A DNA stretch of 64,000 nucleotides, taken from assembly GCA_022827055.1 (NCBI GenBank), contig JAJDTR010000088.1, forward strand, positions 9,043 to 73,042. The letters run 5' to 3'. Shown in pieces: positions 1-64,000 of the stretch. A program made the position numbers and the translations under genes. The stretch comes from Candidatus Poribacteria bacterium (GTDB lineage: Bacteria > Poribacteria > WGA-4E > JAJDTR01). Within the stretch, counting starts at the first letter, position 1. Each line of letters starts with the position of its first letter. The notes under the pieces were generated by a model that saw only the letters and a program-made list of their open reading frames with translations, had not been told where the DNA came from and made no database searches.

Positions 1-470
1 CAACACTCGGTCAGTGGGAAAGATATCGTCCAACGTGAGTTCCGTGGCGATTACAGTGTTCGCGAAACTCCAAACACACAGTACGGATGCTATTTTCGAG
101 TACCATCTAACACGACTTGCTTTCATTGATTTTATCCTTAAGGTTTAGTGATTGCAGGGAACTTTGAGGGCTGAATTACTGCTGAAAATACACAGAACAA
201 TATGAAGATTAATATGGTATAATACCGCCGATTTCAGTGTAATGACACAAGCCAAAAGGGCGTCGCTGTTACAGATTGTCGGCTCTACTAATTGGCAAAA
301 TCCGAATATTGTAGATAATGATACCATAGACGTACATCATTTTTGAAGGATTAGATGATATTTCCCCTAAAATGTATGAGTTTCACGAGAAATATGAGAG
401 TTGTGAAATCTATCTCTGAATCGATTCGAATTAAGATTATTATTGGGAAAGCTTTCGCATCGGAGTAAAA

Positions 471-1358
471 ATGGTTGATAATTTCCATGTTACAGGCATC
501 GGAGAGATTTTGTGGGACATGCTTCCCGACGGGGCGCAGTTTGGCGGGGCACCGGCTAACTTTGTCTGCCATTCTCGGGCGCTTGACGCAACATCCCGTA
601 TGGTTAGCTGCGTTGGGAACGACGAACTGGGACGGCGGGCGTTGGCGTTCCTGCAGCAGCACGGCGTGGACACATCAACGGTTTCCCAATCCGCGGAACG
701 TCCGACCGGCACCGTTGAGATTGAACTCGATGCCGAGAGTGTAGCCCAGTATGAATTTGCCGCGAACGTTGCATGGGACGCGCTGACGTGGTCTGAGGCG
801 TTGGCGCACGCCGCGGATGAGGCCGATGTCGTTTGCTACGGGACACTTGGCCAGCGGAGTGAAATCTCCAATAACACGATACAGCGTTTCTTGAAGAGGA
901 CATCCGACGATTGCCTGTGTGTGTTCGACGTCAATTTACGTCAGCATTTCTACAGCGAAGCGTTGATTCGAGATTCACTAGAATTTGCGAATATTCTAAA
1001 ACTCAACGATGAGGAATTGCCTGTTTTGAGTTCGAGTTGTGGCTTAACTGGATCGGACACTAGAATCATGGAGGAGCTGAGACAGCGATACAGTCTTCGC
1101 CTTGTCGCTCTAACACGCGGTGCGAACGGCGCTATCCTGCTCACCGAGGATAGCTTGAGCGAATGCGATGGTTTTGCTGTCGAAGTGAAAGACACTGTCG
1201 GTGCGGGCGATGCTTTCACCGCGGCGATGACATTGGGGCTCCTGTTGGAGCACGAGTTGGACCGCATCAACGAGCACGCCTGCCGCGTCGCCGCGTTTGT
1301 ATGCTCGCAAGATGGCGCTGCTCCGAAGTTGCCCGACAATCTGAAATTCAGTAGATGA
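471..1358 (+). CDS. PfkB-family carbohydrate kinase (fructokinase/ribokinase-like)
   Basis: 295 aa. N-terminal GIGEILWD plus C-terminal DTVGAGDAF motif, typical of PfkB sugar kinases. Has an NDEEL and a TRGANGA segment. Confidence 0.8.
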   Translation: MVDNFHVTGIGEILWDMLPDGAQFGGAPANFVCHSRALDATSRMVSCVGNDELGRRALAFLQQHGVDTSTVSQSAERPTGTVEIELDAESVAQYEFAANVAWDALTWSEALAHAADEADVVCYGTLGQRSEISNNTIQRFLKRTSDDCLCVFDVNLRQHFYSEALIRDSLEFANILKLNDEELPVLSSSCGLTGSDTRIMEELRQRYSLRLVALTRGANGAILLTEDSLSECDGFAVEVKDTVGAGDAFTAAMTLGLLLEHELDRINEHACRVAAFVCSQDGAAPKLPDNLKFSR

Positions 1359-1578
1359 GATGGTAGGTCACATGCACGTCATGAGGACGATTGTTTTTTC
1401 TCCGAACTTCATCAACGGTTAAACGAGATGAAACATCCTATGACATGAGGTGATAACGCTCTTGACCGATGATGGAGAAACAGTTAGACTACGCATTCAT
1501 GTCATCTTTGGATAGTTGGATATCGAATCGCTAAACGTGAAACAGGTCTACGGACAAAACACGGAGGAAATCCATCTA

Positions 1579-2691
1579 ATGCAAACAGTGTCCCCAGTAA
1601 ATTACAGCATGTTTTTGATGCCGGTTCACAATCCGGCGAAACCGTTAGCCCAATGTTTCGATGAGGATCTGGAATTTGCCGTCCAATGCAACGACCTCGG
1701 TTTCACCGATTTCTGGGTCGGCGAACATCATACTTCAACCATCGAGAACATCGTGATGCCGGAGATTTTCCTCGGGAAAGTGCTTGGCTTAACCGACAAG
1801 ATGCGAATTGGCGCCGCTCCTGTCTGTTTGCAGTATCATCACCCTATGCATGTTGCCAACCGGCTTGCGTTTCTCGATCACTTCTCGCACGGACGTTTGA
1901 ATGTCTGCTTGGGTCCGGGCGCGATTCCAACCGACAACGAACTCTACGGTATAGATCCAAGCGAGGTAGGCGCTCGCATCTCCGAATCCATCAACATGAT
2001 CATGGACATCTGGTCCGGCGACCCGCCCTACGATATTCAAGGGAATTTCTGGTCAATCTCTCAAAAGACCGTCGATCCTGAATTCGGTATGGGAGTTTTG
2101 CATAAACCCCTTCAACAGCCGCACCCGCCAATTTTTGTGCCGTGCATGTCTCCCAACTCGCGGGGTCTTCAGGCTGCCGCAAAGCGCGGATTTCGTCCGA
2201 TAAGTCATCACATGAATCATCCCGATGTTCTCGCGAACCAATGGCAGGGATATGCCGAGGGTGCGGCGATGGGGGGACGCGAAGCGGATCCGAGTGACTG
2301 GTGTGTGGCGCGAAACATCTTCGTGGCAGATTCAACGGAAGAGGCGCGTCAAATTGCCCGGGAGAACTCGCTCGGAAGGTGCATTCAGTACATACGTGAC
2401 TTTACGCTCCGCTACGCGCCGACAGGTCTCCTCATCTGGAAACGCAACGAGGAGCAGACCGACGACGAGTGCAATTTGGATTACTTCATGAATGAGGTAA
2501 TTATCGCCGGGGATCCGGAATCGGTGACACAGCAACTATTGGATCTTCGCGAGCAGATTGGCGCTTTCGGGACGCTGGTCGCGGTCGCCCATGATTGGGA
2601 CAATCAAGAGCTTTGGGATAGGAGTTTCGAGCTGTTTGCCAACGAGGTTATGCCTGCATTTAATCGCGCTATCGGCGCAGAAGCCAAGTGA
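1579..2691 (+). CDS. Luciferase-like (LLM class) flavin-dependent oxidoreductase
   Basis: GFTDFWVGEHH motif and LLM-like architecture. GGAGGA ribosome-binding site 10 nt upstream of the ATG at 1579, so I prefer this start. The six-frame ORF begins at 1516. Confidence 0.7.
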   Translation: MQTVSPVNYSMFLMPVHNPAKPLAQCFDEDLEFAVQCNDLGFTDFWVGEHHTSTIENIVMPEIFLGKVLGLTDKMRIGAAPVCLQYHHPMHVANRLAFLDHFSHGRLNVCLGPGAIPTDNELYGIDPSEVGARISESINMIMDIWSGDPPYDIQGNFWSISQKTVDPEFGMGVLHKPLQQPHPPIFVPCMSPNSRGLQAAAKRGFRPISHHMNHPDVLANQWQGYAEGAAMGGREADPSDWCVARNIFVADSTEEARQIARENSLGRCIQYIRDFTLRYAPTGLLIWKRNEEQTDDECNLDYFMNEVIIAGDPESVTQQLLDLREQIGAFGTLVAVAHDWDNQELWDRSFELFANEVMPAFNRAIGAEAK

Positions 2692-2775
2692 AATGCGACG
2701 GCCTGCAGGAGCGACTTCCCGGTCGCGAGTGCAACTCGCTCCTACGAAAGGCGATCGGTCAATACATAACTCGCC

Positions 2776-3675
2776 TTAGGTATTGCTAGAGACAAACTCC
2801 CTGGCTTCGGCAACCTCTTCCTCAGTGCCGTGCCGAACTTCCAACACTTTCAATACATCGGCGGGGAGTTCCGTGAACACGTCATCAAAGTCTACGTCGC
2901 CGAAACTGGGCGGGTGATATTCCTCAAGGTCTTTGAGGTCGTGGACGTTGACACCGATGAGATGGTCTTTGTACGCTTCTAGCCAGCGGTTGGACCAGCA
3001 AAGCCCGATACGTTCTTGCAAGATGGCGTGACCGACATCATGCCAGTACCGCATGTTGCTGCCGGCAAAGGCGTCGAAGAACATCTCGACCTCATCAAAA
3101 TTTGGGATTTGATAGTAGCGCGGTCGATTCTCAATGGCGAGGTAGAGATCCATCCGTAAAGCGAGTTCATTGAGTTCATCCAAGCTGAATAGAACCGCGT
3201 CCTGATGTTTCGCCTGCTTTCGTTCCCTCCAATCCATCGCCTCCGACACTTTGTCACTGAACGCCTCGAACTCGCGCTCTCCGTATTCGTAGAAATCATA
3301 CATCAGATAGGAGCGGTCATACGTATCCACCTCGCCGAGGTGGAGCACCACGATTGGGATTTCAAGGTCGGCAGCCATCTCCATCGTCCGCACCGTCCAG
3401 CGTACCGCCTGTTTTCGTTCGGATATGTCGAGGCTGGAAAGGTGAATCGGGTCGCTTTCGGAATCGGATTGTGGATGGTCGGGCAAAATGGGGCAAAAAT
3501 TGTGAATGGAGCAGGGCTTGGTTCGTCCCAAATAGGGCTTAAGCTGCTCAATCTGATCGCGCGTCAGATGCCGACTCAGTTCGACCGCATTGAAGCCCAA
3601 ATCGTTAAGCTCATCAATCAGTGCCGCACCGTCAGGTTGCTTCAGCGCGTTCCACATCGTCGAGATGGCAATCAT
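2776..3675 (-). CDS. Sugar phosphate isomerase/epimerase (xylose-isomerase-like TIM barrel)
   Basis: 299 aa. FNAVEL..., HLGE and ENRP...YWHDVGHA motifs typical of the AP-endonuclease-2 / xylose-isomerase-like TIM-barrel family. Confidence 0.65.
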   Translation of the reverse strand: MIAISTMWNALKQPDGAALIDELNDLGFNAVELSRHLTRDQIEQLKPYLGRTKPCSIHNFCPILPDHPQSDSESDPIHLSSLDISERKQAVRWTVRTMEMAADLEIPIVVLHLGEVDTYDRSYLMYDFYEYGEREFEAFSDKVSEAMDWRERKQAKHQDAVLFSLDELNELALRMDLYLAIENRPRYYQIPNFDEVEMFFDAFAGSNMRYWHDVGHAILQERIGLCWSNRWLEAYKDHLIGVNVHDLKDLEEYHPPSFGDVDFDDVFTELPADVLKVLEVRHGTEEEVAEAREFVSSNT

Positions 3676-3676
3676 C

Positions 3677-4306
3677 CTATTCCGACCCCTTCACAATCAC
3701 TTTCCTGCCCGCGAAGCTGATTCGATTTTCCGCATACCATTTAATGACGGTCAGATACAATTTGTGCTCCTCGACTTGGAGACGCGCATGAAGGCTATCC
3801 TCGTCGTCGTTATCGAACACCGGCACCGACTTTTGCGCGATGATTGGTCCGGTGTCCATTCCCTCATCTACGAAATGGACGGTTACTCCGCTCACTTTTG
3901 CGCCGTAGGCGAGGGTGTCCGCCACCGGATGCGCGCCGGGAAAAGCCGGAAGAAGCGCCGGATGAATATTGAGGATTCGATTCCTGTATTTCTGAACAAA
4001 CGCCGGTTGCAAAAGCTTCATGAAACCTGCTAAGACGATGAGTTCCACGGCGTGTGTGTCAAGCAGTTCGGAGATTCGCTCGTCAAAAGCGTGACGGTCG
4101 GGGAAATCTCGGGCTTTTACAACATAGGAGGGGATTCCGGCTTTCTTTGCGCGGGTGAGTGCGTAGGCTTTCTTTCGATCGCTGATGACGACCGAGATTT
4201 CAATTTCACAGGATTCGTCGTAGTGGAGTTGATCGATTAAGGTCTGGAGATTGCTTCCGCTGCCGGAAGCCAGCACTCCGATTTTCATGATTACCGCCAG
4301 GATCAC
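3677..4306 (-). CDS. purN: Phosphoribosylglycinamide formyltransferase
   Basis: KIGVLASGSGSNLQ N-terminus, NIHPALLP and HFVDEGMDTGPII motifs. Length 209 aa. Confidence 0.9.
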   Translation of the reverse strand: MILAVIMKIGVLASGSGSNLQTLIDQLHYDESCEIEISVVISDRKKAYALTRAKKAGIPSYVVKARDFPDRHAFDERISELLDTHAVELIVLAGFMKLLQPAFVQKYRNRILNIHPALLPAFPGAHPVADTLAYGAKVSGVTVHFVDEGMDTGPIIAQKSVPVFDNDDEDSLHARLQVEEHKLYLTVIKWYAENRISFAGRKVIVKGSE

Positions 4307-4375
4307 ATGCGATGTAATAGGGTTGAAACCGACTGACTGTGTCGTTTATGTTTGTTTGGGACGTTCGTGAAGAAT

Positions 4376-5734
4376 TCAGATAGAAGGCTGTGGAGCGTTG
4401 GCGACTGTCCGTCTCAACGCAGCATGGACTGTCTTTCCCTGAATCATCTCGTTTTCTAGTCCTACCAACTTGACGGAGGCGACTTGATTAATTTCTGACG
4501 CGGGAACGTCCAACAGAACCCGTAGATAATTTGGCGTAAATCCTGCGAGTTGCCCCGTCTTTCCCTCGCGACTGTCTTCAACCAGAACATCCACCTTCTT
4601 TCCCAGCATACGCCGTTTGAAGGCGCTGCCAAGGCGATTCCCCAAGTCGATCATCCTCCCGCTGCGCGCTGCGGAAACGCCCGGAGGCACCTGGTTCGGA
4701 TAGTCTGCGGCTGGCGTGCCGCGCCGCGGAGAATAACGGAAGACGTGCAGTTGGCTGAATCCGATTTCCCGGACAAACTGGAGTGATTCCTCAAAGTCGT
4801 TATCGGTTTCCCCTGGAAAACCGACCATGACATCGGTTGTTATTCCAACATCCGGAAAGGCGCCGCGCAGTTTCTCCACAAGCCGGGCGTATTCTGACGT
4901 GGTGTAGCGCCGCCGCATGCTACGCAGAATCTTATCGTTACCCGCTTGGAGTGGGAGGTGAAAGTGGGGCATACACTTCGGCAGGGCAGCCATCCGGTCT
5001 ACGAGGTCGTCGGGAAAATTCATCGGTTCGATTGAGCTGAATCGTATGCGTTCTATGTCTTCAATCGGATGAATCTGCTCCAGAATGTCGCCGACATCCA
5101 CCCTCCTCTCAATGTCCAGTCCATACGCGCCCAAGTGGACGCCGGTTATCACGATCTCCTTGTACCCGCTCGCGGCGATGCGCTCCGCCTCGCTTACAAT
5201 GTCCGTCAGGCTACGGCTTGTCATCCGACCGCGCACATAAGGAATAATGCAGTAGGTGCAGAATGCGCTGCACCCGTCCTGAACCTTAATCAGCGCGCGC
5301 GTACGCTGGCTCGTATGGCTAATCCCCGCACTGAATCTTGCATGTTCGCGCACCGGATCATGCTGGATGGGCTCAATCTGCAAGGGTTCGAATTCGCGGA
5401 GTTTATCCAAATAGCCTTGGAAGTCCGCTTTCTCGCGATTCCCGAAAACGAGTGTTACTCCCGGTATTTTCGCGACGGCTTCGCGGTCACTCTCGGCATA
5501 GCAACCCGTAACCAGCACTTTGGCTTTCGGGTTTTGCCGGACGATTCGGCGAATTGATTTACGGGCTTTCTGATCGGCGACGTTTGTCACCGTGCAGGTG
5601 TTCACCACATAAACATCAGCGATTTCGTTTGCATCGACGATGGTGTAACCGTTCCGATCCATCGTCTCGTGCATTGCGTCGGTGTCGTACTGATTCACCT
5701 TGCAACCCATGGTGAGGAATGCTGCTGTCGGCAT
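4376..5734 (-). CDS. MiaB-family tRNA methylthiotransferase (MtaB-like; radical SAM + TRAM)
   Basis: MTTase N-domain (LTMGCKVNQYDTD). Radical-SAM CxxxCxxC (CSAFCTYC). C-terminal TRAM domain. Lies immediately downstream of rsmE, as in Bacillus yqeU-yqeV. Confidence 0.85.
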   Translation of the reverse strand: MPTAAFLTMGCKVNQYDTDAMHETMDRNGYTIVDANEIADVYVVNTCTVTNVADQKARKSIRRIVRQNPKAKVLVTGCYAESDREAVAKIPGVTLVFGNREKADFQGYLDKLREFEPLQIEPIQHDPVREHARFSAGISHTSQRTRALIKVQDGCSAFCTYCIIPYVRGRMTSRSLTDIVSEAERIAASGYKEIVITGVHLGAYGLDIERRVDVGDILEQIHPIEDIERIRFSSIEPMNFPDDLVDRMAALPKCMPHFHLPLQAGNDKILRSMRRRYTTSEYARLVEKLRGAFPDVGITTDVMVGFPGETDNDFEESLQFVREIGFSQLHVFRYSPRRGTPAADYPNQVPPGVSAARSGRMIDLGNRLGSAFKRRMLGKKVDVLVEDSREGKTGQLAGFTPNYLRVLLDVPASEINQVASVKLVGLENEMIQGKTVHAALRRTVANAPQPSI

Positions 5735-6127
5735 GTCGATAGTCTATCTAGTTCTGGTTGAGTAGTCTTTGTGTCGCAATCTGTGCGTCGATTAGGATGA
5801 TTCGATGACCGCGCGTTTGTCCGAGTTTGGATGATATAGTATGACCACCCCATTGTCAAGGCGCATTAGGAACGGCGCAATCGCATCTGATTGTAGGGAC
5901 GGCCCCCGTGCCGTCCCATGTTGTGGCAGGCTTTCATGGCTGACCCGACTGGATGGCGTGCAATTTTCATAAGCAATCTAGAGGCGTGTCTGTTGAAAAA
6001 AGACGAACACAGGGGTCCGCCCCTACAAGTATGCGTGCGTTGTTGTCCCTTGGGCATAGCGAGGGGAAAGGATCGGGACGAAAATATCGTAACACAGCCA
6101 ATTTAATTCAGATGCGATTAGCTAAAA

Positions 6128-6862
6128 TCAGAAGCGGCGCAGCTCATAGACTGCGATAGCGACGGCTACAATAGCGGCTGTTTCCGTACGCAGTGTATTG
6201 CCTCCAAATGTGACGGGAATACACGCGTTATCAATCGCCTCCCTAACCTCGGCGTCCGAAAACCCGCCCTCGGGTCCGATAATCAGCCCGACTGATTTCA
6301 CGTCGTAATGGTCGCGCAAGACACTCTTGATTTCGCGTTCTACTTCATTTTCCCAGAGGAGCAATGACAGATCGCAATTCTTCGCCTGTTCAAGACATTC
6401 GCCGATTGTTCGCTGCGGGAGCAGTTTCGGAAACCTCGGACGTCCACACTGCTTGGATGCTTCAATCGCGATTCGTACCCATCGATCCTGCCGTTTTTGT
6501 TGAGCATTTCCCCCGCGCTTTGGGATTGATCTCTGGCATGTCATCGGGACGATTTCGTCTACACCGATTTCCGTGGTTTTCTGAACGATCAGATCCATCT
6601 TGTCCGATTTGGGAATCGCTTGAAAGAGCGTGATGTGCGGAGGAATTGGCGGGTGAAATTGGTGGTCATGGATTGATGCTATCGCGGGGAGAGATTCCGT
6701 GTCCTCTAGGCGAGCGACGTAACTGTTGCCACCCCCGTCAAAGATTTGCACGTCGTCACCGGATGTTAACCGGAGCACATTCAAAAGGTGATGACGTTCG
6801 GGGTCGCGGATGCGGATGGTGTCGGATGAGATGTCGCTTGGAGGAACATGGAATCGATGCAT
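6128..6862 (-). CDS. rsmE: 16S rRNA (uracil1498-N3)-methyltransferase
   Basis: 244 aa. IGPEGGFS motif and N-terminal PUA-like region. Typical RsmE length. Confidence 0.85.
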   Translation of the reverse strand: MHRFHVPPSDISSDTIRIRDPERHHLLNVLRLTSGDDVQIFDGGGNSYVARLEDTESLPAIASIHDHQFHPPIPPHITLFQAIPKSDKMDLIVQKTTEIGVDEIVPMTCQRSIPKRGGNAQQKRQDRWVRIAIEASKQCGRPRFPKLLPQRTIGECLEQAKNCDLSLLLWENEVEREIKSVLRDHYDVKSVGLIIGPEGGFSDAEVREAIDNACIPVTFGGNTLRTETAAIVAVAIAVYELRRF

Positions 6863-7036
6863 CGGCGAAGATAAATAAGTTCAGCGCGGGTTAGGGAAGT
6901 TTTGGTATGACGATTTTTTCTCAAGCAACATGGCGTAACTGGAAGGAGGGAAGAGTGGAAGATTGGGGGGATTTTCTTCCCAGTCTCCGTTCTTATTCCC
7001 GATATTGTGACAACTAGGGAAAACAAATCTCAGCGT

Positions 7037-7882
7037 TTACGATTGGCGCAGTTTTTCGATATCCACTTCAGACATTCCCGTTGTTCTCGCAATGAATTCG
7101 GTGTCTAGCCCTTCGCTGATCAGTGAAAGGGCAATCTTCTCCGTCGTCTGCTGGTTTCCCTCTTCAAGTCCCTTTTCATGTCCTTCTTCAAGCCCTCGTT
7201 TATGTTCATAAACCAGGGAATCTTCCCAATCCTCTTCGTCCTTAAGCACTCGAAGTTCACCGGGCGAGATGTTGTCGCGTGTAACCGAATGAATCACTTT
7301 TTCGAAAGCTGGAGTGGTGAAACGGCTTTCATCAATCTCACCATCAAGAGAATCCAAAACGAGTTCCAACCAAGTTTTGATGCCCGGCGGAGTTTTTTCA
7401 TTGACCATGCGGGGTACCAAGAACACGATTTTCTCGGGATAAGGATGGACTTTGCGACCGATCCCGTTGATAGGGGGGTTGAAGTCCGTGGTATCAGCAG
7501 TGAACTCAATTTCATTCTCGCGAGGAGGACTGGTTATGACGACAATGGTGTACACGGTCCGTCCGATCTCATAGGCTTTGCTGCTTATCACTTGTTCGGC
7601 GGTGTAGAGAAGATAGTAGTACATGAAACTCTCACGGAAGAGGTATTCTTTGACATGATGCACTTCAACTATAATTCGAGATTCCAGGTCCTCGGCGAAC
7701 AGGTCGTACTCAATATCAACCTGACCGACAGGCTTGAGGAATTTGTAGCCTTGATGCACCTCGTCCGTATGAAACTCAATGCCTAAAACATCTTTGGCGA
7801 ACTGACAGAAGATGTCGGGCTGGCTGAAAGCTTTCTTGAAAGTGGTGTCGTATCGTAAGGGGACAACTCGTACCATGTCCAC
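7037..7882 (-). CDS. Rpn-family (TIGR01784/PDDEXK_7-like) PD-(D/E)XK nuclease / putative transposase
   Basis: 281 aa. N-terminal PD-(D/E)XK-like core (DIEYD...IVEVHH). Characteristic C-terminal DUF4351-like helix-turn-helix tail (ALSLISEGLDTEFIARTTGMSEVDIEKL). Confidence 0.6.
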   Translation of the reverse strand: MDMVRVVPLRYDTTFKKAFSQPDIFCQFAKDVLGIEFHTDEVHQGYKFLKPVGQVDIEYDLFAEDLESRIIVEVHHVKEYLFRESFMYYYLLYTAEQVISSKAYEIGRTVYTIVVITSPPRENEIEFTADTTDFNPPINGIGRKVHPYPEKIVFLVPRMVNEKTPPGIKTWLELVLDSLDGEIDESRFTTPAFEKVIHSVTRDNISPGELRVLKDEEDWEDSLVYEHKRGLEEGHEKGLEEGNQQTTEKIALSLISEGLDTEFIARTTGMSEVDIEKLRQS

Positions 7883-8030
7883 ACCCTACTTTGATATTTG
7901 AGTTGTTGAAATAAAGGAGATTGGAGAACCATTTTCCAACGCTCCCTACCCTGCAGTCTTCCAACTATTCGCTGGTGCTCCATCCTCTCGCCGTGTCCAT
8001 GGCCACAGACCTCCCACACTAGATTAATTG

Positions 8031-8762
8031 TCAATCAAGCGTGGCCGGCACACCTTCCAACAACCCGTTCTCGTGCATATCAACCCACTCGTCCATGAAT
8101 ATCTTGTTCCACTCTTCGGTAAGCGGGTGATCCATCATATCGCGGTAGACTGTCCACATGGTGACGAGTTCGTCGGCGCCGTCACGGAATGCGGCATGAG
8201 CGGTTTCTACCGAACGCACGAGCGCCGCCATGATATAGGGCCGCTGTCCCCAGCCGCTGAACATCTGGGCACACTCGCGTATTAGTTGCGTCGGATCACC
8301 GCCAACCGCCTTCACGGGGTCGCAGAACGGCAGAATATGATCAACGCCAGCTTGAGCGACCGCTGCAGCTTGGGTCAACGAAAATACCGTCGTGCAGAAG
8401 GTCTCAACCCCCTCCCCCTTGAGAATGCTGAAAGCCTTTAGTCCATTTACGGTACAAGGAATCTTCAGAATAATCTGGTCTGACAAGTCGGTAAAAACCT
8501 TCCCCACCGCGAGCAGTTCGTCAACCGTGTGACCGTCGATTTCCATGACCACCGGTTTATCGGTGATGTCGAGGTATGCCTTTATCAGGTCGATAACCGA
8601 TCCGTAAGGTTTGGCGTACTGGTTGAGTACGACCGTATTAGTGACAATCCCGGCAATCCCCAACGGCATCCACTCCTTTAGCTCGTCGGGGCTGCCCGCG
8701 AGCCAGATTGTGGGTCCACGTCCTTCTGATCGGGTCGTCGGTACGGCGCCGTTCGCTGTCAT
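8031..8762 (-). CDS. Transaldolase / fructose-6-phosphate aldolase family
   Basis: 243 aa. TIM-barrel transaldolase motifs (GIVTNTVVL, KIPCT.NGL, TTVFS..QA..A..AG). Short-form Tal/FSA length. Confidence 0.8.
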   Translation of the reverse strand: MTANGAVPTTRSEGRGPTIWLAGSPDELKEWMPLGIAGIVTNTVVLNQYAKPYGSVIDLIKAYLDITDKPVVMEIDGHTVDELLAVGKVFTDLSDQIILKIPCTVNGLKAFSILKGEGVETFCTTVFSLTQAAAVAQAGVDHILPFCDPVKAVGGDPTQLIRECAQMFSGWGQRPYIMAALVRSVETAHAAFRDGADELVTMWTVYRDMMDHPLTEEWNKIFMDEWVDMHENGLLEGVPATLD

Positions 8763-8850
8763 TATTTAGTTTCCTCCTCTGTTTTAGATGTAATATTGAT
8801 TGTGTAATCGACGATTGGTTGGATACTCCACATCCGCACACACTCTGTTA

Positions 8851-10743
8851 TCAAACGGGATGAGTCCGCAGCGGGTTTTCCCGGGAAAACTCGCGGGTTT
8901 CGGGACAACCCTTAACGGGCAACCACGAACAATACGGCGTTCCAGCCTCACCGGCGCTCCCGAAGTCGCAAAGACGCACCGACTCTCCGTTCGCCGCCTC
9001 GAATTCCAGCAGAAGTTGAGGCGGCAGCCAATCCGTCCACTGAACACGCTTCGATTGCAGCTTCTGTGCGTCAATCGGCGGAATATCCAACATACAGCTT
9101 ACCGGATCCCATTCCTTAACATCGCGTATCTGCGGTGTGTCCGCCTTCGCGTTCTTGAGATTGTACCGGTGGTCGTACGCCAGCAAAATAGGTCCACGGT
9201 AAATAGATGTCAGCCCTTCACACTCCTGTTCACCGCTCCATAGGCGCAGGGACATATCCAGCGTGAGGTGAACCTTATCACCTGCTTTCCATTTGCGATC
9301 GATCTGAAGATAGCTGCCGGCTTTCGCGTTGAGGGGCGGTTCGTCGTTAATTCTGACGTGCGTCTCCGATGACCAGTGCGGTATGCGCAACTTCAAAGCG
9401 AAAACGGCAGATTCAGATGGTTTTACAGATAACGCAATTGTTCCATCAAGCGGATACTCGGTTTCCTGCGTCAGGGTCACGGTCAATCCCGACTTAAACC
9501 GTGCGGTTAGCGTTGACGGCCCATAGTAGTTCAACACGAGACCTTCACGGTCTTTCATGAGCGACCAGTCGCTCAGCATTCCGAATCCGCGGGGAGTGTT
9601 CACACTACAGCAGTTCAGTTCGGGGGTGCCTTCGCGCGATTGGAAGACGATGGTGTGCGCGCTGGAGCGGCGTATTCCGTTCATCGGCGTATCGTAGGTG
9701 GACCAGTGCCCGGTGGAAGAGTGCATACCGACGATGGAGTTGAACAGCGTGAGTTCGAGTTCGTCGGCGACGATGGGGTTGCCCGTCAGTTTCAGCATCT
9801 CGACGCTCATCGCCGTCCACGCGATCGTGCAGCAGGATTCGATTGCGGCGAGGTGGTACGGATTGCCGGTCGCCTGCTCTCCCGACGAGAAACCGCCGTT
9901 GTTGTGTCGATCAAGCATGACGATGCTCCACCAGATTCGCTCAAAGGCTACCCGGTAGCGGTCTTCACCGGTAATCCAGTAAAGTTCCGCCAGTGCCATG
10001 ATTGGGTGCAGACTCTCCCATCGCGGCTTGGGTGTCTGGAAAAACTCTTTGCCATCAAGTGCGCTCTGTAGATAGTCGCCCGCCAACGGTTCCCCGTTCT
10101 CCGTGGCCGCGAATTCATCAACAATCTGGAGCACCAACTTTAGGTAGCGTTCGTTTTTCGTTTTGCGATAGAGTATGCAAAGCGAGTGGGCTGGCGCCAG
10201 ATTCATCTCGGTCGAACCCGTGTCGACCAAGCGCGTACTTTTCGCTCCCAAATACGTCTCGCACAGAAGGTCGGCTATGCGCGCCGCGCAGGTCAGCGCG
10301 TCTTTGTCCCGCGTTTCTTCGTACCAAAGCAGCAATCCCGTCATGTTGTGGTAATGCCCCCAAGTGTCCCACGTGTGCTGTCCCGCAGAATTGGAGTTCG
10401 TTAGACGGTGCGGCTTTGGCCACGGACCGAGATAGCCATCGGTATCTTGAAAGCTGACGAGGATGCGGACGAAATCCTTCAACCATCCTTTCAGCGCCGG
10501 GTCCGCCGTGGTTCGGAGAACCTGGACTGCACCTGTCAGGTATTTCCCCGAAAACTCCCCAGCCCAAGGCACCATCTCCCGCAGCGGGGAGCGGTCACGG
10601 TCGCGGAACATCTCAAGCATGCCGGGATTGGCTTTTGGCGCTACGAGCAACCATTGTTGAGTGATTCCTGTCAGGTAATCTCCCACGAAACCGCCAATCT
10701 GCATCCGTGTTTTTGGGACTCTTCTACAAACGGGTTCTTTCAT
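8851..10743 (-). CDS. Glycoside hydrolase, GH127/DUF1680-like (beta-L-arabinofuranosidase family)
   Basis: 630 aa. W.GEFSGKYL motif, (alpha/alpha)6-barrel-like N-half, ExC...CC-like cysteine cluster. The assignment rests on remembered family motifs only. Confidence 0.5.
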   Translation of the reverse strand: MKEPVCRRVPKTRMQIGGFVGDYLTGITQQWLLVAPKANPGMLEMFRDRDRSPLREMVPWAGEFSGKYLTGAVQVLRTTADPALKGWLKDFVRILVSFQDTDGYLGPWPKPHRLTNSNSAGQHTWDTWGHYHNMTGLLLWYEETRDKDALTCAARIADLLCETYLGAKSTRLVDTGSTEMNLAPAHSLCILYRKTKNERYLKLVLQIVDEFAATENGEPLAGDYLQSALDGKEFFQTPKPRWESLHPIMALAELYWITGEDRYRVAFERIWWSIVMLDRHNNGGFSSGEQATGNPYHLAAIESCCTIAWTAMSVEMLKLTGNPIVADELELTLFNSIVGMHSSTGHWSTYDTPMNGIRRSSAHTIVFQSREGTPELNCCSVNTPRGFGMLSDWSLMKDREGLVLNYYGPSTLTARFKSGLTVTLTQETEYPLDGTIALSVKPSESAVFALKLRIPHWSSETHVRINDEPPLNAKAGSYLQIDRKWKAGDKVHLTLDMSLRLWSGEQECEGLTSIYRGPILLAYDHRYNLKNAKADTPQIRDVKEWDPVSCMLDIPPIDAQKLQSKRVQWTDWLPPQLLLEFEAANGESVRLCDFGSAGEAGTPYCSWLPVKGCPETREFSRENPLRTHPV

Positions 10744-11287
10744 CTATCGCACACATTCCGTGTCTCGTGAGGTGGGATTTATGGGAGACCTGTCGCCGGG
10801 TTTTGTGTTGAATCCGTCATGTAAACCTGATAGAATTGAACTCAGAATAATGCGCTGAATTATACTCCGCTTGTAGGAATCCGTCAAGCCTAAAGAAACC
10901 GAAGAGTCAAGTCAATCGACTCTGATTCTTTGAGGGAGCAGTTGGACGTACACGACCCGTTCTGTGATTGTGAGGACCCTCTACGCCTGTCACATGCTTA
11001 CAATTCCGCGCATGTCAATTAGATAGTATTAGTTCTCTTGAAATGCGAAGTTACGCTCTTCTGGAGCGTTAGACGGCCATACTCCTTCTACATACATAGC
11101 ACTCCGCTGAAGCGCCATGCATGTCTATGTGGACAAATCACTTTTCCGCCTTAGATGACGGAGATCTATAGGCGACATCCGAAAACCTGCGCTATATATC
11201 AATGGATTTGAAAACGGTGGGCGATGCCCACTCTACAGCTTGGAAAAGCAGGCGTGAACTAGAAAAAGAGCAACCATTTTTCATCCA

Positions 11288-12583
11288 ATGAAAATCGCCT
11301 ACATCGCTGCGGGTGCCGCGGGCATGTATTGCGGCACCTGCATTCACGACAACACCCTTGCCGCCGCGCTCCTGAAGAAGGGGCACGATGTCGCACTCAT
11401 CCCAACCTACACCCCCATCCGCACGGACGAAACCGATGTCAGCATCCACCGCATCTTTTACGGCGGGATTAACGTCTATCTGGAGCAGAAATTGGCGTTG
11501 TTCCGTCATACACCGTGGATTTTCGACGAATTGTTCAACAGCCCCGCGCTCCTGAGTAAGTTATCTAGATTCGCCGGTTCAACAAACGCGAAAGATCTCG
11601 GCGCGCTCACGCTATCCGTGCTTCAAGGCGAAAACGGGCGCCAGAGGAAGGAACTGGAAAAGCTCATTAAATGGTTGAAAGATGCCTACCGCCCGAATCT
11701 GGTACAGCTCACCAACTCCATGTTCGTAGGGTTTGCCAAGGAGATGAAAAAGGCGTTGGGCGTTCCGATTCTCTGCGCGCTTCAGGGAGAGGACATCTTT
11801 CTCGAAGGTCTCGTAGAACCTTACAAGTCGCAAGCGCTGGAGGTTTTGCGCGCGCGGGTTTCGGATGTGGACGGTTTCATCGCGCCCTGCCGATACTATG
11901 CCGAGTTCATGGCGTCGTATCTCAAGATTCCCACGGACAAAGTCAACGTGGTGAAACTCGGTTTGAATTTGGAGGGACACGGAGGGGCAAGAAATACTGC
12001 TAGCCCGGATTCTCCCTTCGTGATTGGGTATCTGGCACGGATCTGTCCTGAGAAGGGGCTGCATCTGCTCGTTGATGCCTTTTACCGGTTGACGCAAAAG
12101 GTCCCATCTGATAAGATTCGGCTCAAAGTGGCGGGGTATCTCGGCAAGGGAGACACGCTCTACTTCGAGGAGATTGTGAATCAGATTGAAGCGTGGGGAT
12201 TGGGGAACTCATTTGAGTATTTAGGGGAGGTTGACCGCGAGCAGAAGGTGAATTTCCTCAAGGAACTCCACGTCCTATCCGTGCCAACTACCTACAAAGA
12301 ACCCAAGGGGCTGTTTGTCTTGGAAGCGCTCGCCAATGGCGTGCCGGTCGTCCTCCCAAGGCACGGGGGATTCCCGGAGTTGATCGATGCGACGGGCGGC
12401 GGCTTACTCGTAGACGCAGAGTCGCCGACCGCAACCGTGGAGGGCATACTTGAACTGATGAATGATCCGAAACGCCGAGAGGAACTGGGGCGGCGAGGAA
12501 AGGAAGCGGTGCACCGACGGTTTAGCGACGATATCATGGCGGAGGAGACATTGGCGGTATATCGAAAATACCTTTCGACTTAG
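11288..12583 (+). CDS. Glycosyltransferase family 1 (GT4-like)
   Basis: 431 aa. C-terminal EPKGLFVLEALANGVPVV...GGFPEL motif of GT-B group-1 glycosyltransferases. Confidence 0.8.
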   Translation: MKIAYIAAGAAGMYCGTCIHDNTLAAALLKKGHDVALIPTYTPIRTDETDVSIHRIFYGGINVYLEQKLALFRHTPWIFDELFNSPALLSKLSRFAGSTNAKDLGALTLSVLQGENGRQRKELEKLIKWLKDAYRPNLVQLTNSMFVGFAKEMKKALGVPILCALQGEDIFLEGLVEPYKSQALEVLRARVSDVDGFIAPCRYYAEFMASYLKIPTDKVNVVKLGLNLEGHGGARNTASPDSPFVIGYLARICPEKGLHLLVDAFYRLTQKVPSDKIRLKVAGYLGKGDTLYFEEIVNQIEAWGLGNSFEYLGEVDREQKVNFLKELHVLSVPTTYKEPKGLFVLEALANGVPVVLPRHGGFPELIDATGGGLLVDAESPTATVEGILELMNDPKRREELGRRGKEAVHRRFSDDIMAEETLAVYRKYLST

Positions 12584-12593
12584 GGAGAAAAAT

Positions 12594-13070
12594 ATGCGTA
12601 TGACTTGGCTAATCTTTGTCTTCATAACGGTTGCGGCATGGGGTTCTTACGGCGTTTTACTTCATACCGGGCATTTGTCAATGGCGGACGCCGCGCATGG
12701 GCGCTACAAAGCGTTCTTTTTCGTGGGCACGGCCTATCTGCTGATAGCAGTTATCGGATCCGCAGCCATGCTGGTAGCAAGCGGTGCAACGTGGAGTTTT
12801 CCGGCGAAGGGCATAGCTTGGTCAACTATCGCCGGGACAGCAGGCGCCATCGGAGCCTTCGGTGTCGTGTTGGCATTTGGAGCGGGAGGAAGGCCCGCCG
12901 TGGTGATGTCGATAGTCTTTGCCGGCGCTCCGATCGTTAATGCGGTGATTGCGACGGCGGTGCACCCACCAGCGGGGGGTTGGAGTAGTTTGAACTGGCA
13001 ATTCATCCTTGGAATCCTGCTTGCCGCGACCGGCGGTTTCCTCGTGACGCTTTTTCGACCGGGGACGTAG
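12594..13070 (+). CDS. Small polytopic membrane protein (hypothetical)
   Basis: About 158 aa with 4-5 hydrophobic helices. GGGAGAAAAAT ribosome-binding site before the ATG at 12594. The upstream part of the six-frame ORF overlaps the glycosyltransferase gene. Confidence 0.5.
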   Translation: MRMTWLIFVFITVAAWGSYGVLLHTGHLSMADAAHGRYKAFFFVGTAYLLIAVIGSAAMLVASGATWSFPAKGIAWSTIAGTAGAIGAFGVVLAFGAGGRPAVVMSIVFAGAPIVNAVIATAVHPPAGGWSSLNWQFILGILLAATGGFLVTLFRPGT

Positions 13071-13087
13071 TTTTCTGCCGGATAGGA

Positions 13088-13525
13088 TTGCATGTCATGC
13101 CCTATGAATTTCGGACAAAACGGCAGATAGAATTCTCCGACACCGACATGGCCGGCATTGCGCATTTTTCTCGATTCTTTGTTTTCATGGAATCCGCAGA
13201 GCACGAGTTTCTACGTTCATTGGGAACTAGTGTCGCGACAGAATGGGAAGGAAACAAGATTGGTTGGCCAAGGCTCTCGGCATCGTGCGAGTACTTAAAT
13301 CCCGTCAAATTCGAGGACACCTTGGATATTCATCTGACAGTTTCGAGAAAAGGGCGAAAATCCATGACCTACGAATTTGTGTTTACCAAAGACGATCTCG
13401 AAATAGCGCGCGGTCAGATGAGAACGGTGTATTGTACCTGTAACCCGGGCGAAAAGATGAAAGCCATCCCAATCCCCGATTACATCGCGAACCAGATTGA
13501 AGAAGTAGGGGCAAATGATCGCTAG
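13088..13525 (+). CDS. Acyl-CoA thioesterase, 4HBT/YbgC-FadM family
   Basis: 145 aa. FSDTDMAGIAH...F hot-dog fold signature. Confidence 0.75.
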   Translation: MHVMPYEFRTKRQIEFSDTDMAGIAHFSRFFVFMESAEHEFLRSLGTSVATEWEGNKIGWPRLSASCEYLNPVKFEDTLDIHLTVSRKGRKSMTYEFVFTKDDLEIARGQMRTVYCTCNPGEKMKAIPIPDYIANQIEEVGANDR

Positions 13526-13617
13526 TCCCAACGATTCACGAATGATGAATTACCATTGCGATTCATTTAAGTGTCCAACAGCGTAAGCCCTAATTATACT
13601 ATTTCTCCGCGTGAAAG

Positions 13618-14319
13618 ATGGCAACGTCACATCATACGTCCCTCAAAGTGTCGGAGGTGCACAAGAGTTTTGGTAGCGAGACGCGCTCCGTTGAAGTTCT
13701 CCGCGGCGTCTCGTTCGAGATGACTCAAGGACAGCAACTTGCCCTAACCGGCCCCTCCGGCTCAGGAAAAAGCACACTGTTACACCTGATTGGTACGCTG
13801 GACACACCTTCCGTCGGCACAATTGAAATTAACGGCGAAAACCCGTCTGAGTTCCCGGAGCCACGGCTGGCGAGGTTTCGCAATCAGGTGATTGGGTTCG
13901 TTTTTCAGGACCATCACCTTCTGCCCCAATATTCGGTTCTGGAGAATGTCCTGATACCCACCCTGGCATTTAAGCGCCGCGACGCGGAGATCGAGGTGCG
14001 AGCTAGAGCCTTACTCGAAGGCGTCGGTCTCTCTCACCGCTTGAGCCATCGTCCGGCTGCGCTTTCCGGGGGCGAATGCCAGCGTGTCGCTGTGGCTCGC
14101 GCACTTATTAATCGGCCGAGCCTTCTCCTGTGCGACGAACCAACGGGAAATCTCGACCGTTCCACGGCAGATACAGTTGCCTCCCTCCTCTTCGAACTTC
14201 ACCAAGCCGAGCAAAATATCTTGATTGTGGTGACGCACAACCTAGAACTTGCCGCGCGGTTTGAACGCCGATTCGAGTTGGTAAACGGAAGAGTTGAAGG
14301 TCAGGCGGGGCAGGTTTGA
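13618..14319 (+). CDS. ABC transporter ATP-binding protein (LolD/MacB-type)
   Basis: Walker [10 protein letters not shown], signature [10 protein letters not shown], Walker [12 protein letters not shown]. Confidence 0.9.
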
Positions 14320-14364
14320 GATGAATACATTAGTCCTGTAAGATTATCAGACCATTGTAAAACC

Positions 14365-15984
14365 GTGCTATCCATGCATACACCAAACCGTACCTTTGAG
14401 ACTCGCGGTCCTGTTTCGCCGGACCGCAACTACGTTGTCCCGCGCACGGAGGAGATTGTCGATCTGGTTGGACGGATGAAGGAGGGGCGGTATATCTCCA
14501 TCTTCGCTCCGCGCCAGACGGGCAAGACCACCTTTTTCCGATGGGCTCTGGATGCGCTCACGGCTGGAGATAGCGCCTATTTCCCGATCCAACTCGACTT
14601 TGAGACCTATAGGAACGTGAGCGTCGAAAGTTTTTATGCCAACTTACGGCGCGACATACGTGATGAGGTCGTCCGCGAACCTCGGCGGTTTGGGATTAAT
14701 CTCACGCCAAACTTCCAACAGTTCCTTGACAACTATCCGTTGAGAGATCACAATTCCTTCCAAATCTTTCTGCGCGAACTCGCATCACACCTCGGAAATC
14801 GAAGGGTCGCAATTATCATTGATGAATTTGACGGTATCCCGCGAGCGGCATTGAGCGATTTTCTTTACACACTTCGCAGAATCTATCTCTCAAGGGATGC
14901 GAATCGATGTCCTTACAGCGTAGGAATTGTCGGGGTCAAAAACATTCGCCAACTGAATTATGATTGGAGCATCTCTCCGTTCAATATCCAAGACGAGTTT
15001 GCGCTCTCCAATTTTACGTTGGATCAGGTGGATACCCTTTTGGGACAGTACACCGAAGAGGTAGGGCAAGCTTTTGATCGAAAGGTGGTTGAGAGTATCC
15101 ACACGCAGACAGCGGGCCAACCCTTTTTGGTCAACCGAATGGCGCAAATTCTAGCGGAAGAGATGAGCATTCCTATGGCAGAAACGATTCGCTGCGAGCA
15201 CTTTGAGATAGCCTACAAAAAGATTCTGAATGAATCGAATGTGCACATCTCACACTTGACAACCAATATACGCCGGGAAGCGCGATTTGAACATGTTCTG
15301 ATGCGTGTCATTCTCAATGAACAGAAACTTCCATTCAGCATAGATGACCCGACCATGAGTGAGTTGTTCACCTACGGTGCCATGCTCCCGGACGCAGACG
15401 GAAATTGCAAGATTCAAAACCCGATATACCAATATCGGATAGTTCGAGCATTTCAACCGCTGTTCAACGGTTTGGAAATGCAGTATCTCCCAGAGGATAC
15501 CGATGCGGGTTTTCTTGATTATATGACCTCCCAAGGTAAGGTAGATATGCGGCGTCTGTTGTCAAATTTCCGCGATTTCATCGCTCGCGCGGGATATCGC
15601 ATTCTCGAGGTTCCGGACACTCCCAAGGAATTCGTCGGTCAATATCTGTTGTTTGCTTATCTCGATTCCTTCGTACAACAGATTCGAGGGTTTATGTATC
15701 TTGAGGTTAGGACCGGGCGAGGACAGATGGATCTGATTATCCTGCACGCCGGCGAGAAATACATCGTCGAAACGAAGATTTGGGGCGGCGAAAGCCTCTA
15801 TCAAGCGGGCAAGGCGCAACTAGTGGCATATCTCAAATCCGAAGGTGTGCACGAAGGATACTACATTGTGTTTGATCATCGCCGAAACCCTCAGGCGCGG
15901 GTTGATGAGGAATCGATTGATGGCAACATAATTGTCAGCTATTGCATTCCCGCGTTGCAAAACCGACCGTCTGACGAAATCTGA
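14365..15984 (+). CDS. AAA-ATPase-like protein with C-terminal PD-(D/E)XK nuclease domain (PF09820 + PDDEXK_9-like architecture)
   Basis: 539 aa. Walker A APRQTGKTT. Walker B IIIDEFD. C-terminal D...E.K core (MDLIILHAGEKYIVETKIW). Confidence 0.65.
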   Translation: MLSMHTPNRTFETRGPVSPDRNYVVPRTEEIVDLVGRMKEGRYISIFAPRQTGKTTFFRWALDALTAGDSAYFPIQLDFETYRNVSVESFYANLRRDIRDEVVREPRRFGINLTPNFQQFLDNYPLRDHNSFQIFLRELASHLGNRRVAIIIDEFDGIPRAALSDFLYTLRRIYLSRDANRCPYSVGIVGVKNIRQLNYDWSISPFNIQDEFALSNFTLDQVDTLLGQYTEEVGQAFDRKVVESIHTQTAGQPFLVNRMAQILAEEMSIPMAETIRCEHFEIAYKKILNESNVHISHLTTNIRREARFEHVLMRVILNEQKLPFSIDDPTMSELFTYGAMLPDADGNCKIQNPIYQYRIVRAFQPLFNGLEMQYLPEDTDAGFLDYMTSQGKVDMRRLLSNFRDFIARAGYRILEVPDTPKEFVGQYLLFAYLDSFVQQIRGFMYLEVRTGRGQMDLIILHAGEKYIVETKIWGGESLYQAGKAQLVAYLKSEGVHEGYYIVFDHRRNPQARVDEESIDGNIIVSYCIPALQNRPSDEI

Positions 15985-16009
15985 TACGCCATCCTCAGAA
16001 ATTCTTTTC

Positions 16010-19000
16010 ATGCGTCAAAGTCTGATCCATTTCTGGCAAATCCATCTCGCCGTGTTGCTCGGCGCCGCCGTGGCAACGGCAGTCCTCACCGGGGCGCTTC
16101 TGGTAGGAGATTCCGTTCGCGGCAGCTTACGAGATTTAACGCTGGATCGCCTCGGTCAAATTGACCATGTGGTGCTTTCGGAGCGTTTCTTTAGAGAAAC
16201 CCTCGCGGCAGATCTGGCGACCTCTCCGGAGACGGATGACGGATACGACCGTGTTGTTCCCGCAATGCTGCTGAGCGGTGCAGCAGTTAACGCGACTACC
16301 AAGACTAGGGCATCACGCGTCCAAATTCAAGGGATTGACGAGCGCTTTCTCGCTTTCTGGCCATCCGCTGAAACAGGCGAGTCGAGCGCGTTCCTGAAAA
16401 AGGGTCCGGGTCAACTCTTCCCATCGGTCGTTATTAACCAATCTCTCCAGAAGGAACTCAACGTCAAGGTTGGGGGCACGCTTCTCATCTCTTTTCAGAA
16501 GCAAAACGAGATTCATCCCGAATTTCTGCTTGGACGCCGCGACACCTTGGATGTCCTGCAAACCCTCCGACTATCCGTATCGGATATTGTCCCAGATTCT
16601 GGCGTTGGACGATTCGGTTTGCGCCCTCGTCAAAGTCTTCCTTTCAACGCCTATGTTTCTCTCCCCGTTTTGCAAAAAGCCTTAGATCTGGAGGCGAAAG
16701 TCAACGCAATTCTAATTTCGTCACCTGCAATTCCCGCAGTTGACGCAACGGAGCGTTTGAGGAAAGAACTCCCGCAGGTTTTAACGTTGGATGACTTCGG
16801 ATTAACGCTCCGGCGAGCTGACGACCATTTCTCCCTTGAAACCTCTCAGTTTATTCTCAAACCGAATATCATTAAACTGGCGAAGTCTCTCGCTGCCGAG
16901 AACGAGATTCCCGTGAATACCGTCATGACCTACTTGGCGAATGAGATTTCGGCGAACGGGAAGTCGGTGCCCTACTCCACTATTACGGCGCTCGACGTGA
17001 GTGAGGGGATGCGGGAGAGTACAGGCGAGCAACCGGACAATCAGTTCCTGTTTCGTGCCGCGCTACTCGGCGATCATGAAATCCTGCTCAACGAATGGGT
17101 GGCGGGCGAATTGAAGGCACAGCCCGGGGATAGGATTGACATAAGTTATTACGTCATTGGGCACCAAGAACAGTATTTGACAAGGTACGCCCAATTTCGA
17201 CTAGCGGGTGTTGTCCCTCTGAGCGGGTTAGCCGCAGACAGGGAGTTGACGCCCAAATTTCCGGGAGTTCACGACGCCGATGACATGTCCGAATGGGACG
17301 CACCATTTCCGGTCGATTTCAGCCGGATTCGCCTAGAAGATGAAGCCTACTGGGATGAATTCGGCGCGACTCCCAAGGCCTTTGTTTCTGCCGCGACGGG
17401 CGATCGATTGTGGAGCAGCCGGTTTGGCAGCCTGACGGCAATTCGCTTCGGAGCGACACAGGGCAAAGGTCTTGATACGACCCAAAAGATTTTCCTAGAA
17501 CAGTTGCTGAAAATGATTAACCCCGAGCAGATCGGGTTTGAATTCCAACCGGTGAAGGCGCAGGGCTTGGAAGCCTCCACAGGCGCCACCGACTTCAGCA
17601 TGTTGTTCCTCGGATTCAGTCTTTTTCTCATCGTATCTGCGTCACTTCTCGTAGGGTTACTCTTCCGACTTGGCGTCGAGGGACGAGCAGGCGAGATCGG
17701 GGTTCTATTGACTTCTGGCTATCCACTCTCCAAAGTGCGTTGGCATTTCATGAGGGAGGGAGGTATTATTGCCACAATTGGCGGTGCGATAGGCGTGGTT
17801 GGGGCAATCGGCTATGCTTGGTTGATGATGGCGGGTTTGCGGACGTGGTGGGTGGCGGCAGTGGGAACGCAGTTCCTGTCATTTCATGTTGGCCGTTTGA
17901 GCCTATTATTCGGCTACGTGATTTCCGTGATTGTCGTGCTGGCTTCAATCGGATGGACAGTCCGGCGGCTGGGTAAAGTTTCAATTCGCTCGTTAGTTTC
18001 CGGGGCAACTGAGCTTGAAGAGAGTGCACCGGGACGTGTGGTGCGTATCTTCGCTTTCGCAGCGATTGGGATTGCTCTGGTACTCTTTCTGTTTGCACTG
18101 AATACCGATGCATCCTCGGCACCCGTGCTCTTCTTCACTATTGGGGCGTTTCTACTGATTGCAGGATTCTCCTTTCTTAATTTATGGTTAAAATTGGATA
18201 GCCCGTCCGAAGCATCGAGTTCAAAGCGAGGCATAGCGCGGATAGGGGTCCGGAATTGCGGGCGTCGCCCCGGTCGGAGTATACTTTGCGCGGCATTGGT
18301 TGGTTGCGCCTGTTTCGTCATCGTTGCGGTCGGCGCAAATCGGCATGTTAATAGCGATCACGGCGCGTCTCTGGAGAGAACCTCCGGTACAGGCGGGTTT
18401 ACGCTGGTTGCGGAGGCGGACATCCCTTTACACCATGACCTGAACTCTGAAGCCGGTAGATTTGAATTGGGATTCTCGGACAGGGATGAGGCTGTGGTGG
18501 CTCAATCCCAAATTATCCCACTTCGCCTACTCCCTGGTGAGGACGCAAGTTGTCTGAACCTCTATCAACCCCAGAATCCTCGGATAATGGGTGTTCCCGA
18601 AAATCTCATTTCGCGAGGCGGTTTCCAATTCCAGTCAAGAGTGAACGGAGAGGGGTCGCCGTGGCAGCTTCTACACGAGGAACTCGGAGAAGGGGTAATT
18701 CCGGCTATCGGGGATTATAATTCGGTGATGTGGATTTTGCACCTTGGACTTGGCGAAGATCTCGTTATGCCGGACGAATTAGGCGAACCGTTAAAGCTCC
18801 GGCTCGTAGGCCTTTTGCAAGGTAGCATTTTCCAGAGCGAACTGTTAATCTCCGAAGATAATTTTACCAAATACTTTCCAAGTCAAAGCGGGTACAAGTA
18901 TTTCCTAATTCAAACGCCTCCCGACGAATCGGAAGAGGTGACGCAGGCGCTTGAAAGCGTGCTTCGCGATCACGGATTCGATGTGACCTCGACCGCCGAA

Positions 19001-19411
19001 AAATTAGCTAACTACCGAATCGTCGAAAACACCTACCTCTCCACGTTTCAGACGCTTGGCGGTTTCGGACTGCTGCTCGGGACACTAGGTCTTGGCTTGA
19101 TTCTTTTGAGGAACGCGATTGAGCGGCGCGGCGAATTGGCGACCCTACGGGCATTTGGTTTTCGCCGATTAACGCTTTCCGTGATGCTCTTGATAGAGAA
19201 CGCATTTCTTCTGTTGACCGGTATGGCAATCGGTACTATTTCCGCGTTGATTGCCGTTGGGCCGCACATACTTGCTCCCGGAAGTCATGTTCCGTGGACC
19301 TCCCTTGCGGCGACCTTGGGCGTCGTGTTTCTAATAGCCATGATAGCTAGCGCCGCCGCGGAGTTTTTTGTGCTGCGTGCTCCGCTACTTCCTGCGTTAA
19401 AAACCGAGTGA
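16010..19411 (+). CDS. ABC transporter permease, FtsX/MacB-like, with two large periplasmic domains
   Basis: About 1133 aa. Two FtsX 4-TM modules. Start MRQSLIHFWQI at 16010. The six-frame ORF extends to 15932 and overlaps the previous gene. Confidence 0.8.
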   Translation: MRQSLIHFWQIHLAVLLGAAVATAVLTGALLVGDSVRGSLRDLTLDRLGQIDHVVLSERFFRETLAADLATSPETDDGYDRVVPAMLLSGAAVNATTKTRASRVQIQGIDERFLAFWPSAETGESSAFLKKGPGQLFPSVVINQSLQKELNVKVGGTLLISFQKQNEIHPEFLLGRRDTLDVLQTLRLSVSDIVPDSGVGRFGLRPRQSLPFNAYVSLPVLQKALDLEAKVNAILISSPAIPAVDATERLRKELPQVLTLDDFGLTLRRADDHFSLETSQFILKPNIIKLAKSLAAENEIPVNTVMTYLANEISANGKSVPYSTITALDVSEGMRESTGEQPDNQFLFRAALLGDHEILLNEWVAGELKAQPGDRIDISYYVIGHQEQYLTRYAQFRLAGVVPLSGLAADRELTPKFPGVHDADDMSEWDAPFPVDFSRIRLEDEAYWDEFGATPKAFVSAATGDRLWSSRFGSLTAIRFGATQGKGLDTTQKIFLEQLLKMINPEQIGFEFQPVKAQGLEASTGATDFSMLFLGFSLFLIVSASLLVGLLFRLGVEGRAGEIGVLLTSGYPLSKVRWHFMREGGIIATIGGAIGVVGAIGYAWLMMAGLRTWWVAAVGTQFLSFHVGRLSLLFGYVISVIVVLASIGWTVRRLGKVSIRSLVSGATELEESAPGRVVRIFAFAAIGIALVLFLFALNTDASSAPVLFFTIGAFLLIAGFSFLNLWLKLDSPSEASSSKRGIARIGVRNCGRRPGRSILCAALVGCACFVIVAVGANRHVNSDHGASLERTSGTGGFTLVAEADIPLHHDLNSEAGRFELGFSDRDEAVVAQSQIIPLRLLPGEDASCLNLYQPQNPRIMGVPENLISRGGFQFQSRVNGEGSPWQLLHEELGEGVIPAIGDYNSVMWILHLGLGEDLVMPDELGEPLKLRLVGLLQGSIFQSELLISEDNFTKYFPSQSGYKYFLIQTPPDESEEVTQALESVLRDHGFDVTSTAEKLANYRIVENTYLSTFQTLGGFGLLLGTLGLGLILLRNAIERRGELATLRAFGFRRLTLSVMLLIENAFLLLTGMAIGTISALIAVGPHILAPGSHVPWTSLAATLGVVFLIAMIASAAAEFFVLRAPLLPALKTE

Positions 19412-19426
19412 ACAAAGGATGGAAGG

Positions 19427-20137
19427 ATGGGAAGTAGCGATTCAGCCCGCAAACCGCTTATACGTATCAATGGTTTGAGAAAAACATACAGGGAAGGCGA
19501 TCAACATCATATCGTGCTGGACGGAATCAGCGAGGAGTTTTATGAGGGCGAATTTGTCTGCCTGCACGGGAAATCCGGCAGCGGCAAGAGTACGCTGCTC
19601 AACCTCATTGCCGGCATTGACGCGCCTAGCAACGGCGACATCCTTATTCAAACATCCGAGGGAGGAATCACTCTCAATCGCCTAACGGAGCGCGACCGTA
19701 CCCTATTCCGACGAGATCATATCGGTTTCGTATTCCAATTCTTTAATCTCATACCGACGCTAACTGTACTTGAAAACGTCACGCTGCCCTTAAACCTGAT
19801 GGGAGAGAGGGATGCTTACGAACCTGCGGCTTCGCTGCTGAATGCCGTTGGTCTCGGTACGCGTATGAACGCCTATCCCGACAGGTTAAGCGGCGGTGAA
19901 CAGCAGCGTGTGGCGATCGCTCGCGCCCTAGTGCATAATCCGAGGTTTCTACTCGCCGATGAACCGACCGGAAACTTGGACGCCGAAACAGGTGAGTCCG
20001 TTCTCTCGCTGCTGTTGCATTTGAGTCGATCTGCCGGGAAAACCTTAGTGATGGCAACGCATGCAACCGAAATTGCGGAGCGGGCAGACCGCGTGTTTCA
20101 CATCGACAGCGGAAAACTGATCCTGCATAAGGGATAA
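19427..20137 (+). CDS. ABC transporter ATP-binding protein
   Basis: [24 protein letters not shown] and [11 protein letters not shown] motifs. Confidence 0.9.
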
Positions 20138-20147
20138 TATCGGAGAC

Positions 20148-22715
20148 ATGGGAAATCTGAGAACTTTGCTTCGGTTGGCTTGGCGAGACGCATGGCGCCG
20201 TCCGCTTCAAAGCCTGTTTTTCGTCATCGGTGTGTCCATCGGCGTAGCGATGATTATTGCCATAGACCTTGCCAATTCGTCTGCAAATCGGGCGTTTACC
20301 ATCAGTACAGACGCCGTTGTCGGCAAAGCGACACATCAGATTGTCGGTGGGCCGAACGGAGTGGACGAGAGCGTCTACGTCCAGATCCGGCGTGAACTCG
20401 GTTACCGCGATAGTGCCCCTATCGTTGAGGGGTACGTCAGGGTGAAGACGCTTAACGGGCAACCGATGCGTTTGCTCGGCGTCGATAGTTTCGCTGAACG
20501 TCCGTTTCGCGAGGAACTTGGTACGGCAAAGATTGCGGGGTTAAATCAAAGGTCGTTCAGCGCGTTCATGGCAGAACCGAACACTGTCCTAATAGGAGCA
20601 AATGTCAGTGACGAATACCGGCTCCCCATTGGCGAGAGTTTGGAAATACAGGTAGGGAGTTACCACCACAAACTGCGAATTGTCGATGTGATTGCGTCCG
20701 AAAACAGGCGGATTCGACGTTCGCTGAAAGATTTGCTGGTGACCGATATTGCCACCGCGCAAGAGATATTTGCGAAAATTGGAAAACTGGACCGAATCGA
20801 CCTTATCCTACCAGACGCTCCGTTGCATACGACAGCACTCGAGCACATCGAATCAATGCTTCCACCCGGTGCCCGCATCGAAAGCTCGGATGCCCGCCAC
20901 GGCGCGGTCATCGAGATGACGAAAGCCTTCCGACTAAATTTGACTGCGCTGAGTTTGTTAGCCTTAGTGGTGGGTATGTTTTTGATTTACAACACGGTAT
21001 CGTTTAGCGTGATTCAGCGGCGCGCGGTGATTGGGCGGCTGCGCGCCATCGGGATGGCACGGGGCGAAATCTTCGCCATGATTCTTGCTCAAGCGACTGT
21101 GCTCGGCATTGCTGGCGCGTTGCTCGGCATTGGGTTGGGAATCTTCCTTAGCCGCAGTGCGATTGGAATGGTAACCACCAGCATCAATGACCTATTTTTT
21201 GTCAGCAACGTGCGGGAAATTGATGTGTCAGCACTGACGCTTCTGAAAGGTGGGTTGCTCGGTATCGCGGCTGCGATGACTGGAGCACTAATACCGGCGT
21301 ATGAAGCGACGCGAGTGTCCCCGGTCGGTACGCTTCAGAGGAGCACTATCGAAACTCGGACACGCGGATCACTTCATCGAATCAGCATTGCCGGCGTTGC
21401 CGCGCTGCTGCTTGGCGCGGGTACCCTTCTCCCCGATTGGCATCTCGGGCTCACATTTCTGGGTGTGCTTGCCGTATTGGTCGGGATGGCGCTCCTGACA
21501 CCGTCGCTCATGCGTGGATTTGCGGCGTTAGCGGCGACTCATTGGCTGCGGCGAAAGATTCCTATTCTGGGAAACATGGCGGTTCGGGACATTGACCGCA
21601 CATTAAGCCGAACCTCTACCGCTGTTGCCGCGCTCATGATCGCCGTAAGTGTGATTGTCGGGGTAAGCGTTATGGTTGGGAGTTTTCGCATGACTGTTGA
21701 ACGGTGGCTGACAGATCTATTGGGGGCAGACATCTTCGTCTCGCCGCCGGCAGTCGCCAACAGTCAGATGACGGAGAAACTCGATCCGGACGCCGTCAAG
21801 TTGTTTGAGACATTTCCGGGCATCGCCCGAGTTGCCACGGCTAGGAGCGTTGAAATTGATTCCAAGGACATAGGCCGTATTACCTTGAGCGCCATCACTC
21901 GGGACATTGCAGGGGAAAAGCGTCACTACAAATCCGCCGTCGGAAATCACGCCGAAACGTGGGATGCGTTCCGATCAGGCGGACTCATTGTCAACGAGCC
22001 GTTAGCAAACCGGTACAAACGCTCACTCGGCGATACGATAACGCTTCTCACGGATAGAGGAGAAGTCCCCTTCACAATTGTTGGTGTGGTTTACGATTTC
22101 GATGTGCGGCCGGGAGCGATGATGTATGATGCTGTCTACCGCAATTATTGGGACGATCCGCACCTTTCGTCTGCCGCACTTTTTGTCCAACCCGGCGTCG
22201 ATGTTGACGAGAAGATCGGATCGTTAAAATCCGTTTTCGGAGGCAACCTGGAGCTCGTCATCCGCTCAAATCGAGCGCTGAGGGCCGATGCACTTGCCGT
22301 GTTTGACCGCACGTTCAGCATCTTCATTGCGCTGCAGATGCTCGCGGCAGTGGTTGCATTTATCGGGGTACTTTCAGCTTTGATGAGTTTGCAACTGGAA
22401 CGGACGCGCGAGATTGGCACTTTGCGGTCTCTCGGCATCACACGCGGTCAGCTAGCAAGACTGACGCTCCTCGAAACGGGATTGATGGGCGTGATCGCCG
22501 GATTAATCGCAATGCCCACCGGTCTGGTGCTTGCTGCGATTCTGATATACATCATCAACCTCCGCTCTTTCGGATGGACACTGCAGATGCAGTTACAACC
22601 TTCACAGTTCACCCTCGCGTTCGTGGTCGCCCTCGTTTCCGCTTTATTGGCGGGCATCTATCCCGCATGGCGTATGGGACAGATGCAACCCGCCGAGGCG
22701 TTGAGAACAGAGTAA
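20148..22715 (+). CDS. ABC transporter permease, FtsX-like (two-module, 855 aa)
   Basis: N-terminal TM helix. Periplasmic domain. Two FtsX TM bundles. C-terminal YPAWRMGQMQPAEALR. Confidence 0.8.
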   Translation: MGNLRTLLRLAWRDAWRRPLQSLFFVIGVSIGVAMIIAIDLANSSANRAFTISTDAVVGKATHQIVGGPNGVDESVYVQIRRELGYRDSAPIVEGYVRVKTLNGQPMRLLGVDSFAERPFREELGTAKIAGLNQRSFSAFMAEPNTVLIGANVSDEYRLPIGESLEIQVGSYHHKLRIVDVIASENRRIRRSLKDLLVTDIATAQEIFAKIGKLDRIDLILPDAPLHTTALEHIESMLPPGARIESSDARHGAVIEMTKAFRLNLTALSLLALVVGMFLIYNTVSFSVIQRRAVIGRLRAIGMARGEIFAMILAQATVLGIAGALLGIGLGIFLSRSAIGMVTTSINDLFFVSNVREIDVSALTLLKGGLLGIAAAMTGALIPAYEATRVSPVGTLQRSTIETRTRGSLHRISIAGVAALLLGAGTLLPDWHLGLTFLGVLAVLVGMALLTPSLMRGFAALAATHWLRRKIPILGNMAVRDIDRTLSRTSTAVAALMIAVSVIVGVSVMVGSFRMTVERWLTDLLGADIFVSPPAVANSQMTEKLDPDAVKLFETFPGIARVATARSVEIDSKDIGRITLSAITRDIAGEKRHYKSAVGNHAETWDAFRSGGLIVNEPLANRYKRSLGDTITLLTDRGEVPFTIVGVVYDFDVRPGAMMYDAVYRNYWDDPHLSSAALFVQPGVDVDEKIGSLKSVFGGNLELVIRSNRALRADALAVFDRTFSIFIALQMLAAVVAFIGVLSALMSLQLERTREIGTLRSLGITRGQLARLTLLETGLMGVIAGLIAMPTGLVLAAILIYIINLRSFGWTLQMQLQPSQFTLAFVVALVSALLAGIYPAWRMGQMQPAEALRTE

Positions 22716-22830
22716 TGGCGGATGGGAAGGATGGAAGACGGGAAAACGAGAGAGCGAGAAAACGGGAGGGAAGTGGTGAGGGGAGGAAGGATGGAAGATG
22801 GGAAGCGTGGAAGAGAGGGAGTGGTTAATG
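22716..22830. repeat. Purine-rich imperfect direct repeats (GGATGGAAGAYGGGAA units)
   Basis: Two to three copies of a roughly 30-bp G/A-rich unit immediately after the permease stop. Gives a low-complexity GKDGRRE-type translation. Confidence 0.5.
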
Positions 22831-23132
22831 ACCAGAAGATCTCTATTAGGATTAGCTATCGCGCGGGATTTACTATTGGTCTTGCACTCTGGAGGAGCGA
22901 TATGTCTGTAGGAAAACGATAGCACCTTCTTCCGCTCCAGCGGAAGCGGCATATCTAAAGGTGTATTGAGTGATTCACGTAGCCCCGAAGAGCGGCAACG
23001 GGCAACTGGACAGTCCTGTATCATTTCTATAGAAATAAAGTCGCGACCTGGAGATCGCTCCTACAGTGCGTATGTCGTATTTGTGCAAATATGAATGTAA
23101 CTGACCATTATAACGAAACTCACTCGTATACG

Positions 23133-24269
23133 ATGAACAAACCACTGACACTTTTCACTACCATAATTCTCGCGTTAGGTCATTTTGCCCACGTTAGCGG
23201 GGACACAAGCCAACGGAACATCACAGAAATACTAAGCGAGGAAAGCGAGGATAAATTTGCTCGTGCCGTAGAGCCCTTGGATTTTGTGTTTCCCACGGAC
23301 CACGGACCGCATCCCGACTACAAAACCGAGTGGTGGTACTATACCGGCAACCTGAAGGCGGAGGGCGGGAGAGAGTTCGGCTATCAACTCACCTTTTTCC
23401 GAAGGGCGTTGGCGGTGGAGATACCCGTGCGAAAATCGCGTTTAGCGACAAATCAGATTTACATGGCGCATTTCGCCCTAACCGACGTTAAGGCAAAGAC
23501 GCACACCAGTTTTGAACGATATAGCCGCGGCGCGGGTGGATTGGCTGGCGCACAGGGGGAACCTACCTACGAGGTTTGGCTTGAGGATTGGTCGGTATCT
23601 CAGGGTGGTACGGGTGTTTTTCGTTTGCGAGCGGTTGACGACCAGATTGAACCGCGTATCTCAATCGATTTGAAACTGCGAGAAACACGTCTACCCCTGC
23701 TGCACGGACTCCGGGGGTTGAGCCAAAAGGGTCCCGAGCATGGGAACGCGAATCACTACTACAGTCTCGTCGGACTGGACACAGAGGGCACGATTATCAG
23801 TCGTAGAGAAACGTATAAAGTTTCGGGTAAGAGTTGGATGGATCACGAATTCGGGACAAGTGCCTTCAGCAAAGGCGTGGTTGGCTGGGATTGGTTCGGA
23901 CTGCAACTCGACGATGGCACCGCCCTGATGTTTGGTCGATTGCGTAAAAGCGAAGGAGGCGAAATCGGCATCTTTGAGGGAACGGTTTCGTACGCCGACG
24001 GGCGACGGATTCCAATCCAACCGGGGGAATTCACGGTGACGGCAACGGGGAGTTGGAGAAGTCCAGAGACCGAAATCACCTATCCTTCCGGTTGGCGGGT
24101 GGAATTTCCGTCTCTTGGTATCGAATTGCGCATTGAGCCGCTAATTTCAAATCAGGAGCTATACAGCGGTTTTACGTATTGGGAGGGCGCAGTTTCGGCG
24201 GAGGGAACAATCCGGGAGGCGCCGTCAACAGGTCGCGGCTATGTCGAGTTAACGGGCTACACCAAATGA
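23133..24269 (+). CDS. AttH/CrtC-like lipocalin-domain protein (hydroxyneurosporene-synthase-like fold)
   Basis: Signal peptide from MNKPLTLF. HPDYKTEWWYYTGNL...GYQLTFFR motif typical of AttH/CrtC family proteins. These are often encoded next to AttEFG-type ABC transporters. Confidence 0.6.
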   Translation: MNKPLTLFTTIILALGHFAHVSGDTSQRNITEILSEESEDKFARAVEPLDFVFPTDHGPHPDYKTEWWYYTGNLKAEGGREFGYQLTFFRRALAVEIPVRKSRLATNQIYMAHFALTDVKAKTHTSFERYSRGAGGLAGAQGEPTYEVWLEDWSVSQGGTGVFRLRAVDDQIEPRISIDLKLRETRLPLLHGLRGLSQKGPEHGNANHYYSLVGLDTEGTIISRRETYKVSGKSWMDHEFGTSAFSKGVVGWDWFGLQLDDGTALMFGRLRKSEGGEIGIFEGTVSYADGRRIPIQPGEFTVTATGSWRSPETEITYPSGWRVEFPSLGIELRIEPLISNQELYSGFTYWEGAVSAEGTIREAPSTGRGYVELTGYTK

Positions 24270-24308
24270 TGGTGAAATTGGGGAGTAAAAGTAACGTCTA
24301 CTGAAAAA

Positions 24309-24329
24309 GGAGGGGAATTTCTCCCCTCC
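24309..24329 (-). terminator. Rho-independent terminator hairpin (8-bp GC-rich stem, T5 run on minus strand)
   Basis: GGAGGGGA-ATTTC-TCCCCTCC. It is followed by TTTTT on the minus-strand transcript and sits just downstream of the minus-strand lipoprotein gene. An A-run precedes it on the plus strand, so it may act weakly in both directions. Confidence 0.6.
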
Positions 24330-24421
24330 TTCAACTGACTCAGGAGTGTGTTGACACGACAAGAGCACATCATGATACGGCTAGATGACATACTCGCGTG
24401 GAAAACTCGGTTCCTATGGGT

Positions 24422-25321
24422 TTAGTCTCCCCATGCCGGTCCTCGATCAGGCACCCACAGCATCATTCCCGCTCTAAGGCGCCGCGGGTTAAAGTCGGAG
24501 TCGTCTTGGTTTGCCTCGACCAATCTTTTCCAAAGGTTGGCGTCGTCGTAAACCTCGGGGCGTCCGGCAATGATCGGGAGTGTTTCGCCTTGTCGAACTC
24601 TATATTTGCGAACCTTTTCCGGATACGAGACTGAAAAGCTGGAACTGTGACTGGCTGTTTGGGCGTTGCCCTTTGCGTCTTTGAAATCGGACACGGTGAC
24701 CATATATTTGCGGCCCGCCCGCATCGGCTCATCGGAAGTGAACGTGACCATGTTTCCAGTGCCGCTCACGCTGCCGGCAACATCACCCGATTCCTTACTA
24801 ATCGATTCGGGAGTTGACTCCACCGTTACGGACACCATTCCGCTCATGCTATCCACATCTTCGCTAAACGTAAATGATATCGTGTTTCCCACGTTAAGCG
24901 AATCTTCATAATCGGAGATGAGCGTGCCGTCTGGCGGATCTACCGAGGTCACGGTCGGCGGTGTTGCATCGGTATAGGTGAACTTCTGCGCGAGCGTCGC
25001 CGGTTTCTCAACTTTTTTCTTGTTGGTCACGACGACTGCCACCGACTCGCCTGCGGTTCCGGCGGGAGTCACGGCGGTAATCTCGGTCTTGCTTGGAACG
25101 GTTACACTTTGGGCGCTATTGCCGCCGAAGGTAACGGTGACGCCGTTTTTCATGTCGAACTTCTCGCCACTAATTCGCACGGTCGTCCCGCCTGTTTCGG
25201 GGCCTTCAGTGGGACTCATGCCCGATGGCAGCGGTTCGGGGTTACATCCTCCGCACCCGGACATCCAGACAAGCGCAAAAGCCAATGCGATAGTCGTAGT
25301 AATATTTCTGAGTTGAATCAT
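24422..25321 (-). CDS. Secreted lipoprotein with Ig-like (SbsA/Big-like) domains and C-terminal LysM-like motif
   Basis: Lipobox LVWMSGCGGC after signal peptide starting MIQLRN (25321). T/S-rich beta-sandwich repeats. C-terminal YRVRQGETL...LWVP. Confidence 0.5.
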   Translation of the reverse strand: MIQLRNITTTIALAFALVWMSGCGGCNPEPLPSGMSPTEGPETGGTTVRISGEKFDMKNGVTVTFGGNSAQSVTVPSKTEITAVTPAGTAGESVAVVVTNKKKVEKPATLAQKFTYTDATPPTVTSVDPPDGTLISDYEDSLNVGNTISFTFSEDVDSMSGMVSVTVESTPESISKESGDVAGSVSGTGNMVTFTSDEPMRAGRKYMVTVSDFKDAKGNAQTASHSSSFSVSYPEKVRKYRVRQGETLPIIAGRPEVYDDANLWKRLVEANQDDSDFNPRRLRAGMMLWVPDRGPAWGD

Positions 25322-25560
25322 GGGATCTTTTCTCCTGAACAGTGTGGTTTTGAAAGGGATTCTATCTCTTGATACTAGGGGAAACTTGAGTCCACAACAC
25401 ATCCTAAGTATACAGGTTAATGAAATCTTTGTCAACAGTTTTTCTCTGAGGTGCAGGGGCAATCTCGTCTGATGCCAAACACGATCTACGCAATAAACAG
25501 AAATGATAATTATCTACGGTGATTTCATGCCGCCGGGTACTCGCAGGGAACGACGAATAA

Positions 25561-25662
25561 TCTCTGTGGGAACTCCATCGCACAGGATTCACTATCGCAG
25601 GATTAGCTATGAACTCTATGGGAATTCTATCGCGGTCATTATTCATTCGCTTGATCCTACAG
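25561..25662. repeat. Dispersed repeat family A (CTATCGC / TCGCTTGATC element), copy 1
   Basis: Shares TCTATGGGARYYCTATCGCGG...TCGCTTGATCC with the five other copies. Confidence 0.6.
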
Positions 25663-25877
25663 TCTGAGGTGACTGCCCCGTCCTTCGAGTCATGCATCCT
25701 TCCATGTCCCTCTGGCGGTGATATTGAATTTGCTTGACAGTCCTACCCCTCTTCTCTATAATGCAGATTCGGGTATAAGAGTAAAATCCGGCACGGTCAA
25801 CGATCCTATGAAACTTCATGCGTCCCGCACAGTTAACTCCTCATGCGGTGAACAAAGGCAGTTTACGGCACACGGAG

Positions 25878-26005
25878 GATCTCTATCGCGTTAAGATCTC
25901 TATCGCGCTCGCTATCCACTCGCTTGATCCTATCCGGTCACTTGATCACTCGCTATTCGCTCGCTTGATCTATTCGCTCGTTCGATCCTTATTCAGTCGC
26001 TTGAT
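25878..26005. repeat. Dispersed repeat family A, copy 2 (internally reiterated TCGCTTGATC x4)
   Basis: ctctatcgcg x2 then cactcgcttgatcc / tcgctcgcttgatc / gtcgcttgat sub-repeats. Confidence 0.6.
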
Positions 26006-26073
26006 ACTGCTGCTTTGAAACTATGTCATATACTCTTAGGAAGCAGACTGTAAACCTCGGGAGGTAATGACTC

Positions 26074-26517
26074 ATGTCGACGTTGAAACGGATTCTCGGG
26101 TTTGTCCTTTTAGCTACTGCGGTTGTCGTGGGTATAAACTGGGTAATTACCCCAATACACCACGACGGATCTCCGCAATACCCGGTCTGGAAGGTTGTGA
26201 ACTGGTTCATGGCGTTCTCCGTGGTGGTTGCGCTAATCACGAATATAGCCCGCAAACGTGCCGTTGGAAGTGAGGGAGCGGACAGCCCGATCACACGCGA
26301 ATACTTGGAAGCCAACGTGGCTTTCTACGCATCGCTTCTGTTGGCTCCTTGGTTCTTCACCAACTTTTTGACCTACGACTTTTTTATAGATAACATACCC
26401 GCTGCCGGTTTAGAGGCAAAAGATGTCTGGTGGGAATTCATTGACGGTTTATTCGTGCTAGTGACTGGATCGACAGGCTGTCATCTATGGCGAAGCGCCC
26501 CGGACTCCCAAGGTTAG
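26074..26517 (+). CDS. Small membrane protein (hypothetical)
   Basis: 147 aa with 4 predicted TM helices. No recognisable motif. Confidence 0.45.
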   Translation: MSTLKRILGFVLLATAVVVGINWVITPIHHDGSPQYPVWKVVNWFMAFSVVVALITNIARKRAVGSEGADSPITREYLEANVAFYASLLLAPWFFTNFLTYDFFIDNIPAAGLEAKDVWWEFIDGLFVLVTGSTGCHLWRSAPDSQG

Positions 26518-26633
26518 CGGAGAGCAGTGTTTTAGGCGCTCTGCCTAGGTTTTCTAACTCGACAGAATCCTCGAAAGTTGATTCACAGGACATATGACCA
26601 TGGTTTTCCCACTGATTTGAAGGAGGTTCCGAC

Positions 26634-27509
26634 ATGTTCGAAGGATCCTTCGTCGCGCTCGTAACGCCGTTCAAGGACGACGAATCGCTCGACGAAAGCA
26701 AGCTCAAAGAACTCCTTGAGTTCCAGATCGAAGGCGGCACAGACGGGATTGTTCCTTGCGGCACAACCGGCGAATCCCCCGCGCTTTCGGATGAGGAACA
26801 CAATCGCGTCGTCGACTTGACCGTCCAAACTGTAGATGGTCGTGCCCCGGTGATTGCAGGAACGGGTTCAAATTCGACAACGCACACATTGCACGCAACG
26901 GAACATGCGAAAGCCGCCGGGGCGGACGGAGTGCTCATTGTCACGCCGTATTACAATAAGCCGACGCAGAACGGTCTGTATGCGCACTACATGAAGATTG
27001 CCGACAGCGTGGACATCCCGATTATCATCTACAACGTTCCCGGTCGATGCGGTACGGACATCCTGTCGGAAACGGTTGCCCGGCTTGCCGAACACCCGAA
27101 CATCGTTGGGCTTAAAGAAGCCACGGGACAACTCAATCGCGCCAGCGAAGTCATATCCATGTGTCCCGACGATTTTGTCGTGCTCTCGGGCGATGATGTA
27201 AATACGTTGCCCATCCTCTCGGTCGGCGGAAGAGGCGTCATTTCTGTCGTGGCAAATGTAGCACCCGCGCCGATCGCCGAGATGTGCAGCGCCTTCAAAG
27301 CAGGTAACGTGGACGTCGCTCGAAAACTGCACTATGAGACCATGCCGTTGGCGGTTGACCTCTTTATCGAGACAAACCCCATCCCCGCGAAAACCGCTCT
27401 GATGTTAATGGGCAAACTCAACGGGAAGCTGCGTCTCCCTCTCGCGCCGATGACGCCCGCGAATTTGGAGCAACTGCGCCGCACCATGGAACACACGAAT
27501 CTGATATAG
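26634..27509 (+). CDS. dapA: 4-hydroxy-tetrahydrodipicolinate synthase
   Basis: GTTGE motif, active-site Lys context (VGLKEATG), 291 aa. Confidence 0.9.
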   Translation: MFEGSFVALVTPFKDDESLDESKLKELLEFQIEGGTDGIVPCGTTGESPALSDEEHNRVVDLTVQTVDGRAPVIAGTGSNSTTHTLHATEHAKAAGADGVLIVTPYYNKPTQNGLYAHYMKIADSVDIPIIIYNVPGRCGTDILSETVARLAEHPNIVGLKEATGQLNRASEVISMCPDDFVVLSGDDVNTLPILSVGGRGVISVVANVAPAPIAEMCSAFKAGNVDVARKLHYETMPLAVDLFIETNPIPAKTALMLMGKLNGKLRLPLAPMTPANLEQLRRTMEHTNLI

Positions 27510-27568
27510 GAGTTTGAACGTTGTCACAGCGTTCCGCTTAACGGAGCACAAGTCCCGGTTGGCAGCTA

Positions 27569-29179
27569 ATGAAGTTCCAACGCAAGCTACTATTGACCTT
27601 TACGGGGATGGCGCTGTTTCCCACAATTATCCTCGTTCTGGTCGCCTACCATCTGATTAGCCAAAGCATTGAACACTGGGCGGACTATAAGATCGCGGCG
27701 ACGTTGGAAAATTCGAAGAAGCTTGCCTATCAGCTTGAACTGTATGAAAATCAGCCGCTGACGTTTACGGCTGAAGAGTTGGCGCTTGACCCGGATTTGG
27801 TAGCTGCTTTGGAAACGCCAGCCGATCCCAGTCTCATCGATCAGCGAATGTCCGAACTCGCTGATGCGTATCAGGAATATATCCTCACCCTGTACGATCC
27901 ATCGGGACAGGCGATTTATCGCACACATCCCGACATTCCGCCAACGGACCTCACCGATTTTCTTTACCCTTTAGACGAGTTGCCCGAGGAGCCGACCACG
28001 TCCGAGGAATTGAAGGGCGAAGGGGTTTTAATTTCCGGGATGCCTATCTTTTCAGAAGACGGGACCTCTCGACTCGGAGCAATTGTCGTTGGCAAGCTGA
28101 TTCCGTTAACTACAGCTCAGGCGCGCGACCAATTGGCGACGATTCAGGGTCGGGTCGACGCCTTGACGACAAATATTGGAGCGTTAGCTACGGGTATCGA
28201 CGAAGATCAACTGGAATACCGGCGAACGGAAATACGATCAACTTTTATCGCGTTGTTAATCACTGCCGCCGTGGTGATTGCGCTCTCGTTTTGGTTGAGC
28301 CGCATCCTCGCCAAAGGCATTAACACGCCGATCCAGTCGATCGTAAGAGGCACGGAGGAGATAGTCGATGGAAACTTGGACTACGAGGTCAATGTTCGAA
28401 GCAAGGATGAGTTCGCGGTGTTGGCGCGCGCTTTCAATCAGATGGTCGGCGACCTGCGGCGGCGGACGGAGGAATTGAAACGCGCGGAAAAAATCGCGGC
28501 GTGGCAGGAGATTGCGCAAAAACTGGCGCATGAGATTAAGAATCCGTTGACGCCGATTCAACTCTCCGCGCAGCGCCTTCATCGCCGCTACCATAACAAC
28601 CCGGGCGAATATGCTGATGTGCTCGAACAGTGCACGCAAACAATCGTTACAGCGGTTGAAGGTCTGCGTCACCTGCTTGACGAGTTTTCGCAACTCGCTC
28701 GACTGCCGGCGCCGGAGTTATCGACTCTCAAGCTGGATGAAGTTGTCGAAGCCACGATAGACATATTCGGAGAGTTTCCGGATCATATTGATGTCCAAGT
28801 AGATGTCCCTTCTGATTTGCCGTCCGTTGTAGGAGATGTCGAGCATCTGAAGCGAGCGTTCCTGAACCTGATTAAGAACGGATTCGAAGCCATGGAGGAC
28901 ATGGAGAAAGGTACATTGACCATTCGGGTGTTTCCTTCCGCCGATAAATCCAAAGTGCAGGTACATTTCGCGGACACCGGAAGAGGAATTCCTCCCGAGG
29001 TGCGGGAGAAGATATTCACGCCGCATGTTTCGACAAAAAGGGATGGCATGGGACTCGGATTGGCAATCGTCAAGAAGATTATGACGGATCTCGGGGGCGA
29101 CATTCAGCTTGAAGACGCCCAACCCGGACAGTCGGGGACGACATTTGTGTTGTGGCTAAGGACGACCGCGAGTGATTAA
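27569..29179 (+). CDS. Sensor histidine kinase (two TM helices + HAMP + HisKA + HATPase; NtrY/AtoS-like)
   Basis: H-box LAHEIKNPLTPI, N-box LIKNGFEAM, G-boxes DTGRGI / GMGLGLAIV. Confidence 0.85.
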   Translation: MKFQRKLLLTFTGMALFPTIILVLVAYHLISQSIEHWADYKIAATLENSKKLAYQLELYENQPLTFTAEELALDPDLVAALETPADPSLIDQRMSELADAYQEYILTLYDPSGQAIYRTHPDIPPTDLTDFLYPLDELPEEPTTSEELKGEGVLISGMPIFSEDGTSRLGAIVVGKLIPLTTAQARDQLATIQGRVDALTTNIGALATGIDEDQLEYRRTEIRSTFIALLITAAVVIALSFWLSRILAKGINTPIQSIVRGTEEIVDGNLDYEVNVRSKDEFAVLARAFNQMVGDLRRRTEELKRAEKIAAWQEIAQKLAHEIKNPLTPIQLSAQRLHRRYHNNPGEYADVLEQCTQTIVTAVEGLRHLLDEFSQLARLPAPELSTLKLDEVVEATIDIFGEFPDHIDVQVDVPSDLPSVVGDVEHLKRAFLNLIKNGFEAMEDMEKGTLTIRVFPSADKSKVQVHFADTGRGIPPEVREKIFTPHVSTKRDGMGLGLAIVKKIMTDLGGDIQLEDAQPGQSGTTFVLWLRTTASD

Positions 29180-29201
29180 AAATACAATACGGAGGAAATA
29201 G

Positions 29202-30290
29202 ATGGTTGATGAAGTACGGCGGGAGATAGAAAGAATACGAGAATATATATCAAACGAACGGTTAAGCCAGTTTGATGAAGCTAACACAAAAGCAACCGCC
29301 ATCGAGCCGATTCTGCGCGCACTTGGTTGGGACGTGGCCGACCCCGATGAAGTGAGGCGCGAATTTTCTGTGCGCGCCAGACCGAATGCTCGCCCGGTAG
29401 ACTATCTGTTGTTTTGCGACGACACGCCTAACGTCATCGTTGAAGCGAAAAGGGGCAATCAGTCGTTAGAACGACATCAGGAGCAACTTCAGGATTATGT
29501 CGGTTTCGCACTTTCCGATAATGTTCAAATCGCGGTACTTACCAACGGCGCAGCGTGGTGGTATTATCTGCCCATCCGGGCTGCAAGTTGGGAGCGGAGA
29601 AGAGTCGCGACTGTAGAACTCAGTCAACAAGATAGTAGAGATGTTGCTCAAACATTGGTTAATCTCCTTGGTAAAGAAAATGTCAAATCTGGAAGAGCCA
29701 TTCAAAACGCTGAGAGACATCAGATTTCAGACACCTTACCTAAGATATGGAATCAGCTAATAGCGCAGACTGACAGTTCGATTGTGAATCTCCTTATTGA
29801 ACAAATCCATGGGTTGTGCGTGCGTGAGCCGGATAGGAACGAAGTAGAGCAGTTTCTCTCCGGGCATCTCGAACAGATACAAATAACGCCCCTACCGAGC
29901 ACTCCTGATTCGGTGCCTCCGGTAGAGCCGCATCCCTCGCCGGAACCAAGTCCTTCAGGTTCCGTGACGGGCAAAAAACCAGTTGCATTCATATTTAACG
30001 GAAGCAGATATGAGGTTACATCATGGAGGGCAATGTTAATCAGGCTATGTGAGATAGTTTATTCCGCTCACAGGAATCGCTTTGAGGATGTATTGAGTCT
30101 CAAGGGAAAAACCAAACCTCCCTTTTCAAGAAATGCTGGTGGCATGGCCTCCCCAGTACAAATTAACAGCACAGGAATCTTTGTTGAGACCCATGGCGCC
30201 GCCCAAGCCCTTGTGAAGCGTGCAACAAGGCTAATCACACGCTTTGGATACGGCGAAAACGACCTGTTATTCGAGACTCAGACACCATGA
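29202..30290 (+). CDS. HsdR-N-like (type I restriction enzyme R N-terminal, PD-(D/E)XK) domain protein, paralog A
   Basis: 362 aa. N-terminal NEANTKATAIEPILRALGW...VDYLLF...VIVEAKR (D...EXK catalytic core), characteristic of the HSDR_N-type nuclease domain. C-terminal ~200 aa has no recognised motif. Stop overlaps (ATGA) the start of a response-regulator 5' remnant. Confidence 0.65.
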   Translation: MVDEVRREIERIREYISNERLSQFDEANTKATAIEPILRALGWDVADPDEVRREFSVRARPNARPVDYLLFCDDTPNVIVEAKRGNQSLERHQEQLQDYVGFALSDNVQIAVLTNGAAWWYYLPIRAASWERRRVATVELSQQDSRDVAQTLVNLLGKENVKSGRAIQNAERHQISDTLPKIWNQLIAQTDSSIVNLLIEQIHGLCVREPDRNEVEQFLSGHLEQIQITPLPSTPDSVPPVEPHPSPEPSPSGSVTGKKPVAFIFNGSRYEVTSWRAMLIRLCEIVYSAHRNRFEDVLSLKGKTKPPFSRNAGGMASPVQINSTGIFVETHGAAQALVKRATRLITRFGYGENDLLFETQTP

Positions 30291-30545
30291 AACCAAGCAT
30301 TCTAGTAATTGACGACGAAATCAGCATCTACAAATCCCTACAAGGCGTGTTGGATGACGAGGGTTACACCGTCCAACCGCTCTAAGCAACGGAGAGGGGG
30401 TTTGCCCCTCGCTAATGAGCACATCGATCTTGTCTTCTTGGATATCCCCATGCCCGGTGGGATGGACGGGATCGAAACACCCAAGCGGATGAAACAGATG
30501 TCACCCGACACAGAAGCGCAGGTACATGGGGTTGAACATACGTAA
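30287..30545 (+). pseudogene. Remnant of the 5' ~260 bp of the NtrC-like response-regulator gene (frameshifted receiver-domain fragment)
   Basis: MKPSILVIDDEISIYKSLQGVLDDEGYTVQ then HIDLVFLDIPMPGGMDGIETPKRMKQMS in another frame. Roughly 80-85% nt identity by eye to 33133-33390. Confidence 0.75.
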
Positions 30546-30557
30546 CAGGGTTTAAGA

Positions 30558-31622
30558 ATGTGTGAACAAGTTTTGAATGTAATTGAAAGATGGCAGGCAG
30601 ATGAACGTTTGACTGCATTTAGTGAAGCTAGGATATGTTCTGCGGTTATTGTACCGATATTACGCGGGTTAGGCTGGGATGTTGAGAACCCTGAAGAAGT
30701 GTGGGAACAGTATCCTGTGGAAGAGATAGGTACGGTGGATTATGCTTTGTTGATTGGCAATGAGCCGAAGGTCTTGGTTGAAGTAAAAAGAGGCGGTGAA
30801 TCGCTGGATAGACATCAAATTCAAATTCGGAATTATGCTCGTATAGGCGGGGTTAGCTTAGCAACACTAACCAATGGCGGAACTTGGCGGTTCTATTTGC
30901 CATTGCAGGGGGGAAGTTGGGAGCGGACGAGAGTTGGGGATGTCGTATTTCATGATCAGAACGCTGCAGAAATTACCCAAAGGCTGGTAGACCTTCTCAG
31001 TAGAGAAAATGTCAGCTCTGAGAACGCAATCCGAAATGCAGAAAATCTTCAAGAGAGGAATCGTATATTGAAGGCCTTGCCGAAGGCATGGGAGCAATTG
31101 GTGAATAACAAAATCCCAAATCTCCTCGCAGCACAAGCGCAGGAATTATGCGGACATAAGCCAAGTAGGAACGAAGTGGAGAAATTTCTTTCTGCACATC
31201 TCCAACAGATAACGTCAACTCTGGTTGCCACTGAATCTGTTGCATCTGATGAGCATATTGTAGTGTCCGAATCTGCTACTCAACTAAATCCTTCAGGCCG
31301 CTCGGTACGCACGACATGCCGAGCGTTTACATTTTGCGGAAACAGATATGAGGTTTCGTCGTGGCGCCACATGTTGGTCCGATTATGCGAGATATTGCAT
31401 GCCACTCACAGCGATCGGTTTGAGGAGGTATTGGGTCTCAAAGGAAGGAAACCTTACTTTTCAAAAAAACCTGGAGCTTTGGCAGAACCAAAATTAATCG
31501 AAGGAACAGACATTTTTGTTGAAACCGATGATTCGAAAAGAAACAGAAAGATTGCAGAGCTTCTGATTAGCCTCTTTGGATATAACAAAGGAGAACTATC
31601 TTATGAACCTCGCACATTATGA
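30558..31622 (+). CDS. HsdR-N-like PD-(D/E)XK domain protein, paralog B
   Basis: 354 aa. TAFSEARICSAVIVPILRGLGW...VDYALL...VLVEVKR core. Roughly 35-40% identity to paralog A over the full length. Its stop again overlaps (ATGA) the next response-regulator remnant. Confidence 0.65.
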   Translation: MCEQVLNVIERWQADERLTAFSEARICSAVIVPILRGLGWDVENPEEVWEQYPVEEIGTVDYALLIGNEPKVLVEVKRGGESLDRHQIQIRNYARIGGVSLATLTNGGTWRFYLPLQGGSWERTRVGDVVFHDQNAAEITQRLVDLLSRENVSSENAIRNAENLQERNRILKALPKAWEQLVNNKIPNLLAAQAQELCGHKPSRNEVEKFLSAHLQQITSTLVATESVASDEHIVVSESATQLNPSGRSVRTTCRAFTFCGNRYEVSSWRHMLVRLCEILHATHSDRFEEVLGLKGRKPYFSKKPGALAEPKLIEGTDIFVETDDSKRNRKIAELLISLFGYNKGELSYEPRTL

Positions 31623-31744
31623 CGCCACAACGCAAACCCAACATCTTAATCATTGACGGGAAACCGGCATTTTCTAAATCTTTACAAGATATCTTGGAGG
31701 ATAAGCTTGACACGGTATATTCCTCCATCGGCTGTCACGGTTAG
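31619..31744 (+). pseudogene. Second, more diverged remnant of the response-regulator 5' end (~125 bp)
   Basis: MTPQRKPNILIIDGKPAFSKSLQDILEDKLDTVY then a stop. Aligns to the RR N-terminus MSAKFKPNILIIDDEISICESLQGVLEDEGYTV. Confidence 0.65.
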
Positions 31745-32168
31745 TATCAACTCACTCATCATTGAACCAATTTTGCGGCAATTGGGTTGGAATACGAGTA
31801 ACCCTGATGAAGTGCGACCAGGATATTCTGTAAAACACAGGAGGGTGGACTACGCTTTATTAATCAACAATACAGCCAAGGTATTCATTGAAGTGATAAA
31901 AGGTGGTAAAGCGTTGCAAAGACGTCAAAAGCAACTTCTGCGTGACGTTTTTCATCATGGCGTTGAAATCACAGTACTCACCAACCTCAAAACGTGGTGG
32001 ATTTATCTGCCCATCCGAACAGTAAGTGGGGATCGGAGGAAAGTCGTAACTGTGAAACTTGATCGACGCGATAATACTGAGGCTGCCGAAACGATGGTTG
32101 ATCTCCTTAGCAAAGAAAATGTCAGATCTGGGAGAGCCATCCCAAACGCCGCTTGGCGAGGAAACTAG
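31745..32168 (+). pseudogene. Truncated HsdR-N-like paralog C (lacks N-terminal ~35 aa and the entire C-terminal half)
   Basis: Translation IIEPILRQLGW...VDYALL...FIEVIKGG...WWIYLPIR...SKENVRSGRAIPNA aligns to residues ~35-175 of paralog A and then stops. The six-frame ORF 31653-32168 is a chimera that reads RR remnant 2 out of frame. Confidence 0.6.
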
Positions 32169-32219
32169 CATGAGACTTGAAACTGTTACATGTACTTCTC
32201 ACCGATGGAGGAAAACAAA

Positions 32220-32429
32220 ATGCAAGAGTGGATTGTCACTCTTGAAAAGGATGAAGATGGCTGGTACGTCATAGAATGCCCGGCAATTCCGGGTTGTGTC
32301 TCTCAGGGACGAACAGAGGAAGAAGCGATGGAAAACATCAGGGATGCTATGACCGAATGTTTAGCCGTTCGTGCGGAGGAGGGGCTTCCGTTGAGTGTTG
32401 AAGTTCCGATTGATTCTGCTGTTCGATGA
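32220..32429 (+). CDS. hicB: HicB-like (UPF0150) type II antitoxin, apparently orphan
   Basis: 69 aa. MQEWIVTLEKDEDGWYVIECPAIPGCVSQGRTEEEAMENIRDAM matches the HicB N-terminal RNase-H-like fold consensus. GGAGG ribosome-binding site 10 nt upstream. No adjacent HicA-like ORF seen. Confidence 0.65.
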   Translation: MQEWIVTLEKDEDGWYVIECPAIPGCVSQGRTEEEAMENIRDAMTECLAVRAEEGLPLSVEVPIDSAVR

Positions 32430-32464
32430 ATCGCGAAACGACAAACTAAATGGTTAATTGCCTA

Positions 32465-32737
32465 AGAGCCTGTTTGAAAAATCCGTATTCAAGCTATTTT
32501 TGGTCATTTGAAGACACGTCTTTCGTGATTTCATGCCATGTACCTGTCGCCCCGCCGGGGCTTAGGTGTGCGGGGTTTCGGCATTTCTACACACCTTCAA
32601 GATCTCTATGGGAGTTCTATCGCGGTCACTAATCGTTCCCTTGATCACTCGCTATCCGCTCGTTTAATCCCCTCCGGGGCTATTAGAGGCTGGTGCGCGG
32701 TGCGCACCCTACAAACTGCACTTTTCAAACAGGCTCT
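32465..32737. mobile_element. MITE-like element, copy 1, with 16-bp terminal inverted repeats AGAGCCTGTTTGAAAA
   Basis: Terminal inverted repeats at 32465-32480 and 32722-32737. Internal palindromes GCCCCG-C-CGGGGC and GGTGCGC-GG-TGCGCACC. About 85% identical to copy 2 (61606-61807), except for a ~70-bp nested family-A insertion. Confidence 0.75.
32601..32670. repeat. Dispersed repeat family A, copy 3, nested inside MITE copy 1
   Basis: gatctctatgggagttctatcgcggtcactaatcgttcccttgatcactcgctatccgctcgtttaatcc. Absent from the otherwise collinear MITE copy 2. Closest to the copy at 58807. Confidence 0.7.
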
Positions 32738-32764
32738 AAGTGAATATGGCATAAGACAGCCTCA

Positions 32765-32837
32765 CATGGCACTCCTCTGGAGTGCAAAGCGGTCATACAG
32801 CCGCATTCTATCAACATGGCGCTCCGCTGGAGCGAAA
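32765..32837 (+). repeat. Dispersed repeat family B (double-hairpin element), copy 1
   Basis: catggcActccTctggagTg ...spacer (tcatacagccgcattctatcaa)... catggcgctccgctggagcgaaa. Stems CGCTCC/GGAGCG. Confidence 0.65.
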
Positions 32838-33016
32838 ATGTAAGCATTAAATACTTAGGAAAAGTACCACTAAATGGTTTGCTCGCTAAATAGATAGTGC
32901 TTATGCGGCGTTTGGCTGATTGTCTGAACTGCGATTTATGGGATTCTTGTTGATTGCCTTGATTGCTTGTGATGAGTTGACTAAATCGTTCCTTGAAGCT
33001 AGTAGGATTTAGGGAA

Positions 33017-33047
33017 GAAACCAAGTTTTCAAGAAAAAACTTGGTTT
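33017..33047. promoter_or_regulatory. Perfect 13-bp-stem hairpin / palindrome (GAAACCAAGTTTT-caaga-AAAACTTGGTTTC) 70 bp upstream of the response-regulator start, nested in outer inverted arms (AGGATTTAG / CTAAATCCT)
   Basis: Read directly. No T-run follows it on either strand, so it is more likely an operator or structured 5'-UTR than an intrinsic terminator. Flanked by ACCACTAAATG direct repeats at 32868 and 33076. Confidence 0.4.
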
Positions 33048-33117
33048 CGACGTGTACTAAATCCTTAGCGAGTAAACCACTAAATGCCTAAAATCCAAGT
33101 GAAATTACGAAAACAGT

Positions 33118-34479
33118 ATGAGTGCCAAATTCAAACCCAACATTTTAATCATTGACGACGAAATCAGCATTTGCGAGTCCCTGCAAGGCGTCTTGGAGGA
33201 CGAGGGTTACACCGTCCAAACCGCTCTCAGTGGCGAGGAGGGGATTCGTATCCTTGCGGGTGAGCACATCGACCTCGTTTTCTTGGACATCCTCATGCCC
33301 GGCGGAATGGATGGGATTGAAACGCTCAAGCGGATAAAGCAGATGTCATCCGACACGGAGGTGCTCATGATTTCCGGGCACGGAACGTTTGATCTCGCCC
33401 TGGAAGCCGGACAGTTGGGCGCTTCCGACTTCTTGGGGAAACCGCTTTCGCTCGACAGCATCCTGAGAAAGGTTGAGGCAATCAGCGCGAAGATTGCCAT
33501 CAGGCATTCCGACCGCGATGGGGACACGGATTCGCACGCACACGGCATTGTTGGAGATAGCTCGCAGATTCAGGAGATTCTACTGACAATTCGGCAGGTG
33601 GCGCCGACAAACGGACGGGTGCTCATCACCGGCGAGAGTGGCACAGGCAAGGAGCTCATCGCCCACGCCATTCACGCCTTCAGCGAGCGGACCGAGGCGC
33701 CGCTCGTCAAAGTCAATTGTGCGGCAATCCCCCAAGAGTTGATTGAATCGGAGCTATTTGGACATGAAGCAGGCTCGTTTACGGGAGCGTCTAAGAAGCG
33801 AGTCGGGAAGTTTGAGCAAGCGAATGGCGGGACGATATTCCTGGATGAAATTGGAGATATGAGCTTGTCAACGCAAGCCAAGGTGCTGCGGGTGTTGGAG
33901 GAACGGGAGTATGAGCGAGTCGGCGGGAATCAGACGCTGAGAACGGATGTCCGCGTCATCTCGGCGACGAACAAGCATCTTCCCGACGAAATTGAATCGG
34001 GCAATTTCCGCGAGGATCTTTACTACCGATTGAACGTCGTCCCGGTTCATGTCGCGCCGCTGCGAGAGCGGGTTGAGGATTTGCCGCTGCTTGTGGATTA
34101 TTTCCTGTCGCGATTCTGCCGCGAAAACGGGAAACAGACGATGTCCCTAAGCGATGCCGCCATGAACAATCTTCGGAGACGCGAGTGGCTGGGAAATGTG
34201 CGCGAGTTGCGCAACCTGATGGAAAGAGCCGTTATCCTGTGTCCGAATCAGACGATTGACGAAAGCGATTTATCGAAGGAAATACGACGAGATAGCACTG
34301 ACGGGGACAGTTCGGAGGCATCGCTCAAGGATGCGCGGCAGGAGTTTGAGAGCCGTTTTATTCTTAACTGCCTCAAGGGAAACAGTTGGAACATCACCGA
34401 AACGGCAAAACAACTCGGCATTGAGCGAACGCATCTGCATCGCAAAATGCGCCAGTATGAGATTGAGCGTGAACCGTAG
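33118..34479 (+). CDS. Sigma-54-dependent response regulator (NtrC/AtoC family: receiver + AAA+ sigma54 activator + Fis-type HTH)
   Basis: Receiver motifs DLVFLD and the phospho-acceptor Asp context. GESGTGKE Walker A. GAFTGA loop. C-terminal HTH (TAKQLGIERTHLHRKMRQ). Confidence 0.9.
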   Translation: MSAKFKPNILIIDDEISICESLQGVLEDEGYTVQTALSGEEGIRILAGEHIDLVFLDILMPGGMDGIETLKRIKQMSSDTEVLMISGHGTFDLALEAGQLGASDFLGKPLSLDSILRKVEAISAKIAIRHSDRDGDTDSHAHGIVGDSSQIQEILLTIRQVAPTNGRVLITGESGTGKELIAHAIHAFSERTEAPLVKVNCAAIPQELIESELFGHEAGSFTGASKKRVGKFEQANGGTIFLDEIGDMSLSTQAKVLRVLEEREYERVGGNQTLRTDVRVISATNKHLPDEIESGNFREDLYYRLNVVPVHVAPLRERVEDLPLLVDYFLSRFCRENGKQTMSLSDAAMNNLRRREWLGNVRELRNLMERAVILCPNQTIDESDLSKEIRRDSTDGDSSEASLKDARQEFESRFILNCLKGNSWNITETAKQLGIERTHLHRKMRQYEIEREP

Positions 34480-34486
34480 CCAGCCT

Positions 34487-34957
34487 CTAATTTTCTGAAT
34501 CAGTGCGGCGGCGTTGGATGGATTTGGGAGGTCCAAGAATTTCGCGCAGTATGATACCTTGACGGAACGTCTGAGATGTTAGAGAGATGCCCGCAATTGT
34601 CTTAGGCGCCGCTTGGGAGGGCGTGGCTTCTTTTCGTTCCACTGCCCGATTTAAGGCCGTGCGCTCAATTGGTTTCTCCGCTGTGGTACTAGGCTGAGGT
34701 TCAGTCTCATCCGCTACTCTTAATGGTGGAGCGGGTTTGGGCGGCGGCGGTTCCTCCAGTTGCAGAAAGTCCGGTAACGATTCAGTGACATCCTCATCCG
34801 TCGTTTTGATATTGCCCCAGGGGGGCAGTTTGACTTCCTGTTCGTCCTCTAACACCACCTCAGGTTCCGATTCGCGCGGCTTCTTGCGGCGAAAAGCGCG
34901 ACCCAGCAACGTAAGCGCTATGATGATGAATGGAATTAGTTGAATTAGCTCGTCCAC
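34487..34957 (-). CDS. Small membrane-anchored Pro/Glu-rich protein (hypothetical; YqfB-position gene downstream of floA)
   Basis: N-terminal TM helix (LIPFIIIALTLLG), then an acidic proline-rich linker. Same strand as, and immediately downstream of, the FloA paralogs. Confidence 0.35.
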   Translation of the reverse strand: MDELIQLIPFIIIALTLLGRAFRRKKPRESEPEVVLEDEQEVKLPPWGNIKTTDEDVTESLPDFLQLEEPPPPKPAPPLRVADETEPQPSTTAEKPIERTALNRAVERKEATPSQAAPKTIAGISLTSQTFRQGIILREILGPPKSIQRRRTDSEN

Positions 34958-35044
34958 GGTTGGTTACCTTACCTGTGACGTTTTTCGGGCGGTTGAGCAG
35001 GTTCAATTGAAGATGAACTGAACCCACCGTCCCGCTTCGGTTAC

Positions 35045-36076
35045 CTACGTAAGCCCGATCGAATGTGCTGATCTAGTCGTATCGGTTTCACGCTCGCCGC
35101 CAGGAGAGGCAATGGCTTGGCGCATCTCCGTATCGGCGAGGATATTCCTGAGGTTGTAGTAATCCATAACGCTCATTCGACTGGAATCAAATGAATCGGC
35201 GATTGCGCGAGGAACTTCGGCTTCCGCTTCAACAAGGGTAACGGTCATCTCTTCAACAAGCGCTTTGTTTTCCTCTTCCTCCGCTTGCGCTCGGGCTCGC
35301 CTCTCCTCCGCTTTTGCCTGCGCGATCTTCAATTCTGCTTGCGCCTGATCGGTCTGCAGCTTGGCGCCGACGTTCTCGCCTACGTTGATGTCGGCGATAT
35401 CGATTGACAAAATCTCAAAGGCGGTTCCGGCGGATAACCCTTTTTCGAGCACAGTTTCCGAAATGCGTACCGGGCTTTCCAAAACCTCCTTGTGACTCGC
35501 CGCAGAGCCGATTGTCGTGATAATCCCTTCACCTACTCTGGCTCTAATGGTTTCTTCGGTAGCCCCGCCGACGAGACGATCAATGTCCGCCCTCACCGTC
35601 ACACGTGCCTTGACAATAAGCTGAATGCCATCACGCGCAACGGCGGTAATTCCGGATTGGGTGTCTCCCTTGGAGGGAATGTCGATGATTTCCGGCGTGA
35701 CGCTGACCTGTACGGCTTGCAACACATCGCGGCCGGCAAGGTCGATTGCGGCGGCTTGCGCGAAGTCAAGTGAGATGTTCGCTTTATCCGCGGCGATGAG
35801 CGCTGCGACGACACTGGCAACTCTTCCGCCCGCGAGATAGTGCGCCTCTAGTTCATCGAGCGAAAGGTTGAGCCCCGCCTTGGTCGCGTTGATTTGCGGC
35901 TCTATGATGCCTTTGGGAGGCACACGCCGCAAACGCATCGCGACCAGATCGCCAAAGATCCGCACCCGAACATTCGCCGCGATCGCGGTGATCCATAAAC
36001 CGATAGGGACGAACGTGGTGAGGAATATGAGAAATACAATAACAAGAACCGCGAGTATCGCAACAACTGACGGCAT
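35045..36076 (-). CDS. floA: Flotillin-like protein FloA (UPF0365/YqfA family), paralog 1
   Basis: 343 aa. N-terminal TM hairpin. Band-7/SPFH core ([11 protein letters not shown]...[17 protein letters not shown]). C-terminal EA-rich coiled coil ([24 protein letters not shown]). Confidence 0.8.
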
Positions 36077-36090
36077 CTGAAACCCTCCTT

Positions 36091-36996
36091 CTAAGATTGC
36101 GGTGTTAAGGTGCCTTCGCGGAACGCACCCGCGAGCGCGCGGGGAACGGAAGCCTCGGCTTCGACAACCGTAGCTCGCATCTTCTGGACATTGGCTGTCA
36201 TCTCCTGCTTACGCGCGACTGCCATCGCTCGTCTTTCCTCCGCCTTAGCCTGCGCAACGACCAGATCGGCTTCGGCTTGCTCGGCTTGGAGTTCGGCTCC
36301 GATGTTCTTCCCAACGTTGACATCGGCAATATCAATGGAGAGAATCTCATAGGCAGTGCCCGCGTCTAGCCCCCGATCCAACACGGTTTTGGACATAACG
36401 TCGGGATTTTCAAGGACATCTTCGTAAGTCTCCGCGGCGCCAATTGCGCTAATGATTCCCTCTCCGACCCGCGCAATAATTGTCTCTTCGCCCGCGCCAC
36501 CGACGAGTCTGTTGATGTTCGTCCTGACAGTGATTCGCACGACGGCAATCAGCTCAACGCCGTCAAGTGCGACCGTGCTGATACGCGGTGTCGTGATGAC
36601 GCGAGGGTTGACGCTAACCTGTACGGCTTCAAATACATCTCGCCCCGCTAAATCAATTGCAGCGGAACGCTGGAAATTGAGGTCGATTTTCGCTTTGTCC
36701 GCGGCAATCAATGCGTTCACGACTCTCAGCACGTTTCCGCCCGCAAGGTAGTGCGCTTCAAGATCGGTCGTTTTAACTGTCAGACCTGCCTTGGTCGCGC
36801 TAATCTGTGCGTTAACAATTACGTTCGGATTCACCCGCCGTAAACGCATCCCGACCAAATCGCCGATGATGCGGATTCGCACACCTGCCGCTTGAGCGGC
36901 AATCCACAGACCGACAGGCACAAACCAAAAGAATACTAGCAGAAAAATCAGTATCAATACGGCAATAATCGCTGTAAAACCTGTTATATCAGGCAT
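36091..36996 (-). CDS. floA: Flotillin-like protein FloA, paralog 2
   Basis: 301 aa. About 55% identical to paralog 1 along the SPFH core. Has the same EAEAD...[10 protein letters not shown] tail. Confidence 0.8.
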
Positions 36997-37021
36997 CTAG
37001 ATCTCCTTCCTGTTTAAACTT

Positions 37022-37672
37022 TTACGATTGAGATGGGGATTCTTGGTTGTCCCTGTTTCCGACTTCAGCCTGGAGCGCGTGAGAGACTATTTCAACCTTG
37101 GCAGTGAGTTTGCTTATGTCGGCGTGGGTTGCCTGAGCGTTAGCATGAATTGCCTCGGTGTTGGCATCAATCTTCTCGCCGAGTCTCACCATCTGAGACT
37201 GCATCAATCTCATATCTTCACGAATTTCATTGGTGATTGCCAGGGAAGTGGTAAATACTTTGTCAATCTGCTGTTGAAGATTAGAGGTTTCATTTTCAAT
37301 CTGCTTTTGAAGATTGGATATTTCGCTTCCAATCTGCTGTTGACGACCGGATGTTTCGTTTTCAATCTGCTTTTGAAGATTGGATGTTTCGTTTTCGATC
37401 TGCTTTTGAAGGATGGACGTTCCGCTTTCAATCTGCTTTTGAAGGATGGACGTTTCGTTTTCGATCTGCTTTTGAAGATTGGTTGTTACGCTTCCAATCT
37501 GCTCTTGACGACTTGATGCTTCTTTATCAATTTGCTTTTGGAGGTTGTCTGCTATCCTATTCATTTCTGCCCTACTGGGAATGCGCCATCCCAATAGAAA
37601 TATTGTGACCCCAAAGCCTAAAATAGTGACGATTGGCAACAGCTCTTTCATTGCACCCATCAATTCTACCAC
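37022..37672 (-). CDS. Membrane-anchored coiled-coil protein built from 11-residue tandem repeats (LQKQIENETSN)
   Basis: N-terminal TM helix. About 8.5 copies of an 11-aa heptad-like repeat. C-terminal apolipoprotein-like helices. Confidence 0.55.
   Translation of the reverse strand: MVELMGAMKELLPIVTILGFGVTIFLLGWRIPSRAEMNRIADNLQKQIDKEASSRQEQIGSVTTNLQKQIENETSILQKQIESGTSILQKQIENETSNLQKQIENETSGRQQQIGSEISNLQKQIENETSNLQQQIDKVFTTSLAITNEIREDMRLMQSQMVRLGEKIDANTEAIHANAQATHADISKLTAKVEIVSHALQAEVGNRDNQESPSQS
37262..37545 (-). repeat. 33-bp tandem repeat array (about 8.5 units) encoding the 11-aa LQKQIENETSx repeats
   Basis: Plus-strand unit TTCAATCTGCTTTTGAAGATTGGATGTTTCGTT, repeated head-to-tail with point variants. 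Confidence 0.8.
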
Positions 37673-37702
37673 GGTTCAATTTCTCCTTACTTTGCAGATT
37701 GT

Positions 37703-38020
37703 TTACAGGCTCCGAACAACAACCCGGCTTCCTTCTACTGCAACCACTTCCACCTCTGTTTCAGGCTCGATAAATTCTCCGTTAGTGATCACATCCACCC
37801 GCTGTCCATCAATCAGGGCGACACCCGCCGGTCGCAGCGGTGACAGGGATTGTCCGGATTGACCGGCTAAAGCCGCTAGTTCTTGAGGCGCAGCCTGAAA
37901 TCCATCGGCGCTATTCTCTGTAGTCTTGAGAATTAGGGTTCGCACCAATTTCACCACAATGGCTATCAGAACCGCGACAATCACCAAAGTTAGAATTGTG
38001 TCCATCCCGAAATTCCCCAT
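37703..38020 (-). CDS. NfeD-like short protein (TM helix + C-terminal OB-fold)
   Basis: 105 aa. C-terminal PAGVALIDGQRVDVITNGEFIEPETEVEVVAVEGSRVVV is the NfeD C-terminal beta-barrel consensus. Confidence 0.6.
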   Translation of the reverse strand: MGNFGMDTILTLVIVAVLIAIVVKLVRTLILKTTENSADGFQAAPQELAALAGQSGQSLSPLRPAGVALIDGQRVDVITNGEFIEPETEVEVVAVEGSRVVVRSL

Positions 38021-38031
38021 TTGACAACTGT

Positions 38032-38514
38032 TTACCGACTCCTCACGACAACTCGACGCCCCTCAACGGCAACTACTTCCACTTCCGTTTCGGGTTGTAT
38101 GAACTCCCCGTTGGTGACTACGTCTATCCGCTTGCCATCAATCAGGGCAACTCCTGCCGGTCTGAGGGGAGACACGGACTGACCGACGCGACCGACTAAA
38201 TCTGCTAACTCCTGCGGCGGGGCTTGAAAACCGTCGTCGCTATTTTGAGCGGTCCGAAGAATGACGGTTCGGCCGAGCCGTGTTCGGGGCGCGAGCCACA
38301 ATCCCAAGATGGCAAGCGGGATAATAATGACAACCGTCCTTCCGGCGTATAGCGAGGCGGTTTCCCATCCGTTTTCGAACCAAACTATCCCAATACCGAC
38401 ACATATGAGAATTATTCCCGGCACACCAGCCGCCCCGAAATCGGGAAGCAGAATAATCTCAATGAATAGCAATAGGACCCCTAAACCGAGGAGAAAGAGG
38501 GGTAGCGGCGGCAT
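38032..38514 (-). CDS. NfeD-like short protein, paralog (3 TM + OB-fold)
   Basis: 160 aa. C-terminal 60 aa is about 80% identical to the 105-aa paralog (PAGVALIDGKRIDVVTNGEFIQPETEVEVVAVEGRRVVV). Confidence 0.65.
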   Translation of the reverse strand: MPPLPLFLLGLGVLLLFIEIILLPDFGAAGVPGIILICVGIGIVWFENGWETASLYAGRTVVIIIPLAILGLWLAPRTRLGRTVILRTAQNSDDGFQAPPQELADLVGRVGQSVSPLRPAGVALIDGKRIDVVTNGEFIQPETEVEVVAVEGRRVVVRSR

Positions 38515-38608
38515 AAGCGCATCCTTTTATGGGAGGCTATCGCAGAAATTCACTCTATCCTTCAAGGACCTAGAGGAGTCAAGTGCGCTGTGTGACTTGA
38601 ATCCTGTC

Positions 38609-40147
38609 TTACGTTGTGTTGGTTTCCTCTTCCAAGGCTTCCACGAAGACCTTCGAGCCTTCTACCTCTATCACTTTCACGGCGGTTTCAGAAGGGATGA
38701 AATCGCCCGCGGTAAGTACATCAACGCGTTTGCCGGCGAGGCGTATTGTACCTGCCGGACGCAGGGGTGTAATCGCCGTCCCGGTCTGCCCGACATAACT
38801 CTGATAATCTTCATCCCCTGCAGAATGAAAGCCAATGTCCGAACTCATCTCGGTTGCTAAAGCGAAATGCTTCCATGCGCGTGTCTTGGGGAAGAAACAA
38901 AACGTGGCAATCACAAAGGCAGCGGTGAGGACGATAACAGATGAGAACGCCAGAATTGCCGTTTCAAACTGATAGGCGCTCTTGAATACATAAAATATAC
39001 CGCCGAACATAAGGATTATGCCCGAGATTCCCGCAACTCCAAATCCCGGCAGAACGAAAACCTCTACCAAAATCAACCCCAATCCCAAAACAAATGCCAA
39101 TGCCGCCCACTGGGCGTCGATTTGGCTCAACATGTGTCCGCCGAAGAAGATTCCGAGACATAGCAAACCAATCATTCCGGGCACGCCAAATCCGGGCGAT
39201 TGTATTTCTATCCACAATCCGAGCATCCCGAAGGAGAGCAGAAGCGAGCTAATGATTGGACTCGTGAGAAAAATGACAATCCGATCCGCCAATGATACGC
39301 GGGCTTCGTCAATTGCTGCGCCTTCAAGCGACTTGACAAACCATACACTTTCGGCGCCAAGTTCTTCCTGTTTCTGCGATGCGGCTTCTGCCGTTAGCAC
39401 TGTCATAACCCCATCAACCTCGACGATTCGATACATTGCCAAAAGCTCTTCAATGGTTTCCGCACGCCCATGCGCGAAACCGTACTCTAAGGCTTCGTCT
39501 GTGGTCAGAGTCAACAACTCGCCCTCGGCGGAGATGACCTCCATCTCCTCTCCTTTTTGCCTCTCATCTTCATAAATGTCAGGTCTGTACGATTCGATTG
39601 TGCCGTCTGCCAGCCTGACAAGCACCCGTTTCTTGTCAACCATTGCGACCGCGATATGAGGGTTGTACCCTTGTCGTTCCGCGGTTGATTTGATTGTCTT
39701 GCGAATATAAGAAACCGCTTTTTCTCCGGCCTCTTCTCCCTGAATCGAGACCGGCGCGGAATCGCCAATGGTTCCACCGGAGGTCATCACAATCTGGTCG
39801 CATGCAATGGAGATCATTGCGCCTGCGGAAATCGCCTGTCTATTCACATAGGCAATGGTCGGCACGTGCGTGTCTTGAATTGCTCGAATTATCTCGACTG
39901 CGGAATCGACTCGACCGCCGGGAGTGTCAACGTCAAATATAATCGCATCCGCATTAGCGTTTTCAGCACGCGCAATTCCGCTCTGGATGTAAGTGCGTAT
40001 CCCGCTGCCAATCTGATCGCGTATGTTGACAATATGCACCAAGGCTTCATCTTGAGCCGATGAGACCAGTGACATGGCTAGGAGGCTAACGCCGAGTATT
40101 ATGAATATGCAACTTGTCAAACGTGTTCTGCTAAACATGGCAATCAC
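38609..40147 (-). CDS. NfeD long form: ClpP-class membrane serine protease + TM region + OB-fold
   Basis: 512 aa. N-terminal ClpP/SppA-like fold (TPGGRVDSAVEI...GAMISIACDQIVM). Central 5-TM block. C-terminal TAITPLRPAGTIRLAGKRVDVLTAGDFIPSETAVKVIEVEGSKVFV. Confidence 0.75.
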   Translation of the reverse strand: MIAMFSRTRLTSCIFIILGVSLLAMSLVSSAQDEALVHIVNIRDQIGSGIRTYIQSGIARAENANADAIIFDVDTPGGRVDSAVEIIRAIQDTHVPTIAYVNRQAISAGAMISIACDQIVMTSGGTIGDSAPVSIQGEEAGEKAVSYIRKTIKSTAERQGYNPHIAVAMVDKKRVLVRLADGTIESYRPDIYEDERQKGEEMEVISAEGELLTLTTDEALEYGFAHGRAETIEELLAMYRIVEVDGVMTVLTAEAASQKQEELGAESVWFVKSLEGAAIDEARVSLADRIVIFLTSPIISSLLLSFGMLGLWIEIQSPGFGVPGMIGLLCLGIFFGGHMLSQIDAQWAALAFVLGLGLILVEVFVLPGFGVAGISGIILMFGGIFYVFKSAYQFETAILAFSSVIVLTAAFVIATFCFFPKTRAWKHFALATEMSSDIGFHSAGDEDYQSYVGQTGTAITPLRPAGTIRLAGKRVDVLTAGDFIPSETAVKVIEVEGSKVFVEALEEETNTT

Positions 40148-41050
40148 CTCTTCTTAAGTCCGGATGGCGAATGAGGTGGAAAAGTTTATGGATTTCTCGA
40201 GTTCGGTCTGGTCCAATCTGCAATCAAAGCGTACAGAATACACATCACTATTATATCCATCATGCCGTGACCTGTCAAGCCTTTTGAAACTCAGCATCTA
40301 CGGTGTTGACGCTTGTGATCGATTGACATTCTCGCTTACCAAATGGTGCTGCGATGGAGGGAAAACCGCTAATATTTTCCCGAAGTCTTACGCCACCGCA
40401 TTCGTGCTAACAACCCCTGATCTCTGCACGGTATTTGCCGTTTCTTTTCGATGTCGTCAACGCTGATTTGAAACGCGACGGTCCGGTAGGTGCGATTTCC
40501 GGATCGCGAGCACATTCTCCGGCTCAATCAAGATTCCGTGGAAAGGCATCTGAATGCAGGGCTTGATATGCGGGGCACCTGGAATCTGCTTGTATAGGCT
40601 CTTGCATAGGGTAAAACACATGTCTAATCCCCTGATTTCCTTGATATTGGACAGAGTTAATCGTTGATTAGAGATTAACAATTCAAATTTGAGTCATTGG
40701 CAGACCGCAGACGCAGACGAGTTGATTGTCGCACGCCCCATAAGCTTTTGATGATATTGTCATTGCTTTCTGCTGTAACCTGGGAAAGTGTTATCGCCTA
40801 GGGGACACCCGACCTGCGAGGTAACACCACGCCCGATTTTTCTCGACACAATTTATACAACGTGCTAAAATGATATCTACTTGGCGGAGGCAATTTTAAA
40901 CGTTATAAACCGAGTTTATGCTGGAATCCTCGGTTTCTGCCGCTTTATGAGAGACGAAGAAGTTCTGCCCACTGCAGTACCTAAGCAGAATCGGATGTTC
41001 TGCAAACAGTATCCCCACCCAAAAATCTCTATCACGGAGGAGCGTTGATA

Positions 41051-42691
41051 ATGAAATTCCTAAGAATACTTGCGGCTTGCTCGCTGCTCGGATTTGGGTT
41101 GTTAACCGCGGCTTTTGCGGAATCCAAGCTAATATCAAGCGATCCGAACAGGGGAGACCAGTTCGGTTGGTCGGTAGACATCAGCGGGCATACGATAATT
41201 GTTGGCGCCCCAATCAACAGCGAAAACAACCTTATCGAGCACGGATCAGCGTATATCTTTACGCTCAAGAGAGAAGGCAACAAGGACAACTGGGAAGAGA
41301 AGGCGGTGCTCGATCCGAAGGAAGACGGACGCCGAAACGACAACTTCGGTTACGCTGTGGCAATTGATGGCGACTATGCGGCAATCGGATCCCCCGGAAT
41401 TAATAGTTCCACCGGTGCCGTGTATGTCTACAAGCGCAGCGGGGGCGCTTGGAAGCAACAGCAGAAAATCGAAGCCGCCGACGGCAAAAAGAGGGACAAT
41501 TTCGGGCATTCCGTCGACATATTCGGAGAACATCTCATCGTGAGCGCTTATCTCGACGATAGCAAAGCCGGATCCGCCTATATTTTCATCCGCAACGGAG
41601 ACAGATGGCGACAGCAGGCGAAACTCACCGGTAACGACACCGCGAAAGGCGACAATTTCGGCGAGGCGGTTGCCTTCGCCGGTAACGAGAACGGCGTCGA
41701 CTTTGCCATTGTTGGAGCGCCTAACAACACACACAACGGAAAGAAGTCGGGCGCCGCATATATCTTTGTTCATGATGGAGGAAATTGGACGGAAGAAACC
41801 AAGTTGGTATCCGCTGACGCTCAAACCTCCGACTTTATTGGAGATGCCGTATCCATTAGTGGACACCGCGGCATTAAGCGTTATGCCCTCGTCGGAGCGC
41901 CGCATTTGGACTTGGCGCAGGACGTAGAGGGTAGGAGCAGCGCCGCATATATCTTCTCGAGCGATGGAGGCGCTTGGAGGGAGGAAGCCAAGCTTACGGC
42001 AAAGGATAAGGAGAAGGCAGACGGCTTCGGATCGGGGGTTTCAATCAATCGTAATATCGCGTTAGTCGGCGTCCCTCGACACGGCGAAGGCGCCATTCTG
42101 GACGGTGAACTTAATGCGGGAATCGTGTACCCATATCTGCGTGACGGCGACCAATGGATTAGGCAAGGGTCTCGGGCAACCACCGTACCCCCGGAATTTC
42201 CGGAACAGAGTTTCGGAAATGTGGTAATAGCCACGCAGGAGTTTATTGTCATCGCCGCGTACGGCTTGCAAAAGGGCAATCCTGATCGCGGTGATCCGAA
42301 CGGTGGGGCGGTTTATATCTATTACACACAAAGGGACTGGAAACTTCCCTACTCGGTCGAACCGTCATTGCTAAGAGCGGCAACGCTGGGGGGAATTAAG
42401 AGGACTGCGCTATTCCAAAACTTCCCGAACCCGTTTAATCCGGAGACCTGGCTGCCCTATCAATTGGGGAGCAAGTCAGATGTGGCATTCCATATCTTCA
42501 ACACGCGAGGACAACTGGTGCGCCGATTAGATGTTGGGACTCAGTCAGCGGGCAGTTATCAGAACAAAGAAACCGCCGCCTATTGGGATGGGCAGGATCA
42601 GCTGGGCCAGGCGGTATCCAGCGGTCTTTACTTCTACACACTGACCGCAGGCACGTCTCAAATCACGCGCCGGATGTTGATTTTGAAATAG
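41051..42691 (+). CDS. Secreted FG-GAP/integrin-alpha-like beta-propeller repeat protein with C-terminal T9SS (Por) sorting domain
   Basis: Signal peptide. Repeated DNFG..VAI.GD.A.IG.P...GA.Y.F motifs (FG-GAP). C-terminal ~80 aa NFPNPFNPETW...YFYTL....R.MLILK, typical of T9SS type-A C-terminal domains. Confidence 0.65.
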   Translation: MKFLRILAACSLLGFGLLTAAFAESKLISSDPNRGDQFGWSVDISGHTIIVGAPINSENNLIEHGSAYIFTLKREGNKDNWEEKAVLDPKEDGRRNDNFGYAVAIDGDYAAIGSPGINSSTGAVYVYKRSGGAWKQQQKIEAADGKKRDNFGHSVDIFGEHLIVSAYLDDSKAGSAYIFIRNGDRWRQQAKLTGNDTAKGDNFGEAVAFAGNENGVDFAIVGAPNNTHNGKKSGAAYIFVHDGGNWTEETKLVSADAQTSDFIGDAVSISGHRGIKRYALVGAPHLDLAQDVEGRSSAAYIFSSDGGAWREEAKLTAKDKEKADGFGSGVSINRNIALVGVPRHGEGAILDGELNAGIVYPYLRDGDQWIRQGSRATTVPPEFPEQSFGNVVIATQEFIVIAAYGLQKGNPDRGDPNGGAVYIYYTQRDWKLPYSVEPSLLRAATLGGIKRTALFQNFPNPFNPETWLPYQLGSKSDVAFHIFNTRGQLVRRLDVGTQSAGSYQNKETAAYWDGQDQLGQAVSSGLYFYTLTAGTSQITRRMLILK

Positions 42692-42850
42692 GTTGCCACA
42701 AGTTTCGGAGATTCGTATCAGTCGGGCGCCCACGCGTCCCCCGCCTTTTTTGTGATCACTAATCGAAAACGTTCTCTATGTCTGGACCGGTTCTATCAGG
42801 GATTTCGTGGTTTCCCTGTCCCGATGGTGCAAACCGTTTCTTGCTAGCGC

Positions 42851-43012
42851 GCCATTATCCCTGTCGGAATAATTCTTTCAGCAAGTAACACTCATCTTTG
42901 GATCTATGACAGGCTTTGAGAAGGTGTTCTTTCGTAAAATGCTTTTCACTCCAGCGGAGTGCTATGTCAATAGAATCGTGATGCGTCTAATCTCCGTGCT
43001 CCAGCGGAGATC
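42851..43012 (-). repeat. Extended family-B composite repeat (left flank of sialidase gene)
   Basis: gccattatccctgtcggaataattctttcagcaagtaac... then a reverse-oriented double hairpin (cactccagcggagtg ... tgtcaatagaat ... ctccagcggaga). Confidence 0.65.
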
Positions 43013-43308
43013 AAGGGAATGGATAATGACCGCGATAGAGATCCTCAATGTGGAGTGTTACTTGAGAGAGTAAATCCAATAATAATTTATACACTGCGGT
43101 AGGTTCCAAGCGGGGGAATATACCGCTACGGGACGAATGACGATCGTGAAGTGGCGTCACACAATCAGCTAGATCAAGTTGCCGCCCATTCCGGTAACTG
43201 TGGAATGTCATTACTGCGCAATGGGATTGATACTCTGTTGGAGGACGCTTTTCCGCAGATGCTATCTGCCGGTAATCCCCAACCCAAGCTGCTTGAAAAA
43301 TGGAATAG

Positions 43309-44421
43309 ATGATGATAGAACAAACGCAATTATTTAAGAACGGCGAGGGCGGATACCGCGCCTATAACGCTCCCGCACTGACACGATCCGTGAAAGGCAC
43401 GATGCTGGCGTTCTGCGAAGCCAGAAACAGTGACCCAACAGTAATGGGCGGCGACTCGGGCGATATTGACATCGGTCTCAGACGCAGTTTCGATAATGGG
43501 TGCACATGGGAACCCATGCAGATTGCCGTCCGCACCGGTCCGGACACCGATGGCAATCCCGCCCCGGTAGTGGATAGGAACACCGGAACAATCTGGCTGG
43601 TGTTTTGCCAGAACTTTGCGGATGGTCCGGAGAACCTGATTGTCGAGGGCAAAGCGCCGCGTACCGTCTGGGTCACGTCTAGCAAAGACGATGGGGCGAC
43701 GTGGGATACGCCGCGGGAGATTACAGACGAGGTAAAAGACGCTTCGTGGACATGGTACGCGACGGGTCCCGGAGGCGGAATCCAACTGTCAAGCGGTAGG
43801 CTTGTCATCCCGTGCGATCATGTGCAAGGCGTAGCCGGCGGTTATCAAGACGTGGCATCCTCCGTGGCAACGCTGGCGGGGTTCGGACATTCGCACATAA
43901 TTTACAGCGACGACCACGGCGAACATTGGCACATCGGCGGCGTGGCGCAAGCGGGCACGAACGAATCGAAGGTCGTTCAAACGATTGACGGCGCCTTATA
44001 CTTGAACTGCAGGAACTACGTGGGCGACCATCGACGCGCTTACGCTTGGAGTTATGATGACGGCACCTCCTTCACGGAGTCGGGTTGGGATGAAACACTG
44101 CCGGAACCCATCTGCAACGCGGGATTGACTCGCTTCACGGACGAAAATTCGCACGACAGGAACCGTGTTCTCTTTTCAAATCCTGCGAGCAAAAGCCGAA
44201 GAGAACGCCTGACCGTTCGAATTAGCTATGATGAGTGCCGCACTTGGAACACGGGCAAAGTCCTTCACGAAGACCATTCGTCCTACTCGGATATCTGTGC
44301 CGCCCCCGATATGAGCATCTGCTGCCTCTATGATTGGGGCTATGGAAGCGGTTACGATGGGCTTACCCTCGCGCGGTTCGATCTCGAGTGGCTCACCGAT
44401 GGGGCTGACAGCCTCGCATAG
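43309..44421 (+). CDS. BNR/Asp-box exo-alpha-sialidase-like glycosidase (GH33-like), paralog 1
   Basis: 370 aa. Five Asp-box-like motifs (SFDNGCTW, SKDDGATW, SDDHGEHW, SYDDGTSF, SYDECRTW). N-terminal YRAYNAPAL resembles the sialidase RIP motif. Confidence 0.7.
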   Translation: MMIEQTQLFKNGEGGYRAYNAPALTRSVKGTMLAFCEARNSDPTVMGGDSGDIDIGLRRSFDNGCTWEPMQIAVRTGPDTDGNPAPVVDRNTGTIWLVFCQNFADGPENLIVEGKAPRTVWVTSSKDDGATWDTPREITDEVKDASWTWYATGPGGGIQLSSGRLVIPCDHVQGVAGGYQDVASSVATLAGFGHSHIIYSDDHGEHWHIGGVAQAGTNESKVVQTIDGALYLNCRNYVGDHRRAYAWSYDDGTSFTESGWDETLPEPICNAGLTRFTDENSHDRNRVLFSNPASKSRRERLTVRISYDECRTWNTGKVLHEDHSSYSDICAAPDMSICCLYDWGYGSGYDGLTLARFDLEWLTDGADSLA

Positions 44422-44570
44422 TATGGACTGGAGGTTCAGACATCCCATGCCAAAATGCGCAAAATATAGATTTTGCGTCTTTGTAAAGCATTTCTCTTAT
44501 CTTCCGCATTATTGAGCACCTAAAAGTTTAATTTCTCAGTTGGCAGTATCCCGCATCATAATTGACAGCA

Positions 44571-44705
44571 TGCCATTATTCCTGTCGGAATAATTCTTTC
44601 AACAAGTAATACTTTCTAGTCAGAGTCCCATTCCTCGATCCAGCGGATCGAAATGTCAATAGAATGCGACATGTCAAGAGTCCCGCGCTCCCGAGGAGCG
44701 CCATG
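44571..44705 (-). repeat. Extended family-B composite repeat (right flank of sialidase gene, direct repeat of 42851-43012)
   Basis: gccattattcctgtcggaataattctttcaacaagtaat... then cgatccagcggatcg ... tgtcaatagaat ... gcgctcccgaggagcgccatg. Confidence 0.65.
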
Positions 44706-45070
44706 TGGTGGGTTTCTTGGTAAAATGTAGTTGATTTTTGAAGGGCAAAAACGGGCAATCAATCGGACTCACGGTAGTACCTCGGTGATTTTTGCTCGTT
44801 TGTGGATATATACCCCAAGATTTGGTATGTGAAAATTTGAGATTGCACAAGTCTATTATGCGGAAGATAAGTTTCTATTTTCCATAGGTCCGCAAAGTCC
44901 CACGGATCGGGCACACTCAAGGGACGCCTGTTCAAAGACAGGACGATTACGGAGAAATCTGGATTATCCCCGTGTACAGGATGTAACCCTTCCAGTGCAC
45001 TCTAGCACATTGCGTCCAGCCGCTGCCCTTAATTGCTGTTAAGAAAGTCGTTATTGCTACGAAAGCCTAA

Positions 45071-45143
45071 CATGGCGCTCCGCTGGAGCGCAGAACGGTT
45101 ATGTATCTGCTTGCTATTGACAGGTCGCTCCGCTGGAGCGAAA
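45071..45143 (+). repeat. Dispersed repeat family B, copy 4
   Basis: catggcgctccgctggagcg-cagaacggttatgtatctgcttgctattgacag-gtcgctccgctggagcgaaa. Near-identical hairpins to copy 1 at 32765. Confidence 0.7.
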
Positions 45144-45331
45144 CCCGTATTGTTACGTTATGACTCGGTAACTAAGCATTAGTTCCAGCGAGAATATTCG
45201 ATTGACAACTCACAGCTTTCCTCCCTTGTCTTTATAAGTAGATAGCAACTCGGATAGCCAAAATAGCTTTACCACCATTATTGAAACAACCGTTTAGATG
45301 AGTACGAGGGACCGAAAGGAATCTTGCAACT

Positions 45332-46840
45332 ATGGAACATCTGAACATCGTTGTCATTTGTCTCGACACATTTCGTGCCGACATTGTGGGGCCAAACAAG
45401 CGGTTCAGCGACATCGCCACGCCGGCGCTTGATGCGCTCGCCGCAGAATCGGCGCGATTCAATCGCTGTTTCACCGAACCCGGCCAGACGGTCCAGGTGC
45501 GAAACGGTTGTTTCACCGGCATGCGTGGATTCCCGTACACCCACGGCTACTACGGCTGGCACGAGATTCCGGACGAGTACCCCACCATAGCCGAGATTCT
45601 GCTGGATCACGGCTACGCCACAGGCTTGATAGCCGACACGCCCCATCTGTTCAAGCCCAACATGAATCACCTCCGAGGTTTCATGTCGTGGGATCACATT
45701 CGAGGCGCCGGAGGCGACGGCTGGCGCACCGGTTCTTGGGATCTCATCAGCGAACTGTACAAGGACTATTTCGGGGCATACGAATCTGCAGAGCCCGATG
45801 CTTCGCACTTGGGAGGCAGGGGTCATTTTCTTCAGCATTTACATAATGTTCGGGGCAGGAAAGTGGAAGCGGACTGGTTCGGTGCAAAGGTCTTCGCCAG
45901 CGCGAGTCGATGGCTGCGCGACAATTCGGCGAATGCGCCGTTTTTCCTTTGGATCGACTGCTTCGAGCCGCACGAGGTGTTCGACCCTCCGCTAAATTAC
46001 GTGCACCGCTACAACGACTCGTGGCAAGGTCCGAAATACCAGCAGCCTCGTCATATTCTTCATCGGTCATTCTTTTCGGATATGAGAGGCGCGGATCTCG
46101 ATGTCAAAACGCGGGATTATATTGATTACTATACCGCCTGTTACAAAGGCGAGATTACGTTTACCGATACGCATGTGGGAGTGTTTCTCGACCAACTGGA
46201 TGCCTTGGGATTGAAGGATAATACCGCGATCATCTTCTTCACCGACCACGGCACCGAGTTGGCCGATCACAAGGGTTGGGGCAAGCGCAACACCGAGCTA
46301 CATCCTTTCAACACGCAGCAGAATTTGACGATACGACACCCTAATGAGCAGTGGCAGGACCGCGACATTGAAGCCTGGGTACAAAACTACGACCTTGGCC
46401 CGACTATCCTTGATCTGGCGGGGGTGGAAGATGGGGTGGAAGGGATGAATGGCCAAAGTGTCTGGTCGTTGGTAATCGGCGAGAGTGAAGCGTTGCGTCC
46501 GTACATCACAACGGCGTGGGGAGGACGCGTTTCGATTCGCGACGAGCAGTGGGTCTACGCAACAGGCTGGGATTTCGAAGACTCGAACCCCGAGTTGTAC
46601 AACTTGGCATCAGACCCCGAAGAAGTAGAGAACGTGCATGATCAGCATCCGGAGGTGGTGAGTGACTACCGCTCACGGATTGAAACGTTGCTCGGTACGC
46701 CGATCCCGCAGCCGTATTCACAGGACCGCTTTGGTCCTATCGTAGGTTCCTTGAGCAAGCCGCTATATGCCGAATCGTACGCGCCGGTGTTCTACAAAGC
46801 CCGGCGGGAGTGGGATGAACCCCGCGCGCTTCCGAAATAG
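45332..46840 (+). CDS. Sulfatase-like hydrolase (alkaline-phosphatase superfamily)
   Basis: 502 aa. N-terminal NIVVICLDTFRAD. Central FFTDHGTELADHKGW. Overall sulfatase/phosphoglycerol-transferase architecture. I could not confirm the canonical C/S-x-P-x-R FGly motif by eye. Confidence 0.6.
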   Translation: MEHLNIVVICLDTFRADIVGPNKRFSDIATPALDALAAESARFNRCFTEPGQTVQVRNGCFTGMRGFPYTHGYYGWHEIPDEYPTIAEILLDHGYATGLIADTPHLFKPNMNHLRGFMSWDHIRGAGGDGWRTGSWDLISELYKDYFGAYESAEPDASHLGGRGHFLQHLHNVRGRKVEADWFGAKVFASASRWLRDNSANAPFFLWIDCFEPHEVFDPPLNYVHRYNDSWQGPKYQQPRHILHRSFFSDMRGADLDVKTRDYIDYYTACYKGEITFTDTHVGVFLDQLDALGLKDNTAIIFFTDHGTELADHKGWGKRNTELHPFNTQQNLTIRHPNEQWQDRDIEAWVQNYDLGPTILDLAGVEDGVEGMNGQSVWSLVIGESEALRPYITTAWGGRVSIRDEQWVYATGWDFEDSNPELYNLASDPEEVENVHDQHPEVVSDYRSRIETLLGTPIPQPYSQDRFGPIVGSLSKPLYAESYAPVFYKARREWDEPRALPK

Positions 46841-46925
46841 CCAGGGTGCATCGCAGGTATGCGGTCAACCGGCCAACAGATCTGCAACCAGAACTATCGC
46901 TCGCATTCAGTGAAGCGTACATGAT

Positions 46926-48971
46926 TTAGTCGGCTTCCATGCGGTGCAAATGGAACCCGCTCCACACCCAGTGCGCGCGGCGTTCATTGCCGGAAGCATG
47001 GATAACCAAGATCAGCGTTCCATCACCCACTTCAACGGTAAATCTTCCCTTGACTATCTCATTGCTATCGGGTGCCACAGTCCGAATCTCGCGCCTTCCA
47101 TTTGCGTAAAGTTCGATGCGATGCGCTTTCCCGTCATTCGATTGAAAGCGGCACGTTACTTCATACTCTCCGTTCGGCAGGTCAATCCTGAAAGCCGCGT
47201 CCTCCGTGTCCCAAACGCCAGTGCCTATGATCTCGCCAGTATTTAGGAAAGAGTGTCTGGGATAAACCGTGTCCCAACCGAAACCACCGGGTTGATACCG
47301 TGTGTCGACAAAGACTGGTATAGACATACCATCAAAAGCGGCTGGACTGGAGGCATCTTTGGCTTGCATCTGAAAGTTTACTTGCTCGGAGTTCGAGTAC
47401 TTTCGCCACGCTTGAATGTTTTCGTTATGATTCCTGTGACGAAAAATTCGATACGGTTTCGAATATTTTCGAGATTCGGGTGTGGAGTGGACAATAGCGT
47501 AGTCACCCCGATATTTTTCCATTTGAGGGCTGTCTTCCTCAACGTTCCATCCCAACCGGTAATCAATGAACCCGCCCGGGTAGTGATGCCGCTTTTTTTC
47601 ATCCTTAAAATTAACCGGGAAATAGTTGAACTGCGCTTCGTAATTGCCGATGAATACCCTGTCTCCCGGTATCATGTGGTACAGGTAGAGGTTGCAATGC
47701 GGATGCGGAATTTCGGACTGCCACATGTCATCCCAGTCGTCGTTGTCGGGTCCCATATTTTCAAAGACAATGTGGTCCGGGAATGAGTCCAGCGCGGCAG
47801 CGTAGTCGTCCATGGAGCGATTAAAGCCGTAGTAATCCCGGCAGGTATATCCCAAATGAACGAGTGAGAGAAAAACCATCAATCCAACGGCGCACCACCG
47901 CACCGTCTTGTGGAAATCGAGGTTGAGCCATGGCAACAAGATGGGTATCCAGAACATGTGAATTCGTTCACTGATATAGCCGCCATCGCCTATCCACCGC
48001 GGCGCTTTGAAATACGCAATCACGAAAACGATTGATAGGATAAGAAATAGGTCCCGGTTCGCCAGCCACTGCCTCGGTTGGATTTTGTCCTTCCATAGGG
48101 TCCACAAAATCAGTAGCGCGATGAATCCGAGAAGTAGGTAATTTGCCCAGACATGACTCTCGTTGAAGTACACGAGTGCGTTCGTCTGAAGAAAATATTC
48201 CCATAACTGCTCGGAACTCCAGTACCGATACAGCTTGTCCGTGGCGTCGTTGAGCAGGTAGTTTACCATAATGAATCCCGCCGGGAGCATATATCCAGCG
48301 AAGATGAGTAGTTTCCTCGGTGCAACAATCAGCCGTAAAGCGCAAATGGAGAGCGTCACCAGCATCAGCCCATACGATGAAATATGGCAGAAATACAGTA
48401 AAATCATGAGAGCGTAAAGCGTGCCGATGTTCGCGAGCGACATGGACTCGTGGTGCCGCCACCAGTAGCCGAGGAGAATGAAGAAAACCGGGAAACTTAT
48501 TGCGAAGTTGTAGAAGCCCATGTGCAGCAAATAGTTATATCCGAAAAGGAATCCGAGCAGACCGAGAATTTGGTTGCCCGATCCGAATGGCGTCTTCGCA
48601 CTGCTTTCGTCAATCGCGCGCAAGCAGTAAAAAAGCGATAGCGGCGCCAATGCGATGCAAAGGGTCAACAGGATCTTCTCCGCGATAATCGGGGACACGA
48701 GGAACATCAAGCCAGCCATAAGGGCATGGGAAAACCAGTTCGGAAAGAGGGTTAGGTTGAGTTCAAAACACTCTCGAACCTTATACATGGCGGGGTTGTT
48801 GTATTCTTTTAGCAGATAGGCGTTGTAGATATGGGAGGCGCCGTCTTGCGACGGGAAGTATTTGAATACCCAGAGAGGCAGGAGGTGAGCGACAAGCAGC
48901 GTAATGACGATGTATGTGAAGGTTGACCTCTGGCGAAGGAGGTGAAGATATCTGTTCATATCAACCTGCAT
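46926..48971 (-). CDS. Large polytopic membrane protein (~11 TM) with C-terminal extracytoplasmic beta-sandwich domain (hypothetical; GT-C-like topology)
   Basis: 681 aa. Hydrophobic N-terminal 400 aa. Soluble C-terminal 250 aa. No motif I can assign. Confidence 0.4.
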   Translation of the reverse strand: MQVDMNRYLHLLRQRSTFTYIVITLLVAHLLPLWVFKYFPSQDGASHIYNAYLLKEYNNPAMYKVRECFELNLTLFPNWFSHALMAGLMFLVSPIIAEKILLTLCIALAPLSLFYCLRAIDESSAKTPFGSGNQILGLLGFLFGYNYLLHMGFYNFAISFPVFFILLGYWWRHHESMSLANIGTLYALMILLYFCHISSYGLMLVTLSICALRLIVAPRKLLIFAGYMLPAGFIMVNYLLNDATDKLYRYWSSEQLWEYFLQTNALVYFNESHVWANYLLLGFIALLILWTLWKDKIQPRQWLANRDLFLILSIVFVIAYFKAPRWIGDGGYISERIHMFWIPILLPWLNLDFHKTVRWCAVGLMVFLSLVHLGYTCRDYYGFNRSMDDYAAALDSFPDHIVFENMGPDNDDWDDMWQSEIPHPHCNLYLYHMIPGDRVFIGNYEAQFNYFPVNFKDEKKRHHYPGGFIDYRLGWNVEEDSPQMEKYRGDYAIVHSTPESRKYSKPYRIFRHRNHNENIQAWRKYSNSEQVNFQMQAKDASSPAAFDGMSIPVFVDTRYQPGGFGWDTVYPRHSFLNTGEIIGTGVWDTEDAAFRIDLPNGEYEVTCRFQSNDGKAHRIELYANGRREIRTVAPDSNEIVKGRFTVEVGDGTLILVIHASGNERRAHWVWSGFHLHRMEAD

Positions 48972-49149
48972 GTGAGGTGCCGTCTTAACGTCGTCGGATG
49001 ATTTTTTTCAACGTGGGTGAAAACAGGTCAACCACAATTTAAGTGGAAGCAAAAAGTAAGGGGTAGATAGATGTTTTTGAAATCATAACACCACTATCTA
49101 CCCCTTACGCGATTCTGTAAAGCCGAAGATTCCAGATAAAGGTTGGCGA

Positions 49150-50391
49150 TTAAATTGACGCGGAGCCGGACTGATCGAGCTCCAACCAAGCGAGGTTGAA
49201 ACGGCAGACATACGCGTCATACGCACATAAGATGGTGCCGTCCGGCAATACCGCTAGGGATGAATACCCCGCATTTTCGCTAATGCGCCGCGATATCGGC
49301 CACGTTTTGCAATCGTCGAAACTCACGCGCACTGTCTGGTCGCGACGTTCACCAGCCTTTCCTCCCCGTGGGTGCAATTGGCTCTTTCCCTCGTGCACTG
49401 CCGGATTGGAAAACAGGACGCAACCCGGTTCATTGTCGTTCGGGAATGAATAGCGCATCAGTGCCGCATGACAGCGGTTTTCAATAAGCGTCCGGTCTAC
49501 TCCAAACTCGGTGAAACTTTCGCCGCCATCCCGGCTAATGCACCAGGATCGGTAACCCATCGATCTCGGATCGTGGTTGCGGTTGTTCATATAAATCGAG
49601 CCGTCGGATAATTCAACGATACACGCTTCGCCGCAATAGCCCTGCGAACTCCCGCCCCAATGCCAGGTTTCGCCGTGGTCGTCACTGTAAATGACCATGT
49701 TGTGCGCCTCATGGTCGAGGACTTGCGCAATCTCACCCTCGCCATCGTCATAAACATCCCCCAGTGCGGGATGATAGTAGATGATGTTGTGCTTGGCGGG
49801 GTCTACCTGTTTCCAATCTCCGGTAAAGTATCTACCCGGCACAACCAACCGCCCCCGGTGCGAGCCGCGTTGGAGTTGGATGCCGGAACCGATAAACCAT
49901 GCCAATCCAGCTCCCGGATAGGTGTAAAACTGCTCCGAGATGTCGGTTGAAGTCCACGTGCGGCCATCGTCCACACTGCGTTCCAGCGTCAAGCAGGCGC
50001 CCATCTGACGCCCTTTTTCATAATTGGCGATGAGCCAGCTCTCAGAGAGCGGCTTGCCGTGATCGTCCTGAAGGGGCCAAGTGCCCTGCGTAAACATAAA
50101 AATTTCGCCCGTGCTGCGGTCGACAACACTGGCTAGCAAACCTCTTTTCTCGGGCTCCCACCAGTTCATCTCGTCAAGCGTCCAACTACGACCGCTGTCG
50201 ACGCTGCGTGCTCGAAGATGCATCCAAGGGAATCCGTGGTCGGCGCCGCCGGGCAAGCGAGCCGTCGGCAACGTGGTGCCGAAGGCGATAACCGCACCGG
50301 AGTTGGTCGCCTCCAAATAGATGTTGCCCTTCTTTGTTTGCCCCGGCACCGGGCCGAATACGCGAATCTGTTCGTAGAATGGTTGGTTCAT
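49150..50391 (-). CDS. BNR/Asp-box sialidase-like glycosidase, paralog 2
   Basis: 413 aa. Asp-boxes SVDSGRSW, SVDDGRTW, SDDHGETW, SRDGGESF, SFDDCKTW. C-terminus aligns with paralog 1 (…CRFNLAWL vs …ARFDLEWL). Confidence 0.7.
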   Translation of the reverse strand: MNQPFYEQIRVFGPVPGQTKKGNIYLEATNSGAVIAFGTTLPTARLPGGADHGFPWMHLRARSVDSGRSWTLDEMNWWEPEKRGLLASVVDRSTGEIFMFTQGTWPLQDDHGKPLSESWLIANYEKGRQMGACLTLERSVDDGRTWTSTDISEQFYTYPGAGLAWFIGSGIQLQRGSHRGRLVVPGRYFTGDWKQVDPAKHNIIYYHPALGDVYDDGEGEIAQVLDHEAHNMVIYSDDHGETWHWGGSSQGYCGEACIVELSDGSIYMNNRNHDPRSMGYRSWCISRDGGESFTEFGVDRTLIENRCHAALMRYSFPNDNEPGCVLFSNPAVHEGKSQLHPRGGKAGERRDQTVRVSFDDCKTWPISRRISENAGYSSLAVLPDGTILCAYDAYVCRFNLAWLELDQSGSASI

Positions 50392-50535
50392 ATCGAAAGG
50401 TATTCCTTAAGAGTTAGGATGTCACCCGGGCATCACCGGATCTTCTTGATGCTGCCCCAGGTTGCGGCGAGTTTTGCCCCCGGCTCTACGGATAAGGTCA
50501 TCAAATCGGGAATAGCGCGGGCGGGCAACTGTTCG

Positions 50536-51201
50536 TCATGGATTTATAACTCGTCGACGATTGAGTATGTGGGGAACTTCGCGGGGATCCGTCTCGTTGT
50601 TGTTGATTGACAGCCGTTCGATGATATTGGCGGGACCGCCTTGGTACCGGTTTTGGGCAGCCAATTCACCGTCAAGATACAAATGGAGTCCGGCTGCTCC
50701 CCATGTTCCAGCCATATGATGGGTTTCACCCTCTTTCCAGTTTAGTTTTGCGCTCACGGCGTTGTGCCACTCGTTACGCACTTCCCGCACTCGAAACTGT
50801 GCAACCGGATGGTTTCTTCGTCCGCCAATCATTAAACCGATGGCATCTGTATAGGCTCTGTTATACGCCCAGAACATAAAGGCTTCTTCCTTGCCGGTTG
50901 TGTTGGTGAACTTATCTATGTCCCAACCCAAAATCAACCAGCATTCCAACGTGCCTTCATCCAGATAATGTTTGCCCAACATCTCGTGCATGGGAAAGTG
51001 TACTACGGCGGTTCTCTCGTCACTGATGAATCCGTTCCCTCGAACCCCCGGCACGAATTTGCCGCCGCCCACGACCGAGCCGCCTTCTCTCTTGACAGAG
51101 GCAGCATTTTCCAATGTTGTGTGGAAGGTTATCTTGGCGGCCGCAGATAGTAGAGGCACAAAAAATAGAGCGGCGGTGATACTATAGCATACCTTTTTCA
51201 T
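50536..51201 (-). CDS. Secreted concanavalin-A-like lectin/glucanase (LamG-like) domain protein, paralog 1
   Basis: Signal peptide. GGSVVGGGKFVPGV.GNGFISDE...GTLECW..LGWD.DKF...HHM.GTWG...LYLDGE motifs shared with 51479-52264. Confidence 0.5.
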   Translation of the reverse strand: MKKVCYSITAALFFVPLLSAAAKITFHTTLENAASVKREGGSVVGGGKFVPGVRGNGFISDERTAVVHFPMHEMLGKHYLDEGTLECWLILGWDIDKFTNTTGKEEAFMFWAYNRAYTDAIGLMIGGRRNHPVAQFRVREVRNEWHNAVSAKLNWKEGETHHMAGTWGAAGLHLYLDGELAAQNRYQGGPANIIERLSINNNETDPREVPHILNRRRVINP

Positions 51202-51478
51202 AACTCGACATTCCGCCTTTCACAAAGGATATTCAGGACTTACGTCGTAGCTTTGTAATTGAATAACGTATCGCACGCCCCGGAATTATTATCCCCCGAG
51301 GATGTCGCCGAACTTCGGTGCTTTTCGGGCGACCAATCCGGCGTGTGGCGCAGGTACAAAAAAGAATGGCTCATGCCAACAGGTCGTGCAGAACTCGTGC
51401 ACTTCGTGTTTACATGAGCCAATGTCAACCAATGCTCTGAAATCCAATCGATTTCAACTCACCATTGTTCGAGGTTAT

Positions 51479-52264
51479 CTACTGTCTCTTCACCGCTGCC
51501 CACGTCGTGGCGAGCTTGGCAGTTGGATCGACAGAAGTTGCAGCTTCCGCCACTCTTTGTTCATACAGAGCGGCTACCTCGTCGTCGTCGAGTTGAACGT
51601 CATGAATCCGCAGCTCGTCCACGATTGAGAACGTAGCGAAATTAGCCGGATCGGACTCATTGTTGTTGATGGACAGCCTTTCGATAGGATTCTTGGGTCC
51701 GCCAACGTAGGGATCGTCCGCCGCCCATTCACCGTCCAAGTACAGATTGACTGCGTTCGGTCCCCATGTTCCGAGCATGTGGTGGGCTTCGCCCTCTTTC
51801 CAGTCCAATTCCTCGCTAGCCGCACTATGCCATTCTTCGTCGACTTCCCTAACGCGGAACCAAGCAATCGGCGTATTATGACCGCCGCCGACCATCAGGC
51901 CGATGGCGTCGGTGCCGGCCTTATTATAGGACCAGAACATAAAGGCTTCGGCTCTATCGGTGACATCGGAGAACTTGTCGAGGTCCCAACCTAGCACCAA
52001 CCAGCACTCTAACGTCCCTTGTTCTTGATAACCCGGGATGTGACCCTCAAAGGGATAGTGCACCACAGCTTCTTTCTCGTCACTGATGAATCCGTTCCCG
52101 ATAACCCCGGGAACGAAACTACCGCCGCCGACGACCGATCCGCCGGTCGCTTCCACCTGTTCCTTGCTTTCCAAAGCCGCATGGAAGGTTACTTTGGCGG
52201 ATGCTGACAGAATCGGCATTGCCACCAATGCGACACAGGTGAGGATTAAAAACGTTTTATTCAT
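51479..52264 (-). CDS. Secreted LamG-like domain protein, paralog 2 (with C-terminal extension)
   Basis: About 60% identical to paralog 1 over 200 aa, plus an extra C-terminal ~45 aa. Confidence 0.5.
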   Translation of the reverse strand: MNKTFLILTCVALVAMPILSASAKVTFHAALESKEQVEATGGSVVGGGSFVPGVIGNGFISDEKEAVVHYPFEGHIPGYQEQGTLECWLVLGWDLDKFSDVTDRAEAFMFWSYNKAGTDAIGLMVGGGHNTPIAWFRVREVDEEWHSAASEELDWKEGEAHHMLGTWGPNAVNLYLDGEWAADDPYVGGPKNPIERLSINNNESDPANFATFSIVDELRIHDVQLDDDEVAALYEQRVAEAATSVDPTAKLATTWAAVKRQ

Positions 52265-52504
52265 GGTTCCATCTCCAATTTATTGAATTTTGACTGAATC
52301 GGTGTCTTTCCCGGTTTCAATCTATCCGTGTTTCGTTGTATGCGGGGACTACACTAGGACGAATTTCCCAATGCAGCCCCGCTATAAACATAAGATTGTA
52401 TCCATCCGGTTTGCTGATGTCAAGGGAAATCGAATAATGGACACGCGGCTAAACGACTGAATAGAATCACCCAAGCGGAGGCATCAATCGACCGAACAGG
52501 GAGC

Positions 52505-52563
52505 GGGATTTCTATCGCACTCGCTAATCGCTCGCTTGATTTATTCACTCAGTTGATCGATTC
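52505..52563. repeat. Dispersed repeat family A, copy 4
   Basis: gggatttctatcgcactcgctaatcgctcgcttgatttattcactcagttgatcgattcgg. Confidence 0.55.
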
Positions 52564-52664
52564 GGAGGTCGTTCGTACCCCACATTGCTGGTAGGAGGGA
52601 ATTCCGATTCCCGACAAGGCACTGCACATTCGAGTCGCGATTCGGAGATCGCTCCTACCGGATG

Positions 52665-53489
52665 TTACGTAGAAAGCCGCGCGTTAGCCAACGCTTCGCG
52701 CTCCTCGGTCTGCCAAGGTCGGTGTGCCGGTTTATTCCGCCGTTTTGGTGGGGCGCCGAATACGAGTATATAGGCGCGTCGCGGGGTATCCGTCAAATTC
52801 GGTCCCGCGTAATGGAGGGTTCGGCAGTGATGGAAGGTGGCTCCACCCGCCGGAATGGGGCAAGCAACCGCTTGGGAGGGGTCAACATCATCGGTGATTA
52901 GTCCGTGCACCAACGGGTCGTCGTCGATGTGTCGGTGCCAACGGACATCGGTTTTGTGGGAGGCGGGGATGACCTGCATGCAACCGCCCTCCACCGCGGC
53001 GGGGTCCAATGGCAGCCAGACGCTAAGACTGTGAGGGATGACTTCCGGGTTCCAGTAGGCTTCGTCCTGATGCCAAGGCGTTTCTCCGCCGTAGCGAGCA
53101 GGTTTCAAAATCATGTGTCCGCCGCCCGTCACGACCTCGGCTTCAGCGTCAAGCAGTCTGGCGGCGAGTTGGTGTGCGTTTCGGAAATAGGTCGTTTCCC
53201 TGAGTTCGGGAAAGGTCGCTTCCGGACCGAGCACTTGCGGCAGCACCTCAGGTCCCGCGTGTGCCCGGGGACCCGCGAGATCGAAATATCTGCCCTCATT
53301 CTCGCCGGTGCGCTGATCGAAGAGTTGGTTGTAAATATTTTTCAACCAGTCTACTTCGGCATCCGTCGTGATACGCGGAATGCTCAGGAACCCGTTTTCC
53401 CGGAAGAACGAAGTTTGGTCTTCCGTAATGTCCACATGATTGCTAGGGTGGGTGTCACCTGTGTTATCCATGAGCGATTGTGAAGTCAA
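52665..53489 (-). CDS. Phytanoyl-CoA dioxygenase (PhyH) family Fe(II)/2-oxoglutarate oxygenase
   Basis: 274 aa. WHQDEAYW (HxD) and a distal His ([11 protein letters not shown]). Double-stranded beta-helix family. Confidence 0.75.
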
Positions 53490-53935
53490 AACAACTTACT
53501 ACTATCAAGTAGAATGGTGACCGGTCCGTCGTTAACCAATTTCACATCCATCATGGCTTGAAAGATTCCCGCCTTGACAGAAATCCCCGTATTCGAAAGC
53601 GCTTGAATGAACTCTTGGTAGAGCGCTTCCGCCTCTTCCGGCGGTGCCGCATCGATAAAACTTGGTCTTCGTCCCTTGCGGCAGTCACCGTAAAGCGTGA
53701 ACTGGGATACCACAAGCGCTTCGCCTCCAATTTCCAAGAGCGAAAGATTCATCTTTCCATCATCATCTTCAAAAACACGGAGATTCGCCACCTTGTTCGT
53801 GAGATAATCCAAGTCGGCGGAAGTATCCTCATGAGCGACCCCGTGAAAGATAAGAAGTCCTTTGCCAATCTCGGAAATCAGTTTTCCATCCACCGTCACG
53901 TTGGCAGACGCAACACGCTGAACAACAGCTCTCAT
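53486..53935 (-). CDS. dtd: D-aminoacyl-tRNA deacylase
   Basis: 149 aa. MRAVVQRV N-terminus and SQFTLYGD...G.RPSF motif. Confidence 0.9.
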
Positions 53936-53944
53936 GCTTCCTTT

Positions 53945-53990
53945 CGTCGCTGCGACGCTTGGTCTATCCGCTCGCTTGATTGCTTAGACC
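53945..53990. repeat. Dispersed repeat family A, copy 5 (short)
   Basis: ggtctatccgctcgcttgattgcttagacc, in the 60-bp gap between the outer-membrane protein gene's stop and the dtd start. Confidence 0.45.
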
Positions 53991-53995
53991 TTTGG

Positions 53996-54958
53996 TCAAA
54001 ACTGGATTTCATCCTGTTTTGGGGCGGCTGGCGCAATCATACGCCCCCTTTCTCCGCCCACGACCAATGAAAATTGAAATCCCGGCTCACTGACATATCC
54101 GAAATGAAACGAGGAGCGATTGGAGATTTCATATCGTACTCCGACGCTGAGTTGATTGCTGATGGTCATTCCGGCAAGAGGCAATTCTCGTGAGAAATCA
54201 CCGACCAGCCACAGGTCGTGCGAAAGCAACACCTCGCCACCAAGCTGCCAGTTCAATAAAAATGAATCCGTTGCTCTGAAGGACTTTGAAGAGAGATACA
54301 TCCCAACGCCGGCGTGCCCTCGGGCGAACTCACCGAATCGGAGCGCACCTAGCAGGTAGGTGTTGATTCCAACAAACGGGAAGCTATCGGCAGGTGTAAG
54401 ATCGAGAAAATCCCCTGCTCCACTTAATCGGTCGTCGGCGGAATAGCCGATCTGCATGTCTCCGCCGATGGACAATTTTGGCAACCCATCGCTATCGTCG
54501 GGCTTTATGCCGTATTTTAAGCCCACGACGGTGTCGAACAGCGCTTGATCGTACACTCGCCGATCTCGTTCCGGATCGCCCGTTTCATAAAAATCGTAGA
54601 CAGTCTTGTGAACGCCGCCGGTAGAGAATGTTCCCCCTAGGACAAGGTCGAGGTTCTCGCCAATGCCGTAAGAGAATCGAATCGGCATCAAAAAAGTCTG
54701 TACATTCATCTCCACTGTGTGCAATTCTTCAAAATTTCCGATTTCAACGGCTTGGTCTTCCGCGATGACTCGTCCTTTCTGAAACTGAAAGTGTCCGACG
54801 GATGTTGTATATCCACCTTTTCCCAACGTGTCGGCGGTCTGCATCAGTGCAAGCTGAGGCGCGGGGGGAACTTGACCAAATCCGGAAGTGGCAATCAAAA
54901 ATAGCAGCGTACAGCAGGTTAATGAAGTCCAACGATGTATTGACCGAAGAGATTGCAT
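53996..54958 (-). CDS. Outer-membrane beta-barrel protein (porin-like, hypothetical)
   Basis: Signal peptide from MQSLRS... Alternating amphipathic beta-strands. C-terminal aromatic residue (…QF). Confidence 0.45.
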   Translation of the reverse strand: MQSLRSIHRWTSLTCCTLLFLIATSGFGQVPPAPQLALMQTADTLGKGGYTTSVGHFQFQKGRVIAEDQAVEIGNFEELHTVEMNVQTFLMPIRFSYGIGENLDLVLGGTFSTGGVHKTVYDFYETGDPERDRRVYDQALFDTVVGLKYGIKPDDSDGLPKLSIGGDMQIGYSADDRLSGAGDFLDLTPADSFPFVGINTYLLGALRFGEFARGHAGVGMYLSSKSFRATDSFLLNWQLGGEVLLSHDLWLVGDFSRELPLAGMTISNQLSVGVRYEISNRSSFHFGYVSEPGFQFSLVVGGERGRMIAPAAPKQDEIQF

Positions 54959-55025
54959 ATGGTTGTCCTTGTCGGTTGTATGAGTGTAATTTAAGTAGTC
55001 GGATATAGAGACGGCATGCGAGTAA

Positions 55026-56111
55026 TCATCGTGCCGCGACCAACTCGCTTTCGTCCAAGCTTCCATCGGCTCTGGGTGTGTCGTCGAACGCGGTGATGAA
55101 GTATTGACGAGCAACAAGTTCTTGACCTACCAAAATCGCTTGATCGGCGGAGAATTTGTGAGAACTGTGCTTCGCATCTACTCTCGGGCGCGAAAGCAAC
55201 TCGCCATCAGCCGATGTCGCGTAGAGTTGATAACCCGCTAGATCCGCCTCTTTATTGGGTGTCCAAGAGAAGTATACATCGTATCTGCCGCCTGCCGGAA
55301 GCGGGATTATGGCAGCGCGAAAGCCTTGCGGAGGCGCCGGAGGCAGATCCGGCGAGGCTGCTCGAATCCTTGTAACGGCTTCAACTCCAGCGCGATCAAC
55401 GGCGATGACATGGTACACTTTTGTGATTCCATCTCTACTAAAGTCTTCATCGAAAAAGAACGGTCTATCCTTTGTTGTTTCGCCAAGCAAGCGAAACTTG
55501 CCGAGACCGCCGTTATCATCTACAACCGCGGCTAACACCCTGAAAATTTCAAAGTCCTCGGGAGGCACATAATCTTGCCAGAACAGTTTTATGGTCAGGT
55601 CGGTCGGATCTCCAAGAATGATCGTTGGAGCGGGAGGCGGTTCACTCGGTGTGACGCTAACGATGGGCCAAATTTTGGGCGGATCCGCGTCCTCGCTCGG
55701 CGGAGAGTTCGGATCGGGCGTCTCGACTCCATCACTGTCCACGTACGTAATCCGATATTCGTAGACTAACGCCGCGCCAAGTTCCGAATCGAACTGGTCG
55801 TTGCTGATGTCCTTGGTGTCGAGGAATTCGGTGGTCGGCGCGTCAACTTCCGCAATCCTTTGAAACTGCGGGTTCGGGTCGCCCGAATAGCGTCGATAAA
55901 TGCGGTATTTGGCAATCCCGTCATATTCGACATGCTTCCACGAAACTCTCACTTGCTGATTACCGGGCGCCAGCGTTAAACCGGTCGGTGCTCCGGCTGT
56001 CCGCAGATTCTCCGGATCCAACGGATTGCTAAAATCTTCATCGCCTGCGCAACTCGTGCAGATGAGCGCGATAAAAAGTACGAGGAGTGGTGACAGGTTT
56101 TTGATTTTCAT
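55026..56111 (-). CDS. Lipoprotein with fibronectin-III-like domains (hypothetical)
   Basis: Lipobox ALICTSCAG. Two FN3-like beta-sandwich segments (VSWKHVEYDGIAKYRIYRR; YDVYFSWTPN). Confidence 0.45.
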   Translation of the reverse strand: MKIKNLSPLLVLFIALICTSCAGDEDFSNPLDPENLRTAGAPTGLTLAPGNQQVRVSWKHVEYDGIAKYRIYRRYSGDPNPQFQRIAEVDAPTTEFLDTKDISNDQFDSELGAALVYEYRITYVDSDGVETPDPNSPPSEDADPPKIWPIVSVTPSEPPPAPTIILGDPTDLTIKLFWQDYVPPEDFEIFRVLAAVVDDNGGLGKFRLLGETTKDRPFFFDEDFSRDGITKVYHVIAVDRAGVEAVTRIRAASPDLPPAPPQGFRAAIIPLPAGGRYDVYFSWTPNKEADLAGYQLYATSADGELLSRPRVDAKHSSHKFSADQAILVGQELVARQYFITAFDDTPRADGSLDESELVAAR

Positions 56112-56121
56112 ATGATTCACC

Positions 56122-56649
56122 TTAAAATCGGCCTTGAAGACTAAGGGTTGTTTCATGGTTTTGGAAATCGTAACTTGGGGTGAGGCGCAACGCCGCAGGT
56201 TGAGATTGCCGTGAAATCAGATCCAGTTGGTCGAAGATTGAGATGAGTGTCGCAACCCCAACCAACCCAATTCCAACCCGCGACATAACCAGGCTGGTGT
56301 CACGTCGGCTCGTATAATCGTTTCGATGTTTCGCAATGTCCGCTTGGAGTGCGGTGATTAAGTATTGATCGTACGAATCTTGAGCCGATTTGTCAACAAA
56401 CACGCTGCCAAATTTCAAACCCATTCCGGTGGTGAACAACACGACTTTCAATGCACGGGCCCCACCTCCAGCCTGCGCGGGTAGTACGGTCATGGTTAAG
56501 GTTAACGCACAACACACGCCAACCAATACGATGACTTTCATTGATAAATTTGGACGCATTGCAAACCTCGTGATTTGTAGGTGAAGGATTGGCGAATTCA
56601 TCCGGATTGCGTTTTCACAACACCGGATGTAACTCATACTCTCGCCCAA
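56122..56649 (-). CDS. Hypothetical secreted/membrane protein
   Basis: ORF with an internal signal-peptide-like segment (MKVIVLVGVCCALTLTMTVLPAQA). No motifs. Confidence 0.3.
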   Translation of the reverse strand: MGESMSYIRCCENAIRMNSPILHLQITRFAMRPNLSMKVIVLVGVCCALTLTMTVLPAQAGGGARALKVVLFTTGMGLKFGSVFVDKSAQDSYDQYLITALQADIAKHRNDYTSRRDTSLVMSRVGIGLVGVATLISIFDQLDLISRQSQPAALRLTPSYDFQNHETTLSLQGRF

Positions 56650-56666
56650 TCAAGGTTATTAGTCCG

Positions 56667-58568
56667 CTATTGCATCGGCTGCATCTGCTGCGCTCCTTGC
56701 ATCTCCATCATCTGTCGTGCACTCGCTACGATGTTAATCAGGTCCCTAAGGTCCGCAAGTGCGATGAAAATATTGGTTTGGACACCTCCATCCCTGTTCT
56801 GCCCGGCTATCCCGATACTGTGCGTGTCAGGGCTGTTCTGCAATAACATTCCAAACATGCCGGCTTCCGGTTCGGACTGCGCGACTATCTGTAAGACATC
56901 CTTTACCAGCTTGATAGGTGAGATTGTAAACATCCAGTTATTCTTTAGCGTCAGTGTATCAATCACTTTGCCGTGTCCCATGTTACTTTCGGCGGAAGTC
57001 CCTATACCGGCAATGCGATCCAAAGCGTCCTTAATAGGTTGCGCCGTAGAAGCCATGGAAATCAAGAGTTTCCCGTTGCTGACGGCGTGGTAAATATCCC
57101 ATTGTTCCGGGATTGAAAATGGCATGTCCGGCGGCATCTCGCCAAATCCTGCCGAAATATTTGGCAAGGTAATACTCGAAATTTCGACATCGTTATACAT
57201 TTCTGAAGCACCTACCGAAGCTCCGGAGTACATATTTGCGGCATCCGCTGCTCCCATGGATTCGTACAACGACGCTGTGGCTGCTATATATGTGAGATAA
57301 TCGTCCTTCATGTAGGACGCCATTTTTTTCTCATTGACGGTGTCGTTAATGAACACCATATCCGGCAGCAGGCTTCCACTGAAGCTGAATGTACCTGATG
57401 CTTCTTCTCCTATCGACTCGTAGAAATCGGATAACGCGTCGACAAAATTCTGTGTTGTTTGCTGAATTGCTTCATTGTCCGCGTTCGGATCGGCAGGAGC
57501 AAGCATCGTCATGATATCCACGGTAAAATCGATCCAAGTTTCCTTCTGAAACTGCATCATGCTGTGTGCGAGAGCCGTTGGCGGAAGATATTCGAGATGC
57601 GTCAACTCCGTAGGGGGCGCCGCAAAAAATGATTGCGCGTCGCTGCCCTCTTCGAACTTAATGAAGGGCGAAATCTGTAGATCAGTGCCGTTCAACTCCA
57701 CGGTTAGGCTCAACGTCGAAGCTTGATTCATAAACTGAATGCCCCAATCTATCATTTTTGAGACCATTGTCACGCCCTGCGCATCGGGAACGGACGCTTC
57801 CAATGCCTCAAAACCGGCTTTCATTTCGTTTGCCCGCTCAGTTAACATTTCTGCAATCGGCGCCATCGGGAAGTAAGCCAATACGTCGTTCCGTTCCAGC
57901 GACGGATCGAGATTGAGGGAGGCGTAACCTGGGTTCATGCCGATTGACGGCAACACCTTTTTGTAGGTGTCAATGGCGTTCTCGCACACATACGATATTC
58001 CTGAATAGACCAAGAAGTCTCCCAAGATTACAAAAGCGCCGCCCCCTTCCGTGGTGTTGTAGGTCGTACCGTTATACTCCACCGTGTTGCCAACATCCGA
58101 TTCGGCGTCTATTACCAGTTGAATCGCCTCCGGATCATTCACATGGACGGCGGCACAGGGGATGAGCGGCTTTGTATCGGAGAAGAACACGCAGAAATCT
58201 TTGCCCAAATCCAGTCCGAGGTCCTCCAATTCCTCCAAGCTTTCAAACCCGGCGCCAAATGTTTCAGCGAGTATCTCCGCCACAATCTCCTGCGGCGGAT
58301 CTCCCATCACTAGCTCGGCAAAGAGGGAGTTAATCTCATCATTTAGCGCGAGCGGATTACGGATGTAGATTAGTCCATTAACATCAGCGGGAATGACGCT
58401 CAAAACGCTGTCGGGATCGACGTAAACAGGAGGTTCCGAGGTCGCTGACATCTGGGAGTCAATTGGAGTTTCAGGGGTTACCTCGGATTGCTTTGCACCA
58501 CAGCCTACAACTAAAATCGCCGTGATACAAATTAGGATGTGTAAGTTGGATAACACACGCTTTCTCAT
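56667..58568 (-). CDS. Large lipoprotein (hypothetical, DUF-type)
   Basis: 633 aa. Lipobox LVVGCGA. No recognisable catalytic motif. Confidence 0.4.
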   Translation of the reverse strand: MRKRVLSNLHILICITAILVVGCGAKQSEVTPETPIDSQMSATSEPPVYVDPDSVLSVIPADVNGLIYIRNPLALNDEINSLFAELVMGDPPQEIVAEILAETFGAGFESLEELEDLGLDLGKDFCVFFSDTKPLIPCAAVHVNDPEAIQLVIDAESDVGNTVEYNGTTYNTTEGGGAFVILGDFLVYSGISYVCENAIDTYKKVLPSIGMNPGYASLNLDPSLERNDVLAYFPMAPIAEMLTERANEMKAGFEALEASVPDAQGVTMVSKMIDWGIQFMNQASTLSLTVELNGTDLQISPFIKFEEGSDAQSFFAAPPTELTHLEYLPPTALAHSMMQFQKETWIDFTVDIMTMLAPADPNADNEAIQQTTQNFVDALSDFYESIGEEASGTFSFSGSLLPDMVFINDTVNEKKMASYMKDDYLTYIAATASLYESMGAADAANMYSGASVGASEMYNDVEISSITLPNISAGFGEMPPDMPFSIPEQWDIYHAVSNGKLLISMASTAQPIKDALDRIAGIGTSAESNMGHGKVIDTLTLKNNWMFTISPIKLVKDVLQIVAQSEPEAGMFGMLLQNSPDTHSIGIAGQNRDGGVQTNIFIALADLRDLINIVASARQMMEMQGAQQMQPMQ

Positions 58569-58806
58569 TATGGATTTCTCCTTTGGAACATTCTTAAGTG
58601 ATTAGTGCAGGGGTTGGGAATAAGCCGATCCCCGCTTGCGTCTACGGTTTGACGATGCTGATGCCCCGTTTGTTGAGAATAAGGCATCGAGTTGAGTACG
58701 TTAAATTACGTTAGCGGTCACGTGTGCAGTTTTAGGAGCGATTTGAATGATCGATAGCAAATCATTTGTAGGAACTTTTTTATGTACTTATTGTTATCTT
58801 CTGTGT

Positions 58807-58895
58807 ATCTATGGGAGCCCTATCGCCTTCACTAATCGTTCAGTTGATCATTCGCTACTGGCTCACTTAATTTTTTCGCTCGTTTGATCCCACCC
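58807..58895. repeat. Dispersed repeat family A, copy 6
   Basis: atctatgggagccctatcgccttcactaatcgttcagttgatcattcgctactggctcacttaattttttcgctcgtttgatccc. Collinear with copy 3 at 32601. Confidence 0.65.
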
Positions 58896-58980
58896 AACAG
58901 ATGTACAAAGTCGAGCTAAATGTGTCGTCTGAACCGCGTGATGTATTACCCTTCAAAGTATCCTCGATCCTCGACCGGCT

Positions 58981-60069
58981 CTAACCCTTAATGGCAGCAA
59001 TCCGGTTCTCAATATTCGCAATCTCTTCGTTGGAAGTCAACACGCCAATTTCAGCTTCGTAGTGTCTGCGTCCGCCCGGCTCAATGTACTCTAACGTACC
59101 TCGAGTTTCCTCTTTTTCCTGTCCCTCAACCCAACAGTTCGCCGGCTCTAATCCGATGACATACGCTCCCTCGCTACACATCTTCCATTGGACAAACCGA
59201 GGGAATTGTGTCCTGTGATATTTCACGTATAATCCAAATCCTCGTCCTTCGTCGAATTTACGATTTACCAATGCAATATAGACGTGATTGTCCGCATCCG
59301 CTTCCATTTCGTGGTAATAGACTCGTTCTCGAAAATCGGCGGTTGGCGCCTCGCATCGCGCATGATTGTCCACGTCGACAGCGGCGTGCTCATCTCGGGG
59401 TATCACTTGCGTCGTGGGAGCAAGCAGTTCGGCGCGTTCGGCAACAATCGGAAATCCGACGTTGATATGAAAGAGGTACATGTGCGGTGTGTCGTGGTAT
59501 CCGAGATTTTCAACGATATCTTCAATGTGGAGATTTTTTGCTCCGAGTTCTGTCCAAATGCGCCGGGTGCGGCAGAGATTCTCGCCTAGTGCCGCGGTTT
59601 CCGTGACTTTTCCCTGCGCCCAGAGCATGTAACGGTTTCCCTCCCAGCGGCTGTCAACCCAAACATTCTTTGCAGGTATGTGGGAGACGCGACCGTGTAG
59701 GCCGTGCGACCCGTTCTCATCCGGTTCGCCAACGTGCGTCATCCCGCACGTCGTAAGGAGACCACCGGAAAATCCACGCAACCAACCGAAACCTTGGGGT
59801 TCGTAGTAAGCGGGAGCCACATCGCCTGTGCCTGACCGCCAGCAGAGCGGAAGACCGTTGTATTCCGCATAAGATAAATCCAATCCGCGATCCGGCAGCA
59901 CGGTGAAATTTAATCCCGAGCCTGTCCGGAAGTCAACCCCATTGACTCCGCTTTCGTTTCCTTCAATGAGTTGGTACCGTTTTATGCCGGCAATCTGAGA
60001 AATATCCCCGATATGCCGAAGTAATTGCCGTTTGTCGTATGTCGCTCCGTGTAATTTTATCACTAGCAC
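58981..60069 (-). CDS. Aldose-1-epimerase-like (galactose-mutarotase fold, DUF4432-type) protein
   Basis: 362 aa. HGLHGR, YHDTPHMYLFHINVGFP and GLEP motifs of the mutarotase-like superfamily. Confidence 0.5.
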   Translation of the reverse strand: MLVIKLHGATYDKRQLLRHIGDISQIAGIKRYQLIEGNESGVNGVDFRTGSGLNFTVLPDRGLDLSYAEYNGLPLCWRSGTGDVAPAYYEPQGFGWLRGFSGGLLTTCGMTHVGEPDENGSHGLHGRVSHIPAKNVWVDSRWEGNRYMLWAQGKVTETAALGENLCRTRRIWTELGAKNLHIEDIVENLGYHDTPHMYLFHINVGFPIVAERAELLAPTTQVIPRDEHAAVDVDNHARCEAPTADFRERVYYHEMEADADNHVYIALVNRKFDEGRGFGLYVKYHRTQFPRFVQWKMCSEGAYVIGLEPANCWVEGQEKEETRGTLEYIEPGGRRHYEAEIGVLTSNEEIANIENRIAAIKG

Positions 60070-60668
60070 ACCTCCTCAAAAGAAACCGAATCACAGAGTA
60101 GAACTGTAGTATGAAGGGCAGAATTTCTTGAACGAATTATAGCACACCCTGATAAAAACATCAATCAAACGTTAGTCATTCCAATCGCATCAGAGTATCG
60201 TAAGGTGGGACCATCAAACCGCCGGGTTGAGGATGTGTTTCATCATCCCTCACAATTTGAACGTGTGGGATACAGATATTTTACTCGCTTGAGTTGCTCA
60301 CAACGCGCGAATACTACCGCCCTGGATCATCGGAGGACATCTGATGGGATTGTTAACCTTTGGAGGCGACGACTAGATGAAAGCGCATTCAGGTGCGAGA
60401 TTCAACCCTCGTTGGATTCTCGGGAACCTATTGCCTCTGAATGGATGGTATACTAATGAATGTGCAGTCGATCGGTACATACACCTTAAAGATAGCACCT
60501 TCAATTCGATGACGATCAGGCTCTTGAATCAAATGCGATCATCCTACTGGCAAATCTCGGGGTGCTTGATGACGACTTCGATAACTGATACAATGGGCAC
60601 ACTTCGGAAGTTACTGAATTTGAACGCCGTGGGGTGCCGAGACTTTCATAAACATAAGGAGAAATCAC

Positions 60669-61415
60669 ATGGACTTGAATGGTAAGGTTGCAATCGTAAC
60701 AGGCGCGGGACAGGGTATCGGTCGGGGGATCGCCATCCAACTCGCCCGCTCAGGGGCGAGCCTCGCCGTGGTAGACGTGGACGCCGCACGAGCTGAGACA
60801 GTCACGAATGAGATTGAGGACTTGGGGCATTCGGCGCTCGCAATACATGCGGATGTAACAGATTTCGATCAAGTGAAACGCATGGTCGAAGGGACACTTG
60901 AAGCATTTCACCAAATCGACATTTTGGTGAATAACGCGGGGATTACCGGAAGAACGCTCCCGCTCACCAAATTGGAGGTTTCGGATTGGGATGAAGTGAT
61001 GGATGTCAATCTGAGAGCCGTTTTCCTTTGCTGCAAAGCGGTAATCGACCACATGATTGAGAGGGGATATGGCAGAATTGTGAGCATTGCATCCGTTGCC
61101 GGAAAGGAGGGGAATCCTACGCTGATTCCCTATTCGACATCCAAAGCGGGTGTCATCGGATTGACGAAAGCGCTCGCCAAAGAGGTTACGGAATATGACA
61201 TTCGCGTCAATTGCGTTTCGCCTGCGGTGATTGGAACTCCGCTGCTTGACGACATGGCGCCGTCAACTGTCGAATATATGATTAGCAAGATTCCGCTGGG
61301 CCGCGTCGGCAAGCCGGAGGAGGTAGCGGCAGTGGTGAACTTCCTCGCCTCGGACCTCGCCAGTTTTGTCACGGGACAGTGCTACGACATCAGTGGCGGA
61401 AGGGCAACATATTAA
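60669..61415 (+). CDS. SDR-family oxidoreductase (FabG-like 3-oxoacyl reductase)
   Basis: TGAGQGIGRG Rossmann motif, NNAG, catalytic S...YSTSKAG (YxxxK). Confidence 0.9.
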   Translation: MDLNGKVAIVTGAGQGIGRGIAIQLARSGASLAVVDVDAARAETVTNEIEDLGHSALAIHADVTDFDQVKRMVEGTLEAFHQIDILVNNAGITGRTLPLTKLEVSDWDEVMDVNLRAVFLCCKAVIDHMIERGYGRIVSIASVAGKEGNPTLIPYSTSKAGVIGLTKALAKEVTEYDIRVNCVSPAVIGTPLLDDMAPSTVEYMISKIPLGRVGKPEEVAAVVNFLASDLASFVTGQCYDISGGRATY

Positions 61416-61605
61416 GTGGTCAGTGACTAGTGAAATTCCTAACCCGTTCTATGGTGTAGTGGAGTAAGTATCTTGTGTCAGTTTCGTAAGCATCTAATGC
61501 ATATGGAGCCGACGCAGGAAACATGCTTTTCGCCGTGTAGGTCGGGCTTCTAGCCCGACGCTAGGAGACATTCCGCTTAGCCAAACCTAATCCGTGATAT
61601 CCTTT

Positions 61606-61807
61606 AGAGCCTGTTTGAAAATTCGGTAGCCAAGCCATTTTTAGTCATTTGAAGACACGTTTTTGTAATTTCCCGATATATACCTGTCGCCCCGCTGGGG
61701 CTTGGCGTACAGGGTTTCGGTATTTCTACATACCTTCCGCCCCTCCGGGGCTTTTAAGGCTGGTGCGCGGTGCGCACCTTACAAAATGTACTTTTCAAAC
61801 AGGTTCT
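61606..61807. mobile_element. MITE-like element, copy 2 (AGAGCCTGTTTGAAAA terminal inverted repeats, no nested insert)
   Basis: About 200 bp. Collinear with 32465-32737 minus the family-A insert. Lies directly upstream of the lipoprotein gene at 61908. Confidence 0.75.
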
Positions 61808-61907
61808 TAATCTTTTTAATCTACGATTCGCCCAGCTACAAAATTGCGCTTTCCTTATGCCATATTCTTTTTGTGAAAAAACCACTAATTCCCGAGGATT
61901 GTCAACC

Positions 61908-62909
61908 ATGCTTTTATTTAACCGAGATTTCCTATTGATTCCTCTTATATCGGTGCTTTTGTTTTTGACAGCCGGATGCGGCGGCGATGAGGAAGGAGGT
62001 ATCAATCTGGCGCCGCAGATTTTTGTCTTTGAAGTGGAATCCGAAATTGTCGAACCCGGCAGCCAAGTCCCAGTTACAATCGAGGTCGCCGATCTTGAAG
62101 GAGATCCAATAACCTTTGAGTGGTCGGCGACGGGCGGCGCTATCAACGGCGATTCGGCCGGCGCGCTCTGGACGGCACCCGACCAAGAGCGGAAGTACCA
62201 GATCGAGCTTTCGGTCAGTGACGGGTACAAATCGACCACAAGCACTATTGACATTCAGGTGTGGCGCACTCGGCCGGGGAATTACTATCCACTCGCCGTT
62301 GGCAACAGATGGACGTATCGTGATGATGAGGGAAATAGAATCATCTTCGCGATCATTGATAAGATACAAATACACCTATCGGAAGACGAGTTGATCGAGA
62401 GTTTTGTACTTGAGAAATCTAGCACTGACGAGAACTTGAAGAACGTGAAGAATTATTCTTACATCGGGCAGAGCTTCAATGAGGACGGAGTGGTTAATGG
62501 AATCGTTCAGCATGCACAGAATATTGCATCCGGCACAGACGGGACAATGCTGTTCCTGCCATTTCTGCCGTTGTACAACTTTCCTCTAATTCCTGGAAAC
62601 AAGTGGGCAACCCGCTTTCAAGCGGAAGTAGTGCCCGAAAGGCTTCCACTCGGCAACGGGTTGGATGAATTTGAAGTGTTATCGGAGGAAACTGTTGCGG
62701 TGCCGGCTGGTACGTTCGATAATGTCTTCCAAGTGCAGGAGACTTTCAGATGGACATTTTTTGATGTGCAAGACCTTGATATCACCGTCGTAAAGAAGTG
62801 GTTGGCGCCGGATGTCGGTATCGTGAAATTCACCCAACAGCAAACACGCTTCAACGTTTCCGTAGAGGTACTCTTCGAGCTTGAATCATTTGAGTTGGTT
62901 CCAAGTTAA
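61908..62909 (+). CDS. Lipoprotein (hypothetical; Ig-like N-domain)
   Basis: MLLFNRDFLLIPLISVLLFLTAGCGG lipobox. The six-frame ORF extends upstream to 61770 through the MITE and is spurious. Confidence 0.5.
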   Translation: MLLFNRDFLLIPLISVLLFLTAGCGGDEEGGINLAPQIFVFEVESEIVEPGSQVPVTIEVADLEGDPITFEWSATGGAINGDSAGALWTAPDQERKYQIELSVSDGYKSTTSTIDIQVWRTRPGNYYPLAVGNRWTYRDDEGNRIIFAIIDKIQIHLSEDELIESFVLEKSSTDENLKNVKNYSYIGQSFNEDGVVNGIVQHAQNIASGTDGTMLFLPFLPLYNFPLIPGNKWATRFQAEVVPERLPLGNGLDEFEVLSEETVAVPAGTFDNVFQVQETFRWTFFDVQDLDITVVKKWLAPDVGIVKFTQQQTRFNVSVEVLFELESFELVPS

Positions 62910-63099
62910 CCCCCTCAATCCAAGTTCTCGCCTCCGTTTGAGAATTTGCAGCGTGACTTCCGCCCACCGTTTCTTGTGAGTTACTTTTCTGACGAGCTCT
63001 AACATCTACATGTCCAAGTTCCCGCCTCCGATTCAGTCCCCCTAAATTTTTTCGCTAGACAAACCATGCCGTAACTGATACAATCGCTATTGAGTAAAA

Positions 63100-63378
63100 A
63101 TGTACCAGATTCACCTACCAATCAAACGATATCAAAATCTGGCCGGCATCGCCGCGATTGCCGGATTCCTGTTCGGAGCGATCCTTCCTTTGTACGGCTT
63201 CGCTACAGGATGGTGGGCGTGTCCGTTCGGTGATCGCATAACCCACAAGGCGATATTCGGATTGCTGTCCGGCGTGGCTGGGGGCCTGTTGCTCGGCAAT
63301 CTTGCCGCCGTGGCGCTGATTCTAATCGCCAAACTTCGCAAGCTGGCATTGAGGCTCGCCAGGAATTGCAAAAGGTAA
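63100..63378 (+). CDS. Small two-TM membrane protein (hypothetical)
   Basis: 92 aa, two hydrophobic helices, basic C-terminus. Confidence 0.3.
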   Translation: MYQIHLPIKRYQNLAGIAAIAGFLFGAILPLYGFATGWWACPFGDRITHKAIFGLLSGVAGGLLLGNLAAVALILIAKLRKLALRLARNCKR

Positions 63379-63381
63379 TTC

Positions 63382-64000
63382 ATGGATGAATTTTGGAAAA
63401 TTCCGTTAATACTCGTTGCCGGTGTCTTCGCGGGCTTCCTTAACACCATCGCGGGCGGCGGTTCACTGTTGACCCTCCCGGTTCTTATCTTTCTCGGGCT
63501 ATCCCCCGCAGTGGCAAACGGCACAAACAGAGTCGCCTTGTTTATGCAGAATGCCAGCGCGATTATGGGATTCCGCCGCAAAGGCGTTTCCGATTTTGGC
63601 TATAGTCTACTCTTCACCGTGCCGACGCTTTTCGGAGCTTGGGCTGGTGCGCGACGTGCCGTTACTATAGATGACGACCAGTTCCTTCGAATCCTCTCTG
63701 GTGTCATGGTTGTGGTGCTCTTTCTGACGCTTTTCAGCCCGACGAAGAAGATACAGGTCGGGTCCGATAGACTTAGTAGAACCCGACAAAGCATTGCGGT
63801 GTTGGCATTTTGGGCGCTCGGTTACTACGGCGGCTTCATTCACGCGGGAAACGGATTCCTCATTATCGCGGCATTGACGATAATTACCGGGTTCGACCTC
63901 GTCCGTGCGAATGCAATCAAGGTATTCGCCATATTCTTTTATACCATCATCGCGCTCGTTGCCTTCATCATTGGCGGAAAGGTCAATTGGTCTCTTGGAT
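63382..64000 (+). CDS. TauE/SafE (DUF81) sulfite-exporter family membrane protein, 3'-truncated by window end
   Basis: MDEFWKIPLILVAGVFAGFLNTIAGGGSLLTLPVLIFLGL...ANGTNRVA, the hallmark TauE/SafE N-terminal repeat. Open to the window edge. Confidence 0.7.
   Translation, partial: MDEFWKIPLILVAGVFAGFLNTIAGGGSLLTLPVLIFLGLSPAVANGTNRVALFMQNASAIMGFRRKGVSDFGYSLLFTVPTLFGAWAGARRAVTIDDDQFLRILSGVMVVVLFLTLFSPTKKIQVGSDRLSRTRQSIAVLAFWALGYYGGFIHAGNGFLIIAALTIITGFDLVRANAIKVFAIFFYTIIALVAFIIGGKVNWSLG

Follow-up and report, generated by a model that had tools for sequence, protein, structure and literature searches.

Introduction

The closest described relatives of the locus studied here are the yqeZ-floA(yqfA)-yqfB operon of Bacillus subtilis and the nfeD-floA operon of Staphylococcus aureus. 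Like our locus, they combine a long NfeD protein of the NfeD1b type, a FloA of family PF12127 and a YqfB of family PF27722 in the same order, with the OB domain of NfeD as the partner-binding module. A FloA gene directly downstream of nfeD is the general arrangement, and in S. aureus the OB domain of NfeD binds the coiled coil of FloA while contacts between OB domains link dimers (PMC11222466). S. aureus FloA has been described, at about 8 Å, as clamp-shaped dimers and fragile rings, not as a defined cage.

Related parts occur together in other systems. HflK/HflC, flotillin-1/2, prohibitin-1/2 and erlin-1/2 are SPFH paralogs of the same family that are adjacent or co-expressed; heteromeric SPFH cages alternate the two paralogs, whose C-termini differ most and take different conformations (PMC12624060). 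P. horikoshii places the long NfeD protein PH1510, with its ClpP-like Ser-Lys protease domain (1510-N), beside the stomatin PH1511. In E. coli, the SPFH protein QmcA pairs with YbbJ, a short NfeD with membrane helices and an OB domain, as far as the work of Tan et al. (2024) is relayed in PMC12624060.

Here we analyze a locus in a 64,000-nucleotide stretch of DNA (the window) from a Candidatus Poribacteria bacterium. Poribacteria are a phylum of sponge symbionts. The NfeD-flotillin-YqfB system itself is known; new here are its poribacterial form with two FloA proteins and a mini NfeD and putative rod protein specific to one lineage.

Results

Layout of the operon

The locus consists of seven intact open reading frames on the minus strand, running from 40147 to 34487 with intergenic gaps of 11-94 bp:

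40250..40278, minus strand, candidate sigma-70 promoter of the operon (TTGACA-17-TATAAT, consensus match)
38609..40147, minus strand, NfeD-long, 512 aa (509 aa from the ATG at 40138 in public gene calls)
38032..38514, minus strand, NfeD-short, 160 aa
37703..38020, minus strand, NfeD-mini, 105 aa (100 aa from 38005, the start kept in relatives)
37022..37672, minus strand, REP, a protein with 11-residue repeats, 216 aa
37263..37547, minus strand, 33-bp tandem repeat array within REP (TRF)
36091..36996, minus strand, FloA1, 301 aa
35045..36076, minus strand, FloA2, 343 aa
34487..34957, minus strand, YqfB-family protein (Pro-rich membrane protein), 156 aa

The candidate promoter lies about 100 nt 5' of NfeD-long, agrees with the consensus at 12 of 12 positions and is the only perfect sigma-70 match within 34300-40600, while a search for a sigma-54 -24/-12 site upstream of the operon found none. 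This one sigma-70 promoter probably transcribes the whole operon, in which FloA is encoded directly 3' of an nfeD gene.

An earlier note, made from the sequence alone, had listed seven same-strand genes with two FloA, three NfeD, one repeat and one Pro-rich protein. The reading frames and profile searches bear out these identities and counts, placing 35045-36996 in FloA and 37703-40147 in the NfeD family, although the span given for the cluster, 35045-40147, omits the seventh gene (34957-34487). The note also saw an echo of the Bacillus neighborhood in an rsmE-mtaB pair upstream. Both genes exist (6128-6862 and 4376-5734), but they lie 3' of the operon at a distance of 29 kb, and many unrelated genes intervene; they say nothing on linkage to the operon. 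When PADLOC defense-system models were compared with the operon proteins, six had no match and REP had weak coiled-coil matches alone (best 24 bits).

The seventh gene, listed in the note as a small Pro-rich membrane protein, appears to complete the canonical triad and would then be no extra. It encodes a small single-pass protein immediately 3' of floA, with an N-terminal TM helix, a basic patch, a disordered acidic and Pro-rich tether and a C-terminal helical motif, FRQGIILREILGPPKS; in the AlphaFold model, TM helix 2-23 is followed by disorder (24-118) and helices 128-141 and 145-155. An identical protein (P0180) carries a weak precomputed match to PF27722 'YqfB'. An ORF with a motif of this type stands directly 3' of FloA in 39 of 40 poribacterial loci and in at least 29 of 40 others, the background frequency being about 0.4%, and such a gene follows FloA in most of the phyla sampled. 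By motif and position, we assign the Pro-rich protein as a YqfB homologue.

An operon of layers with different ages

NfeD-long, NfeD-short, FloA1, FloA2 and YqfB form a core whose order is conserved across about 40 Poribacteria species representatives (NfeD-short was found in 38 of them). Because this core is common to all the species sampled, the FloA pair can be regarded, on comparative grounds, as an ancient, phylum-wide poribacterial feature. B. subtilis and S. aureus, in contrast, have one FloA, and the extra short NfeD is likewise phylum-wide in Poribacteria. REP and NfeD-mini, which those two operons lack, are the only lineage-specific genes here, confined to the narrow lineage of the window, and they vary independently: L004 has NfeD-mini without REP, and L091 has REP without NfeD-mini. 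The pattern indicates layers of different age, not the expansion of a supercluster in one event that the earlier note had proposed.

The sequences come from metagenome-assembled genomes, so we considered that the duplications might be assembly artefacts or decaying pseudogenes devoid of functional meaning. That reading is effectively refuted: the same order recurs in dozens of independent assemblies, closed chromosomes included, every ORF is intact, and dN/dS stays well below 1 in each gene.

Two FloA proteins with asymmetric tails and opposite charge shifts

Both FloA proteins match PF12127 strongly, FloA1 over profile positions 2-289 of 314 (E 9e-138, 459 bits) and FloA2 over positions 3-312 (E 2e-141, 471 bits), and both pass the NCBIfam FloA equivalog NF010186 (469 and 477 bits; cut-off 393). 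They are 59% identical. The conserved C-terminal tail of the family, G[IV]MDYY..N..ADT.MR..IA, which occupies profile positions of about 290-314, is present in FloA2, whereas FloA1 ends ahead of it in all 41 Poribacteria. Given that profile coverage stops at 289 of 314 and that the tail motif is absent, FloA1 is classed from its alignment as a truncated member of the FloA family. FloA2 keeps the tail and continues into an extra C-terminal end; its SPFH domain contains a 7-aa insert, and its coiled coil is acidic.

The charge of the coiled coil also separates the two. In its N-part the values are -3.0 for FloA1, +1.1 for FloA2 and -0.3 for single-copy FloA, and in its mid-part +0.5, -5.8 and -2.0, with standard deviations within Poribacteria of 0.7 or less. 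Relative to single-copy FloA, FloA1 and FloA2 have thus moved to opposite sides. Both are under very strong purifying selection (dN/dS 0.00-0.02), and the constraint on FloA1 matches that on FloA2 from end to end. Each forms a monophyletic clade over about 40 species, and the two topologies mirror each other (distance-matrix r = 0.90). The clades are not sisters in the neighbor-joining tree, so how old the duplication is compared with the phylum stays uncertain. The sub-functionalization suggested earlier is supported for the two FloA proteins by the conserved clades, by dN/dS of 0.01-0.02 and by the tail and charge differences.

Heteromeric SPFH pairs are characterized by paralogs encoded together whose divergence is greatest toward the C-terminus (PMC12624060). 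FloA1 and FloA2 share this feature, and an alternating assembly like that of HflK/C-type pairs would be expected by analogy. Those pairs belong to another SPFH subfamily, however, and their heteromers are known, whereas the poribacterial heteromer is a prediction from sequence; in them both tails are merely remodelled, whereas FloA1 has lost its tail outright. For the FloA family itself the cage analogy is unproven, since S. aureus FloA was reported without a defined cage. An independently duplicated FloA pair in Victivallales (L072) has the same tail asymmetry, its upstream copy being tail-less; the poribacterial coiled-coil charge pattern was looked for in this pair and was absent.

FloA1 might instead be no equal partner in the alternation but a sub-stoichiometric modulator without a tail, acting as a cap or terminator to limit or reshape the oligomers of FloA2. 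It lacks the tail that helps to form the cap in other SPFH proteins, and the convergent origin of a tail-less upstream copy in Victivallales would suit such a role. We nevertheless consider it improbable, because a modulator would sit poorly with constraint on FloA1 as strong as that on FloA2, and the upstream place of FloA1 in a tightly packed operon argues for comparable expression of the two.

Three NfeD proteins and their relation to FloA

NfeD-long matches PF25145 NfeD1b_N (3e-49), PF24961 NfeD_membrane (5e-25, 88 bits) and the OB family PF01957 (5e-14). NfeD-short matches PF01957 (6e-13) and the C-terminal half of the PF24961 profile (2e-7, 31.7 bits), and NfeD-mini matches PF01957 alone (8e-14), its OB domain lying behind one TM helix. 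All three OB domains score above the PF01957 gathering cut-off of 29.1 bits (52.8, 49.3 and 52.0 for long, short and mini), and the multi-pass membrane domain is present in long and short and missing from mini. NfeD-long is predicted to have a signal peptide, a periplasmic ClpP-like Ser-Lys protease domain, a membrane domain of about five TM helices and a cytoplasmic OB domain, and NfeD-short three TM helices and an OB domain; these topologies, like those of REP and YqfB, were read from charge bias only.

NfeD-long aligns with the 1510-N protease of P. horikoshii (2deo, 3bpp; E 7e-17), and Ser107 and Lys143 fall on its catalytic dyad: Ser107 was located by aligning NfeD-long with 2deo and with its mutant 6m4b, and Lys143 matches the Lys of the chain. 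Among NfeD-long sequences the Ser is conserved in 69 of 70 and the Lys in 70 of 70, so that NfeD-long carries the Ser-Lys dyad of this ClpP-like protease. The SPFH partner of PH1510 is a stomatin, whereas that of NfeD-long is FloA. Following a signal peptide, the protease domain is predicted to be periplasmic, across the membrane from the SPFH domain of FloA, which makes cleavage of FloA by NfeD-long look unlikely.

NfeD-mini shares 70% identity with the last 96 aa of NfeD-short, and the NfeD tree places its clade as sister to the NfeD-short clade of the window group only; it is missing from L091 and all other Poribacteria. Its sequence identifies it as a recent, lineage-specific partial tandem duplicate of NfeD-short. 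Its dN/dS of 0.07-0.14 at dS up to 0.9 (0.05-0.18 for NfeD-short) marks it as a maintained gene under purifying selection. The short NfeD is paired with an SPFH protein as in QmcA-YbbJ, as that pair is relayed; QmcA belongs to another SPFH subfamily, and in Poribacteria a long NfeD stands beside the short one, joined in the window lineage by the one-TM mini.

These proteins bear on whether FloA1 and FloA2 build two separate homo-oligomeric scaffolds, each with a dedicated NfeD partner and in a different microdomain, like FloA and FloT in Bacillus. Poribacteria have at least two NfeD proteins phylum-wide, and the coiled-coil region bound by the OB domain in S. aureus is the most charge-divergent between FloA1 and FloA2, which makes different OB preferences conceivable. 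However, outside Poribacteria the combination of NfeD-long and NfeD-short also accompanies a lone FloA, in Desulfobacterota, Fibrobacterota and others (L052, L068, L071, L073 and L075), so two NfeDs need not mean two scaffolds. NfeD-mini, recently copied from NfeD-short, does not stand for a specificity of its own. The dedicated partners proposed in the note lose their ground on the same two points. The OB net charges (-5.1 for long, -2.7 for short, -6.0 for mini) showed no obvious complementarity that would assign FloA partners. With the FloA genes also only 14 bp apart in a single operon, we regard separate scaffolds as unlikely. A FloA hetero-oligomer is favored over them because subunits that assemble together would be expected to show just such opposite charge shifts and a tail missing from only one paralog.

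REP, a repeat protein of variable length

The 11-residue repeat noticed earlier is real. TRF found a 33-bp period in 8.6 copies with 78% matches, which encodes nine in-register hendecads (consensus NLQKQIENETS) with a hydrophobic periodicity of exactly 3.67. An N-terminal TM helix precedes the hendecads and a conserved helical C-terminal part of about 75 aa follows them; the AlphaFold model (mean pLDDT 87) has a TM helix at 2-29 and one continuous helix of 176 residues at 34-209. Strains differ in hendecad number, with about 1-2 in P0029/P0034, 5 in L001, 7 in L003, 9 in the window, 10 in L086-88 and 14 in L002. The DNA of L086-88 is 99.3% identical to the window, yet encodes 10 hendecads instead of 9. 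Reading frame and hendecad register are preserved in every case.

A search for family or fold matches of REP to known families found none. Apolipoproteins A1/A4/E (PF01442), apolipophorin-III and LEA-type proteins share with REP the 11/3 periodicity and long unbroken helices. Membership of REP among them was rejected, the PF01442 score of 35.1 bits being far below the cut-off of 90, and the similarity reflects the shared 11-residue periodicity only. Unlike these proteins, REP has an N-terminal TM anchor and only two hydrophobic positions per 11 residues; a stripe this narrow is better suited to a coiled-coil core than to lipid binding.

The note had called this coiled-coil protein novel. It does lie between NfeD and FloA, but 58 metagenomic proteins make up the poribacterial family to which it belongs, and stand-alone paralogs are found elsewhere in the genome, flanked by an ABC-transporter operon and thiC, also in one genome that has the operon copy. 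REP might be a passenger with no functional tie to the operon, one of a family of mobile and fast-evolving small proteins that came to lie in an intergenic slot and is merely co-transcribed. The stand-alone paralogs and the lack of a family or fold match agree with this, as do relaxed constraint (dN/dS 0.3-0.56) and absence from L004 and all other Poribacteria; in L004 the gene has been lost. Fast evolution, with dN/dS up to 0.56, and this loss mean that REP may be dispensable or functionally unrelated. Against this, dN/dS is still below 1, the gene has kept its own ribosome-binding site, frame and hendecad register, and the same slot is retained in L091 at 59% identity. We rate the passenger reading a serious contender that nonetheless falls short of even.

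Discussion

We read the locus as the poribacterial version of the nfeD-floA-yqfB membrane-microdomain operon (Bacillus yqeZ-yqfA-yqfB). As the best explanation taken as a whole, with co-assembly of FloA1 and FloA2 and roles for REP and NfeD-mini included, we hold it with slightly better than even confidence. In this model FloA1 and FloA2 would alternate side by side in a single hetero-oligomeric SPFH assembly, a ring or dome at the cytoplasmic side of the inner membrane. By analogy with S. aureus, the NfeD proteins would dock on the FloA coiled coil through their cytoplasmic OB domains, with OB-OB contacts bridging subunits; this would tether both the periplasm-facing Ser-Lys protease of NfeD-long and the protease-less membrane module of NfeD-short to the scaffold. 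YqfB, anchored in the membrane, could extend its C-terminal helical peptide to the scaffold on a disordered linker.

The slot between NfeD-short and FloA1 holds the lineage-specific additions, NfeD-mini and REP. NfeD-mini, an OB domain on one TM helix, is probably a further OB adaptor, or a competitor of the existing ones, that shifts the stoichiometry of cross-linking. REP is probably a cytoplasmic, membrane-anchored hendecad coiled-coil rod, a microdomain spacer or tether of adjustable length; strains differ in its length by steps of 11 residues, about 1.65 nm and exactly three turns.

More tentatively, and with the balance against it, Poribacteria may possess, as may at least one Victivallales lineage by convergence, an obligate two-subunit FloA scaffold built from a tail-less and a tailed subunit with complementary coiled-coil charges, to which the window lineage would add REP as a length-tunable spacer from microdomain to cytoplasmic partner and NfeD-mini as a minimal OB adaptor. 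If true, this two-subunit FloA scaffold would be a bacterial counterpart of eukaryotic flotillin-1/2, and the SPFH superfamily would have arrived repeatedly at heteromerization with asymmetric C-termini.

Organization of the operon

Seven minus-strand ORFs occupy 40147-34487, with gaps of just 11-94 bp between them. Profile searches and repeat analysis confirmed the gene content proposed in the earlier note: two FloA, three NfeD, one repeat protein and one Pro-rich protein. Both ORFs within 35045-36996 belong to the FloA family, and all three ORFs within 37703-40147 carry an NfeD OB domain.

Genes of the operon and their profile-search matches
40147-38609, minus: NfeD-long, 512 aa; PF25145 NfeD1b_N (3e-49), PF24961 NfeD_membrane and PF01957 NfeD OB
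38514-38032, minus: NfeD-short, 160 aa; C-terminal half of NfeD_membrane and OB
38020-37703, minus: NfeD-mini, 105 aa; one TM helix and OB
37672-37022, minus: REP (11-aa-repeat membrane protein), 216 aa; no family over threshold
36996-36091, minus: FloA1, 301 aa; PF12127 FloA (9e-138), over the NCBIfam FloA equivalog cut-off
36076-35045, minus: FloA2, 343 aa; PF12127 FloA (2e-141), over the NCBIfam FloA equivalog cut-off
34957-34487, minus: YqfB-family gene (the Pro-rich protein), 156 aa; no match in the profile libraries, whose Pfam copy lacks PF27722

A perfect match to the sigma-70 consensus (TTGACA-17-TATAAT) lies at 40278-40250, about 100 nt 5' of the first gene. An ORF of 54-65 aa on the operon strand lies 5' of this candidate promoter (window ~40460-40630, minus; 2304-2468 in the related contig L086) and was called in L086-L089 and L091, with no family match listed. 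An NtrC-family sigma-54 response regulator (33118-34479, plus) converges on the 3' end of the operon and is its conserved neighbor in the related contigs L084 and L086-L091. We rejected control of the operon by this activator because no -24/-12 element was found upstream of the operon; window-wide matches to this element were fewer than expected by chance. A PADLOC scan of the operon proteins returned nothing meaningful, and we discarded the idea of a defense system.

On the other side, a divergent gene (41045-42691, plus) encodes a 548 aa FG-GAP-repeat protein with a C-terminal T9SS type A sorting domain (Por_Secre_tail), and is kept beside the operon in related contigs. The L086 counterparts of window ORFs at ~29200-32200 (29202-30290, 30558-31622 and 31653-32168) have HSDR_N domains (restriction-enzyme N-terminal-like) and a HicB-like antitoxin; read from this near-identical contig, they suggest a small defense or toxin-antitoxin patch beside the regulator genes. 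Farther away, an Rpn-family recombination-promoting nuclease/putative transposase (7037-7882, minus; TIGR01784, sub-threshold at 39.8 bits) lies directly upstream of rsmE-mtaB. The earlier note had taken the rsmE-mtaB pair as an echo of Bacillus synteny; the genes are real, but at 29 kb from the operon, and on its 3' side, they carry no evidential weight.

The operon core is common to the phylum

With the window's FloA pair as query, a scan of one genome per GTDB species returned about 40 genomes of Candidatus Poribacteria and about 40 of other phyla; in these 80 loci, every ORF was compared with the domains of the window. A common core is present in essentially all poribacterial species: NfeD-long and NfeD-short, two FloA (about 300 and about 343 aa) and a Pro-rich protein of about 150 aa. 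FloA2 is 98-99% identical to that of the window in four poribacterial genomes. In one species (L005, FloA2 89% identical) NfeD-short is missing, and about 460 bp of unrelated, non-coding-looking sequence (8621-9081) separates NfeD-long from FloA1. The usual layout outside Poribacteria is NfeD-long with one FloA. Several Desulfobacterota, Fibrobacterota and unclassified MAGs (L052, L068, L071, L073 and L075) have NfeD-long, NfeD-short and one FloA, and one Victivallales genome (L072) has NfeD-long and two FloA.

FloA1 and FloA2 are diverged, co-maintained paralogs

In a neighbor-joining tree the upstream (FloA1) and downstream (FloA2) copies of Poribacteria form two separate clades with mirrored internal topologies, and their pairwise distance matrices correlate with r = 0.90. 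Within a genome the two are about 58% identical, less than either FloA1 (64%) or FloA2 (62%) is to the single-copy FloA of other phyla. Constraint on both is extreme (dN/dS 0.00-0.02, dS 0.1-0.75).

The alignment revealed consistent differences between the copies. FloA1 ends right before the motif G[IV]MDYY..N..ADT.MR..IA in every poribacterial genome; every FloA2 keeps this tail motif, adds a conserved DTTRS.HS.G.S end and carries a 7-residue insert in the SPFH domain. Relative to the single-copy state, the coiled-coil charges of the two are shifted in opposite directions: the first 24 residues average -3.0 in FloA1, +1.1 in FloA2 and -0.3 in single-copy FloA, and the next 26 residues +0.5, -5.8 and -2.0, respectively, with standard deviations of 0.7 or less within Poribacteria.

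The tandem pair of the Victivallales MAG (L072:9033-10972; CAXXSX010000002.1) likewise has a tail-less upstream and a tailed downstream copy. These copies are each other's closest relatives in the neighbor-joining tree, indicating an independent duplication, and the tail-less/tailed arrangement is convergent with that of Poribacteria. The poribacterial charge pattern was not seen in this pair.

According to structural work, SPFH proteins assemble into rings and domes that are either homo- or hetero-oligomeric. The paralogs of every known heteromeric pair (HflK/C, FLOT1/2, PHB1/2 and Erlin1/2) alternate; they diverge most in their C-terminal regions, which take up two different conformations (PMC12624060). 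The poribacterial proteins match this pattern in four respects: the genes are adjacent and equally and extremely constrained, there is one tail per FloA1/FloA2 pair, and the charges are reciprocal along the helix that lies next to its neighbors in SPFH walls. By this analogy, the best explanation is that FloA1 and FloA2 would alternate within one hetero-oligomer.

NfeD-mini is a recent copy of NfeD-short

Aligned to the P. horikoshii 1510-N protease (2deo, 3bpp; E 7e-17), NfeD-long has Ser107 and Lys143 at the catalytic dyad positions. The serine is present in 69 and the lysine in all of the 70 NfeD-long sequences from the 80 loci. The sequence reads as a signal peptide at the start and about five TM helices with a basic stretch after them, from which the protease domain is probably periplasmic and the OB domain cytoplasmic.

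NfeD-mini shares 70% identity with the final 96 residues of NfeD-short, and in the OB-domain tree it is sister only to the NfeD-short of the window's own small clade; both point to a recent partial tandem duplication of NfeD-short. The copy shows no decay (dN/dS 0.07-0.14, with dS up to 0.9).

In S. aureus, the NfeD OB-like domain reportedly uses its β3-β4 face to bind the FloA coiled coil, OB-OB contacts are reported to join FloA dimers into bigger assemblies, and NfeD stabilized the high-molecular-weight forms (PMC11222466). By homology, the three OB domains would dock on the FloA coiled coils at the cytoplasmic side. The evolutionary and mechanistic reading in the earlier note stands only in part. 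One dedicated NfeD per FloA is conceivable but not supported: long and short NfeD pairs serve a single FloA elsewhere, and NfeD-mini was copied from NfeD-short. An attempt to pair OB domains with FloA paralogs through net charge gave no clear complementarity and was abandoned.

The seventh gene is assigned to YqfB

Poribacterial homologs of the Pro-rich protein share an N-terminal TM helix, a basic patch, an acidic LPPFMENF/LPPWGN motif, a variable Pro-rich stretch and a strongly conserved C-terminal motif, SPQTFRQGIIL.EILG.PK.LR.RR. The ORF directly 3' of FloA in other phyla has the same layout: a TM helix is followed by a low-complexity linker and, at the C-terminus, the motif [GA]-Φ-Φ-[WLM]-x-E-[IV]-L-x-x-P. 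By regular expression, a motif-bearing ORF follows FloA in 39 of 40 poribacterial and 29 of 40 other loci, against a background of about 0.4% of all ORFs when FloA-adjacent matches are excluded; the loci lacking it are mostly contig ends or Bacteroidota. Public annotation of an identical protein lists PF27722 'YqfB', a match labelled weak. When YqfB-like proteins were sought across phyla by profile, all matches were unnamed or 'hypothetical', and none was a Bacillus entry. From the PF27722 label and the downstream motif ORF across phyla, we assign the seventh gene to YqfB, completing the canonical yqeZ-floA-yqfB triad. In its AlphaFold model, a stretch of about 95 disordered residues links a TM helix (residues 2-23) to two short C-terminal helices (pLDDT ~80-88).

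Some Poribacteria carry two tandem YqfB-like genes 3' of FloA2 (L008:2000-2940, L019:11049-12030 and L028:11046-12096), the second with a different N-terminal region and an unchanged C-terminal motif.

REP encodes a hypervariable predicted hendecad rod

A 33-bp unit is repeated 8.6 times at 37263-37547, encoding nine in-register hendecads (consensus NLQKQIENETS) with a hydrophobic periodicity of exactly 3.67 residues. A 162 aa ORF lies antisense to REP (37028-37516, plus); we rejected it as a gene, as it is most likely the mirror image of the 33-bp repeat.

Only 58 relatives of REP were found among 5.8 billion proteins, all unnamed metagenomic sequences of 120-216 aa. The family shares an invariant N-terminal anchor region (P13, G19, T23, L26-L27, W29-R30, P32-S33, R39 and D42), an EIREDMR.M motif and two hot spots for gain or loss of 11-residue units. 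Distant members stand alone, at a conserved position between a DUF4340/ABC-transporter operon and thiC (L081-L083 and L085; 6001-6516 or 6001-6363) and add units after KIDANSQAI, the operon copies at another hot spot. One closed genome of 6.49 Mb carries one copy of each kind.

Hendecads in members of the REP family
P0029 and P0034 (REP-family proteins): about 1-2
L001: 5
L003: 7
Window: 9
L086-88 (DNA 99.3% identical to the window): 10
L002: 14

Across the length variants of the window, L001-L003 and L086-88, the frame is always kept and the repeats change by whole 11-residue units; in L003, 7 residues outside the array are missing as well. Each unit makes exactly three helical turns, so that a change in copy number alters the length without rotating the C-terminal part. 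The AlphaFold model consists of a TM helix and a single 176-residue helix (pLDDT above 90), and as modeled the rod would be about 26 nm long, with a range of about 13-35 nm across variants. A Foldseek search of this model against the PDB gave no match, as expected for a single helix. Because only two positions per eleven residues are hydrophobic (L and I, plus T), the pattern would suit the core of a hendecad coiled coil better than a face that binds lipid. Kinship with apolipoproteins or the ZorA tail was rejected, the coiled-coil matches being sub-threshold only. The acidic N-flank and basic C-flank suggest, with low confidence, a cytoplasmic rod.

The operon copies are confined to the window's lineage and have their own ribosome-binding site; REP dN/dS is 0.3-0.56. 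L091 (FloA2 96% identical) has a REP that is 59% identical and no NfeD-mini, and L004 has NfeD-mini and no REP, which indicates that REP joined the operon before the NfeD-mini duplication, has been kept since and was lost once. Our best guess is that REP is associated with the microdomain as a tether or spacer of adjustable length. That it is an unrelated passenger gene is a serious alternative.

Discussion

The locus belongs to the known NfeD-FloA-YqfB system, and our analysis refines this system without overturning current understanding. Literature searches for Poribacteria with flotillin and for yqfB with floA found no paper on this locus. We did not find described the phylum-wide tandem FloA pair with its one-sided tail loss and reciprocal coiled-coil charge, the convergent tail-less/tailed pair of Victivallales, the one-TM NfeD-mini, or a hypervariable hendecad rod gene inside the operon.

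To our knowledge, studies of bacterial FloA have so far treated it as a homo-oligomeric scaffold encoded by one gene, whose higher-order architecture is poorly resolved. The always co-encoded poribacterial paralogs make it possible to ask in a natural setting whether FloA can alternate in hetero-oligomers as HflK/C and flotillin-1/2 do, and what role the conserved FloA tail plays. The 'minimal' NfeD-mini and the 'adjustable' REP rod could help to dissect how OB domains and accessory proteins engage the scaffold. YqfB is almost universally the third member of the operon and has a conserved peptide motif at its C-terminus, which makes it a candidate partner in all FloA systems, the Bacillus model included. 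The main value of the locus is as a natural test case for hetero-oligomerization in bacterial flotillin scaffolds and for what the tail and YqfB do there.

What the first reader, a model, noticed from the sequence alone, without database searches (positions are those of the whole stretch)
37022..37672. Gene built from about 8.5 perfect-to-near-perfect 33-bp tandem repeats (11-aa LQKQIENETSx units)
- The nucleotide array TTCAATCTGCTTTTGAAGATTGGATGTTTCGTT xN (37262-37545) encodes a membrane-anchored coiled-coil protein.
- Its near-identical DNA repeats look recent and are prone to slipped-strand or recombinational copy-number change.
- That could act as a phase- or length-variable spacer protein inside the flotillin operon.
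- Candidate functions are a molecular ruler or an anchor for the FloA cage.
- The repeats are coding, not CRISPR. There are no spacers, and the units are contiguous and in frame.
Basis: seen in the sequence. Interest (0 to 1): 0.5.

Follow-up and report, generated by a model that had tools for sequence, protein, structure and literature searches.

The report
Length-variable membrane-anchored coiled-coil gene
A small Poribacteria gene inserted into a flotillin (NfeD/FloA) operon encodes a membrane-anchored helical rod built from 11-amino-acid units whose number changes between closely related strains (2 to 15 units); its function and any link to flotillin are untested.

Summary
The array is real: period 33 bp, 8.6 copies by TRF, nine in-frame 11-aa units inside a 216-aa minus-strand ORF (37022-37672). 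It is not "perfect-to-near-perfect": TRF gives 78% matches and no two units are identical.

The protein has one N-terminal TM helix, then a single 175-residue helix in the AF2 model. Hydrophobic periodicity is 3.67 (hendecad) in the array and about 3.56 (heptad-like) in the conserved tail.

Orthologues in Candidatus Poribacteria carry 2-15 units, nearly always 11n+8 residues; tail indels are 7 or 14 aa, so coiled-coil register is kept. One contig matches the window at every base except a clean 99-bp (3-unit) deletion. Another genome has five identical units. Alleles are recombination mosaics.

Length variation is therefore supported. ON/OFF phase variation is not, because 33 bp is always in frame.

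The gene is a clade-specific insertion into an ancestral NfeD1b-NfeD-FloA-FloA operon. Its paralogues elsewhere in the same genomes are not flotillin-linked. FloA is 95-99.7% identical while rod length varies about 3-fold, which argues against a precise "FloA-cage ruler". A tether or spacer role is an inference.

No curated family matches. Moderately interesting.

The parts
37022..37672 (-). Gene X: 216-aa protein (GTG start, TAA stop at 37022-37024). N-terminal TM anchor, then nine hendecad units, then a conserved heptad tail.
   Evidence: ORF list; sequence; 36 close orthologues found by the protein search, with the same start position, plus further orthologues in Poribacteria MAG loci; window versus L031 dN/dS 0.29.
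37683..37688 (-). Shine-Dalgarno-like AAGGAG, 10 nt upstream of the GTG start.
   Evidence: Read directly from the sequence.
37586..37642 (-). Single transmembrane helix (aa 11-29, LLPIVTILGFGVTIFLLGW).
   Evidence: Highest Kyte-Doolittle 19-residue window, 2.18. No other window beyond residue 35 exceeds 0.57. AF2 places a helix at residues 2-29.
37547..37588 (-). Conserved post-TM junction W-R-I-P-S-R-A-E-M-N-R-I-A-D (aa 29-42). It is basic, which predicts the C-terminal side is cytoplasmic.
   Evidence: L27, W29, S33 and R39 are invariant across the family; R30, P32 and D42 are at least 90% conserved. K/R count is 3 after the TM versus 1 before it.
37250..37546 (-). Array of nine 33-bp / 11-aa units (aa 43-141), consensus AATCTTCAAAAGCAGATTGAAAACGAAACATCC = NLQKQIENETS.
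   Evidence: TRF; unit table and identity matrix; hydrophobic periodicity 3.67; AF2 pLDDT 91-98 across the array.
37382..37480 (-). Units 3-5: the 99-bp block missing from contig L030. The breakpoint is ambiguous within the 19 nt shared by units 3 and 6.
   Evidence: Global alignment of window and L030: 0 mismatches over 1397 bp and one 99-bp gap.
37025..37249 (-). Conserved C-terminal part (aa 142-216): an 8-aa transition (TSLAITNE), the family-wide IREDMR motif, a heptad-like helix, and a disordered last ~8 residues.
   Evidence: Alignment conservation; periodicity about 3.56; tail indels of 7 or 14 aa among orthologues.
37703..38020 (-). NfeD105: single TM plus an NfeD OB-fold domain. Like X, it is absent from the three more distant FloA operons examined.
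   Evidence: Pfam PF01957, 52 bits; absent from L034-L036.
38032..38514 (-). NfeD160 (NfeD membrane domain plus OB-fold).
   Evidence: Pfam PF01957 and PF24961.
38609..40147 (-). NfeD1b (ClpP-like protease domain, NfeD membrane domain, OB-fold). First gene of the operon.
   Evidence: Pfam PF25145, PF24961 and PF01957.
40250..40278 (-). Perfect sigma-70 consensus promoter (TTGACA-17-TATAAT), about 100 nt upstream of NfeD1b.
   Evidence: Promoter scan, 12 of 12 matches; sequence.
36091..36996 (-). FloA paralogue 1 (301 aa), 25 nt downstream of X.
   Evidence: Pfam PF12127, 459 bits; NCBIfam NF010186 above its cut-off.
35045..36076 (-). FloA paralogue 2 (343 aa).
   Evidence: Pfam PF12127, 471 bits.
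34487..34957 (-). Last operon gene: 156-aa TM plus Pro-rich protein. Its homologue in L001 carries a weak precomputed YqfB (PF27722) hit.
   Evidence: ORF list; L001 gene table. The window copy itself has no Pfam hit.

Best explanation
**What it is.** Gene X encodes a small bitopic membrane protein. It has a short acidic N-tail, one TM helix and a conserved basic junction (WRIPSR). After that comes one long uninterrupted alpha-helix, predicted to face the cytoplasm.

The first ~100 residues of that helix are nine 11-residue (hendecad, 11/3) units. Their hydrophobic stripe is narrow and in phase: I at position a, T at e, L at h. The last ~65 residues are a more hydrophobic heptad-like segment that is conserved across the whole family.

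The most likely state is a parallel homo-oligomeric coiled-coil stalk held in register by the N-terminal anchors. This step is inferred.

**How it varies.** The stalk length changes because the 33-bp units undergo unequal homologous recombination or slippage. This adds or removes whole units, often in blocks of about three units. Each unit adds three helical turns (about 1.65 nm) without changing frame or coiled-coil register. This part is shown by comparison with other genomes.

**Context.** The gene is a clade-specific insertion into an ancestral Poribacteria NfeD1b-NfeD-FloA-FloA operon. It is probably co-transcribed from the sigma-70 promoter upstream of NfeD1b.

**Proposed function (inference, roughly 35-40% likely).** The stalk acts on the cytoplasmic membrane face beside FloA and the NfeD OB-fold domains as a tether or spacer accessory. 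It is not a precise ruler.
For: **Structure**
- One TM only; K/R count 3 after the TM versus 1 before it.
- AF2: helices 2-29 and 34-208, pLDDT 91-98 across the array.
- Periodicity 3.67 in the array and 3.56 in the tail.

**Register conservation**
- 39 of 42 orthologues have an anchor-to-tail segment of exactly 11n+8 residues, n=2-15. The exceptions are P0027 (3-aa deletion) and P0034/P0035 (junction deletion).
- Tail indels are 7 or 14 aa.
- Paralogues expand other 11-, 18- and 22-aa units.

**Copy-number dynamics**
- L030 equals the window with 0 mismatches in 1397 bp, except for a 99-bp deletion whose junction lies in 19 shared nt.
- L011 has five units identical at 33/33 nt. L009 has 14 units arranged in 3-4-unit blocks.
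- L015 has 15 units.

**Recombination**
- X has dS 0.06 against flanking genes at 0.41-0.73, window versus L031.
- A breakpoint lies inside the array in L032.
- Leader, junction, array and tail types occur in all combinations.

**Constraint**
- Core units show pN/pS 0.12.

**Operon**
- Gene order NfeD x3 - X - FloA x2 is conserved in L001-4, L009-14, L031 and L033. L015 has X directly after the NfeD160-like gene, without NfeD105.
- X is 30 nt from the upstream gene and 25 nt from the downstream gene. A perfect promoter lies upstream.
- FloA's PHB and coiled-coil domains and the NfeD OB-fold are cytoplasmic, and the OB-fold binds the FloA coiled coil (PMC11222466).
Against: - Oligomeric state, topology and any contact with FloA or NfeD are untested.
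- Only about 22% of array residues are hydrophobic, which is weak for a classical coiled-coil core.
- The family's most conserved motifs are shared with paralogues in unrelated neighbourhoods. They therefore cannot be FloA-specific.
- Related FloA operons work without X.
- The L030 deletion comes from a 1.4-kb contig and could be an assembly collapse. No reads were available to check.
Confidence: 0.6

Rival explanations
1. Membrane-surface amphipathic 11-mer protein, working like apolipoproteins, alpha-synuclein, perilipins or group-3 LEA proteins. The 11/3 helix would lie flat on the cytoplasmic leaflet and stabilise or sense stressed membrane. This would fit co-expression with a membrane-stress flotillin operon. 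More units would give more surface coverage.
For: - Sub-threshold Apolipoprotein PF01442 matches in 25 of 28 family members, best E 2.5e-10.
- Coherent 11/3 amphipathic moment of 0.34 over 99 residues.
- FloA operons are stress-linked (sigma-W regulon in B. subtilis, PMC3498285; oxidative stress in MRSA, PMC11222466).
- Stand-alone paralogues fit a generic membrane role.
Against: - The PF01442 score is 35 bits against a 90-bit cut-off.
- The hydrophobic face is only about 2 residues per 11.
- There is no Lys-flanked class-A face and no Pro punctuation.
- The heptad tail, with heptad-sized indels, points to coiled-coil packing.
Confidence: 0.2
2. Extracytoplasmic (C-out) stalk. The rod would project into the periplasm as a spacer or exposed antigen-like protein. 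Its length polymorphism and allele shuffling would be driven by diversifying selection, for example from phage or the sponge host.
For: - Mosaic alleles and fast length change resemble surface-protein genes.
- The charge bias in the window allele is modest: C-flank net +1, N-flank net -1.
Against: - The N-tail is acidic and the post-TM junction basic in every subfamily.
- There is no positively charged n-region or signal-peptide-like cleavage site.
- Operon partners act on the cytoplasmic face (PMC11222466).
- The adjacent NfeD105 has the same short-tail / TM / basic-flank layout, and its OB domain is known to be cytoplasmic.
Confidence: 0.1
3. Precise molecular ruler for a FloA/NfeD cage. Rod length would set the size or height of the flotillin assembly.
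For: - Strict 11-residue quantisation preserves the register between the anchor and the conserved tail.
- The operon position is conserved.
Against: - Predicted rod length varies from about 13 to 36 nm. Over the same genomes the two FloA proteins are 95-99.7% identical and under very strong purifying selection, dN/dS 0.007-0.018.
- A 6-unit and a 9-unit allele occur on otherwise identical DNA.
- Sister operons lack X.
Confidence: 0.07
4. Artefact or non-functional filler: an assembly expansion or collapse, or an ORF without function.
For: - L030 is a short contig.
- L015 carries a 1-nt insertion that breaks the frame inside the array.
Against: - The same nine-unit order appears in an independent sample.
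- Intact in-frame arrays occur in several long-read complete chromosomes.
- Unit sequence is under purifying selection, pN/pS 0.12.
- More than 40 intact orthologues exist.
Confidence: 0.03

Closest known systems
In-frame VNTR-encoded helical proteins whose length varies between strains (e.g. streptococcal M and alpha-C-type proteins); comparison from general knowledge
   Same: - Tandem DNA units whose length is a multiple of 3.
- Whole units gained or lost by recombination or slippage.
- Mosaic alleles.
- Repeat sequence maintained at the protein level.
   Different: - X is predicted to face the cytoplasm, not the cell surface.
- It has an N-terminal TM anchor rather than a wall anchor.
- Its unit is a hendecad.
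- It sits in a flotillin operon of an uncultured sponge-associated phylum.
- There is no sequence homology.
Hendecad (11/3) coiled coils such as tetrabrachion RHCC, and 11-residue-periodic length-determining proteins such as phage tape-measure proteins or Braun's lipoprotein as a spacer (general knowledge)
   Same: - 11-residue periodicity with a/e/h core positions.
- Length set by the number of helical residues.
- Indels that keep register.
   Different: - The core is much more polar (22% hydrophobic against about 44-50% in RHCC).
- Oligomeric state is unknown.
- No ruler function has been shown, and length is not conserved.
Apolipoprotein A1/A4/E domain (PF01442) and other 11-mer amphipathic repeat proteins
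   Same: 11-residue helical periodicity. This is the only Pfam family that matches most members, though weakly.
   Different: - The score is far below the gathering threshold (35 versus 90 bits).
- There are no 22-mer Pro-punctuated units.
- The hydrophobic face is narrow.
- X is a bacterial TM-anchored protein.
Canonical nfeD-floA(-yqfB) operon (B. subtilis yqeZ-floA-yqfB; S. aureus nfeD-floA)
   Same: - NfeD1b followed by FloA, and a small TM protein last.
- NfeD OB-fold and FloA coiled coil on the cytoplasmic face (PMC2636767, PMC11222466).
   Different: - The window's operon has three NfeD genes and two FloA genes.
- It also carries X, which has no counterpart in the described operons. X is neither SPFH, NfeD nor YqfB.

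Membership tests
Apolipoprotein A1/A4/E (PF01442) | Pfam score at or above the gathering threshold (90 bits) | tested here: not met
   35.1 bits, E 1.5e-08. 25 of 28 family members match only at sub-threshold level.
Apolipoprotein A1/A4/E (PF01442) | 22-residue (2x11) amphipathic units, commonly punctuated by proline | tested here: not met
   The unit is 11 aa. There is no Pro in aa 43-141.
SPFH / FloA (PF12127, PF01145) | SPFH/PHB domain | tested here: not met
   X has no SPFH hit. BLASTP of X against FloA343 gives E 0.32.
NfeD (PF01957) | C-terminal OB-fold partner-binding domain | tested here: not met
   No hit. AF2 predicts an all-helical protein.
YqfB (PF27722), third gene of the B. subtilis floA operon | Pfam match | tested here: not met
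   No hit for X at E<=1. The weak YqfB hit belongs to the last operon gene's homologue in L001.
YtxH (PF12732) / group-3 LEA (LEA_4) helical stress proteins | Pfam match | tested here: not met
   Not among the hits for X at E<=1.
ZorA (Zorya) coiled-coil tail | NCBIfam NF033914 score at or above 190 bits; MotA/ExbB-like membrane domain | tested here: not met
   16.6 bits; PADLOC ZorA 13.3 bits; X has a single TM only.
Hendecad (11/3) coiled coil (structural class) | Hydrophobic periodicity of 3.67 residues with a/e/h-type spacing | tested here: met
   Dominant spectral peak at 3.67. L2, I6 and T10 lie within 66 degrees of each other on an 11/3 wheel.
Hendecad (11/3) coiled coil (structural class) | Indels that preserve register (multiples of 11, or 7 in heptad segments) | tested here: met
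   Array segment is 11n+8 in 39 of 42 orthologues; tail indels are 7 or 14 aa.
Hendecad (11/3) coiled coil (structural class) | Formation of a helical bundle (oligomer) | not testable with these tools
   Only a monomer AF2 model was possible. It gives a single 175-residue helix with pTM 0.39.
Variable-number tandem-repeat (length-variable) gene | Copy number differs between otherwise near-identical genomes | tested here: met
   L030 versus window: 0 mismatches in 1397 bp and a 99-bp, 3-unit gap. Caveat: L030 is a short contig and no reads were examined.
Phase-variable (ON/OFF) contingency locus | Repeat-number change shifts the reading frame or promoter spacing | tested here: not met
   The unit is 33 bp (3x11). 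All array-length differences among the orthologues are whole 11-aa units and stay in frame.
CRISPR array | Repeats separated by unique spacers; non-coding | tested here: not met
   Units are contiguous, with 0% indels and no spacers. They lie inside a conserved ORF.

The most novel reading that the evidence does not exclude
X is a dedicated, clade-specific third component of the flotillin/NfeD machinery. It would be a cytoplasmic coiled-coil stalk whose conserved tail docks on an NfeD OB-fold (perhaps the co-acquired NfeD105) or on the FloA coiled coil. Its rapidly recombining, length-polymorphic array would tune the reach or spacing of flotillin assemblies, and would be kept polymorphic by diversifying selection in sponge-symbiont populations.
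Probability: 0.12. Interest if true: 0.7.

Novelty: new variant of a known kind. Interest (0 to 1): 0.4.

Why it matters
**What is known and what is new**
- In-frame tandem repeats that change the length of a helical protein are well known in surface proteins.
- Here the same genetic device operates on a protein that is probably cytoplasm-facing and membrane-anchored.
- The gene has been inserted into one of the most conserved bacterial membrane-organisation operons (nfeD-floA), in an uncultured sponge-associated phylum.

**If X does work with FloA/NfeD**
- It would be a natural length series (2-15 units, about 13-36 nm) for asking how distance from the membrane matters for flotillin assemblies.
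- It would also be an unrecognised accessory component of those assemblies.

**Independent of function**
- The family is a clean natural example of coiled-coil register conservation. Indels come only in 11-, 7- and 18-residue quanta.
- It also shows a repeat array acting as a recombination breakpoint.

**If it is only a generic lineage-specific coiled-coil protein**, the finding is of modest interest.

Tried and rejected
- **Exact-sequence look-up of X:** not on record.
- **Curated libraries:** Pfam, NCBIfam, PADLOC and PDB sequence searches gave only sub-threshold, coiled-coil-type matches (Apolipoprotein, Baculo_PEP_C, DUF1664, LeoA, ZorA, a phage tail fibre). I rejected all as membership.
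- **Sigma-54 promoter upstream of the operon:** tested because a sigma-54 activator lies convergent downstream. There is no site near 40148-40600, and window-wide matches are below chance.
- **Similarity of X to the FloA coiled-coil region:** none.
- **JGI metagenome-contig scans:** both the DNA pattern and the protein-profile scan found nothing. No extra strain-level alleles came from that source.
- **Recurrent partner gene next to stand-alone paralogues:** none. The neighbours are a ThDP enzyme plus an SDR, or an ABC transporter plus thiC, and others.
- **Literature search for hendecad VNTR proteins:** nothing relevant.
- **Fold search:** not run, because a single extended helix gives meaningless fold matches.
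- **Multimer modelling:** not available.
- **+ strand ORFs across the array (37028-37516 and 37351-37608):** treated as shadow ORFs of the repeat. Orientation, RBS, homologues and operon strand all support the minus-strand gene.

Full report
**1. Observation**

Tandem Repeats Finder reports one array at 37263-37547: period 33, 8.6 copies, 78% matches, no indels, score 325. No other repeat in the 64-kb window scores above 64.

The array lies inside a minus-strand ORF, 37022-37672, of 216 aa. The start is GTG, with AAGGAG 10 nt upstream.

Parsed in frame, there are nine contiguous 11-aa units (aa 43-141; window 37250-37546) with consensus NLQKQIENETS.

No two units are identical and pairwise identity is 19-31 of 33 nt. 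Units 3, 6 and 8 encode the same peptide but differ by 2-4 synonymous changes. Among the core units pS is 0.45 against pN 0.05. So the units are not very recent here, and their peptide sequence is under purifying selection.

**2. The protein**

- There is a single hydrophobic segment, aa 11-29, with a Kyte-Doolittle mean of 2.18. Nothing else qualifies.
- The N-tail is acidic. The flank after the TM (WRIPSRAEMNR) is basic, with 3 K/R against 1 before it. The same bias holds in every subfamily. This predicts an N-out/C-in topology. That is an inference; I put it at roughly 75-80%.
- AF2 with the family alignment gives helix 2-29, a kink at R-I-P-S, then one helix from 34 to 208. pLDDT is 91-98 through the array. 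pTM is 0.39, as expected for an extended rod.
- Hydrophobic periodicity is 3.67 (11/3) in the array and about 3.56 in the tail.
- On an 11/3 wheel, I, T and L form a narrow stripe, equivalent to a/e/h positions.
- The array is very polar: 22% hydrophobic and mean hydrophobicity -0.25. A coiled-coil core would therefore be narrow and polar. This is why the lipid-binding amphipathic-helix rival cannot be dismissed.

**3. Family and taxonomy**

A 5.8-billion-protein search found 58 relatives (sequences). A scan of GTDB species genomes found 21 loci, all in Candidatus Poribacteria MAGs, with up to five paralogues per genome. One allele comes from a sponge metagenome.

An exhaustive profile search of 1.84 billion representatives found only 51 clusters at E<=1e-3. 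These are all small proteins: those inspected share the N-anchor and W-[RK]-x-P-S-K junction motif and carry varied tandem helical repeats.

No Pfam, NCBIfam, PADLOC or PDB family is reached. The best match is Apolipoprotein PF01442 at 35 bits against a 90-bit threshold. This is an uncharacterised, lineage-restricted family.

**4. Length variation, with register kept**

- Among 42 operon-linked orthologues, the segment between the junction and the IREDMR motif is 11n+8 residues with n=2-15. The only exceptions are one 3-aa deletion and two junction deletions.
- Tail length differs by 7 or 14 aa.
- Paralogues have independently expanded other units of 11, 18 (=11+7) and 22 aa at other positions.
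- Indels restricted to 7/11/18-residue quanta are what a continuous coiled-coil-type helix requires.
- Each hendecad adds three turns, about 1.65 nm. Predicted rod length therefore ranges from about 13 to 36 nm, and is about 26 nm in the window.

**5. How the number changes**

- Contig L030 (1397 bp, from another ENA assembly) has no mismatch to the window. It differs only by a clean 99-bp gap that removes units 3-5. The junction lies in the 19 nt shared by units 3 and 6.
- In the complete chromosome OZ240209 (L011), five adjacent units are 33/33 identical, which marks a very recent expansion.
- L009 has 14 units arranged as repeated 3-4-unit blocks.
- L015 has 15 units plus a 1-nt insertion that breaks the frame. 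This is either a pseudogene or a long-read sequencing error.
- Together these fit unequal homologous recombination or slippage between units.
- Because the unit is 33 bp, copy-number change never causes ON/OFF switching. "Length-variable" is supported and "phase-variable" is not.
- Caveat: no reads were available, so an assembly collapse in L030 cannot be excluded. The variation among long-read chromosomes does not depend on L030.

**6. Recombination mosaic (unexpected)**

- Between the window and L031, synonymous divergence is 0.41-0.73 for the six neighbouring genes but 0.06 for X. The high-identity block coincides with the X gene.
- L032 is about 80% identical to the window over the leader and TM region. 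It is then about 99.5% identical from unit 6 to the end of the gene, so a breakpoint lies inside the array.
- Leader type, junction type, array type and tail type (60 or 67 aa) occur in all combinations.
- X alleles are therefore exchanged and reshuffled between lineages that are otherwise about 85-90% identical at the nucleotide level.

**7. Genomic context**

On the minus strand the order is:
- a perfect sigma-70 consensus promoter (40278-40250)
- NfeD1b (38609-40147)
- NfeD160 (38032-38514)
- NfeD105 (37703-38020)
- X
- FloA301 (36091-36996)
- FloA343 (35045-36076)
- a 156-aa Pro-rich protein (34487-34957)

Gaps between genes are 11-94 nt. The order is conserved in L001-4, L009-14, L031 and L033; L015 lacks NfeD105.

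Three more distant Poribacteria operons (FloA 82-90% identical) read NfeD1b-NfeD160-FloA-FloA-small protein, with neither NfeD105 nor X. X is thus a clade-specific insertion into an older operon. It was presumably recruited from the stand-alone paralogue pool.

Those paralogues have unrelated neighbours and no SPFH or NfeD gene nearby.

Published work places the FloA PHB and coiled-coil regions and the NfeD OB-fold on the cytoplasmic face, with the OB-fold binding the FloA coiled coil (PMC11222466). NfeD-SPFH operons are ancient, and the published operon diagrams omit additional genes "for clarity" (PMC2636767).

**8. Interpretation**

*Shown:*
- a real in-frame 33-bp array
- a TM-anchored all-helical protein with hendecad periodicity
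- unit-number polymorphism and allele recombination
- conserved operon position within one clade
- no membership of any curated family

*Inferred:*
- cytoplasmic orientation
- parallel homo-oligomeric coiled coil
- co-transcription with the operon
- a tether or spacer role beside FloA and NfeD

*On the "ruler for the FloA cage" idea.* It is disfavoured. FloA is 95-99.7% identical, with dN/dS 0.007-0.018, across genomes in which rod length differs about 3-fold. Six- and nine-unit alleles also occur on identical DNA.

*On FloA-specific binding.* The family-wide conserved motifs (the junction and IREDMR) are shared with paralogues that are not linked to flotillin. They more likely encode membrane insertion and oligomerisation than FloA binding.

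**9. Verdict**

Phase variation is rejected. The ruler or anchor role is untested and weakened.
- Novelty: a new variant of a known kind. It is an in-frame VNTR helical protein, but in a new family, probably cytoplasm-facing, hendecad-based, and embedded in a flotillin operon.
- Interest: moderate, 0.4.

Noticed in passing
window 37022-37701, compared with L031: Gene X has synonymous divergence of 0.06. The six flanking operon genes have 0.41-0.73 against the same contig. X therefore looks like a recently exchanged recombination block, and the identity profile of the whole operon is patchy.
   Followed up: yes
window 37703-38020 (NfeD105) and 38032-38514 (NfeD160): NfeD105 looks like a truncated duplicate of NfeD160: one TM plus the OB-fold. 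tblastn shows about 63-80% identity between the two OB regions. Like X, it is missing from the three more distant Poribacteria FloA operons inspected (L034-L036). In L015, X is present without NfeD105.
   Followed up: partly
window 35045-36996: There are two tandem FloA paralogues, about 60% identical to each other. Each is extremely conserved between genomes (95-99.7% aa identity; dN/dS 0.007 and 0.018). The 301-aa copy lacks the C-terminal extension of the 343-aa copy.
   Followed up: partly
window 34487-34957: The last operon gene encodes a 156-aa protein with a TM and a Pro-rich region. It evolves fast (70% aa identity, dN/dS 0.25 against L031). The window copy has no Pfam hit, but its homologue in L001 carries a weak YqfB (PF27722) hit. 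This echoes the B. subtilis yqeZ-floA-yqfB layout.
   Followed up: partly
window 40250-40278 (minus strand): A 12-of-12 match to the sigma-70 consensus (TTGACA-17-TATAAT) lies about 100 nt upstream of NfeD1b. No sigma-54 site was found there, even though a sigma-54-dependent response regulator (33118-34479, + strand) is convergent with the operon in every related locus.
   Followed up: partly
L015 8556-8590 (CAXXCS010000002.1): The longest array (15 units) carries a single-base insertion in unit 14 (AGCACGT where AGTCGT is expected). This truncates the ORF at 191 aa. It is either a genuine pseudogene or a long-read sequencing error.
   Followed up: partly
L017, L018, L023, L024 (paralogues); L025; L016, L019, L020: Stand-alone paralogues have independently expanded other repeat units: GLKGDMAGLES and KIDSGLTRLDD (11 aa), FTGNFHSEIAK (11 aa) and KIDANSQAFHADISKLND (18 aa). 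Repeat expansion is a property of the whole family.
   Followed up: partly
window 37028-37516 and 37351-37608 (+ strand): Long ORFs on the opposite strand run through the array (162 and 85 aa, with LLLKIG-type repeats). They are shadow ORFs produced by a stop-free repeat, not genes.
   Followed up: yes
window 41045-42691 (+ strand): A 548-aa protein lies divergent from the operon. Its counterparts in L001 and L002 carry FG-GAP_2 and FlgD_ig Pfam hits.
   Followed up: no
window 25919-26005: A weak, degenerate tandem repeat (period 17 or 23, score about 64) lies elsewhere in the window.
   Followed up: no
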